This document shows, piece after piece, positions 1 to 64,000 of a stretch of DNA of 64,000 bases (positions are counted from its first letter, which is position 1; each line of letters begins with the position of its first letter). A program made the translations under genes and the position numbers. This DNA is from Macrostomum lignano. Taxonomy: Eukaryota. The stretch is from assembly GCA_002269645.1 (NCBI GenBank), contig NIVC01001593.1:50287-114286 (forward strand), in the 5' to 3' direction. The notes beneath the pieces were generated by a model. The model made no database searches. It was not told where the DNA came from and saw nothing but the letters and a program-made list of their open reading frames with translations.

Positions 1-119
1 AGTAGCGACCGCAGGGTGAAAATGCGACGCTGTAGACTGGCTCGCGATGGTTGCAGAACACCTGAGCGCAGGCACCGGCCTCCACGTCCCATAGGCGCAC
101 TGTGGCATCAAAGCTGGCG
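1..119 (-). CDS. TBL1X: TBL1-like exon 7 (runs off the left edge of the window)
   Basis: CCAG|C GCC AGC TTT gives (S)[39 protein letters not shown], the TBL1 WD40 continuation. Phase 2 fits exon 6. Confidence 0.92.
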
Positions 120-182
120 CTGGTTTGGGCATTGGATTATGAGATGGATTAGCGAGTAGTTGGCGGGATGCTTGAGACAAAC

Positions 183-833
183 CTGAGGATCAGGGAGGCT
201 GGCTGCTCAGCATGAGGATCTGGGAGGCTGGCTGCTCAGCCTGAGGATCTGGGAGGCTGGCTGCTCAGCCTGAGGATCTGGGAGGCTGGCTGCTCAGTCT
301 GAGGATCTGGGAGGCTGGCTGCTCAGCCTGAGGATCTGGGAGGCTGGCTGCTCAGTCTGAGGATCTGGGAGGCTGGCTGCTCAGCATGAGGATCTGGGAG
401 GCTGGCTGCTCAGCATGAGGATCTAGGAGGCTGGCTGCTCAGTCTGAGGATCTGGGAGGCTGGCTGCTCAGCCTGAGGATCTGGGAGGCTGGCTGCTCAG
501 CCTGAGGATCTGGGAGGCTGGCTGCTCAGCCTGAGGATCTAGGAGGCTGGCTGCTCAGCCTGAGGATCTGGGAGGCTGGCTGCTCAGTCTGAGGATCTGG
601 GAGGCTGGCTGCTCAGCCTGAGGATCTGGGAGGCTGGCTGCTCAGCCTGAGGATCTGGGAGGCTGGCTGCTCAGTCTGAGGATCTGGGAGGCTGGCTGCT
701 CAGTCTGAGGATCTGGGAGGCTGGCTGCTCAGCATGAGGATCTGGGAGGCTGGCTGCTCAGCATGAGGATCTAGGAGGCTGGCTGCTCAGTCTGAGGATC
801 TGGGAGGCTGGCTGCTCAGCATGAGGATCTGGG
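183..833 (+). repeat. 29-bp minisatellite (TGAGGATCTGGGAGGCTGGCTGCTCAGCC)n in TBL1 intron 6
   Basis: Direct tandem periodicity of 29 bp, about 22 copies. Confidence 0.95.
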
Positions 834-899
834 ATGTTGACGGTAGCCCAGCAACTGAGGATTTACAGCATCAAACGAGACCCAGCATTGCGGACATAC

Positions 900-1224
900 C
901 TGGCCAGATAGAGGTTGGCATTGGGATTCCTCGTATTGTATCCGGTGGGGCTCCACTTAATAGTATAGATCTCCTTCTGGTGGGCCTTGAAGTCGTGCAC
1001 AAGGGAGCCGCGGTCGACAGACCAGAGTTTCAACGTCATGTCATCAGAGCAGGAGGCCAGCAGCTGGCCGCGGGGATCCCACTTGATAGCGTTGACTTCG
1101 TTGGAGTGGCCGCGAAACGTTTTGATTGGAGAGTCGGAGCCGAGGCGGCACACTTGGATGCTCTGATCGGTGGAGCAGCTGGCAAAGGTCTCATTGTCTT
1201 TCCAGTCGACATCCAGTGCGGGAG
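900..1224 (-). CDS. TBL1X: TBL1-like exon 6
   Basis: [20 protein letters not shown]...[13 protein letters not shown]...[12 protein letters not shown]...NLYLA; donor AG|GTATGT. Confidence 0.95.
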
Positions 1225-1327
1225 CTGGGCTCGGGCAGGTTAGCGGTGGCGGCAGCTTAGAATAGGGCTTTGGCTACTTTTTTGATAATCTTAAATAAGT
1301 ATAGATTTATTAATCTGCCGAGCTCAC

Positions 1328-1388
1328 CGGTGTGAAAGCTGAACTGCTGCTGCGCTTGGCCGGAGATTGCGTCCCAGATAATGGTGGT
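1328..1388 (-). CDS. TBL1X: TBL1-like exon 5
   Basis: CCCCAG|ACC; TTIIWDAISGQAQQQFSFHT; donor G|GTGAGC. Confidence 0.92.
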
Positions 1389-1429
1389 CTGGGGAGGGTT
1401 CAGCCGGATAAGTGAACAGTAATTTGCCT

Positions 1430-2370
1430 GGTGAATATGTGAACTGATGCCACTGTGAATACGTGAACTGATGCCCCTGTGAATATGTGAACTGATGCAC
1501 CTGTGAATGTGAACTGATGCCCCTGTGAATATGTGAACTGATGCCCCTGTGAATATGTGAACTGATGCCCCTGTGAATGTGAACTGATGCCCCTGTGAAT
1601 GTGAACTGATACCCCTGTGAATATGTGAACTGATGCCCCTGTGAATATGTGAACTGATGCCCCTGTGAATATGTGAACTGATGCCCAGTGAATACGTGAA
1701 CTGATGCCCCTGTGAATATGTGAACTGATGCCCCTGTGAATGTGTGAACTGATGCCCCTGTGAATATGTGAACTGATGCCCCTGTGAATGTGTGAACTGA
1801 TGCCCCTGTGAATATGTGAACTGATGCCCCTGTGAATATGTGAACTGATGCCCCTGTGAATATGTGAACTGATGCCCCTGTGAATATGTGAACTGATGCC
1901 CCTGTGAATATGTGAACTGATGCCCCTGTGAATATGTGAACTGATGCCCCTGTGAATATGTGAACTGATGCCCCTGTGAATATGTGAACTGATGCCCCTG
2001 TGAATATGTGAACTGATGCCCCTGTGAATATGTGAACCGATGCCCCTGTGAATACGTGAACTGATGCCCCTGTGAATACGTGAACTGATGCCCCTGTGAA
2101 TACGTGAACGGATGCCCTAGTGAATACGTGAACGGATGCCCTAGTGAATACGTGAACGGATGCCCCTGTGAATACGTGAACGGATGCCCTAGTGAATATG
2201 TGTACGGATGCCTAATTGAATGTGAACGGATGCCCTAGTGAATATGTGAACGGATGCCCTAGTGAATACGTGAACGGATGCCCCTGTGAATACGTGAACG
2301 GATGCCCTAGTGAATATCTGAACGGATGCCTAATTGAATGTGAACGGATGCCCGATTAAAATATGTGAAC
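1430..2370 (+). repeat. 24-bp minisatellite (GTGAATATGTGAACTGATGCCCCT)n in TBL1 intron 4
   Basis: 24-bp period with 22-bp variants; variant units (AACGGATGCCCTAGTG) cluster at the right end. Confidence 0.95.
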
Positions 2371-2441
2371 ATAAAGCTGTGAGAATCGAGAACACATGTG
2401 CCGCTCAAGTATAATAAATTAATCTAAAAATGTCAACGCAC

Positions 2442-2539
2442 CTTGTCCACACCGGCGCTCAATACACAGGTGCCCGCTTTGTTCCACTTCAGTGCAAAGA
2501 TCGGTCCCTTGTGCTGGCCCAGGGTGCACAGCAGGGTGC
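2442..2539 (-). CDS. TBL1X: TBL1-like exon 4
   Basis: TTTTCAG|GC; [32 protein letters not shown]; donor AAG|GTGCGT. Confidence 0.93.
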
Positions 2540-2623
2540 CTGAAAATATGGCCGGAGAAACGAGGGTGACACGATGTACTTCTTTAGACCAACGCTTGAA
2601 AGACTAAAAAATCCATGTCTCAC

Positions 2624-2687
2624 CATCGGTGGACCAGAGTCGAGCGAAGCCGTCGTAAGATCCCGTAGCTAGGCGGTTTCCATCGCA
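2624..2687 (-). CDS. TBL1X: TBL1-like exon 3
   Basis: TTTCAG|TGC; [22 protein letters not shown]; donor G|GTGAGA. Confidence 0.93.
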
Positions 2688-2717
2688 CTGAAATGCCGGT
2701 TCATTATCACGCGGTCA

Positions 2718-5700
2718 GAGAGCGATTCTCCCTGTGGGTGAGAGGGCGATTCTCAATATGGGTGAGAGGGAGGGTGATTCTCAGTGTGGGTGAGAGGGAG
2801 GGCGATTCTCAGTGTGGGTGAGAGGGAGGGCGATTCTCAATGTGGGTGAGAGGGCGATTCTCAGTGTGGGTGGGAGGGCGATTCTCAATGTGGGTGAGAG
2901 GGCGATTCTCAGTGTGGGTGAGAGGGAGGGCGATTCTCAGTGTGGGTGAGAGGGCGATTCTCAGTGTGGGTGAGAGGGCGATTCTCAGTGTGGGTGAGAG
3001 GGCGATTCTCAGTGTGGGTGAGAGGGCGATTCTCAGTGTGGGTGAGAGGGCGATTCTCAATATGGGTGAGAGGGAGGGCGATTCTCAATGTGGGTGAGAG
3101 GGCGATTCTCAGTGTGGGTGAGAGGGCGATTCTCAGTGTGGGTGAGAGGGTGATTCTCAGTGTGGGTGAGAGGGTGATTCTCAGTGTGGGTGAGAGGGAG
3201 GGCGATTCTCAGTGTGGGTGAGAGGGTGATTCTCAGTGTGGGTGAGAGGGAGGGCGATTCTCAGTGTGGGTGAGAGGGCGATTCTCAGTGTGGGTGAGAG
3301 GGCGATTCTCAATATGGGTGAGAGGGAGGGTGATTCTCAGTGTGGGTGAGAGGGCGATTCTCAGTGTGGGTGAGAGGGCGATTCTCAATATGGGTGAGAG
3401 GGAGGGCGATTCTCAGTGTGGGTGAGAGGGCGATTCTCAGTGTGGGTGAGAGGGCGATTCTCAGTGTGGGTGAGAGGGCGATTCTCAGTGTGGGTGAGAG
3501 GGCGATTCTCAGTGTGGGTGAGAGGGCGATTCTCAGTGTGGGTGAGAGGGAGGGCGATTCTCAATGTGGGTGAGAGGGCGATTCTCAGTGTGGGTGAGAG
3601 GGCGATTCTCAATATGGGTGAGAGGGAGGGTGATTCACAATGTGGGTGAGAGGGCGATTCTCAGTGTGGGTGAGAGGGCGATTCTCAGTGTGGGTGAGAA
3701 GGCGATTCTCAGTGTGGGTGAGAGGGAGGGCGATTCTCAGTGTGGGTGAGAGGGAGGGCGATTCTCAGTGTGGGTGAGAGGGCGATTCACAGTGTGGGTG
3801 AGAGGGCGATTCTCAATATGGGTGAGAGGGAGGGCGATTCTCAATGTGGGTGAGAGGGCGATTCTCAGTGTGGGTGAGAGGGAGGGTGATTCTCAGTGTG
3901 GGTGAGAGGGCGATTCTCAGTGTGGGTGAGAGGGCGATTCTCAATATGGGTGAGAGGGAGGGCGATTCTCAGTGTGGGTGAGAGGGCGATTCTCAGTGTG
4001 GGTGAGAGGGCGATTCTCAGTGTGGGTGAGAGGGCGATTCTCAGTGTGGGTGAGAGGGCGATTCTCAGTGTGGGTGAGAGGGCGATTCTCAGTGTGGGTG
4101 AGAGTGAGGGCGATTCTCAATGTGGGTGAGAGGGCGATTCTCAGTGTGGGTGAGAGGGCGATTCTCAATATGGGTGAGAGGGAGGGCGATTCTCAGTGTG
4201 GGTGAGAGGGCGATTCTCAGTGTGGGTGAGAGGGCGATTCTCAGTGTGGGTGAGAGGGCGATTCTCAGTGTGGGTGAGAGGGCGATTCTCAGTGTGGGTG
4301 AGAGGGCGATTCTCAATATGGGTGAGAGGGAGGGCGATTCTCAGTGTGGGTGAGAGGGCGATTCACAGTGTGGGTGAGAGGGCGATTCTCAATATGGGTG
4401 AGAGGGAGGGCGATTCTCAGTGTGGGTGAGAGGGCGATTCTCAGTGTGGGTGAGAGGGCGATTCTCAATATGGGTGAGAGGGAGGGCGATTCTCAGTGTG
4501 GGTGAGAGGGCGATTCTCAGTGTGGGTGAGAGGGCGATTCTCAGTGTGGGTGAGAGGGCGATTCTCAGTGTGGGTGAGAGGGCGATTCTCAGTGTGGGTG
4601 AGAGGGCGATTCTCAGTGTGGGTGAGAGGGCGATTCTCAGTGTGGGTGAGAGGGAGGGCGATTCTCAATGTGGGTGAGAGGGCGATTCTCAGTGTGGGTG
4701 AGAGGGCGATTCTCAATATGGGTGAGAGGGAGGGCGATTCTCAGTGTGGGTGAGAGGGCGATTCTCAGTGTGGGTGAGAGGGCGATTCTCAGTGTGGGTG
4801 AGAGGGCGATTCTCAGTGTGGGTGAGAGGGCGATTCTCAGTGTGGGTGAGAGGGAGGGCGATTCTCAATGTGGGTGAGAGGGCGATTCTCAGTGTGGGTG
4901 AGAGGGAGGGTGATTCTCAGTGTGGGTGAGAGGGCGATTCTCAGTGTGGGTGAGAGGGAGGGCGATTCTCAGTGTGGGTGAGAGGGCGATTCTCAGTGTG
5001 GGTGAGAAGGCGATTCTCAGTGTGGGTGAGAGGGAGGGCGATTCTCAGTGTGGGTGAGAGGGAGGGCGATTCTCAGTGTGGGTGAGAGGGCGATTCACAG
5101 TGTGGGTGAGAGGGCGATTCTCAATATGGGTGAGAGGGAGGGCGATTCTCAATGTGGGTGAGAGGGCGATTCTCAGTGTGGGTGAGAGGGAGGGTGATTC
5201 TCAGTGTGGGTGAGAGGGCGATTCTCAGTGTGGGTGAGAGGGCGATTCTCAATATGGGTGAGAGGGAGGGCGATTCTCAGTGTGGGTGAGAGGGCGATTC
5301 TCAGTGTGGGTGAGAGGGCGATTCTCAGTGTGGGTGAGAGGGCGATTCTCAGTGTGGGTGAGAGGGCGATTCTCAGTGTGGGTGAGAGGGCGATTCTCAG
5401 TGTGGGTGAGAGGGAGGGCGATTCTCAATGTGGGTGAGAGGGAGGGTGATTCTCAGTGTGGGTGAGAGGGAGGGTGATTCTCAGTGTGGGTGAGAGGGAG
5501 GGCGATTCTCAATGTGGGTGAGAGGGCGATTCTCAGTGTGGGTGAGAGGGCGATTCTCAATATGGGTGAGAGGGAGGGCGATTCTCAGTGTGGGTGAGAG
5601 GGCGATTCTCAGTGTGGGTGAGAGGGCGATTCTCAGTGTGGGTGAGAGGGCGATTCTCAGTGTGGGTGAGAGGGCGATTCTCAGTGTGGGTGAGAGGGCG

Positions 5701-7166
5701 ATTCTCAGTGTGGGTGAGAGGGCGATTCTCAGTGTGGGTGAGAGGGAGGGCGATTCTCAATGTGGGTGAGAGGGCGATTCTCAGTGTGGGTGAGAGGGCG
5801 ATTCTCAATATGGGTGAGAGGGAGGGCGATTCTCAGTGTGGGTGAGAGGGCGATTCTCAGTGTGGGTGAGAGGGCGATTCTCAGTGTGGGTGAGAGGGCG
5901 ATTCTCAGTGTGGGTGAGAGGGCGATTCTCAGTGTGGGTGAGAGGGCGATTCTCAGTGTGGGTGAGAGGGAGGGCGATTCTCAATGTGGGTGAGAGGGCG
6001 ATTCTCAGTGTGGGTGAGAGGGAGGGTGATTCTCAGTGTGGGTGAGAGGGCGATTCTCAGTGTGGGTGAGAGGGCGATTCTCAATATGGGTGAGAGGGAG
6101 GGCGATTCTCAGTGTGGGTGAGAGGGCGATTCTCAGTGTGGGTGAGAGGGCGATTCTCAGTGTGGGTGAGAGGGCGATTCTCAGTGTGGGTGAGAGGGCG
6201 ATTCTCAGTGTGGGTGAGAGGGCGATTCTCAGTGTGGGTGAGAGGGAGGGCGATTCTCAATGTGGGTGAGAGGGCGATTCTCAGTGTGGGTGAGAGGGAG
6301 GGTGATTCTCAGTGTGGGTGAGAGGGCGATTCTCAGTGTGGGTGAGAGGGCGATTCTCAATATGGGTGAGAGGGAGGGCGATTCTCAATGTGGGTGAGAG
6401 GGCGATTCTCAGTGTGGGTGAGAGGGCGATTCTCAGTGTGGGTGAGAGGGAGGGTGATTCTCAGTGTGGGTGAGAGGGAGGGCGATTCTCAGTGTGGGTG
6501 AGAGGGCGATTCTCAGTGTGGGTGAGAGGGCGATTCTCAGTGTGGGTGAGAGGGAGGGTGATTCTCAGTGTGGGTGAGAGGGAGGGCGATTCTCAGTGTG
6601 GGTGAGAGGGCGATTCTCAGTGTGGGTGAGAGGGCGATTCTCAGTGTGGGTGAGAGGGCGATTCACAGTGTGGGTGAGAGGGCGATTCTCAATATGGGTG
6701 AGAGGGAGGGTGATTCTCAGTGTGGGTGAGAGGGCGATTCTCAGTGTGGGTGAGAGGGCGATTCTCAGTGTGGGTGAGAGGGAGGGCGATTCTCAGTGTG
6801 GGTGAGAGGGCGATTCACAGTGTGGGTGAGAAGGCGATTCTCAATATGGGTGAGAGGGAGGGTGATTCTCAGTGTGGGTGAGAGGGAGGGTGATTCTCAG
6901 TGTGGGTGAGAGGGAGGGTGATTCTCAGTGTGGGTGAGAGGGAGGGCGATTCTCAGTGTGGGTGAGAGGGAGGGTGATTCTCAGTGTGGGTGAGAGGGAG
7001 GGCGATTCTCAATGTGGGTGAGAGGGAGGGTGATTCTCAGTGTGGGTGAGAGGGAGGGTGATTCTCAGTGTGGGTGAGAGGGAGGGTGATTCTCAGTGTG
7101 GGTGAGAGGGAGGGCGATTCTCAATGTGGGTGAGAGGGAGGGCGATTCTCAATGTGGGTGAGAGGG
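2718..7166 (+). repeat. 24/28-bp G-rich minisatellite (GAGAGGGCGATTCTCAGTGTGGGT)n, ~4.45 kb, in TBL1 intron 2
   Basis: 24-bp unit with a 28-bp variant (+GAGG). Higher-order block repeats are visible (offsets of 556 and 1092 bp). Confidence 0.96.
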
Positions 7167-7236
7167 TCCTGCGCTCTAGGGGATTAAGGATAGACAAAGG
7201 CGTGAATATAGGCAAGCAAAGTAACAAACGACTCAC

Positions 7237-7847
7237 ATTCCAATCCAGAGAAGTGACATCCTTGTTGCTAGGCACATCGAGGCCGCCTTTACTAATGCAA
7301 TGCTTCAGCACCAGCTGCTTCTTGGCCTCGCCGGCCGAGGCCAGGTCCGTGGCGTCCCAGATTCGGGCCGTTGAATCTCCGGATCCCGAGGCCAGCAAGT
7401 CGGTCTTGGGATTCCAAGCGCAGATGAACACCTCGGACTCGTGACCGCGCAGCACCGTCACCCTGTTGGCTGGGAAGTAGCCTCCACCACCGCCGCCTCC
7501 GCTGCTCTCCGCGTCCATAGCAACGGCCTGGTGATGGTTGCTATGGTCATCTTCGCCGCCGTTATGCGCCTCAGGTTTCATTCGGCCTCCGCCTCGTCGA
7601 TTTCGCTCAGCTTCGGCGACCTGCTTTTTGCGCATGTCAACAACCTCTGGCATCACCGAGTCGATTAGGGACAGGGACTCCACCACTCTCTCTGAGCCGC
7701 CATCGCCTATGCTGATTTCGGCCTCGGTGTACTGCAGGCCCTTCTGGATGATCTGCAACAGAGCGGCCGGCGGCACCATGGAGCCGTTGATGTTCGTGCT
7801 GGAGATGTGGCTCTCGACACCGAATAGGTAGGCAGAGTGCAGGTAGC
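7237..7847 (-). CDS. TBL1X: TBL1-like exon 2 (LisH, linker, first WD40)
   Basis: CGCAG|GC acceptor; GYLHSAYLFGVESHIS...LRGHESEVFICAWNP...NKDVTSLDWN; donor AAT|GTGAGT. Phases fit both neighbouring exons. Confidence 0.95.
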
Positions 7848-7965
7848 CTGCGGTGCACGAGTTTGATAGAAATTGTAACAGAATTTCAAGAAAACGTTTC
7901 GTTTGATAATTAATGAAGACTTCTTGGTAATATGTATTATGTAACAAGTTGCATGAAATGCCTAC

Positions 7966-8023
7966 CTGACTCCTGAAGATATCTAAACACGAGAAAGTTG
8001 ACTTCATCACTGCTAAAACTCAT
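7966..8023 (-). CDS. TBL1X: TBL1X/TBL1XR1 (ebi)-like F-box-like/WD40 protein, exon 1 (start codon)
   Basis: ATG at 8023 gives MSFSSDEVNFLVFRYLQES-G, matching the TBL1 LisH N-terminus (MSITSDEVNFLVYRYLQESG). Donor G|GTAGGC, phase 1. Confidence 0.93.
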
Positions 8024-9207
8024 TGCATTGGATTCCAATTAGTCTGCTAGCCAATGGCGAATTGCAGATTGCTGCGATCCTGAAGTCATTTTAATTTATG
8101 TTTATTATTGCCACACTTATGGCTATACCATTTTTATTAGTGCAATAATTTGTTCACCCTTGACTTGGTATAGCCATTAGCATTGCAGTAGCAACTATAA
8201 TAATATATGCTATTCTATGCCTATGTCAGTTTTAAGTAATACTTGGCTTTGAGTTTGGTTTAAAAGTAGGCTAGCAGTATAATATACTTTACAAACTCCC
8301 TTTAACTATGCTAGATATTATCTGTAATAATCACATTTAAACAGGGTTCTTTATTTCATAGCTAATAACTATAAATTAGTATTTCTATTTATTTTTAAAG
8401 CTTTTAATATAATAGATATAATAGTATTGGCATTACCTATAAACATTTATAATCCCTAATATCTGCTAGATAGACAAAAATTTTCTAAAAAAGTTTCTCT
8501 ATTGATAAACTGATATAAAGCTAAGGAACCCAGTAATTATCCTTTTTACCTTATTTCAATTATAGCATAAGCAAGTCTAGTCAAAAGAAGCCTTGTTCTC
8601 TATAATCTAAAAGAAAAACAATATAAAAATAATATTTAGACATTCTTTTCATTTCTATTCTCTTAAATTTAAATTTTAGTTATATTTATTCCTACTATAG
8701 TTTATAGACAGATAATAATTGGTAGGCCCTTAGCTTTTATCTTATTGGCTATAGGATATTTTAGCAAAGTAATGTTTTAGTAAATCACAAAAGTTTTATT
8801 TTCTGCAAAGCATTATAATGTTTTGGAAAATTCAAAAAGGTATTAAAAATAACAAAGTTAAAGTAACAAATAGGTAGAAAGGAGATAGGGAAAGTAGGCT
8901 TGGCAATTGTATCATATCTAAAATGATGGCAAAGCCTAGAGATAGCTTATATTATACACTATATGTGCTTGCATTAGTCAAGTGATTTGAAAAAATTGTG
9001 ACATTCTTATTGACTAAAATATACAATCATGCAAATTAAATGCAATAATGTATATTTTATTTGTAATATGATAAAAAAGACTTTTCATATCTTTTCTGCC
9101 ATTTTTCTTTTTTTAAATTGGCTTTTGAAAATAATATAATTGCAAAATAGAAAATAAATTTAAAAAAACTAGAAAAAATATGATTTTAACAACAGAGTAG
9201 GCCTACC

Positions 9208-10372
9208 TATAGACACAGTGGCTGTGTCTATAATATTTGAGCTTATAGGCATGGCTATAATCATCAATATAAAATGCATGTTTTGTAGGGCCCTCTTATA
9301 AGCAAGTGGTGGCTTAGTGAGTATGTTGATTGCCTTGTGATTGCAAGTAGCTAGGTTTGAATCCCAAGTGGTTGAAGTTTTTTTTAATTTGAATTTTTTT
9401 AGCAAACAGAAAATTTTCTATCTTGAACTTTTTAAGTTTAAAAAATAAATTAAAATAAATTAAATTAATTTTATTAATAAGAGTAACACTAAATCTTAAA
9501 GTGCGACAAATATGTATCGAAAAATTATTTCTTTCCAGTAGCTACATATATAATTGTGGCGGCACTCTTAAGAATTAATTTAATTTAATTTTTTAAAAAA
9601 ACTAAAATAAAAAACTCAGACTTTTCAATCAATCAATCTTTTCACCTGATTGATGATTATATACATGCCAGGTTGCAGATGGTATGCATGTATGCCAGAA
9701 CTTTTCTGGCATACAAAACGGCCACCCTAAGTCCTTGGCGTATACAATCGATGTACACAACCCTTGGCGCACTTTGTTGGCGTACACTATTGGCATACAC
9801 AAGTAACACAGCCATGCATACTTTTTTGGCGTATAAATTTTGGTGAATAAATTCATGCCGTGCATGAAAATTGTAATGTAAATTAATGTTTTTATGTAAA
9901 GTAAAGGAAAATTTATGTTGTCAATGATAAACTTTTTGCTTCTTTTAAATTAATAATAAATAAAATTAGTGTAAATTTTTGCTAAGAGTATTAATTTTGC
10001 ATCATATTTTTTGTAGGTATAATTTAAGTTTGTTTAAATTGAAAATATTCATAATATCTTAAAAACACTTTTCATACGAAAGCCTTTCTTAGAAAACTCT
10101 ACTTGTGAAAACTGAATGCCCTTTTTTAAGAATTATTTGTGTACATTTTAGTGCAACTTTTTGTTTTTGGTGTACACTGGCATACAAAGTCCTTGACACC
10201 TGAATTTTTTCTGGCATACACGGGTACATGATCCATACACTGGTATACATGGCGATGGTAGCCATGCCTATAAGCTCCAATATTAGAGACAGGGCCATCC
10301 ACCATGTCTCTAAGTGTGAACCCATTCAATATTAATGACATGGCCACCCACCATGTTTCTAAGTGTGAACCC
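9208..10372. repeat. AT-rich degraded repeat or possible non-autonomous DNA element that received the LTR insertion
   Basis: 26-bp inverted repeat with 1 mismatch (9232-9257 vs 10259-10284); 11-bp-stem hairpin at 9208-9232; recurring GGCATACA motifs; ~49-bp local tandem unit at 10279-10372 that resumes after 20828. Confidence 0.4.
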
Positions 10373-11428
10373 TGTGGCAGGCGGATGCCACTATTGATTT
10401 TTAGTGAATGGGACCTGTGACGGTGACTAATTTTGACTGTCCGCGTGATGCTTCGTTTCTGTTTTTTTCCTTAGCATGGTTCGAGTCCAACCTTTCCCCG
10501 AGTTGGACTTCGTCCATCGGGTTTGTCCACCGTTTAATCCACGCGGTGTTCATGCATGCCCTCATACTGGAGGTTTGTTAAAATGCGCTCATTACGGTAA
10601 CTTTTGCGAAAATCCATGTTGTGAATGGTGCGTGCCCATCACCTAGCCCAGCCGTTGCTCCATTGTGAGAACCATTTCTGCGGTCTATTTAAACCCCTTA
10701 TCTTTTGGTGTAATTGCTCTCTCTCTCCCTCTCTCTCCCGCTCCCTTTCTCTTCCTCTTCTGTGCCCGCGTTTTTTTTCCTTTCTGTTTGTACTTAATAT
10801 TCAGCGCGCCCAGTTGTATTAAATCCCGATCGCATTCAGCACCCAGGTACCGCCTGCGAACATCATCCTCGTTGATAATAATAATATTATTTACTTTCGC
10901 CTGCTTACAGTTAATAATAATAACGTTAACCATTAACCATACATTAATCTATATTTATCCGTTGACATTAAGCCATAGCATTTTATTGAATCATTTGCCT
11001 GTGGGGCATAAAATAACCAAGTCCTCATCTCAAAGATAGCTCTGGGACTTATCCGTTCTGTAATACGTAAATTACGGTGGTGGCAGCAACTACCCTACTG
11101 AAAGTAGCAAACTCAGCTATTCGACGCATTATTTTACAGAGTCAGGAATCTCCAATTACAGTGTTTCATCGATTTGAACGACCTCGCCGCTACACGACCA
11201 CTCCGCTACGATTACGACTACCCTCCCCCCGGACTTGAGAACCCGGCAGCCGGAGTAAAAGGAGAAAGATTTTCCTGTTGAGATTCGTCTGCGCGATTTT
11301 CCCGGTTTTATTCGTGCGAACTCAACATTCGGCGGAAATTCAAACGAGGAATCTGCCCCAGCTCACTGGTGTCAGCAAATTTTCAAAACCGCCCAATTTC
11401 CAAGAAAATCTCCTCCACCCCCGCCTCA
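10373..11428 (+). repeat. 5' LTR (1056 bp)
   Basis: Begins TGTGGCAGGCGG, ends CCCCGCCTCA. By manual comparison about 15 substitutions and 1 indel against the 3' LTR. TATTTAAA TATA-like box near 10686. Confidence 0.96.
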
Positions 11429-11429
11429 T

Positions 11430-11450
11430 TGGTGGTCAGCTAAGTGGGAT
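11430..11450 (+). promoter_or_regulatory. Primer-binding site, degenerate tRNA-Leu type
   Basis: TGGTGGTCAGCTAAGTGGGAT 1 nt after the LTR. Resembles TGGTGTCAGAAGTGGGAT (complement of the tRNA-Leu(CAA) 3' end) with small insertions. Confidence 0.7.
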
Positions 11451-11499
11451 AACGAGACGCCAAAACCCTTTCAACGAGTTGTTCAAACGCTACACTACT

Positions 11500-12891
11500 A
11501 TGGCTTCAACTAATACTAATTCAACGACCGCGGACGCGACAGCCGACGCCGCGGGCCCCGACAACTCAACGACAAGACCGGCCTACGACGAGATGATTCG
11601 CGCGGTGACCGAAGAGGTGCGCCGGCGACTGGAGCAGACCAGCCTGGGCCAGCCGCAACACCATCATCATGTGTACCAGCAGCCCCAGCAGCAGGATCGA
11701 GCTCCAGCGCCGAAACCGGTCAAGATTCAGCAGTATACGCAGAACCAGGAATTCGACGTCTGGATCCAGGCTCTGGAGGAGCGTTGCAAGCTCAACGGGA
11801 TCACAGACGACAAACGCAAGAAGGCGGAGGTCCTCGTGAATCTGGACATCGCCACCACCTATCCCGCAGTCGTCAGGATGGAGCTGCCAGATAATCTAAC
11901 GTTTGGTGAGTTCAAACAGCGATTGTCTGAACGTTTTACGCATGTGGCCGACACGCTGGAGTACCGGGAGCAGTTCCGAAGCTGCCAGCAAGGCAAGAAC
12001 GAGAGCGTTGACGACTATGGCGATCGACTAATTGCTCTGGCCGATAGAGCATTTCCGCATTTTACCCCGGTTCAGAAGCAGGCTGAACTGGTGGATCAGT
12101 TCACAGTGGGAGTGCGGATTGCTCAGTCGGCGAGAGAACAGCTAATCCTGGTGCGACCGCAGAATCTGACCGCAGCGAGACGGGCCGTGCTACGCTTGGA
12201 GACAGCAGCTAGCCTGGCTCAGCGAGTAGCACCGCCGCCAGCAGCGAGACATGTCCGGGTCCTCGAAGATGACAATGGTCAGACGCCCACTGTGGTGCAA
12301 CACGACAAGTCATCTCGGCCCGAGGAGAACTGGTTGCGTGAAGTGATGGAACAACAAGCCGAAACTCTGCAGGAGCAGCGACGCCTACTGGAGACATTGA
12401 GTAACGAGATGCGAGAATTCTACTCACGGGGATCGCGCGACAACGACACCCCGGAGCCATTGGAGCCTCGCCACCAGCCGCGGGACTCGTGGGGCCAACG
12501 CTCCAGATGTCTGGTACCCTCGACTCCTCGCCGCAGCGCTGACGGAAGCGCCCAATTTACGACACCCGGCACGCGAATGGTGCCACAGCAACCGTTCCAT
12601 CGACTTCAGCAACCACGAGACGGCAGCAACCCGCCGCCGAGAACGCCGCCAGCAGGAGGTCCACGTCAGCAGCAGCAGCAGCAGCAGCAGCAGCCGAGTT
12701 CAAGGCCGCCGCCTTACCAGTTGCGACGGCAGAATGCCATGTGTTACAGGTGCAATCGCGAGCATCGTGCCGATGAGTGCCCGCACCGGCGGTCGGCCAG
12801 CACCGCGTCCCAGCGCAACGGCAGCTCGGGAAACGGGACGGCTGGACGCGCCATCGGGGGCAGCGCCATCCAGCAGCCGCGCCAGCACTGA
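11500..12891 (+). CDS. gag: Gag (capsid-like region plus variant zinc knuckle)
   Basis: First ATG at 11500 in the long ORF; retrotransposon gag-like helical region; C-x2-C-x3-H-x4-C knuckle (CYRCNREHRADEC). Confidence 0.88.
   Translation: MASTNTNSTTADATADAAGPDNSTTRPAYDEMIRAVTEEVRRRLEQTSLGQPQHHHHVYQQPQQQDRAPAPKPVKIQQYTQNQEFDVWIQALEERCKLNGITDDKRKKAEVLVNLDIATTYPAVVRMELPDNLTFGEFKQRLSERFTHVADTLEYREQFRSCQQGKNESVDDYGDRLIALADRAFPHFTPVQKQAELVDQFTVGVRIAQSAREQLILVRPQNLTAARRAVLRLETAASLAQRVAPPPAARHVRVLEDDNGQTPTVVQHDKSSRPEENWLREVMEQQAETLQEQRRLLETLSNEMREFYSRGSRDNDTPEPLEPRHQPRDSWGQRSRCLVPSTPRRSADGSAQFTTPGTRMVPQQPFHRLQQPRDGSNPPPRTPPAGGPRQQQQQQQQQPSSRPPPYQLRRQNAMCYRCNREHRADECPHRRSASTASQRNGSSGNGTAGRAIGGSAIQQPRQH
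12828..12875 (+). promoter_or_regulatory. -1 programmed ribosomal frameshift signal (gag-pol)
   Basis: G GGA AAC heptamer in the gag phase (12828-12834), 6-nt spacer, then a GCTGGA...TCCAGC stem. The pol frame is -1 relative to gag and open across this site. Confidence 0.8.
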
Positions 12892-15800
12892 AGTCCCCGC
12901 CGAGGACTTTAGTCGCTCAGCAGGCCACTGCTGAGACAGCCTCCGCCGCACCTGTACAGAACTCTGCACCCAAGCGACCTCGGAGAGATCCGTTTTTAAC
13001 TGGTGAGATTCAAGGCCGCTATTTTGCTTTCTTGCTTGATACCGGGTCCAAGTGTGAAGTCCTAGGATTCAGCACCTGGCACCGCCTATGTACTGACGAC
13101 CCGACCCTGCGTGGCCAAATCAAGCCCTGCCTTCAGCGCATCGTGACCTACAATGGTGAGCCAATTCAGATGGCAGGAGAACTATCTATCAAAGTGAAGA
13201 TTGGTAATTTCGAGCCTACAGTCAAGTTTCTGCTAGCGAAAGGATCGCATGACAACATTCTGGGCTTCGAGTTCCTGGAGAAGTACAGCACATCACTGGA
13301 CCTCGCCGCCGGAATGCTGTTTTTCAAGGACGGCACAGCCGCACCGCTTCGCTACACGCGAACCGAAGCTACAACGTGCAGAATCTACACGGCCGAGAGC
13401 ACCACTGTGCCGCCGTTATCATCTGCCCGAATTAAAATCAAATTAGCCAAAGGACGAGAAGAAAACCAGGGTACACCCGCCGTGATCGAGCCGCTGAAAC
13501 CGGCTCGTCGCGAAGAAGATGTGCAGCACTTGGACGCCGCGCCTGCCCTGATTTCCATGGCTAATGGAGAAGGCGCTATCGAAATGATCAACCGTGGCAC
13601 TACAGCCATCAAAGTGCGAGCGAATGCCCTAGTCGGGATTGCTAGACCAAGCAGACTGCCCGAGCTACATTTCTTCCCGCTGCTGAAATCAGAAGACTCT
13701 GTCAATCAAATCCAAGACGAGGATCCCGATGCTTGGATTAAGGAGATCGATATCAGCGAGGATCTGTCCAGTGACCAGCGCGCTCAAGTCATCGAGCTAT
13801 TGAGAAAGTACCAGACCATCTTCTCGCAGGGGCCACACGATCTCGGCCGAACTCATCTGGTCACCCACAACATCGTACTGAAGGACAAAGATCCGGTGCA
13901 TCTCCCAACGCGAAGGATCCCGCCGCACCTGCTACCCAAGGTGGACCAGTTACTCGACGATCTGCTGGCCAAAGGCGTGATTCGACCGAGCTTCTCTAGC
14001 TACAACACCCCGCTGGTGATCATCCCGAAGAAGGACGGCAGCCTAAGAATTGTACAAGATTTCCGGAGTCTGAATCAAAAGTGCGAGTATTTTCCGTACC
14101 CGATTCCTAATATTCAAGAAGCATTCGCCAGCCTCGAAGGAAGCCAGCTATTTAGTACATTCGATTTGAATAGCGGCTACTATCAGATCCCTCTGCGTCC
14201 GGAAGATCAAGACCTGACTGCCTTCGCCACGCTGCACCGCGGACAGTTCGCCTACAATGTTATGCCAATGGGATTAAGTTCAGCCCAGCCAGCTTCATGC
14301 GCCTCATGAACGCTGTGCTCAACGGGATTGCCTACAAAAGTGCTATTGCCTACCTGGATGACGTATCGTCTATTCTAAGAAATTTAACGACCACCTACGG
14401 CATATGGAAGAAGTATTTAAGAGAGTCCAAGAAGCTAATCTAAAGTTCAAAGGCAAGAAGTGCCATTTATTTCGGGCAAGCCTCAACTACCTGGGACACG
14501 TAGTAACCAAAGATGGAATCAAGACCGACCCGGCGAAAATCGAAGCTATTCAAACCTGGCCAAGACCAAGAACAGCCCGACAGCTTAAGAGTTTTGTCTG
14601 CACGTGCGCTTACTATGCTAAATTCGTACCTGGCTACGCAGAACTTGCAGCTCCGCTCCACGACCTAATCAAGGAAAAGAAGATTAGAAATTTCAATTGT
14701 CTATGGGGAAAAGCCCAGCAAGACGCGTTCGATCAGCTCAAAGCAGCCATGACTTCGACATCAGTGCTCGCGTATCCGCAGTTCAGCGAGGATCCGGAAG
14801 TAATGTTTATCCTGGACACGGATGCTTCTGCGACCAGAATCGGAGCCTGCCTGAGCCAACGCCAAGCTGATGGAGTAGAGCGACCAATAGGCTATTTCTC
14901 CCGGCGACTCAAACCGGCCGAAGCCCGTTATCCGATTACGAAACAGGAACTCTTGGCAGTCGTAGATGGAATGCGACACTTCAGATTCTACCTGCTGGCC
15001 AAGAAGTTCATCTGCCGAACCGATCATGCCGCATTAACCTGGATCCTGAGGCGAACTCAGCAAGAAGGAATCTTTGGACGATGGCTACAGCGCCTCAGCG
15101 AATTCGAGTTCGAGATCCAGCATCGAAAATCAAGTCAGCACCAAAACGCCGACGGCCTCTCAAGACGGCCTGAGGACGACGCTGAATGTTTGGAGGAGGC
15201 TCAGCGAGAGGCCGCCGTCGAGGACCAAAGTAAGCAGCCAGCCGCGATAACTGGCGCAGCGGCGCCGAAGGTCCACGACAGCAGCCACCCTAGTCCTCCA
15301 CCGAGCAAGAAGCGACCGACCCGCCGTCACCGACGAAAGCCGCCGACGAAATCAACTGGGTCCAACGACGAGACTACGCCGCCCGCAACACCGACAGCCG
15401 ACAGCAAACCGCGGACAGAGCTGCATCCGCCGGCGACAAAGTCGAGGCCATCTGCCAGTCGTTATTGGGACTCACAGAGGTCGCCCACCAGTTTTAGCAG
15501 CCCGACATGTTGCCCGTCAAGGGGCCGCCGGCTACTAGCTGAAGGCGACGAGGATAGCGACCACAGCGCAGCCAGCGAAGACCGCTGCCAACCCGCTCGC
15601 CGTCCTGTGTTCAAGAAGGTGAGATTCAGCCTTGATACCGACAGTTCCGCTGACTCACTCTCATCTGCTGACGAATCTAATGCTGACGAAGCCGACGCTG
15701 ACATGACCGATGAGGATCGGCCCTCAAATTCTTCATCGACCCGGCAACCGGCCAGAGTAGCGATTATGCGGAGGGAGCTCCAGACCCCGAACCATGCCGC

Positions 15801-17411
15801 CATAGCCGAAGCCGCGCCGACTAATTCGACTAACAGACGCCAAACTTTGAACTTAACTGATCACATCCCGAGACCAGTCACACGTGAGGAGCTCCAGACC
15901 CATCAGCGTGCTGACTCCGCCATCGCGATGATGATCAACTTAATTGAAAGTCGACAACCGAAGCCGCCGCTGAATCAGCGATTAAATCTAACAAGAGATG
16001 AGCGAAATCTCTTAGCATTCTATGAGCAATTGGAAGTCCGAGACGACGGACTATTAGTCATCCATCTCGACGATGTTGGCGAGGAGGACAATGCGAGGAT
16101 CGTCCTGCCGAAGAGTCTCGACGCCACAGTGTTTGCCGACCTGCATGGTTCGCCCTACTGCGGACACATGGGCCGAGATCTCACCATCGCAAAGGTGCGC
16201 GAGAGGTTCTGGCGACCGGCCCTGGCCAAGGCCGTGTCCGACTATGTCGCTTCCTGCCAGACCTGCACTCAGAGTAAAGGACGGCGACGCATCCCGGCGC
16301 ATGTACAATCATTTCCGGTCTGCGAAATCTATGGGCGATGTGCGATCGACATCATGGGCCCCACTGGAGACCCGACAGACCGAGGCAACAAGTACATCCT
16401 CACCTACGTCGACACGACGTCAAAGTACCCCTTCGCCTTCGCCATGAAGAATCAGCGCGCCAAGACGATAATAACTCTCCTGCAAGAGCAAGTCTTCCCG
16501 ATCACCGGAATCCCCGCGTGGATCCATTCGGACCAAGGCAAACAGTTCACAGGGCACGAGTTTCGACATTTCTGCGAAGTCTATGGCATCCGGCAGACAA
16601 CGACGCCGCCATACTCGCCCTGGGCAAACGGTCAAGCTGAATCGTGCAACAAGAACATCAAAAAGTGCTCACTTGTCTCCTCGAAGATCATCAACAGTGG
16701 GACAAGATGCTGCCAGCCGCTCTGACAGCTCTAAGATCAGCCGTCAATCGTACGACGGGATTCTCGCCGCATTACGTCATCTACGGAGTGCCCTACCGGT
16801 ATCCGATCGATAACACCCTAGATCGCCTGGACGTATCGCCGGACCTCCCCGAGTACATCGCAAAGCATCAGCGTAGACTGGCCGAGACTGAAAGGATTGT
16901 GCGACAGCGATTGCGAGCTGAGATCCAACGCCGTGAAGAGTACTACGAAAATCGACCCAAGCCCGTGGAACTGCAGCCTGGAGACCTGGTCTGCTTAGCC
17001 AACCCGAAGCTCGAGTCGGGCGAGCTGCCGAAGTTTCACCGGCCGTACAAAAGCATGTACAAGGTCAACAGAAAGGTCGGCGAAGTAGCCTACTGGATCC
17101 AGCCGGCAACAGCCCGACGTGGACGCCCAGCTGAAATGCTAGTTCATCGCAATAACATCATCAAGGTGCCGCAGATGATGGCAGATCGACCGCAGGAGCC
17201 GCCGCGCCAGACAGAGCGGCCAATGCTGCCCTTCGAGTCGAGTGACGAAAGCGAAGTCGACCCAGCCGATCAGCCCGCTCCAGAACAGCCAGCCGCTGCT
17301 CAGCCTGACCTGCGCGGCAGCCAATTGTTCGAGCCGAGCCTCCGCCATCCGGAACTGCTGTCTGAAGGCGACCCGGATCTGCCTGACATCGGTATGGAGC
17401 TCGAAATCTGA
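12828..17411 (+). CDS. pol: Pol (protease-RT-RNase H-integrase), interrupted by three apparent 1-nt deletions
   Basis: LLDTGS at 13038; RT motifs RIVQDFRSLN, MPMGL and YLDD (14351-14362); RNase H LDTDAS...KQELLAV...TDHAAL; integrase HHCC, IDIMG/HSDQG/QAES and a GPY/F-like region. Frame breaks near 14285, 14364 and 16662. Confidence 0.92.
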
Positions 17412-17595
17412 AAAGGTAATTACTAATGAGTTTTCTGTTGCGCCAAGTTGCTAACTTCTGATGCGCATTACTATTAGTAGTTGTATTTGCGAACGCGTTC
17501 CAATTCTCATTTTGCTGTAAGCTTTCTCTGCACCTGCACTGTGCTGAAAGCCGATTTTAGTTTTCCATTTAAGTTTGCCGTTTCGTCATTTTTTT

Positions 17596-18220
17596 CCCTT
17601 ATGCTTTCCGGATAAAAGCAGGCGTCGTTTCAATGTAATTTTCCTTATGCTTCAGGGTTAAAAGCAGTGTCATTTCCCTTATGCTTTCCGGATAAAAGCA
17701 GGCGTCGTTTCAATGTAATTTTCCTTATGCTTCAGGGTTAAAAGCAGTGTCATTTCCCTTATGCTTTCCGGATAAAAGCAGGCGTCGTTTCAATGTAATT
17801 TTCCTTATGCTTCAGGGTTAAAAGCAGTGTCATTTTCCTTATGCTTTCCAGATAAAAGCAGGCGTCAATTTTATTTCAATGTAATTTTCCTTATGCTTCA
17901 GGGTTAAAAGCAGTTGTCATTTTCCTTATGCTTGAGGGATAAAAGCAACAAATTTTCTCATTCTGCTGTTCAATTCTGTTTTCCTTATGCTTTCCGGCTA
18001 AAAGCAGCGTTCTGAACCTCTCAGTTCTCATGTACAGTGAATTTTCCCATCTAACCAATGCTATCGATATTTATTCAACGCGTCAATATTTATTCAATGC
18101 GATACAGTACTTTGCGTTTCATCTGTTTTTGCAAATCCCCGTTTGCTGTAAGCTTCTTCGCACACGGCCGAAGTGCAGAAGCGCCCTCCTTTTCCTTATG
18201 CTTTCAGGAGAAAAGCAGCG
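17596..18220 (+). repeat. Array of ~11 short inverted-repeat motifs CCTTA-TGCTT(T)-N7-9-(A)AAGCA, partly arranged as an 80-bp tandem unit
   Basis: ATGCTTTCC recurs at 17601, 17681, 17761 and 17841. Each 80-bp unit holds two hairpin subunits; dispersed copies occur near 17983 and 18194. Confidence 0.85.
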
Positions 18221-18988
18221 AATTTGTACACCTTATAGTTCGATTAAAGCTGTAGGTAATTTTTAATTTTCTTTCTAAGTTTGCCAGCCCACTGTCTAAG
18301 GGCCAAACTGTCTTTTGCCGCTCAGGTCAAGCGCCCCTGTTCTAGGCCTCGACCCCCCGCTCTTTGTTCGATTTTGTTTCGAGCCTGGGAACATTGTGAG
18401 GGCCGCTAATTTTGGCTCCCCCCCTCTCCCAGTGCCAGTAGTATTCCCTGCCTTGTAACTCCTTATGAAGTCTCTGCATGCCATATCGGTAGCTAACCTA
18501 CTTTATTATAACATTATTATTAGTATGGAACCCGCCTTTGCTCCTTTACTAATTTATTTGTTGTTTGTGTGCTAACCAGCCTTTTCTTAACCGCCCCATT
18601 TGATGTGAGCCGTTTAAGGCGCCCTTTCATTCTAAGTTAGACCCCCCCCTTTGCCGCGGTTTGCTATCTGTTTTATTACTCCTCTAGTGGTCACCCACCC
18701 CTCCTCCGTGCGCGTTCACCATAGAGTACACGCGGAGTGATGACTGGTGCCCTGTTCCAGCGTGTGAATCTCCTTTATTCACCGCTTGGGCAGTTTTCCG
18801 AGTATATATGGCAGTCAAGTGGCTCTGTTTGTCGCATATTGTAAACTTCCTTGCAATCCTTTGTAATTAAACTAATCGGCGATTTTTTATTCCTTTTCAA
18901 CTGCGACCCCACTGAGCTATCTTGTAAATATTTTGTGTATATATATCTCTATTTATTTTGTTTGCCCCTCGTGCTAATCCCGACGGAC

Positions 18989-19741
18989 ATGGACCATCTG
19001 CACGACGACCCAATGATGGGAATCAACCAAGAAGACTTCGAACCGGCGTTTTGCGAGATGTTGGAAAACGCTAATAATTTGCCGGGATTGAATCCGCCCG
19101 CGCCAGATCCAAGTCCGGAGGTCGACCTCATCGACCACTGGTTAAATCCTTTTTTAGAAGCCGTCGACGCGGTCGCCGTGAATGAAGACGTGGTTCATGA
19201 AGCTGTACGCCTGCTCGAGGAGTGGGCCGACACGCCCCCGTCTTCGCCGGCCAACGGGGAGGTCCCGGCCCCAACTCCGGAGCTGCGACCGGCCCACCAG
19301 CTCGCCGAGCTCCTCTTTTGGGAAACCATTAGTGGGCCCGGGCCGTTGTTCCTGAACGACTGCCTTACCTGGAGTCAGCTGGCCCGGCAACACTCCCGGC
19401 GCGATGCCACCACGGCCATCGAGACCACTATGGCCCTTCTAGGCGATCGCCTACGCCTAGAGACGACTGGCCAACAACTTGGGCCCTGTGCCACGCTGAC
19501 TAATCTTCTGGTCAACCAAGGCCAATGCCACCGGATACCGGCTATGTTAGATCAACTATGCCGGGACGCGCGCCTCGCCAGCTCCGCGCCAGCCTCCCGC
19601 CCGCCGAGGGCCACCACCAATGCTCAGCCTGACCCACCAGCCCAGCCCAACGGAGCCGAACGTGCAACTCGCTCAGCCAATCGCGGAGGCCGCATTTCCG
19701 CCGCCCGAGGCCGCTACAGCTACAACGGCGGCAGCCGTTGA
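18989..19741 (+). CDS. Extra retrotransposon ORF3 (~250 aa), not env-like
   Basis: ATG at 18989; 753-nt GC-rich ORF ending 32 nt before the 3' LTR. Acidic N-terminal half and Arg/Gly-rich C-terminus; no signal peptide or TM helix visible. Confidence 0.7.
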   Translation: MDHLHDDPMMGINQEDFEPAFCEMLENANNLPGLNPPAPDPSPEVDLIDHWLNPFLEAVDAVAVNEDVVHEAVRLLEEWADTPPSSPANGEVPAPTPELRPAHQLAELLFWETISGPGPLFLNDCLTWSQLARQHSRRDATTAIETTMALLGDRLRLETTGQQLGPCATLTNLLVNQGQCHRIPAMLDQLCRDARLASSAPASRPPRATTNAQPDPPAQPNGAERATRSANRGGRISAARGRYSYNGGSR

Positions 19742-19773
19742 ATTGTTCGACATGTCCCCAGCCGCCCCGTGCA

Positions 19774-20828
19774 TGTGGCAGGCGGATGCCACTATTGATT
19801 TTTAGTGAATGGGACCCGTGACGGTGACTAATTTTGACTGTCCGCGTGATGCTTCGTTTCTGTTTTTTTCCTTAGCGTGGTTCGAGTCCAACCTTTCCCC
19901 GAGTTGGACTTCGTCCATCGGGTTTGTCCACCGTTTAATCCACGCAGTGTTCATGCATGCCCTCATACTGGAGGTTTGTTAAAATGCGCTCATTACGGTA
20001 ACTTTTGCGAAAATCCATGTTGTGAATGGTGCGTGCCCATCACCTAGCCCAGCCGTTGCTCCATTGTGAGAACCATTTCTACGGTCTATTTAAACCCCTT
20101 ATCTTTTGGTGTAATTGCTCTCTCTCTCCCTCTCTCTCCCGCTCCCTTTCTCTTCCTCTTCTGTGCCCGCGTTTTTTTTCCTTTCTGTTTGTACTTAATA
20201 TTCAGCGCACCCAGTTGTATTAAATCCCGATCGCATTCAGCACCAAGGTACCGCCTGCGAACATCATCCTCGTCGATAATAATAATATTATTTACTTTCG
20301 CCTGCTTACAGTTAATAATAATAACGTTAACCATTAACCATACATTAATCTATATTTATCCGTTGACATTAAGCCATAGCATTTTATTGAATCATTTGCC
20401 TGTGGGGCATAAAATAACCAAGTCCTCATCTCAAAGATAGCTCTGGGACTTATCCGTTCCGTAATACGTAAATTACGGTGGTGGCAGCAACTACCCTACT
20501 GAAAGTAGCAAACTCAGCTATTCGACGCATTATTTTACGGAGTCAGGAATCTCCAATTACAGTGTTTCATCGATTTGAACGACCTCGCCGCTACACAACC
20601 GCTCCGCTACGATTACGACTACCCTCCCCCGGACTTGAGAACCCGGCAGCCGGAGTAAAAGGAGAAAGATTTTCCTGTTGAGATTCGTCTGCGCGATTTT
20701 CCCAGTTTTATTCGTGCGAACTCAACATTTGGCGGAAATTCAAACGAGGAATCCACCCCAGCTCACTGGTGTCAGCAAATTTTCAAAACCGCCCAATTTC
20801 CAAGAAAATCTCCTCCACCCCCGCCTCA
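19774..20828 (+). repeat. 3' LTR (1055 bp)
   Basis: Homologous to 10373-11428 and followed by the AACCC TSD. Confidence 0.96.
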
Positions 20829-22909
20829 AACCCATTCAATATTAACAACATGGCTGCCATGCAAGTTTCATTGACACGGCCACTGAGTCTATAAGTTTCT
20901 GCATTATAGACACAGTTGCCATGTCTTTAAGTGTGGCATTTTAACAAAGTAGCCTAAATTGCCATCAGGTAGGCCCTAGTAAAAACATTTTTATTACCAG
21001 TTTAGAAATTAATAAAAATATATATAGCCTGATGTCTTCAAAATAAAAAAACCTTAAAAAAATTTGTGAAAATATTACAATAGGCTTACTAAGAAAAGGC
21101 TTTTTGTCTATTTAATTAACAAATTGGTAGCAGATTAATAAACTAGAAATGAGAAATAATAGGCCTAAACATACTGGGCCTAATTCAAATAAATACCTAG
21201 GCCTCTCTACTAGGCCTATAGTCATAGAGGGGCTACAAAATGACAAAAAATGATCTAATTGAATAATATATAGGCCTAAAGCAAGTTTTATAAAATTTTA
21301 AATCCTTTGAACATGAAAAATTTCAAGTTATGAATAAATCACAAAGTCAAATGTCTTGGTAAAATGGTATTTTCAAAAAATTTTCTTTTTCATATTTTAG
21401 TTAAAGAAAATACTTTTTATGCTGCATTCTTATATTTTCACATCAAGTTTATAATGGTTGAAAACATTGATTGTTATAGGATAGTTCTGATAAAAGTCAT
21501 TCAAGACATTTTATGCCATTGGCATTGTCATGTCATTTTTAGAAACTGGAAGCATCACCATCAGTTTTAATAATAGAAACAAGAAAATTTAGACCCATCC
21601 TCTACTGCAAAGCTGTTAAACTTCCCATTCGAAGCTGCAGTTATCTGAAAGTGAAAGTGTAAAGTTAATGATTATAAAAAATTATTGAAAATATCAAAAT
21701 GATACATGGTACACACCGTACATGTTCAATATCCTAGCTTTTAAGTTTTAACATACTCATAGATATCACACGGTCTAGATCAACAGATCGGTAAAAATGG
21801 ATCGACCAAAATAACTTTGGCATTGCATCAGAGTAACACCTTTTAAAGAAAGCATGTCTGAAAATTTTCAGAAACTAAAAATACAACTTTACATCTTTAC
21901 TTGAGTTCTTAAAATTTTTGTAAAATTACTACAGTGTTACTAACAAACGGAGTAATCTTATTCTTATGTTATATTTAGCCTACTAAGATGTCCATCTGGC
22001 TCTCCATCTCCTCCATAAGATGGCTCTCCATCTGCAGTCTCAAGTATACGAGGGAAGGGACTTCTTAAACAAACAAACTTTACAAGATTTTGCAAAAAAA
22101 TATTCTAAATTTAAAAGCACTGTAAGTAAAAAATTAACGCATCTAATAACACCCAATAATAATTAAGAACCTTAAAAAGTATTATAAAATTTAATTATAC
22201 ACTAATTCCTTGCCGCATCACATATGCTGCTTGAAATTATTTGTTTTAGCATAGCCAAAGCGTTTTTTTCGAATAAATTAACTCCGTAAATGTCTGCATG
22301 TCTTCATGTGGACAACATAATAAAATATTGGTTATCGGGAGCACGAGAATCGCTCACAGATGAATTTCCCACCGAGATTTTCCCGTCGAGATTTGCCCGC
22401 ATGCAGTGCGTGTATATTTTGCCCGTGAGTGAAAATTGCCCGACGAGCGACCGCCGAGAACTGCTCTCCGAAAATTTCCCACACTGCAATTTGCCCGCGA
22501 GTGAACTACCCGCGAACGAATTTCCTGCAGATTTTTCCCGCCGAGGTTTGCCCCACAATGCTTTTTTCCAACAGCGCATTTTGCTACATTTTCATCCCCA
22601 TTTTGTGCATTTTCTATACGCATGTAGGGGGTTACATCGGTGAGCTGTTATAATTCATGCATATGCATTATCTCCTAAATCTCTTTATTAAGACTGCTTA
22701 TAAATCTCCTGTATAATACCCCTGTAATTTTATTACCCCTGTATCTCTCCTTAGCGTAAGCATTGGGGGCAAAACGCGTCGCAAAAGCATGCACTGCGTC
22801 GGAAGCTCGGCGGGCAATGCGGGCAATTCTGCTGGCAATTCTCATGGACCCTGCTTATCATCCCTGGCTGAGCGATCCAAGGACCACTGTAGAGGTATAA
22901 ACTGTACGT

Positions 22910-25355
22910 TTAGTTTGTTATAAATGTACTACAGGGGTCCTTGGTACGATCTTTGTCATACGCTTCCCTTTTTCTTATTTGATTTTGAGCAAGGATCGAA
23001 TGGATGCTTTCTTCGTAATTCACCAAAGTTGTACGTATAAGACATGAAAATGTCATCATTGAAGATTCAAGAAAACTGTTATTATTTAACACATCGGACA
23101 CTATAAAACTTTGGGCGTATCGAACCGATGGAATGGGGATTGTGGTGATCATGACTCTTAGGATAGAGATTTTTACTGTTTTATTACAGCATATTTTGGT
23201 CTTCCCCCAAACTATACACACGTAGGTTTTGACGCGACGTAGACTTCTGTTACCTGATTGAAGAACATTATTTGAAGCGCCTTCAGAAATATCCATCATA
23301 GAAGGTAGCCCATTCGTTTGCGAAACAAACTCGGCTGAGCACTGCGGGGTTGGTGTTGGCAGCTGTGTGTGCAGCGCAGGTCGTCGTTGCTTCTTTGACT
23401 TCCGTTTCGGACCAAGACGAAGCGCTCGGCGCAGCCTCCGACAAGCAGCATCAATAGACTTATCCATACGATCGTCTTCAAATGCTTCCCATTTTTCTTC
23501 CATCCTGTTGGCAAAGTCAACAATTTCGGCGCGAACTGCATCGCGGTGTTCAGTCAAACGGCGACGGTGCAAATTCTTGCGGCCGAGCCGGTCTGCAGCG
23601 TTGAGACCGGCACTAATTGTTGGCAGCGTCATGCGTCCCCACCTTTTGGGCGGTAATTACATTAGTTATCGGGCCAATTATTATATAAATCACCTGTTAT
23701 TTTAAGAAGCTTTAAAAACCATGCATCCGCGCACCTGTGCTCCTGACCGAAGCAGTTGACCTGAAACACCGGATCGCCGATTAGCGCAGTCTTGGACAGG
23801 GCCATCTGCTGAGCCACCGGGTCGTCCTGACGTTGCTGTCGACGTCCGCGTCTCAGTCTCAGTTTCTGGCTGCACTCGTGGTGCCGCAATTGCGACTTAT
23901 CGGACGCGCCAGCCGACTCGCAGGCGGGGAAGCGCCAGAACAATGGATCCTGCTGGCAGGGAGCGCCGTCAACAGGTGCGGAAGCGCGGGCAGTGCAGCA
24001 GCCGGACTCGAGGCCGCTCAGCTGCCGCAGCAGCCTATCAATCTTGCGTCGAGCGCCGGTGATTCGCTTGGTGATCTCGGCTCCAGCGCAGCTCGATCTG
24101 CCTGGTCTGGCGCGCGTGACCGCCGGGTTGCAGGCCAATGCCAGGTAGCGCAGATTGTCGCCCAGTAGTTGAGCTTGCTCCGTCAGCTCATGGCCATTGT
24201 CGGACAGTAATGGCTTGTGTGGCTCCGTGCAGCCATTGGCGTTGCTGCCGGACAGCAGGGTAGTGTTCGCGGGCTCCATGGACAGGCGCTGAAGCGATTC
24301 TATTGCTCCTAGCAGGACATCGCGCCTCTCCGGCTTATTGACGTTAGTTTTGCCTAGTTTTGATAAAATAACTGGAGTAGCTGTTTGGCCAATAGGCAGA
24401 TGTGCAACCGACAGCTCAGCCGCAGCTATTGCGCGGCGCATCTGAAGGCTGCGTACGGCTGTTCAGGCCGATGACTGGGGGGTCGTCACACACACCCTCA
24501 ATTAACCCAGCTAATGCTGGCACCCATTTTACAGCTGGGTGAACTGAAGCAATGCAGAGTTAAGTGTCTTGCTCAAGGACACAAATTTGTTTGCTGTGGG
24601 ATCGGGGAATCGACCCCCCCCCAAACCTTCAGTCCGATGCTCTAACCACTAGATTACAACGCTGTTTGACCGGTAATTAAAAAGGAGTGTCCCAGCGCGG
24701 CGTGAGGTGGGTGACTGGAGAAAGAAAATTTTGAACAATTTACGCGCGCCGTGGGCTCTGATAGGGGACTAGGGGGAGAGAGAGAACTGCCAAAGTGTAC
24801 ATGCCTACTTTATGAATAAACTCTAGCCAATAACAATGAGGCAGGAAAGACCATGCATGCAACCCCCTACAACCCCCAATCCCAAGGCGCAGTGAAGTGT
24901 ACATGCCTAACGATAAATAAAGTTGGACCGCTGTACACTCCTGCGTGTGTGTGTGCCTGCTCAGGGGAGTTGGCGGAACGGGCAGTAATGCCTCTCACGG
25001 CGTCTCGCCGGTTATGTGACAATGTCGTTTAAAGTGCAATACTTAATCCAGAAACTCCTGTGCTTGAAATCCTGGGAAATCCTGGCTAGAGTTTTACCGG
25101 ATTTAGAGGGAAACAGTCGGTCTTACCGTCTCTCTCATCCGTGCGCAAGGATTGCATCTCGGCCGATGGGCGCTCGCCCAGGAACCTATACAAGTTGGCC
25201 TGTAGACGGCTCGACCTGTCGCCGCAGCCGGCTTTGTAGCCTCTTCTGTCGCTTAGATGGCGCCGCAGCATTTGGCGCTGGCGCCGTCTGCTGGCGCTGT
25301 CGGCCGGCTGCTGCTCGGGTAGCATTTGCGGCGCGCGTGTTTCTGTGCAAATTTG
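22910..25355 (-). CDS. Uncharacterised spliced gene, copy 1 (candidate exons 25127-25355, 23735-~24441, 22910/23254-23642)
   Basis: GC-rich open frames joined in phase by a 92-nt AT-rich intron (AG|GTGCGC...ACTAAT...AAAAG|G). Donors G|GTAAGA at 25127 and G|GTAACA at 23254. The exact exon 2 acceptor is uncertain, and no family was recognised. Confidence 0.6.
24445..24660 (-). mobile_element. tRNA-derived SINE with CORE-like domain, copy 1
   Basis: The minus strand has an A-box (TAGTGGTTAGAG) and a B-box-like GGTCGATTCCC, then TGTGTCCTTGAGCAAGACACTTAACTC...CTTCAGTTCACCCAGCTGTAAAATGGG, which resembles the MIR CORE. Confidence 0.75.
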
Positions 25356-28300
25356 CTTTGCCTTTCCCCGAGTTGGACTTCGTCCATCGGGTTTGTCCAC
25401 CGTTTAATCCACGCAGTGTTCATGCATGCCCTCATACTGGAGGTTTGTTAAAATGCGCTCATTACGGTAACTTTTGCGAAAATCCATGTTGTGAATGGTG
25501 CGTGCCCATCACCTAGCCCAGCCGTTGCTCCATTGTGAGAACCATTTCTACGGTCTATTTAAACCCCTTATCTTTTGGTGTAATTGCTCTCTCTCTCCCT
25601 CTCTCTCCCGCTCCCTTTCTCTTCCTCTTCTGTGCCCGCGTTTTTTTTCCTTTCTGTTTGTACTTAATATTCAGCGCGCCCAGTTGTATTAAATCCCGAT
25701 CGCATTCAGCACCCAGGTACCGCCTGCGAACATCATCCTCGTCGATAATAATAATATTATTTACTTTCGCCTGCTTACAGTTAATAATAATAACGTTAAC
25801 CATTAACCATACATTAATCTATATTTATCCGTTGACATTAAGCCATAGCATTTTATTGAATCATTTGCCTGTGGGGCATAAAATAACCAAGTCCTCATCT
25901 CAAAGATAGCTCTGGGACTTATCCGTTCCGTAATACGTAAATTACGGTGGTGGCAGCAACTACCCTACTGAAAGTAGCAAACTCAGCTATTCGACGCATT
26001 ATTTTACGGAGTCAGGAATCTCCAATTACAGTGTTTCATCGATTTGAACGACCTCGCCGCTACACAACCGCTCCGCTACGATTACGACTACCCTCCCCCG
26101 GACTTGAGAACCCGGCAGCCGGAGTAAAAGGAGAAAGATTTTCCTGTTGAGATTCGTCTGCGCGATTTTCCCAGTTTTATTCGTGCGAACTCAACATTTG
26201 GCGGAAATTCAAACGAGGAATCCACCCCAGCTCACTGGTGTCAGCAAATTTTCAAAACCGCCCAATTTCCAAGAAAATCTCCTCCACCCCCGCCTCAAAC
26301 CCATTCAATATTAACAACATGGCTGCCATGCAAGTTTCATTGACACGGCCACTGAGTCTATAAGTTTCTGCATTATAGACACAGTTGCCATGTCTTTAAG
26401 TGTGGCATTTTAACAAAGTAGCCTAAATTGCCATCAGGTAGGCCCTAGTAAAAACATTTTTATTACCAGTTTAGAAATTAATAAAAATATATATAGCCTG
26501 ATGTCTTCAAAATAAAAAAACCTTAAAAAAATTTGTGAAAATATTACAATAGGCTTACTAAGAAAAGGCTTTTTGTCTATTTAATTAACAAATTGGTAGC
26601 AGATTAATAAACTAGAAATGAGAAATAATAGGCCTAAACATACTGGGCCTAATTCAAATAAATACCTAGGCCTCTCTACTAGGCCTATAGTCATAGAGGG
26701 GCTACAAAATGACAAAAAATGATCTAATTGAATAATATATAGGCCTAAAGCAAGTTTTATAAAATTTTAAATCCTTTGAACATGAAAAATTTCAAGTTAT
26801 GAATAAATCACAAAGTCAAATGTCTTGGTAAAATGGTATTTTCAAAAAATTTTCTTTTTCATATTTTAGTTAAAGAAAATACTTTTTATGCTGCATTCTT
26901 ATATTTTCACATCAAGTTTATAATGGTTGAAAACATTGATTGTTATAGGATAGTTCTGATAAAAGTCATTCAAGACATTTTATGCCATTGGCATTGTCAT
27001 GTCATTTTTAGAAACTGGAAGCATCACCATCAGTTTTAATAATAGAAACAAGAAAATTTAGACCCATCCTCTACTGCAAAGCTGTTAAACTTCCCATTCG
27101 AAGCTGCAGTTATCTGAAAGTGAAAGTGTAAAGTTAATGATTATAAAAAATTATTGAAAATATCAAAATGATACATGGTACACACCGTACATGTTCAATA
27201 TCCTAGCTTTTAAGTTTTAACATACTCATAGATATCACACGGTCTAGATCAACAGATCGGTAAAAATGGATCGACCAAAATAACTTTGGCATTGCATCAG
27301 AGTAACACCTTTTAAAGAAAGCATGTCTGAAAATTTTCAGAAACTAAAAATACAACTTTACATCTTTACTTGAGTTCTTAAAATTTTTGTAAAATTACTA
27401 CAGTGTTACTAACAAACGGAGTAATCTTATTCTTATGTTATATTTAGCCTACTAAGATGTCCATCTGGCTCTCCATCTCCTCCATAAGATGGCTCTCCAT
27501 CTGCAGTCTCAAGTATACGAGGGAAGGGACTTCTTAAACAAACAAACTTTACAAGATTTTGCAAAAAAATATTCTAAATTTAAAAGCACTGTAAGTAAAA
27601 AATTAACGCATCTAATAACACCCAATAATAATTAAGAACCTTAAAAAGTATTATAAAATTTAATTATACACTAATTCCTTGCCGCATCACATATGCTGCT
27701 TGAAATTATTTGTTTTAGCATAGCCAAAGCGTTTTTTTCGAATAAATTAACTCCGTAAATGTCTGCATGTCTTCATGTGGACAACATAATAAAATATTGG
27801 TTATCGGGAGCACGAGAATCGCTCACAGATGAATTTCCCACCGAGATTTTCCCGTCGAGATTTGCCCGCATGCAGTGCGTGTATATTTTGCCCGTGAGTG
27901 AAAATTGCCCGACGAGCGACCGCCGAGAACTGCTCTCCGAAATTTTCCCACACTGCAATTTGCCCGCGAGTGAACTACCCGCGAACGAATTTCCTGCAGA
28001 TTTTTCCCGCCGAGGTTTGCCCCACAATGCTTTTTTCCAACAGCGCATTTTGCTACATTTTCATCCCCATTTTGTGCATTTTCTATACGCATGTAGGGGG
28101 TTACATCGGTGAGCTGTTATAATTCATGCATATGCATTATCTCCTAAATCTCTTTATTAAGACTGCTTATAAATCTCCTGTATAATACCCCTGTAATTTT
28201 ATTACCCCTGTATCTCTCCTTAGCGTAAGCATTGGGGGCAAAACGCGTCGCAAAAGCATGCACTGCGTCGGAAGCTCGGCGGGCAATGCGGGCAATTCTG

Positions 28301-28378
28301 CTGGCAATTCTCATGGACCCTGCTTATCATCCCTGGCTGAGCGATCCAAGGACCACTGTAGAGGTATAAACTGTACGT

Positions 28379-30824
28379 TTAGTTTGTTATAAATGTACTA
28401 CAGGGGTCCTTGGTACGATCTTTGTCATACGCTTCCCTTTTTCTTATTTGATTTTGAGCAAGGATCGAATGGATGCTTTCTTCGTAATTCACCAAAGTTG
28501 TACGTATAAGACATGAAAATGTCATCATTGAAGATTCAAGAAAACTGTTATTATTTAACACATCGGACACTATAAAACTTTGGGCGTATCGAACCGATGG
28601 AATGGGGATTGTGGTGATCATGACTCTTAGGATAGAGATTTTTACTGTTTTATTACAGCATATTTTGGTCTTCCCCCAAACTATACACACGTAGGTTTTG
28701 ACGCGACGTAGACTTCTGTTACCTGATTGAAGAACATTATTTGAAGCGCCTTCAGAAATATCCATCATAGAAGGTAGCCCATTCGTTTGCGAAACAAACT
28801 CGGCTGAGCACTGCGGGGTTGGTGTTGGCAGCTGTGTGTGCAGCGCAGGTCGTCGTTGCTTCTTTGACTTCCGTTTCGGACCAAGACGAAGCGCTCGGCG
28901 CAGCCTCCGACAAGCAGCATCAATAGACTTATCCATACGATCGTCTTCAAATGCTTCCCATTTTTCTTCCATCCTGTTGGCAAAGTCAACAATTTCGGCG
29001 CGAACTGCATCGCGGTGTTCAGTCAAACGGCGACGGTGCAAATTCTTGCGGCCGAGCCGGTCTGCAGCGTTGAGACCGGCACTAATTGTTGGCAGCGTCA
29101 TGCGTCCCCACCTTTTGGGCGGTAATTACATTAGTTATCGGGCCAATTATTATATAAATCACCTGTTATTTTAAGAAGCTTTAAAAACCATGCATCCGCG
29201 CACCTGTGCTCCTGACCGAAGCAGTTGACCTGAAACACCGGATCGCCGATTAGCGCAGTCTTGGACAGGGCCATCTGCTGAGCCACCGGGTCGTCCTGAC
29301 GTTGCTGTCGACGTCCGCGTCTCAGTCTCAGTTTCTGGCTGCACTCGTGGTGCCGCAATTGCGACTTATCGGACGCGCCAGCCGACTCGCAGGCGGGGAA
29401 GCGCCAGAACAATGGATCCTGCTGGCAGGGAGCGCCGTCAACAGGTGCGGAAGCGCGGGCAGTGCAGCAGCCGGACTCGAGGCCGCTCAGCTGCCGCAGC
29501 AGCCTATCAATCTTGCGTCGAGCGCCGGTGATTCGCTTGGTGATCTCGGCTCCAGCGCAGCTCGATCTGCCTGGTCTGGCGCGCGTGACCGCCGGGTTGC
29601 AGGCCAATGCCAGGTAGCGCAGATTGTCGCCCAGTAGTTGAGCTTGCTCCGTCAGCTCATGGCCATTGTCGGACAGTAATGGCTTGTGTGGCTCCGTGCA
29701 GCCATTGGCGTTGCTGCCGGACAGCAGGGTAGTGTTCGCGGGCTCCATGGACAGGCGCTGAAGCGATTCTATTGCTCCTAGCAGGACATCGCGCCTCTCC
29801 GGCTTATTGACGTTAGTTTTGCCTAGTTTTGATAAAATAACTGGAGTAGCTGTTTGGCCAATAGGCAGATGTGCAACCGACAGCTCAGCCGCAGCTATTG
29901 CGCGGCGCATCTGAAGGCTGCGTACGGCTGTTCAGGCCGATGACTGGGGGGTCGTCACACACACCCTCAATTAACCCAGCTAATGCTGGCACCCATTTTA
30001 CAGCTGGGTGAACTGAAGCAATGCAGAGTTAAGTGTCTTGCTCAAGGACACAAATTTGTTTGCTGTGGGATCGGGGAATCGACCCCCCCCCAAACCTTCA
30101 GTCCGATGCTCTAACCACTAGATTACAACGCTGTTTGACCGGTAATTAAAAAGGAGTGTCCCAGCGCGGCGTGAGGTGGGTGACTGGAGAAAGAAAATTT
30201 TGAACAATTTACGCGCGCCGTGGGCTCTGATAGGGGACTAGGGGGAGAGAGAGAACTGCCAAAGTGTACATGCCTACTTTATGAATAAACTCTAGCCAAT
30301 AACAATGAGGCAGGAAAGACCATGCATGCAACCCCCTACAACCCCCAATCCCAAGGCGCAGTGAAGTGTACATGCCTAACGATAAATAAAGTTGGACCGC
30401 TGTACACTCCTGCGTGTGTGTGTGCCTGCTCAGGGGAGTTGGCGGAACGGGCAGTAATGCCTCTCACGGCGTCTCGCCGGTTATGTGACAATGTCGTTTA
30501 AAGTGCAATACTTAATCCAGAAACTCCTGTGCTTGAAATCCTGGGAAATCCTGGCTAGAGTTTTACCGGATTTAGAGGGAAACAGTCGGTCTTACCGTCT
30601 CTCTCATCCGTGCGCAAGGATTGCATCTCGGCCGATGGGCGCTCGCCCAGGAACCTATACAAGTTGGCCTGTAGACGGCTCGACCTGTCGCCGCAGCCGG
30701 CTTTGTAGCCTCTTCTGTCGCTTAGATGGCGCCGCAGCATTTGGCGCTGGCGCCGTCTGCTGGCGCTGTCGGCCGGCTGCTGCTCGGGTAGCATTTGCGG
30801 CGCGCGTGTTTCTGTGCAAATTTG
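28379..30824 (-). CDS. Uncharacterised spliced gene, copy 2
   Basis: Same ORFs as copy 1 at +5469. Confidence 0.6.
29914..30129 (-). mobile_element. CORE-like SINE, copy 2
   Basis: Duplicate of 24445-24660. Confidence 0.75.
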
Positions 30825-33800
30825 CTTTGCCTTTCCCCGAGTTGGACTTCGTCCATCGGGTTTGTCCACCGTTTAATCCACGCAGTGTTCATGCATGCCC
30901 TCATACTGGAGGTTTGTTAAAATGCGCTCATTACGGTAACTTTTGCGAAAATCCATGTTGTGAATGGTGCGTGCCCATCACCTAGCCCAGCCGTTGCTCC
31001 ATTGTGAGAACCATTTCTACGGTCTATTTAAACCCCTTATCTTTTGGTGTAATTGCTCTCTCTCTCCCTCTCTCTCCCGCTCCCTTTCTCTTCCTCTTCT
31101 GTGCCCGCGTTTTTTTTCCTTTCTGTTTGTACTTAATATTCAGCGCGCCCAGTTGTATTAAATCCCGATCGCATTCAGCACCCAGGTACCGCCTGCGAAC
31201 ATCATCCTCGTCGATAATAATAATATTATTTACTTTCGCCTGCTTACAGTTAATAATAATAACGTTAACCATTAACCATACATTAATCTATATTTATCCG
31301 TTGACATTAAGCCATAGCATTTTATTGAATCATTTGCCTGTGGGGCATAAAATAACCAAGTCCTCATCTCAAAGATAGCTCTGGGACTTATCCGTTCCGT
31401 AATACGTAAATTACGGTGGTGGCAGCAACTACCCTACTGAAAGTAGCAAACTCAGCTATTCGACGCATTATTTTACGGAGTCAGGAATCTCCAATTACAG
31501 TGTTTCATCGATTTGAACGACCTCGCCGCTACACAACCGCTCCGCTACGATTACGACTACCCTCCCCCCGGACTTGAGAACCCGGCAGCCGGAGTAAAAG
31601 GAGAAAGATTTTCCTGTTGAGATTCGTCTGCGCGATTTTCCCAGTTTTATTCGTGCGAACTCAACATTTGGCGGAAATTCAAACGAGGAATCCACCCCAG
31701 CTCACTGGTGTCAGCAAATTTTCAAAACCGCCCAATTTCCAAGAAAATCTCCTCCACCCCCGCCTCAAACCCATTCAATATTAACAACATGGCTGCCATG
31801 CAAGTTTCATTGACACGGCCACTGAGTCTATAAGTTTCTGCATTATAGACACAGTTGCCATGTCTTTAAGTGTGGCATTTTAACAAAGTAGCCTAAATTG
31901 CCATCAGGTAGGCCCTAGTAAAAACATTTTTATTACCAGTTTAGAAATTAATAAAAATATATATAGCCTGATGTCTTCAAAATAAAAAAACCTTAAAAAA
32001 ATTTGTGAAAATATTACAATAGGCTTACTAAGAAAAGGCTTTTTGTCTATTTAATTAACAAATTGGTAGCAGATTAATAAACTAGAAATGAGAAATAATA
32101 GGCCTAAACATACTGGGCCTAATTCAAATAAATACCTAGGCCTCTCTACTAGGCCTATAGTCATAGAGGGGCTACAAAATGACAAAAAATGATCTAATTG
32201 AATAATATATAGGCCTAAAGCAAGTTTTATAAAATTTTAAATCCTTTGAACATGAAAAATTTCAAGTTATGAATAAATCACAAAGTCAAATTTCTTGGTA
32301 AAATGGTATTTTCAAAAAATTTTCTTTTTCATATTTTAGTTAAAGAAAATACTTTTTATGCTGCATTCTTATATTTTCACATCAAGTTTATAATGGTTGA
32401 AAACATTGATTGTTATAGGATAGTTCTGATAAAAGTCATTCAAGACATTTTATGCCATTGGCATTGTCATGTCATTTTTAGAAACTGGAAGCATCACCAT
32501 CAGTTTTAATAATAGAAACAAGAAAATTTAGACCCATCCTCTACTGCAAAGCTGTTAAACTTCCCATTCGAAGCTGCAGTTATCTGAAAGTGAAAGTGTA
32601 AAGTTAATGATTATAAAAAATTATTGAAAATATCAAAATGATACATGGTACACACCGTACATGTTCAATATCCTAGCTTTTAAGTTTTAACATACTCATA
32701 GATATCACACGGTCTAGATCAACAGATCGGTAAAAATGGATCGACCAAAATAACTTTGGCATTGCATCAGAGTAACACCTTTTAAAGAAAGCATGTCTGA
32801 AAATTTTCAGAAACTAAAAATACAACTTTACATCTTTACTTGAGTTCTTAAAATTTTTGTAAAATTACTACAGTGTTACTAACAAACGGAGTAATCTTAT
32901 TCTTATGTTATATTTAGCCTACTAAGATGTCCATCTGGCTCTCCATCTCCTCCATAAGATGGCTCTCCATCTGCAGTCTCAAGTATACGAGGGAAGGGAC
33001 TTCTTAAACAAACAAACTTTACAAGATTTTGCAAAAAAATATTCTAAATTTAAAAGCACTGTAAGTAAAAAATTAACGCATCTAATAACACCCAATAATA
33101 ATTAAGAACCTTAAAAAGTATTATAAAATTTAATTATACACTAATTCCTTGCCGCATCACATATGCTGCTTGAAATTATTTGTTTTAGCATAGCCAAAGC
33201 GTTTTTTTCGAATAAATTAACTCCGTAAATGTCTGCATGTCTTCATGTGGACAACATAATAAAATATTGGTTATCGGGAGCACGAGAATCGCTCACAGAT
33301 GAATTTCCCACCGAGATTTTCCCGTCGAGATTTGCCCGCATGCAGTGCGTGTATATTTTGCCCGTGAGTGAAAATTGCCCGACGAGCGACCGCCGAGAAC
33401 TGCTCTCCGAAATTTTCCCACACTGCAATTTGCCCGCGAGTGAACTACCCGCGAACGAATTTCCTGCAGATTTTTCCCGCCGAGGTTTGCCCCACAATGC
33501 TTTTTTCCAACAGCGCATTTTGCTACATTTTCATCCCCATTTTGTGCATTTTCTATACGCATGTAGGGGGTTACATCGGTGAGCTGTTATAATTCATGCA
33601 TATGCATTATCTCCTAAATCTCTTTATTAAGACTGCTTATAAATCTCCTGTATAATACCCCTGTAATTTTATTACCCCTGTATCTCTCCTTAGCGTAAGC
33701 ATTGGGGGCAAAACGCGTCGCAAAAGCATGCACTGCGTCGGAAGCTCGGCGGGCAATGCGGGCAATTCTGCTGGCAATTCTCATGGACCCTGCTTATCAT

Positions 33801-33848
33801 CCCTGGCTGAGCGATCCAAGGACCACTGTAGAGGTATAAACTGTACGT

Positions 33849-36295
33849 TTAGTTTGTTATAAATGTACTACAGGGGTCCTTGGTACGATCTTTGTCATAC
33901 GCTTCCCTTTTTCTTATTTGATTTTGAGCAAGGATCGAATGGATGCTTTCTTCGTAATTCACCAAAGTTGTACGTATAAGACATGAAAATGTCATCATTG
34001 AAGATTCAAGAAAACTGTTATTATTTAACACATCGGACACTATAAAACTTTGGGCGTATCGAACCGATGGAATGGGGATTGTGGTGATCATGACTCTTAG
34101 GATAGAGATTTTTACTGTTTTATTACAGCATATTTTGGTCTTCCCCCAAACTATACACACGTAGGTTTTGACGCGACGTAGACTTCTGTTACCTGATTGA
34201 AGAACATTATTTGAAGCGCCTTCAGAAATATCCATCATAGAAGGTAGCCCATTCGTTTGCGAAACAAACTCGGCTGAGCACTGCGGGGTTGGTGTTGGCA
34301 GCTGTGTGTGCAGCGCAGGTCGTCGTTGCTTCTTTGACTTCCGTTTCGGACCAAGACGAAGCGCTCGGCGCAGCCTCCGACAAGCAGCATCAATAGACTT
34401 ATCCATACGATCGTCTTCAAATGCTTCCCATTTTTCTTCCATCCTGTTGGCAAAGTCAACAATTTCGGCGCGAACTGCATCGCGGTGTTCAGTCAAACGG
34501 CGACGGTGCAAATTCTTGCGGCCGAGCCGGTCTGCAGCGTTGAGACCGGCACTAATTGTTGGCAGCGTCATGCGTCCCCACCTTTTGGGCGGTAATTACA
34601 TTAGTTATCGGGCCAATTATTATATAAATCACCTGTTATTTTAAGAAGCTTTAAAAACCATGCATCCGCGCACCTGTGCTCCTGACCGAAGCAGTTGACC
34701 TGAAACACCGGATCGCCGATTAGCGCAGTCTTGGACAGGGCCATCTGCTGAGCCACCGGGTCGTCCTGACGTTGCTGTCGACGTCCGCGTCTCAGTCTCA
34801 GTTTCTGGCTGCACTCGTGGTGCCGCAATTGCGACTTATCGGACGCGCCAGCCGACTCGCAGGCGGGGAAGCGCCAGAACAATGGATCCTGCTGGCAGGG
34901 AGCGCCGTCAACAGGTGCGGAAGCGCGGGCAGTGCAGCAGCCGGACTCGAGGCCGCTCAGCTGCCGCAGCAGCCTATCAATCTTGCGTCGAGCGCCGGTG
35001 ATTCGCTTGGTGATCTCGGCTCCAGCGCAGCTCGATCTGCCTGGTCTGGCGCGCGTGACCGCCGGGTTGCAGGCCAATGCCAGGTAGCGCAGATTGTCGC
35101 CCAGTAGTTGAGCTTGCTCCGTCAGCTCATGGCCATTGTCGGACAGTAATGGCTTGTGTGGCTCCGTGCAGCCATTGGCGTTGCTGCCGGACAGCAGGGT
35201 AGTGTTCGCGGGCTCCATGGACAGGCGCTGAAGCGATTCTATTGCTCCTAGCAGGACATCGCGCCTCTCCGGCTTATTGACGTTAGTTTTGCCTAGTTTT
35301 GATAAAATAACTGGAGTAGCTGTTTGGCCAATAGGCAGATGTGCAACCGACAGCTCAGCCGCAGCTATTGCGCGGCGCATCTGAAGGCTGCGTACGGCTG
35401 TTCAGGCCGATGACTGGGGGTCGTCACACACACCCTCAATTAACCCAGCTAATGCTGGCACCCATTTTACAGCTGGGTGAACTGAAGCAATGCAGAGTTA
35501 AGTGTCTTGCTCAAGGACACAAATTTGTTTGCTGTGGGATCGGGGAATCGACCCCCCCCCCCAAACCTTCAGTCCGATGCTCTAACCACTAGATTACAAC
35601 GCTGTTTGACCGGTAATTAAAAAGGAGTGTCCCAGCGCGGCGTGAGGTGGGTGACTGGAGAAAGAAAATTTTGAACAATTTACGCGCGCCGTGGGCTCTG
35701 ATAGGGGACTAGGGGGAGAGAGAGAACTGCCAAAGTGTACATGCCTACTTTATGAATAAACTCTAGCCAATAACAATGAGGCAGGAAAGACCATGCATGC
35801 AACCCCCTACAACCCCCAATCCCAAGGCGCAGTGAAGTGTACATGCCTAACGATAAATAAAGTTGGACCGCTGTACACTCCTGCGTGTGTGTGTGCCTGC
35901 TCAGGGGAGTTGGCGGAACGGGCAGTAATGCCTCTCACGGCGTCTCGCCGGTTATGTGACAATGTCGTTTAAAGTGCAATACTTAATCCAGAAACTCCTG
36001 TGCTTGAAATCCTGGGAAATCCTGGCTAGAGTTTTACCGGATTTAGAGGGAAACAGTCGGTCTTACCGTCTCTCTCATCCGTGCGCAAGGATTGCATCTC
36101 GGCCGATGGGCGCTCGCCCAGGAACCTATACAAGTTGGCCTGTAGACGGCTCGACCTGTCGCCGCAGCCGGCTTTGTAGCCTCTTCTGTCGCTTAGATGG
36201 CGCCGCAGCATTTGGCGCTGGCGCCGTCTGCTGGCGCTGTCGGCCGGCTGCTGCTCGGGTAGCATTTGCGGCGCGCGTGTTTCTGTGCAAATTTG
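33849..36295 (-). CDS. Uncharacterised spliced gene, copy 3 (keeps the native upstream sequence)
   Basis: Same ORFs; the first exon is preceded by an intact acceptor CTTCTTATATTTCAG|CAA. Confidence 0.62.
35384..35600 (-). mobile_element. CORE-like SINE, copy 3
   Basis: Duplicate differing only in homopolymer lengths. Confidence 0.75.
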
Positions 36296-36583
36296 CTGAA
36301 ATATAAGAAGCACTTGTTGGATGTGTGTTTAACGCCAGGACAGACGAATGATGCTGTCTATGGCACAGCTCGTATATAACAGCAATCAACTTTTCCTTTT
36401 TACTAGCGTACTTGAGCCTGATCTCATTCACCCACTAAATTAAGCCTCAAATACAACACCCAAAGGGCCTGTCAACTTAAGCTCTGCATAAAGTGGAGCC
36501 CAATTAACCTATATGTACACAAATGATACGTCATATGCATTCTGCTCACGGTGACACTAGGAAGCTGGGTTTGGCAAAAAGGC

Positions 36584-36720
36584 GACAAAAATTAGACTTG
36601 GGATAGAGGAGAACAAGCAAGGAAGATAATTAGGGACTATTATATGAACTTAAGCTCATAAAATGGAGTTCCTAATTAGGCCCTTGCTTGTTCTCCCCTA
36701 TCCCAAGTCGAATTTTTGTC
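36584..36720. repeat. 137-bp palindromic element (MITE-like or long hairpin)
   Basis: 39-bp arms (36584-36622 and 36682-36720) are reverse complements with 2 mismatches; further imperfect pairing lies inside. Confidence 0.8.
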
Positions 36721-38286
36721 CGTTAATTGACTCCACTTCAGTGTCCGCGCCATTTCAGCCCACGGTAGAACTTCCATAATTATCGAGAGATCTTTACACT
36801 AGAACTTTAGAAAACACCGATGATATAACTACATGTATTGGTGTTTCTAGAAATTCTATAGAAGTTTCTAGAATTTCTACGTTTCCATAGGAACGCAGAT
36901 TAAACTCTCTGTAATTAAACCTATCCATGCAATTTATCCCCCAAGCAGATCCCTGAATTTAGAAGTCACACATAAAAGGTTTTTCTTCACCAAAATACAG
37001 CCATTCCTGCCCCAGCAGTAGTTGCCATGGCTACAGAGTGCTGCTGCAGTTTAAGGAGATAATCTTTCAGTCTGTAATAATAGCTGGGGCAGTTGGGACA
37101 GACCGTCTGCTTTCAGCCCAGGAGAGAGCTAAGGGAAGCCAGCATACTGTAGTCTTTAAAGTTAGAGATGGCAAGAAAAAGACCAACAATAGGTAGGGCT
37201 GCTGTTTGAGCACAAAAACAGCGCGCGCGCTCAAGTTTGCACACAATAACTCCCGAGCCCCCCCCCTACCAACCACCACCCTGCACCCTTCCAGCTTCTG
37301 CGCGTCTTTTTCCCGCGTCTTCAAGTTTTGGTCAGACTCGCATATCTTTTAACGACTGCATTGCGTGGGCCTCTGCTCACACTCCTGCCTCAACTGTGCC
37401 CCCCCCCACTCTTCCAGCTGCCTCCCATGCCCAAAATTTATATTATAGCCAATAGCAATATAACATTGGTCAGTTGGTTTGCTATAGGGGCAAAAAAGCA
37501 TAGCTCAGCTTGCCGCATCATTCAGACTCCATCTTTTCATCTCTCTCTCCCCCCCCCTCTCTCTCTCTCTAACGCACGCTTTGTGTCTCTTCCAGCCCCA
37601 CTCCGAGACCGCAATTTTTACTCCTTGGCAACTGAGAGTGGCACGGGACTGTAGAAATACACTAGCTAGAGCCGCACAGAACTTGTGGGAAAAATGAGAG
37701 AGCAGCGCGCATAGACAGCTGTGTTGAGAGCGAAAAAAGAGCATTCTTAGCCGCCAATCCTGCAACTTGAGCAGCCCAGTGCTCATCTGGCTTCGAATTC
37801 AATTTTAACAAACTAATCGTCGACAGTCGACTCAATCAGAAGCATTTCAATGTGAGTTGACATAATAAATTTCATTCTGTCAGCTATTACCTGTGAACTT
37901 TGGTGGTTGATTAAAACTAGAATTCAGAAGTTTTTTATTACAGTAGGAGGGCATCGTGATTTCGAGATCGGGCATATGCTACTACTAGGAGTCAGTAGGC
38001 CTGGGCTCGATCCCCGACATCGGCCAAGCTAAATAGGGTTGCTAAATAGCTAAATTGGTGCTTTAGCTTAAGCATTGATTAGTGCGACACAGCCAATAGC
38101 ACAGTATATGTAGAAGTGTACAACAGGAGTTGAGCGCTGTGCTAGCGTCAGTAGATTTAAGAGTGCAAAATTTCACCAGATAATATTAACAGAAAAACTA
38201 ACTCAAACTCAACACTCCACGCCAATCATTTGCAGCCAGCCAGACAGCTAGCAAGCCTCTATATTGTTCTGAAAGTACGAGTTGTC

Positions 38287-41255
38287 ATGGCGACCTTCAG
38301 CCAGCCGCCAGGCGTGCCCTCACCAATAATGCAGGTGGTGCGGCAGCCGCCACCACCGCAGCCCAGGCGCTGCCAGGTGCACTCGGAGGCAGCCCGAATG
38401 CCCGTGCCCTCCGTTTACGATCCGTACCCGCCTGACCCGCCGGCCGATGTCCCGATTCCCAAACGGGTGAACCCGCTGAGGCCGCAGCCGCCGGAACGGA
38501 TGACCTGCGTGACGGAGACCGGCGATCCGCACTATCAAAACCAGCAGCGGCTGGCCATGCTGGAGAGAAAGCAGTTCCACAGGTTCCACAACGCCTGGAG
38601 CCGCTACTATTACGGCTCGGTGGCTGAAAAGGAGCTGCACAAGTAGGTGTCGGGGGAGAATATGGATTGGGGGTTCGTTGTGTTCATCTTATTTACTAAA
38701 ATCCGGAGGAAGAATACAGACCCATGGGGGCTGCAATCCTCTAATTTACTAAAATCCAGAGGGAGAATATAGACCCCATGGGGGCTGCAATCCTCTAATT
38801 TACTAAAATCCAGAGGGAGAATATAGACCCCATGGGGGCTGCAATCCTCTAATTTACCAAAATCCGGAGGGAGAATATAGACCCCATGGGGGGCTGCAAT
38901 CGTCTAATTTACTAAAATCCGGAGGGAGAATATAGACCCCATGGGGGGGGGCTGCAATCGTCTAATTTACTAAAATCCGGAGGGAGAATATAGACCCCAT
39001 GGGGGGGGGGGCTGCAATCGTCTAATTTACTAAAATCCGGAGTGAGAATATAGACCCCATAGGGGGGGGGGGTGGTTGCACTCGTCTAATTTACTAAAAT
39101 CCAGAGGGAGAATATAGACCCCATGGGGGGCTGCACTCGTCTAATTTACTAAAATCCGGAGGGAGAATATAGACCCCATGGGGGCTGCAATCCTCTAATT
39201 TACTAAAATCCAGAGGGAGAATATAGACCCCATGGGGGCTGTACTCGTCTAATTTACTAAAATCCGGAGGGAGATTTTTACATTCCTTCTACTTTACTCG
39301 CCTTGAAGCTAGTTCGTAAAATCAACGTCAATGTCTGAAAGTTGTAGCCTAGTGGTTAAAGCGTCGAACTTACACGTACGACTGAAAGGTCGGGGGTTCG
39401 ATTCTCGACCCATTCCGAACAATACGGATAGCTAAGATAACCGTGTCAAAAGCAATATTTAATCTGCCAGTAAATCATATCGGTTCCAGCCGGTACTTTC
39501 GCGAGGGCTTGAAGCAGCAGATGCGCGACAGCGACGAGAAGAACCGGCGAGTCTTTCGGGAGAAGGCGCAGGGTAAGGCGAATCTTTAGAGAATTCCTCT
39601 GTGAAAATCCACCGACAAAATGCTAACTAATGGGAAATCCTCTGGGGAAATTCTATGGGAAAATCCTCACGGGAAATCCTCAGGGAAAATCCTTGGGGGA
39701 AATCCTCATGGAAATCCTAATGGGAAATTTTCAATGGAAATCCTAATGGAAATCCTAATGGGAAATTTTCAATGGAAATCCTAATGGAAATCCTAATGGG
39801 AAATCCTAATGGGAAATTTTCAGGGGAATCCTTTAGGGAAATCCTCAGGGAAATCCTCATAGAAATCCTAATGGGAAATTTTCAATGGAAATCCTAATGG
39901 AAATCCTCAGGGGAAATCCTAATGAGAAATTTTCATGGGAAATCCTTTGGGGAAATCCTCAGGGAAATCCTCAAGGAAATCCTCAGAGAAAATCCTTGGG
40001 GGAAATCCTCATAGAAATCCTAATGGGAAATTTTTAAGGGAAATCCTCATGGAAATCCTCAGGGGAAATCTTAATGGCAAATTTTCAGGGGGAAATCCAC
40101 AAGGGAAATCCTTGGGGGAATCCTCAGGGGAACTCTAATAGGAAATTTTCAAGCGAAATCCCCAGGGGGATTATTAAAATGATGAAAGGTGGGGGATTAT
40201 TATGATTAGACAACTCTCCAACTGCATGACTCATAATTCCCACAGAGAGTTCCGTTGCTTTTTCACGCGATCGGCAGGACATCGAGAGCGAACAGGTGCA
40301 GAGGGCCTCTAAGCACCAGTTCCTCACGCAGTACCGGGACGCCAATAAAATGGTATGAGGGTCTTTTATGGATCTGCTTGGTGGGTCATTTAGCTCCCCA
40401 TTCAGTTTGGGTCATGAGGGTCGTGATCTACACAATCCAAGTAGGTCACGGGGTTGGTATCAATCCCATGCAGGGATTATGATGGCATCAAGAGGAAGGG
40501 GTCTTAAGAGGATCATGATAGTTTATGAGGGAATCATGATGGTATCATGAGGGATCATGAGGGGATCATGAGGGATTATGAGGGGATCATGAGGGATTAT
40601 GAGGGGATCATGAGGGATCATGAGGGGATCATGAGGGATCATGAGGGGATCATGAGGGATTATGAGGGGATCATGAGGGATCATGAGGGGATCATGAGGG
40701 ATTATAAGGGGATCATGAGGGAATATGAGGGGATCATGAGGGAAATATGAGGGGATCATGAGGGAATATGAGGGGATCATGAGGGAATATGAGGGGATCA
40801 TGAGGGAATATGAGGGGATCATGAGGGATTATGAGGGGATCATGAGGTATTATGAAGGGATCATGAAGGATTATGAGGGGATTATGAGGGGATCATGAGG
40901 GAATATGAGGGGATCATGAGGGGATCATGTGGGTTTCATTCGGCCCTAATCCAGTGCGAGTTTCCAGTGAGCATCCTGATTATCACATAATACAGCCAGC
41001 CAAGTATTGGTTGCAAAGAGTACAAATAAAGTCAAATAAATTGATAGGCCACAAACTGTTTCTATTCTACTAAAAGTAACAACTGCCAGTTGCTCATCGG
41101 CATAACAGAATCCCCCTCCCCCCGCGTCACAACCGCCGATGCAGATGATGGAGGAGAAGGCGCAGCGCCTCCGAGCCGAACGGCAGCGAGAGCTTCAGTT
41201 CGACCGGGAGCAGCTGAAGTACAACCCCATCAATTGGAGCTGCTCGTTGAAGTGA
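38287..41255 (+). CDS. Uncharacterised 218-aa protein, 4 exons (38287-38642, 39490-39572, 40246-40352, 41145-41255)
   Basis: All introns are GT-AG with matching phases (2, 1, 0); total 657 nt. Pro-rich N-terminus, charged coiled-coil-like middle, ends NPINWSCSLK*. Possible 5' UTR intron at 37852-38235. Confidence 0.85.
38690..39275 (+). repeat. ~54-63-bp minisatellite with a CCCCATGGGG palindrome and variable G-run (intron 1)
   Basis: GGGAGAATATAGACCCCATG(G)nCTGCAATC...TTTACTAAAATCC repeated about 10 times. Confidence 0.9.
39341..39410 (+). mobile_element. tRNA-like Pol III head (truncated SINE or tRNA pseudogene)
   Basis: A-box TAGTGGTTAAAG and B-box GGTTCGATTC; similar to the head of the SINE at 24660; no acceptor stem. 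Confidence 0.6.
39630..40165 (+). repeat. Degenerate GGAAATCCTC/GGAAATTTTC short-unit repeat (intron 2)
   Basis: Repeated GAAATCC and GAAATTTT motifs. Confidence 0.85.
40520..40930 (+). repeat. 10/11-bp ATCATGAGGG(G) repeat (intron 3)
   Basis: Direct periodicity, about 21-bp dimer. Confidence 0.9.
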
Positions 41256-41267
41256 TTTATGATTACG

Positions 41268-41475
41268 AATTAGATTGTGATTATGGACTATGACTATGAT
41301 TATGATTATGACTATGATTATGATTATGATTATGACTATGATTATGATTATGATTATGATTACGATTATGATTATTCATGATTACGATTATGATTATAAT
41401 TAAATTATGATTATGATTATGATTATGATTGTGATTATGATTATGATTATGATTTTGATTGTGATTATGATTGTG
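41268..41475 (+). repeat. (GATTAT)n microsatellite just 3' of the stop codon
   Basis: Direct observation. Confidence 0.9.
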
Positions 41476-42002
41476 GTCCTTCCAAAGCAGGCATATTTTT
41501 ACAATTGGACCATTAGAAGCTGTAAACCTTATTTATTTATTTTTGTTTTCTAGTATCTGTGCAAGTGACTGTCTAAATGAACCTAATTGGTTCATTAATA
41601 AAATATAAATTTTGTTAATATCTATTGACAGACTTTTAGATTAGAATATCCTGATTTTTATTCTAACATCTGCCCAAATTGTCTCATATTTGTTCCTATT
41701 GCTTTGGCTTTATAGCGATGCAGAAATATTTTTGTTATAGTTCACTAACTACTTTTAAACTATGCCGGAATTTGCTTTAGCGTATTGAAGACCTTTTTTG
41801 AACTTTTGCTCATTGATATCGGCTTTGAAAAAAGCTTGCTGCCTTGCACTTGAGCTTCTATGTGCTTTAGGCTGTGACTTTCAATTACATTTGTTCAGTA
41901 CAAACCAATACTGTTGCCTCTTTGAATCGAATAATTTTTAAATATTGCATCCATGTTAGTTCCAATGCATTTAAAAGGTTTTATGGTGATACACAGGTAG
42001 AT

Positions 42003-42603
<601 letters not shown>

Positions 42604-43105
42604 GCTACACAGCTGGGTGGTAAGTAGGCCCCCCTACTGGTAAGTAGGGAGGCGAATGAATAGGTAGGCAGAGCGCTGGTAAGCATTAAGAGTGCTATTA
42701 TCTCAACACCAATTGTTGCCAAGCGCCAGAATTCGCAGCAGTAACTGCAGCGGTAACTGGATGACATGCAGTCTGAGCAGTTGAGTTGAGCGTTGGCAGA
42801 AGTGCGAGCGTAGCCAGACACAGAAAGGCGGCCGTAGTGCGAAAAAAAATAGCCGAATGGAAGGCAGGTGGCACTCGGGCCGCTGAGCCAGCGCCTCCCC
42901 TCCAATCGACAGCCCCCGGAATGGCCACGAGCGACAGAGGAGGAGGAGAGAGAGAGAAAATAATGGAGAGAGAGGAGGGGTGGCGCTGGAAGGCGGTGAA
43001 AGAAAAGCTAAAAAATAAGCTGCTATAATTGCAGCACCAGAGGCTGGAAAAAAGAGCTCAATTTCGCAGCTGAATTAGTTGCTATAGTAACCGTCCGAAG
43101 CTACG

Positions 43106-44555
43106 ATGGCCAGCGGCCTGTTCATGCGGCTGCAGGCCCGGCAGGCGCCGGCGAAGATGTACGGCTTCGGGGCCGTCGACCGACCCCGCCAGCGGGACAT
43201 TGTGGCCCGCCTGACTGCGCCGCAGCGGCCGGCTACAGCGGCCTCGGGCTCGCATCGGGCCGGCGGGGCAGCAGCTGGAGGTCGGCCGGCTTCTGCCGCT
43301 CCTGCCGCTGCTGCAGCCTCGTCGGCGTCGCGCGTCGACAACGACAGCGCGGACAATGAGGAAGATGATGACGACGACGATGCGTGCGTTGACGACTCGG
43401 ACGGCTCCGTCTGCGAGCGCTACCAGGCCAGCCTGCGGCGGGACTCCCGGCCGCGGCGCCTCCTGGCGGCCGAGAGCTACTCCAGGGCGCTGTTCGCCCG
43501 CCTCGGCCGGTCGCACACCTTCAGCAGCCGGTGCAAGCAGCGCGGCCTCGACCCGCACCGGCTGTGCAGCCGCGGCGCCGGCGAGTCGCCCGACTACGCG
43601 CCGATTCGCGACATCAACGCCGCTGCCAAGGCGCCGCCGCAGCTCCCGCCGCCAGCCGAGAAGCCGCATCAGCAGCAGCAGCAGCAGCAGCAGCAGCGCC
43701 AGGGCCCCAGCCTGTCCGCTGTCATCGGCTTCAACCGGTTGGCGAACCGGGCGGCGGCAAAGCAGTCGCCGGAGCGTCGGCAGGAGGCGGCCAAGCAGCG
43801 AGCCAGCCCGTTCGGCCTGGTGTTCCGGACGGCGGCCAGGCGGGACCAGGACGGCGGCGGCGGCGCCGAGCAGACGGTGGCGTCGACGGCGGTGTTTGGC
43901 GCGCTGGGCCGCCTGCGCTACCGGGCGAAGCGCGAGGAGCTGCAGCAGCGGCAGCGGGACCAGCAGGCCAAGCAGCTGCGCTCAGACTGGGAGATCGTCA
44001 ACGCCACGGAGTTCGTGCGCGACTACGAGCGGGAGAATCGGCGGGACATGCAGCTGGCCGAGCTGAGCAGACCGACGGTGTCCAGCCGGTTCAAGGGCGT
44101 CGGCGGCAGCGGCGGAGTTTGTCCTTTCTGTCAGGAGATGCCGGAGCTGGCGGCTGAGTGGCAGCAGAAGCTGGCGATAAACGGCAAAGGCGAGAAGCAG
44201 CAGCGGCCGGAGTGTCGGCACTGCGGGGAGCTTGCCGACGGCGTCTCGGCGACGACGGCTGACACCGAGGCGGCACCGGTGGAGAAGCCGGCGGCACCGG
44301 CGGAGACCTGGGGCAAGGAGGAGGAGGCCGCGCTGGTGTCGAGGCTGCGGGCTCCGACCCGAGCCAGCGAGGGTGGCGTCCCGTTCTGCCGGCGCGGCCA
44401 GGAGGACGCGGGTCCTTGGCTTGGCAGCGGCCAGCTCGGCTTCGAGGTGCAGCGGCCCAAGAGCGGCCTTGAGCGGGTGAGAAGCGCCCAGAAACGGCGC
44501 GAACTCATCGACGCATTGTCTGTCCGGCTGCACAGCGGCAACGGAAGCAGCGGCA

Positions 44556-44622
<67 letters not shown>

Positions 44623-44650
44623 TCAGAGGCAGCCAGCTCAGAGACTCTAA
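43106..44650 (+). CDS. Uncharacterised 514-aa low-complexity protein (single long exon)
   Basis: 1545-nt ATG-to-TAA ORF with strong GC3 bias against AT-richer flanks; acidic, poly-Q and (GGC)20 poly-Gly tracts; CPFC...CRHC motif. Confidence 0.8.
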
Positions 44651-44988
44651 TTATAGCATGGAGGCTGCAGATTGCTCCCTAATCAAGCCAATCAGTTAAA
44701 TATACAAATGATGTGTAAAGTGTAAACTTATTTGCAGGTAAAGTTTTTTTAGCGACTTTTCACCTGGGCCGCAACGCAGAGGTCAAAGCTGACGTCTGAT
44801 TCAGACAAGTCAAATTTATGACCCTCTAGTTCTAAACTTAGAATACCTTGAAATGAGTGCGCGGATTTAATTGAGTTGGTTAAATTGTACGCTTGGGAGC
44901 AGCGGCTCCTGTGAATGCCTGCCCAGGTATATCCTGGAGTTTGCAGCGTTGCTATTGGGAGCCGGTCTGCTTTGAATTTGACTCTGGA

Positions 44989-47900
44989 GGAATTCAGTGG
45001 ATTGCTAATCTAGCCTACACCATGGATGAAGGAATAGAATGGATTGCTAATCTAGCCTACACCATGGATGAAGGAATACAATGGATTGCTAATCTAGCCT
45101 ACATCATGGATGAAGGAATACAATGGATTGCTAATCTAGCCTACACCATGGATGAAGGAATACAATGGATTGCTAATCTAGCCTACACCATGGATGAAGG
45201 AATACAATGGATTGCTAATCTAGCCTACACCATGGATGAAGGAATACAATGGATTGCTAATCTAGCCTACACCATGGATGAAGGAATACAATGGATTGCT
45301 AATCTAGCCTACACCATGGATGAAGGAATACAATGGATTGCTAATCTAGCCTACACCATGGATGAAGGAATACAATGGATTGCTAATCTAGCCTACACCA
45401 TGGATGAAGGAATAGAATGGATTGCTAATCTAGCCTACACCATGGATGCAGGAATACAATGGATTGCTAATCTAGCCTACACCATGGATGAAGGAATAGA
45501 GTGGATTGCTAATCTAGCCTACACCATGGATGAAGGAATACAATGGATTGCTAATCTAGCCTACACCATGGATGAAGGAATACAATGGATTGCTAATCTA
45601 GCCTACACCATGGATGAAGGAATACAATGGATTGCTAATCTAGCCTACACCATGGATGAAGGAATACAATGGATTGCTAATCTAGCCTACACCATGGATG
45701 CAGGAATACAATGGATTGCTAATCTAGCCTACACCATGGATGCAGGAATACAATGGATTGCTAATCTAGCCTACACCATGGATGAAGGAATAGAATGGAT
45801 TGCTAATCTAGCCTACACCATGGATGAAGGAATACAATGGATTGCTAATCTAGCCTACACCATGGATGAAGGAATACAATGGATTGCTAATCTAGCCTAC
45901 ACCATGGATGAAGGAATACAATGGATTGCTAATCTAGCCTACATCATGGATGCAGGAATACAATGGATTGCTAATCTAGCCTACACCATGGATGAAGGAA
46001 TAGAATGGATTGCTAATCTAGCCTACACCATGGATGAAGGAATACAATGGATTGCTAATCTAGCCTACACCATGGATGAAGGAATAGAGTGGATTGCTAA
46101 TCTAGCCTACACCATGGATGAAGGAATAGAATGGATTGCTAATCTAGCCTACACCATGGATGAAGGAATACAATGGATTGCTAATCTAGCCTACACCATG
46201 GATGAAGGAATACAATGGATTGCTAATCTAGCCTACACCATGGATGAAGGAATACAATGGATTGCTAATCTAGCCTACACCATGGATGCAGGAATAGAGT
46301 GAATTGCTAATCTAGCCTACACCATGGATGCAGGAATAGAGTGAATTGCTAATCTAGCCTACACCATGGATGCAGGAATACAATGGATTGCTAATCTAGC
46401 CTACACCATGGATGCAGGAATACAATGGATTGCTAATCTAGCCTACACCATGGATGAAGGAATAGAATGGATTGCTAATCTAGCCTACACCATGGATGAA
46501 GGAATACAATGGATTGCTAATCTAGCCTACACCATGGATGAAGGAATACAATGGATTGCTAATCTAGCCTACACCATGGATGAAGGAATACAATGGATTG
46601 CTAATCTAGCCTACACCATGGATGAAGGAATTGAGTGGATTGCTAATCTAGCCTACACCATGGATGAAGGAATACAATGGATTGCTAATCTAGCCTACAT
46701 CATGGATGCAGGAATACAATGGATTGCTAATCTAGCCTACATCATGGATGAAGGAATACAATGGATTGCTAATCTAGCCTACACCATGGATGAAGGAATA
46801 CAATGGATTGCTAATCTAGCCTACACCATGGATGAAGGAATAGAGTGAATTGCTAATCTAGCCTACACCATGGATGAAGGAATACAATGGATTGCTAATC
46901 TAGCCTACACCATGGATGCAGGAATAGAGTGAATTGCTAATCTAGCCTACACCATGGATGCAGGAATAGAGTGAATTGCTAATCTAGCCTACACCATGGA
47001 TGCAGGAATACAATGGATTGCTAATCTAGCCTACACCATGGATGCAGGAATACAATGGATTGCTAATCTAGCCTACACCATGGATGAAGGAATACAATGG
47101 ATTGCTAATCTAGCCTACACCATGGATGCAGGAATACAATGGATTGCTAATCTAGCCTACACCATGGATGAAGGAATACAATGGATTGCTAATCTAGCCT
47201 ACACCATGGATGAAGGAATACAATGGATTGCTAATCTAGCCTACATCATGGATGAAGGAATACAATGGATTGCTAATCTAGCCTACACCATGGATGAAGG
47301 AATACAATGGATTGCTAATCTAGCCTACACCATGGATGAAGGAATACAATGGATTGCTAATCTAGCCTACACCATGGATGAAGGAATACAATGGATTGCT
47401 AATCTAGCCTACACCATGGATGAAGGAATACAATGGATTGCTAATCTAGCCTACACCATGGATGAAGGAATAGAATGGATTGCTAATCTAGCCTACACCA
47501 TGGATGAAGGAATACAATGGATTGCTAATCTAGCCTACACCATGGATGAAGGAATACAATGGATTGCTAATCTAGCCTACATCATGGATGAAGGAATAGA
47601 ATGGATTGCTAATCTAGCCTACACCATGGATGAAGGAATAGAATGGATTGCTAATCTAGCCTATACCATGGATGAAGGAATAGAATGGATTGCTAATCTA
47701 GCCTACACCATGGATGAAGGAATACAATGGATTGCTAATCTAGCCTACATCATGGATGAAGGAATAGAATGGATTGCTAATCTAGCCTACATCATGGATG
47801 AAGGAATAGAATGGATTGCTAATCTAGCCTACATCATGGATGCAGGAATACAATGGATTGCTAATCTAGCCTACACCATGGATGAAGGAATACAATGGAT

Positions 47901-50900
47901 TGCTAATCTAGCCTACACCATGGATGAAGGAATACAATGGATTGCTAATCTAGCCTACACCATGGATGAAGGAATAGAATGGATTGCTAATCTAGCCTAC
48001 ACCATGGATGAAGGAATACAATGGATTGCTAATCTAGCCTACACCATGGATGAAGGAATAGAGTGGATTGCTAATCTAGCCTACACCATGGATGAAGGAA
48101 TAGAATGGATTGCTAATCTAGCCTACACCATGGATGAAGGAATACAATGGATTGCTAATCTAGCCTACACCATGGATGAAGGAATACAATGGATTGCTAA
48201 TCTAGCCTACACCATGGATGAAGGAATACAATGGATTGCTAATCTAGCCTACATCATGGATGAAGGAATAGAATGGATTGCTAATCTAGCCTACACCATG
48301 GATGAAGGAATAGAATGGATTGCTAATCTAGCCTACACCATGGATGAAGGAATACAATGGATTGCTAATCTAGCCTACACCATGGATGAAGGAATACAAT
48401 GGATTGCTAATCTAGCCTACATCATGGATGAAGGAATAGAATGGATTGCTAATCTAGCCTACATCATGGATGAAGGAATACAATGGATTGCTAATCTAGC
48501 CTACATCATGGATGCAGGAATACAATGGATTGCTAATCTAGCCTACACCATGGATGAAGGAATACAATGGATTGCTAATCTAGCCTACACCATGGATGAA
48601 GGAATACAATGGATTGCTAATCTAGCCTACACCATGGATGAAGGAATACAATGGATTGCTAATCTAGCCTACACCATGGATGAAGGAATACAATGGATTG
48701 CTAATCTAGCCTACACCATGGATGAAGGAATAGAGTGAATTGCTAATCTAGCCTACACCATGGATGAAGGAATAGAGTGAATTGCTAATCTAGCCTACAC
48801 CATGGATGAAGGAATAGAGTGAATTGCTAATCTAGCCTACACCATGGATGAAGGAATAGAGTGGATTGCTAATCTAGCCTACACCATGGATGAAGGAATA
48901 GAGTGAATTGCTAATCTAGCCTACATCATGGATGAAGGAATAGAATGGATTGCTAATCTAGCCTACACCATGGATGAAGGAATACAATGGATTGCTAATC
49001 TAGCCTACACCATGGATGAAGGAATACAATGGATTGCTAATCTAGCCTACACCATGGATGAAGGAATAGAATGGATTGCTAATCTAGCCTACATCATGGA
49101 TGAAGGAATAGAATGGATTGCTAATCTAGCCTACATCATGGATGCAGGAATACAATGGATTGCTAATCTAGCCTACACCATGGATGAAGGAATACAATGG
49201 ATTGCTAATCTAGCCTACACCATGGATGAAGGAATACAATGGATTGCTAATCTAGCCTACACCATGGATGAAGGAATACAATGGATTGCTAATCTAGCCT
49301 ACACCATGGATGAAGGAATAGAATGGATTGCTAATCTAGCCTACACCATGGATGAAGGAATAGAATGGATTGCTAATCTAGCCTACACCATGGATGAAGG
49401 AATACAATGGATTGCTAATCTAGCCTACACCATGGATGAAGGAATACAATGGATTGCTAATCTAGCCTACACATGGATGAAGGAATAGAATGGATTGCTA
49501 ATCTAGCCTACACCATGGATGAAGGAATAGAATGGATTGCTAATCTAGCCTACACCATGGATGAAGGAATACAATGGATTGCTAATCTAGCCTACACCAT
49601 GGATGAAGGAATACAATGGATTGCTAATCTAGCCTACATCATGGATGAAGGAATAGAATGGATTGCTAATCTAGCCTACACCATGGATGAAGGAATACAA
49701 TGGATTGCTAATCTAGCCTACACATGGATGAAGGAATACAATGGATTGCTAATCTAGCCTACACCATGGATGAAGGAATACAATGGATTGCTAATCTAGC
49801 CTACACCATGGATGAAGGAATACAATGGATTGCTAATCTAGCCTACACCATGGATGAAGGAATACAATGGATTGCTAATCTAGCCTACACCATGGATGAA
49901 GGAATACAATGGATTGCTAATCTAGCCTACACCATGGATGAAGGAATAGAGTGAATTGCTAATCTAGCCTACACCATGGATGAAGGAATAGAATGATTGC
50001 TAATCTAGCCTACACCATGGATGAAGGAATAGAATGGATTGCTAATCTAGCCTACACCATGGATGAAGGAATAGAGTGGATTGCTAATCTAGCCTACACC
50101 ATGGATGAAGGAATAGAGTGGATTGCTAATCTAGCCTACACCATGGATGAAGGAATAGAATGGATTGCTAATCTAGCCTACACCATGGATGAAGGAATAC
50201 AATGGATTGCTAATCTAGCCTACACCATGGATGAAGGAATACAATGGATTGCTAATCTAGCCTACACCATGGATGAAGGAATAGAATGGATTGCTAATCT
50301 AGCCTACACATGGATGAAGGAATAGAATGGATTGCTAATCTAGCCTACACCATGGATGAAGGAATACAATGGATTGCTAATCTAGCCTACACCATGGATG
50401 AAGGAATACAATGGATTGCTAATCTAGCCTACACCATGGATGAAGGAATACAATGGATTGCTAATCTAGCCTACACCATGGATGAAGGAATACAATGGAT
50501 TGCTAATCTAGCCTACACCATGGATGAAGGAATAGAATGGATTGCTAATCTAGCCTACACCATGGATGAAGGAATAGAATGGATTGCTAATCTAGCCTAC
50601 ACCATGGATGAAGGAATACAATGGATTGCTAATCTAGCCTACACCATGGATGAAGGAATACAATGGATTGCTAATCTAGCCTACACATGGATGAAGGAAT
50701 AGAATGGATTGCTAATCTAGCCTACACCATGGATGAAGGAATAGAATGGATTGCTAATCTAGCCTACACCATGGATGAAGGAATACAATGGATTGCTAAT
50801 CTAGCCTACACCATGGATGAAGGAATACAATGGATTGCTAATCTAGCCTACATCATGGATGAAGGAATAGAATGGATTGCTAATCTAGCCTACACATGGA

Positions 50901-53900
50901 TGAAGGAATACAATGGATTGCTAATCTAGCCTACACCATGGATGAAGGAATACAATGGATTGCTAATCTAGCCTACACCATGGATGAAGGAATACAATGG
51001 ATTGCTAATCTAGCCTACACCATGGATGAAGGAATACAATGGATTGCTAATCTAGCCTACACCATGGATGAAGGAATACAATGGATTGCTAATCTAGCCT
51101 ACACCATGGATGAAGGAATACAATGGATTGCTAATCTAGCCTACACCATGGATGAAGGAATAGAGGATTGCTAATCTAGCCTACACCATGGATGAAGGAA
51201 TAGAATGGATTGCTAATCTAGCCTACACCATGGATGAAGGAATAGATGGATTGCTAATCTAGCCTACACCATGGATGAAGGAATAGAATGGATTGCTAAT
51301 CTAGCCTACACCATGGATGAAGGAATAGAATGGATTGCTAATCTAGCCTACACCATGGATGAAGGAATAGAATGGATTGCTAATCTAGCCTACACCATGG
51401 ATGAAGGAATACAATGGATTGCTAATCTAGCCTACACCATGGATGAAGGAATACAATGGATTGCTAATCTAGCCTACACCATGGATGAAGGAATAGAATG
51501 GATTGCTAATCTAGCCTACATCATGGATGAAGGAATAGAATGGATTGCTAATCTAGCCTACACCATGGATGAAGGAATACAATGGATTGCTAATCTAGCC
51601 TACACCATGGATGAAGGAATACAATGGATTGCTAATCTAGCCTACACCATGGATGAAGGAATACAATGGATTGCTAATCTAGCCTACACCATGGATGAAG
51701 GAATACAATGGATTGCTAATCTAGCCTACACCATGGATGAAGGAATAGAATGGATTGCTAATCTAGCCTACACCATGGATGAAGGAATAGAATGGATTGC
51801 TAATCTAGCCTACACCATGGATGAAGGAATACAATGGATTGCTAATCTAGCCTACACCATGGATGAAGGAATACAATGGATTGCTAATCTAGCCTACACA
51901 TGGATGAAGGAATAGAATGGATTGCTAATCTAGCCTACACCATGGATGAAGGAATAGAATGGATTGCTAATCTAGCCTACACCATGGATGAAGGAATACA
52001 ATGGATTGCTAATCTAGCCTACACCATGGATGAAGGAATACAATGGATTGCTAATCTAGCCTACACATGGATGAAGGAATAGAATGGATTGCTAATCTAG
52101 CCTACACCATGGATGAAGGAATACAATGGATTGCTAATCTAGCCTACACATGGATGAAGGAATACAATGGATTGCTAATCTAGCCTACACCATGGATGAA
52201 GGAATACAATGGATTGCTAATCTAGCCTACACCATGGATGAAGGAATAGAATGGATTGCTAATCTAGCCTACACCATGGATGAAGGAATAGAATGGATTG
52301 CTAATCTAGCCTACACCATGGATGAAGGAATAGAATGGATTGCTAATCTAGCCTACACCATGGATGAAGGAATAGAATGGATTGCTAATCTAGCCTACAC
52401 CATGGATGAAGGAATACAATGGATTGCTAATCTAGCCTACACCATGGATGAAGGAATAGAATGGATTGCTAATCTAGCCTACACCATGGATGAAGGAATA
52501 CAATGGATTGCTAATCTAGCCTACACATGGATGAAGGAATAGAATGGATTGCTAATCTAGCCTACACCATGGATGAAGGAATACAATGGATTGCTAATCT
52601 AGCCTACACCATGGATGAAGGAATAGAATGGATTGCTAATCTAGCCTACACCATGGATGAAGGAATACAATGGATTGCTAATCTAGCCTACACCATGGAT
52701 GAAGGAATACAATGGATTGCTAATCTAGCCTACACCATGGATGAAGGAATACAATGGATTGCTAATCTAGCCTACACATGGATGAAGGAATACAATGGAT
52801 TGCTAATCTAGCCTACACCATGGATGAAGGAATACAATGGATTGCTAATCTAGCCTACACCATGGATGAAGGAATAGAATGGAATTGCTAATCTAGGCTA
52901 CACCATGGATGAAGGAATACAATGAATTGCTAATCTAGCCTACACCATGGATGAAGGAATAGAGTGAATTGCTAATCTAGCCTACACCATGGATGAAGGA
53001 ATAGAGTGATTGCTAATCTAGCCTACACATGGATGAAGGAATAGAATGGATTGCTAATCTAGCCTACACATGGATGAAGGAATAGAATGGATTGCTAATC
53101 TAGCCTACACCATGGATGAAGGAATACAATGGATTGCTAATCTAGCCTACACATGGATGAAGGAATACAATGGATTGCTAATCTAGCCTACACCATGGAT
53201 GAAGGAATACAATGGATTGCTAATCTAGCCTACACCATGGATGAAGGAATAGAATGGATTGCTAATCTAGCCTACACCATGGATGAAGGAATAGAATGGA
53301 TTGCTAATCTAGCCTACACCATGGATGAAGGAATAGAATGGATTGCTAATCTAGCCTACACCATGGATGAAGGAATACAATGGATTGCTAATCTAGCCTA
53401 CACCATGGATGAAGGAATACAATGGATTGCTAATCTAGCCTACACCATGGATGAAGGAATACAATGGATTGCTAATCTAGCCTACACCATGGATGAAGGA
53501 ATACAATGGATTGCTAATCTAGCCTACACCATGGATGAAGGAATACAATGGATTGCTAATCTAGCCTACACCATGGATGAAGGAATACAATGGATTGCTA
53601 ATCTAGCCTACACCATGGATGAAGGAATACAATGGATTGCTAATCTAGCCTACACCATGGATGAAGGAATACAATGGATTGCTAATCTAGCCTACACCAT
53701 GGATGAAGGAATACAATGGATTGCTAATCTAGCCTACACCATGGATGAAGGAATACAATGGATTGCTAATCTAGCCTACACCATGGATGAAGGAATACAA
53801 TGGATTGCTAATCTAGCCTACACCATGGATGAAGGAATACAATGGATTGCTAATCTAGCCTACACCATGGATGAAGGAATACAATGGATTGCTAATCTAG

Positions 53901-54654
53901 CCTACACCATGGATGAAGGAATACAATGGATTGCTAATCTAGCCTACACCATGGATGAAGGAATACAATGGATTGCTAATCTAGCCTACACCATGGATGA
54001 AGGAATACAATGGATTGCTAATCTAGCCTACACCATGGATGAAGGAATACAATGGATTGCTAATCTAGCCTACACCATGGATGAAGGAATACAATGGATT
54101 GCTAATCTAGCCTACACATGGATGAAGGAATAGAATGGATTGCTAATCTAGCCTACATCATGGATGAAGGAATAGAATGGATTGCTAATCTAGCCTACAT
54201 CATGGATGAAGGAATAGAATGGATTGCTAATCTAGCCTACATCATGGATGCAGGAATACAATGGATTGCTAATCTAGCCTACATCATGGATGAAGGAATA
54301 GAATGTATTGCTAATCTAGCCTGCATCATGGATGAAGGAATAGAATGGATTGCTAATCTAGCCTGCACCATGGATGCAGGAATACAATGGATTGCTAATC
54401 TAGCCTACATCATGGATGCAGGAATAGAATGGATTGCTAATCTAGCCTACATCATGGATGAAGGAATACAATGGATTGCTAATCTAGCCTACACCATGGA
54501 TGCAGAAAATAGAATGGATCGCTAATCTAGCCTACATCATGGATGCAGGAATACAATGGATTGCTAATCTAGCCTACACCATGGATGCAGGAATAGAATG
54601 GATCGCTAATCTAGCCTACATCATGGATGCAGGAATACAATGGATTGCTAATCT
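44989..54654 (+). repeat. 42-bp tandem array, ~9.7 kb, ~230 copies (ATGGATGAAGGAATACAATGGATTGCTAATCTAGCCTACACC)n
   Basis: 42-bp period; variants limited to a few sites, plus scattered 1-nt deletions. Confidence 0.97.
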
Positions 54655-55285
54655 CGAGGACTTCTGAATTAGAAATTTTTTATCCTTTCACAACTATTAT
54701 GCACCAAAAGGTCATGTACTATGGGCATTTGTTAAAATTCAAGCATTTTTGTCAAGATATATACAAGTAAATGGCAAATTTAAGCATCTATTTGAATGAT
54801 CGATAATTCAAAGAATTGTGATTTGCACATTTATTTAAAATGGTTGTGGTTAAATAATAATAATAATAGTGCTAATATTGCTCATAAATTTTGCACATAG
54901 TTAAAGCGTATCATTATTGTAAAGAATCAAAACTACTGTGTACTGCTCGCTAGCAAGAGAAATAAGCAACAACTACTTATAGCGTCTGCATTGAATTTTT
55001 CGGAAAAATTTAATAAGAAACCTCAGTTTAGTGGTAAATAGGATAATAAAGCGCCATTGCTATATGCTGTTGAATTGAACTTTCCACGCGAAGCAACGTT
55101 AAGACACTCTTCTATCTGAAGCCACGGGTCTATTATATCACATGGACTACTAAAGTACAAAGGGGCGCTGAATGGAAAATTTTGACGACCCAAATTCGGT
55201 GCAGTATTCACTAACAAATCTTTCTTGTGTTAATAGTTAATGAAGAAATCTGCGAGATCAGAATTTTAGTATTTCTACTAATAAG

Positions 55286-56160
55286 TCTAGAAGTCCATGG
55301 TACAGTCCCTCTAGAAGTCCTTGGCACAGTCCCTCTCTAGTCTAGAAGTCCATGGTACAGTCCCTCTAGAAGTCCTTGGCACAGTCCCTCTCTAGTCTAG
55401 AAGTCCATGGTACAGTCCCTCTAGAAGTCCTTGGCACAGTCCCTCTCTAGTCTATAAGTCCATGGTACAGTCCCTCTCTAGTCTAGAAGTCCATGGTACA
55501 GTCCCTCTAGAAGTCCTTGGCACAGTCCCTCTCTAGTCTATAAGTCCATGGTACAGTCCCTCTAGAAGTCCTTGGTACAGTCCCTCTAGAAATCCATGGT
55601 ACAGTCCCTCTAGAAGTCCATGGTACAGTCCCTCTAGAAATCCATGGTACAGTCCCTCTAGAAGTCCATGGTACAGTCCCTCTCTAGTCTAGAAGTCCAT
55701 GGTACAGTCCCTCTCTAGTCTAGAAGTCCATGGTACAGTCCCTCTAGAAGTCCATGGTACAGTCCCTCTCTAGTCTAGAAGTCCTTGGTACAGTCCCTCT
55801 AGAAGTCCTTGGTACATTCCCTCTAGAAGTCCATGGTACAGTCCCTCTCTAGTCTAGAAGTCCTTGGTACAGTCCCTCTCTAGTCTAGAATTCCTTGGTA
55901 CAGTCCCTCTCTAGTCTAGAAGTCCATGGTACAGTCCCTCTAGAAGTCCATGGTACAGTCCCTCTCTAGTCTAGAAGTCCTTGGTACAGTCCCTCTAGAA
56001 GTCCATGGTACAGTCCCTCTAGAAGTCCTTGGTACAGTCCCTCTCTAGTCTAGAAGTCCTTGGTACAATCCCTCTCTAGTCTAGAAGTCCTTGGTACAAT
56101 CCCTCTCTAGTCTAGAAGTCCTTGGTACAGTCTCTCTACAAGTCCATGGTACAGTCCCAC
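55286..56160 (+). repeat. 24/31-bp minisatellite (CTAGAAGTCCATGGTACAGTCCCT[CTCTAGT])n
   Basis: Direct periodicity, just downstream of the GS-like stop codon. Confidence 0.92.
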
Positions 56161-56989
56161 CTAGCCTAGTCATTGGTTATGGTCTTTCTAGGTTAAAAGT
56201 CCATGCAACACAGCATTTTTCACTTTCTAAGATGTGGTAGCCTCATCAGTCTACAGATTCTCCAGGTACTGGGCCCGCTCCCAGGCCAGCTTCTTGGCAT
56301 CATCGCTAGTCGGCATGCTGGCCTGCACCAAGCCGAGGTCAAACTGGCGCTTCAACGTCACGTAGAACTCGATGAGCTGCGGGCCGAGCGCCTGCTGCAT
56401 CACCGTGTCGGCCTCCAGCGCCGCCAGCGCCTCCTCCATGCTGCTCGGCAGGCGGCCGGCGTCCCGACTGCCCTCCGGCGGCAGAGTCAGCTGACGCTCC
56501 AGACCGTCCAGCCCGGCGGCCAGGGTGGCAGCGGTCACGATGTAGGCGTTGGCGGCGGAGCTGGGCATCCGGTTCTCAATGTAGCTGCCGCCCGGGTTGG
56601 CGTCGGAGCCCAGCTTGACGCGGAAGGTGGCGTTGCGAGACTGCACGGCCCAGTCGGCAAAGTCCGGCGTGAACGGCAGGTGCAATCGGCGATAGCAGTT
56701 CACCGTCGGCGAGGTAAGCGCGGCGATGGCGGCCGAGTGGTGGATCAGGCCGGCGAGCCAGTGCCGCATCACGGCCGACATTTTGCGCTCCTGGGCAGCG
56801 TCGAAGAAGGCGTTGGCGCGGCGGTCTGCAGACCAGAGCGAGTGGTTGAAGTGCAGCCCGCTGCCGGCCTCGCCGCTGCACGGCACCGCCATGAATGAGA
56901 CGATGTAGCCGTGGTTCTGGGCCACCTGGAATGGAACCCGGGATGGCTTTTCTGTCCCTCTAGACTTCTACTGATGATTATCTTTTCTG

Positions 56990-58220
56990 CAATGCGATGA
57001 TTCTACTGATGATTCTACTGATGATTCTACTGATGATTCTACTGATGATTCTACTGATGATTCTACTGATGATTCTACTGATGATTCTACTGATGATTCT
57101 ACTGATGATTCTACTGATGATTCTACTGATGATTCTACTGATGATTCTACTGATGATTCTACTGATGATTCTACTGATGATTCTACTGATGATTCTACTG
57201 ATGATTCTACTGATGATTCTACTGATGATTCTACTGATGATTCTACTGATGATTCTAATGATGATTCTACTGATGATTCTACTGATGATTCTACCGATGA
57301 TTCTACTGATGATTCTACTGATGATTCTACTGATGATTCTACTGATGATTCTACTGATGATTCTACTGATGATTCTACCGATGATTCTACTGATGATTCT
57401 ACTGATGATTCTACTGATGATTCTACTGATGATTCTACTGATGATTCTACTGATGATTCTACTGATGATTCTACTGATGATTCTACTGATGATTCTAATG
57501 ATGATTCTACTGGTGATTCTACTGATGATTCTACTGATGATTCTACTGATGATTCTACTGATGATTCTACTGATGATTCTAATGATGATTCTACTGATGA
57601 TTCTACTGATGATTCTACCGATGATTCTACTGATGATTCTACTGATGATTCTACTGATGATTCTACTGATGATTCTACTGATGATTCTACTGATGATTCT
57701 ACTGATGATTCTACTGATGATTCTACTGATGATTCTACCGATGATTCTACTGATGATTCTACTGATGATTCTACTGATGATTCTACTGATGATTCTACTG
57801 ATGATTCTACTGATGATTCTATTGATGATTCTACTGTAGATTTCGCTGATGATTATCTTCCCTGTATTGTGATGATTCTACTGATGATTCTACTGTAGAT
57901 TCCGCTGATGATTATCTTCCCTGTATTATGATGATTCTACTGATGATTCTACTGATGATTATCTTCCCTGTAGATTTTGATGGTTCTACTGATAATTCTA
58001 CTGATGATTATATTCTCTGTGGATTGTGATGATTCTACTGATGATTATCTTCCCTGTGGATTTTGATGATTCTACTGATGATTCTACTGATGATTCTACT
58101 GATGATTCTACTGATCATTATTTTATCGGTGGATTATGATGATTCTCCTGATGATTCTACTGATGATTCTACTGCTAATTATCTTTCCTGAGGATCGTGA
58201 TGATTCTTCTGATGATATCC
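56990..58220 (+). repeat. 12-bp (GATGATTCTACT)n expansion grading into an older, longer degenerate repeat (GS-like intron 2)
   Basis: Homogeneous core at 56990-57840; the degenerate tail contains GATGATTATCTTCCCTGT. Confidence 0.93.
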
Positions 58221-58642
58221 TCTAAGCTGTGGATTATTTTTCAAATGTTTTTTCAATAATTATTATTTCTCTCGGTGACAAATGATTTGTGACTGAGTGG
58301 CTATTTCACGGTTTTAAAAAGCGCATATTAATAATTAATTGAAAAAATGCCGCAAAGGGGCTAGGCCAGAACGCACCTGCCTGACAATGTCCCGATAGAG
58401 GAAGCCCTCGTCAGGACCGCAGATGCCCCACTTGGGCGCCATGGTGACCTCCATCTGGCCGCAGCCAAACTCGGTGTGCAGCGCCTCAACGCGCAGGCCG
58501 GCAGACTGCAGGGCCTGGTGAATGTCCAGCAGCAGAGGCTCGTACTTGTGCGCCAGGATGCTGCAGTAGGGATCCACGCGGCTCTCGTGCCAGGTGTACT
58601 CTGCCACGTCCTCCTGGGGTGCGAGTTCAGATTTAGCTGGAA

Positions 58643-59385
58643 CTCAGATCCCCCACTTCCTCAGATCCCCCACTTCCTCAGATCCCCCACTTCCTCAGAT
58701 CCCCCACTTCCTCAGATCCCCCACTTCCTCAGATCCCCCACTTCCTCAGATCCCCCACTTCCTCAGATCCCCCACTTCCTCAGATCCCCCACTTCCTCAG
58801 ATCCCCACTTCCTCAGATCCCCCACTTCCTCAGATCCCCCACTTCCTCAGATCCCCCACTTCCTCAGATCCCCCACTTCCTCAGATCCCCCACTTCTTCA
58901 GATCCCCCACTTCCTCAGATCCCCCACTTCCTCAGATCCCCCACTTCCTCAGATCCCCCACTTCTTCAGATCCCCCACTTCCTCAGATCCCCCACTTCCT
59001 CAGATCCCCCACTTCCTCAGATCCCCCACTTCCTCAGATCCCCCACTTCCTCAGATCCCCCACTTCCTCAGATCCCCCACTTCCTCAGATCCCCCACTTC
59101 CTCAGATCCCCCACTTCCTCAGATCCCCCACTTCCTCAGATCCCCCACTTCCTCAGATCCCCCACTTCCTCAGATCCCCCACTTCCTCAGATCCCCCACT
59201 TCCTCAGATCCCCCACTTCCTCAGATCCCCCACTTCCTCAGATCCCCCACTTCCTCAGATCCCCCACTTCCTCAGATCCCCCACTTCCTCAGATCCCCCA
59301 CTTCCTCAGATCCCCCACTTCCTCAGATCCCCCACTTCCTCAGATTCCCCACTTCCTCAGATCCCCCACTTCCTCAGATCCCCTT
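58643..59385 (+). repeat. 17-bp minisatellite (CAGATCCCCCACTTCCT)n (GS-like intron 1)
   Basis: 17-bp period; fills nearly the whole intron. Confidence 0.95.
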
Positions 59386-60154
59386 TCCCCAGGTTACTCT
59401 AAATCGACAAAAATGCAGACCTTCGGCTTGATGAAGAGGCGCCACTCCAGCTCCACGGCGCTGTACAAGGCCAGCCCGTGCCCGGCCAGCCGCTCGATCT
59501 GGCGCTTCGCGGCATTCCTCGAGTCGAACTGCACCGGGGTGCCGTCGTGCCAGGCGGAGCTGCAGATCACCTGGCCAATACTGGCGGCGCCGTCCTGGCC
59601 GGGAGGGCAGCGGGACCAGGAGACCAGGTGGAATGAGTCTGGATCCGGCAGCATCGAGCAGTCAGGGAAGCCGTTGTCGACAATCCACTGCACCTCAGGA
59701 GCGAAGCTGGTGCAGGCCAGCGAGAGCACCGCGGAGCAGCAGTCGCGACCGCCGGACTTGAAGAATCTGCGACACTGCGACACATCGCGCCGGGGATCTC
59801 CTTGAGTCGGGCGATGCCGTTCAGATCCGGGAACACCCACCGGACCAGAAGGAGCGCCTCGCATTGACGCAGGAATTCCTCCGCTTTGCTGTCCATCGGT
59901 CCGCCTCTTTCCGACTACTGCGAATAATGAGTGTTCGGGATGAGCCGTGCGCGAAACTGCCGGTTTTATAGAATTTGAAAAATTCAAAGGTCATGCTCGG
60001 GTGACACGAACCCAGTGACCTCAACTGTTCAGCTCAAGAAAAAAACAGAAAGCAAATCCACACGCACTGGTAGAAGCGATGGAAATTTAAAATCGTTTCC
60101 ATGCAGACCCGAGTGTAATGACCCGTAATTACTGTGTAAAAACAATTAATCAAA

Positions 60155-60650
60155 ATGACCAGAAACACTATCTATGAGCACAATGTACTGACCAGAAACA
60201 CTATCTATGAGCACAATGTACTGACCAGAAACACTATCTATGAGCACAATTTACTGACCAGAAACACTGTCTATGAGCACAATGTACTGACCAGAAACAC
60301 TATCTATGAGCACAATTTACTGACCAGAAACACTATCTATGAGCACAATGTACTGACCAGAAACACTATCTATGAGCACAATGTACTGACCAGAAACACT
60401 GTCTATGAGCACAATGTACTGACCAGAAACACTGTCTATGAGCACAATGTACTGACCAGAAACACTGTCTATGAGCACAATGTACTGACCAGAAACACTA
60501 TCTATGAGCACAATGTACTGACCAGAAACACTGTCTATGAGCACAATGTACTGACCAGAAACACTGTCTATGAGCACAATGTACTGACCAGAAACACTAT
60601 CTATGAGCACAATGTACTGACCAGAAACACTGTCTATGAGCACAATGTAC
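60155..60650 (+). repeat. 33-bp minisatellite (TGACCAGAAACACTATCTATGAGCACAATGTAC)n
   Basis: 33-bp period, about 15 copies. Confidence 0.95.
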
Positions 60651-60671
60651 GTCGTTGCCATCTTATTACAG

Positions 60672-63661
<2,990 letters not shown>

Positions 63662-64000
63662 GTCAGTTCTCAATGGGCCTGACTGCTAGCAAAACTCAGT
63701 TTACCTGCGTAGATATTCAAAGGCTACTTTTCCAAGAATTCACTGGCTCATAGATTTAATGATGACAAATTGTTGGGTGTAACTGCTGAAACCAGTTTCC
63801 ATGCACTTGTGTTATAATAACTACATGTAGCTGGTAAGGACTGCGATCTATGAAGAATCAGCAAAGCTAGAAATAAGAAGTTGTTTCTCAGATTTTTATT
63901 GACTTCACAAAATGCGCGAATTCGCAATTCTTGTTTCCCAACTTGGCGGGCATTTTATGGTCATTTTATTGCAGTCGTGCTTTGAGGCCCTTCTCTGGAA

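Follow-up and report, generated by a model that had tools for sequence, protein, structure and literature searches.

The window analysed here is a 64,000-nucleotide stretch of Macrostomum lignano DNA (contig NIVC01001593.1, positions 50,287 to 114,286 of the forward strand), and all coordinates below are window positions. Between 10373 and 20828 it carries a young Ty3/gypsy retrotransposon that includes an array of short hairpin units and a third open reading frame (ORF3) between pol and the 3′ LTR (Table 1). The hallmarks of the group are present, namely a pair of LTRs with TG...CA ends, a target site duplication and a primer-binding site with a putative likeness to tRNA-Leu, and Pfam matches place gag ahead of a pol gene in the order PR-RT-RNase H-IN. 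The LTRs (~1055 nt each) are 98.5% identical with 15 substitutions, and a slippery-type GGGAAAC site at 12828 lies inside the gag/pol overlap. The closest relatives of the RT/RNase H region are other M. lignano elements (56–59% identity). A low-complexity spacer of ~230 codons (15150–15850) is situated between RNase H and integrase.

No polypurine tract precedes the 3′ LTR, and a C-rich stretch is found instead in all 28 copies compared; this is an atypical trait of a family with the remaining Ty3/gypsy hallmarks. The stem of the hairpin that opens the LTR alternates between GGCAG/TGCC and GGTAG/CTACC among lineages (the window element and 27 other copies), and the C-rich stretch and this hairpin may form an unusual plus-strand priming or integration signal. 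The initial ~580 nt of the 3′ LTR are lineage-specific and accompany ORF3, the remainder being family-wide. A CTCA-CTGGTGTCAGC stretch within the LTR (11360–11375 and 20760–20775) resembles an older LTR end plus primer-binding site, as if the LTR 3′ end had been extended.

Table 1. Features of the Ty3/gypsy element in the window
Feature	Coordinates	Strand	Basis or remark
Target site duplication AACCC, 5 bp	10368..10372, again 20829-20833	+	sequence
5′ LTR, TG...CA ends, TATTTAA box at 10686	10373..11428	+	
Primer-binding site, starts TGG	11430..11449	+	
gag, single CX2CX3HX4C knuckle	11500..12891	+	Retrotrans_gag E 6e-5
pol (PR-RT-RNase H-IN), frameshift-broken here	12777..17411	+	open pieces 12777-14309, 14362-16725, 16641-17411
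Splice-donor-like AG/GTAATT directly after pol stop	17412..17421	+	conserved in most copies; candidate site
Array, 11 units of CCTTA + 5-6 bp stem + GG-loop	17597..18217	+	
Predicted internal promoter, conserved upstream boxes (GAGTRCA at 18723), TATA box at 18803	18600..18809	+	
ORF3-A N-terminal arm, acidic, proline-rich	18989..19279	+	net charge -8 to -20 in 12/12 A proteins examined
ORF3-A core, predicted five-helix domain, ~100 residues	19280..19591	+	pLDDT 87
Basic RG-containing tail of ORF3-A	19592..19741	+	common to B-type sibling L097
C-rich stretch at expected polypurine tract, then covarying hairpin at LTR start	19752..19792	+	
3′ LTR	19774..20828	+	

ORF3 had been recognised in a first-pass annotation of the window as a non-env reading frame of about 250 aa with an acidic N-terminal half and a basic tail, lacking a signal peptide or transmembrane helix. 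This description holds: the frame is intact (18989–19741, 250 aa), its first 97 residues have a net charge of -20, the RG-containing basic tail has 9 K/R and 2 RG dipeptides in 49 residues, the best 19-residue hydropathy is 0.78 behind an acidic start, and neither env or errantivirus hallmarks nor a Pfam family were found. By its composition the arm is activation-domain-like. It also contains SP/TP and PPLPP-like motifs and an acidic amphipathic helix (DxWLxxFL-like) that are conserved across lineages and are possible phospho-regulation or docking sites. In sibling elements the region of the core is occupied by an unrelated domain, described below as B, and we refer to the window protein as type A.

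The window protein has 64 matches in the genome, mainly at 30–60% identity. Among the A cores dN/dS is 0.10–0.40 (10 pairs, pS 0.15–0.4), and 27 of the 40 cores in this set are free of stops. The earlier proposal of an accessory protein is supported in that ORF3 is a real gene under selection. Homologues elsewhere were sought by several routes, with none for the window ORF3 among 1243 candidates, one hit for the A profile among 7997 sequences scored and no usable hit in an Atlas search; neither A nor B has a Pfam family or a relative beyond M. lignano in the databases searched, although such blanks reflect limited sensitivity as much as novelty. A possible origin from a captured host gene, or from a known domain such as a GDSL, DEDDy, J-domain or DEATH-fold protein, was examined as well: Pfam gave no match, and the fold searches gave generic helical matches only. 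The best VIA match of the A core is translin/C3PO (Z 8.5, rmsd 3.7, 97 aligned), within the range of generic helical bundles. A DEATH fold for the A core found no clear match, with no Foldseek hit at E≤0.001 in the PDB or a viral library.

How ORF3 is expressed bears on an earlier suggestion that it is translated from an RNA spliced to 18917. The words on which this was based are present, with CTAAT at 18872 and AG at 18915–16, but across 38 copies the distance between the ATG and its nearest upstream AG ranges from 0 to 206 nt, which shows a lack of conservation of the acceptor at 18915. What is conserved is a TATA word 88–227 nt before the ORF3 ATG, with conserved boxes upstream of it, in 28 of 30 copies; in 26 copies (L049, L096, L105 and L116 left out) two control windows gave 4 of 26 each, and the leaders behind the TATA contain 4 ATGs where 40 are expected, counts that are not independent as the copies fall into about 19 flank clusters. 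The window leader (18833–18988) contains no ATG. The conserved TATA box and the ATG-poor leader fit an internal promoter better than a splice, and ORF3 is likely expressed from this predicted promoter. Resemblance of TTTTCCTTAT to the U12 branch-site consensus was also considered and rejected, as the second A is absent.

At the donor-like site after the pol stop, one genomic copy (L097) is joined exactly to its ORF3 start; its B17 sisters have TTG instead of AG at the join, and another copy (L096) has lost the same region through a join that ignores the donor. Contigs from two runs, presumed to be RNA, bridge 18917 unspliced and could be genomic RNA or DNA. No joint into 18917 was seen among the 15 of 32 joints listed, and none at the donor among those listed (with 31 further loose ends), which is no evidence either way. 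The match of one X5 contig ends at 17416.

Three distant copies (L047, L048 and L050) have an extra N-terminal domain fused in frame to A. Queried with the fusion protein, the genome returned 134 matches, the majority covering the extra domain (B) alone and lying in the same slot of the same element family. The ORF3 slot of this family holds one of two non-homologous proteins, A or B; a comparison of the two profiles found no likeness (hhalign probability 0.5%). B is a domain of ~145 residues with a predicted fold (pLDDT 77), and it lacks the acidic arm whereas A has one; the tails are basic and common to A and B siblings. For B dN/dS is 0.10–0.21 (5 pairs, pS 0.15–0.4), with values of 0–0.83 for closer pairs on few changes, and both A and B are under purifying selection. 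The fold search with the B core gave a best Z of 6.6 and no Foldseek hits. Compared with 1.84 billion representatives, the B profile had two weak hits, apparently unrelated, and two strong ones, both M. lignano hypothetical proteins identical to relatives from the loci examined.

The A/B pair nearest to the fusion is a weakly linked one and is the same for its two halves (50% and 63%; unrooted tree). The fusion lacks the acidic arm and is accompanied by degenerate array units only, so it need not serve the same job as an A/B pair. In the fusion copies gag-pol is distant (58–80% identity) and has deletions, and the spacer has insertions; their ORF3 is intact (dN/dS ~0.12), and one is annotated as a hypothetical gene. 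At five other loci (L084, L085 and L058–L060) intact B genes, annotated as three hypothetical genes, have a promoter and no LTR or gag-pol match to the window nearby; domestication of these genes is possible.

We examined 121 elements, comprising 58 with A, 60 with B and 3 fusions, numbers that follow the sampling plan and not the genome ratio; 64 of the 121 cores are broken. Single-core genome queries gave 68 matches for A and 114 for B, including fragments and duplicated contigs. Eleven candidate A/B pairs were aligned and nine are sibling pairs, with unrelated cores set between shared flanks that are 90–99% identical. The common upstream flank is 584–670 nt long with 91–99% identity (8 pairs), and the downstream flank ~800–1075 nt with 90–99% identity (9 pairs). 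The window element and its B-type partner L097 are alike on the downstream side only (97.6%), as L097 has lost the upstream region, and window/L117 and L133/L087 are also alike on one side only. Wherever the LTR end was found, the host flanks of sibling partners differ. Two pairs scanned in 300-nt intervals have identities mainly of 91–100% that drop to 51–74% over ORF3; identity is also lower towards the ends of the loci and, in one of the pairs, over the array. The borders of the divergent block vary between pairs, from 0 to 60 nt before the ATG and from -39 to +56 nt relative to the core end, a pattern that recombination would produce by wearing differences away until it meets non-homologous sequence.

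Across the sample, 21 of 49 core clusters have a strong flank neighbour with a different core, and in 20 of these 21 the neighbour is of the opposite type; a strong neighbour is missing for the other 28 clusters and, counted by element, 65 of 118 are without a strong flank neighbour that has a different core. Both forms are present in seven of the eight lineages with at least four members. Among the 26 lineages with at least two members nine have both forms and 17 have one, in a sampling that is incomplete.

The distances among A cores are correlated with those among their partner B cores (r 0.72 for 9 pairs; Mantel r 0.74 for 10 pairs), and for 16 pairs including weak pairs and the fusion the correlation is 0.59 (p about 1e-4; three weak pairs with short cores were omitted). 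The A and B trees, both unrooted and with weak deep branches, have several groups in common. In a tree of integrases (47 rows) A elements stand beside their B siblings, and five A/B sets are starred sisters. Some copies differ from the window by an integrase pS of 0.03 yet have A cores at pS 0.67–0.70, indicating that a 3′ cassette, in which the array and ORF3 are joined to the first ~580 nt of the LTR, is exchanged en bloc between backbones. The divergence of U3 goes along with that of ORF3. Each form is without the ORF3 of the other, yet both retain gag and pol, and both include copies with 99–100% LTR identity over the parts present. Two genome forms coexist with homogenised non-coding regions, as do complementing partner retroelements.

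Three mechanistic explanations of the alternation were discarded. An inversion switch is at odds with zero opposite-strand hits in 80 loci, a programmed exon switch with borders that differ between pairs, and a master element with separate A and B genes was found nowhere among the 121 elements except as the fusion.

The hairpin array was described in the first-pass annotation as about 11 copies of CCTTA-TGCTT-loop-AAGCA with a central GG in each loop. Eleven units are present between the pol stop and the 3′ LTR, and ten of them have the GG, the exception being the unit at 17837 (CCAGATA). An 80-bp tandem repeat, present in ~3.5 copies (spacings 46/34), gave rise to the first seven, and on their own the constant stems within the window therefore prove little. 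Genome-wide there are 656 exact matches to CCTTA-TGCTT-N9-AAGCA and 0 to a reversed-pattern control. In a set of 374 units (61 loci) TGCTT/AAGCA forms the stem in 353 cases and TGCCT/AGGCA in 13; the loop is mainly 8 or 9 nt long, with GG fixed at positions 4 and 5 (359 and 360 units). The CCTTA, which is unpaired, hardly varies. In a looser scan (590 units, 92 elements) the outer stem pair is T-A, G-C or A-T, and 13 of 85 distinct unit types have a Watson-Crick outer pair other than T-A compared with 3.2 in shuffles; the test makes no correction for relatedness, and only three events may lie behind its result. These compensatory changes support the units as base-paired stems, in line with the earlier reading. 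The transcribed strand is not favoured by the G-U-compatible changes (22 on the + strand and 31 on the other). Single hairpins are weak (-1.8 to -3.4 kcal/mol) and largely unpaired in a fold model with 60-nt flanks, the array as a whole has no folding advantage over shuffles (z +1.46), and Rfam gave 0 matches at E≤1.

Of the 58 A elements 35 have at least two units, as do 42 of the 60 B elements. The motif is identical in both types and unchanged across lineages whose ORF3 cores share just 28–66% identity. This constancy with A, with B and in every lineage speaks against the earlier proposal that ORF3 has a binding array of its own: ORF3 is probably not the array reader, and the pattern of conservation points instead to a conserved protein, probably the Gag nucleocapsid or a host RNA-binding protein. 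A Gag packaging signal had been the other option in the first-pass annotation, and a signal of this kind is the reading of the array that we prefer. The array would be a signal separate from ORF3 that acts on genomic RNA in packaging, export or stability; lying upstream of the predicted internal promoter, it would be confined to genomic RNA.

Other identities for the array fared less well. The Smaug/ZCCHC14 SAM-domain proteins have a CNGG loop consensus, and as a general explanation they were rejected because CNGG fits only 139 of 374 units; the commonest loop class is GANGG (198 of 374), and 20 of 61 loci have no CNGG among the units found. A pseudoknot between the flanking CC and the loop GG was set aside, since both are near-invariant and zero covariation was seen. 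Helical phasing of the units as DNA sites is weak (R 0.20, p 0.04, from non-independent values). Nor does the array fit anti-silencing of the VANC type, in which the target motif should change with the protein: the same motif accompanies A, B and all lineages. Two copies, L097 (G000:C2067) and L096 (G000:C1811), have kept both LTRs (99.6% and 98.7% identical) and have neither the array nor the internal promoter; either copying has no strict need of the array or the loss dates from insertion or later.

The presence of A and B in matched pairs, lineage by lineage, likely means that the two proteins work together and that the element behaves as a two-part genome. The explanation we prefer, with a probability of roughly 0.4, is that the paired genome forms, near-identical save for the A or B ORF3, act together in trans through a two-part accessory complex, and we infer binding between A and B, activation and co-packaging. 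A would supply the acidic, proline-rich activation-type arm and B a partner domain, with basic tails on both; the A+B complex of a lineage would switch on its own U3 promoter, the A and B forms would then be transcribed in one cell and co-packaged, and template switching would keep all but the non-homologous core alike. In favour are the nine sibling pairs, the co-divergence of the two cores and the purifying selection on them, the B+A fusion, a TATA box conserved among copies and the divergence of U3 with ORF3. Strict co-dependence is weakened by the 17 of 26 lineages with one form, incompletely sampled as they are, and recombination limited to close relatives would also produce co-divergence with no need of A-B contact. 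Furthermore, per-copy selection on a gene that acts purely in trans should be weak, whereas A and B cores alike are conserved; the proposed activation role is read from composition; and the fusion, with its degenerate array units, does without the acidic arm. A stricter form of the proposal, a bipartite LTR retrotransposon with ‘mating types’ in which a lineage persists only as an A plus a B genome and lineage-specific A-B recognition leads to joint expression or packaging, is tentative. If it is true, recombination between partners would be enforced and the family split into isolated lineages.

The per-copy selection that is awkward for a trans-acting complex fits an effect in cis, and a possible though somewhat doubtful alternative is that A and B are self-sufficient variants under balancing selection, each form winning in different cell types or against different defences, or the rarer form gaining because each protein blocks its own type, with co-packaging homogenising the flanks. 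The retention of gag and pol, the copies with near-identical LTRs in both forms and the one-form lineages in the sample agree with this; but a U3 and an internal promoter common to the members of a pair speak against different tissues, just two types are seen, each with a lineage-matched partner, and the fusion unites both in a single protein. An activator/repressor switch, with A activating and B damping the same promoters from separate genome forms, draws on the internal promoter and on an acidic arm present in A and absent from B, and has a precedent in foamy virus Tas/Bet (PMC13220597). We consider it unlikely, since repression alone would bring a form little benefit and its decay would be expected, whereas B is conserved and has 114 matches to 68 for A, and the B+A fusion is hard to fit. 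About as unlikely is a spliced Rev- or CERV-like ORF3 with the hairpin array as its binding site and with the export or packaging of unspliced RNA as its role. The conserved donor-like site with the array behind it, the exact join in L097, the basic tails common to A and B siblings and the CERV precedent (PMC10309623) speak for such a protein; against it there are the lack of a conserved acceptor, the TTG in the B17 sisters, the L096 join, the motif that stays constant as the cores diverge, and the presumed-RNA contigs that are unspliced across 18917 (and could be genomic RNA or DNA). Finally, many hits are near-identical duplicates on separate contigs and about half of the sampled cores are broken, as neutral cargo, duplicated haplotypes or an assembly artefact would predict; this reading is already largely refuted and is very improbable, given host flanks that differ between pair members where the LTR end was found, dN/dS well below 1, the recurrence of the pattern in 10 lineages with congruent trees and the absence of opposite-strand hits in the 80 loci.

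Alternative content between homogenised flanks, or two genome types that recombine, is found in several other systems. Fungal mating-type idiomorphs have non-homologous content at one host locus, HERV-K type 1 and type 2 (Np9/Rec) differ by a deletion that changes splicing, and the autonomous and non-autonomous LTR partners of soybean are helper and parasite. Taken singly, there are known examples of non-env ORF3s, of internal promoters and of partner retroelements whose flanks are homogenised. In the literature searched we found no description of this ORF3 or of the A/B pairing (an earlier classification of the host LTR families may bear on the family name), and no case of two gag-pol-bearing forms alternating orphan accessory genes by lineage.

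Closest are the Oryza pararetroviruses ePVCVL and ePVCVL2, two coexisting retroelement genomes whose non-coding regions are near-identical through recurrent region-specific recombination and for which complementation was proposed (PMC5491270). Those partners are separate virus species that lack core genes, one being without a capsid protein, whereas in M. lignano both forms have gag and pol, one accessory gene differs and there are at least 10 co-diverging lineages. Foamy viruses express Tas and Bet, which regulate the same promoters, from an internal promoter near the 3′ end (PMC13220597), a likeness to the predicted internal promoter and two candidate regulators described here; Tas and Bet are made from a single genome by splicing. 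No sequence likeness between Tas/Bet and A/B was found. The CERV protein of the C. elegans gypsy-type element Cer1 is likewise an orphan, non-env accessory protein (PMC10309623), and as in the Rev/RRE system a cis element confined to genomic RNA is plausible for the M. lignano family; CERV is spliced, large and single, whereas ORF3 is apparently promoter-driven and has two forms, and the array does not track the protein. Bdelloid LTR elements have non-env ORF3s and varied cargo in the env slot that are exchanged as modules (PMC5408684), but these are recognisable captured enzymes across unrelated lineages, unlike the orphans A and B that alternate within each lineage. An accessory protein next to tandem repeats is also seen in VANDAL transposons, where the anti-silencing protein VANC is found beside such repeats in non-coding DNA (PMC5735166); the target repeats of VANC vary with the protein, whereas here the array motif is constant and U3 co-varies instead.

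LTR retrotransposons are usually treated as single genomes, at most with parasitic deletion derivatives. In the family described here two full-length forms differing in one orphan gene have been kept together through at least 10 lineage splits that saturated synonymous sites. This selfish element provides a countable natural case of genome segmentation, or of a polymorphism like that of idiomorphs, with relevance to the origin of multipartite genomes and to the splitting of transposon families. Two new predicted helical domains are a further outcome, and matched pairs of them, cognate and non-cognate, are available. The A/B pairing is not visible from the window sequence alone and was found family-wide in the genome; consensus-based repeat annotation would hide it. 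M. lignano LTR families have been sorted by consensus in PMC12801592, where the word ORF is absent from the main text, and the same source reports that LTR reporter transgenes work in this animal.

The surroundings of the window element are themselves repetitive. A unit of ~5.47 kb that contains the last 937 nt of the 3′ LTR plus flank is tandemly repeated from 19892 to 36300, with copies at 25361 and 30830 that are 99.8–99.9% identical, and a 42-bp tandem repeat with ~218 copies extends from 44850 to 54100.
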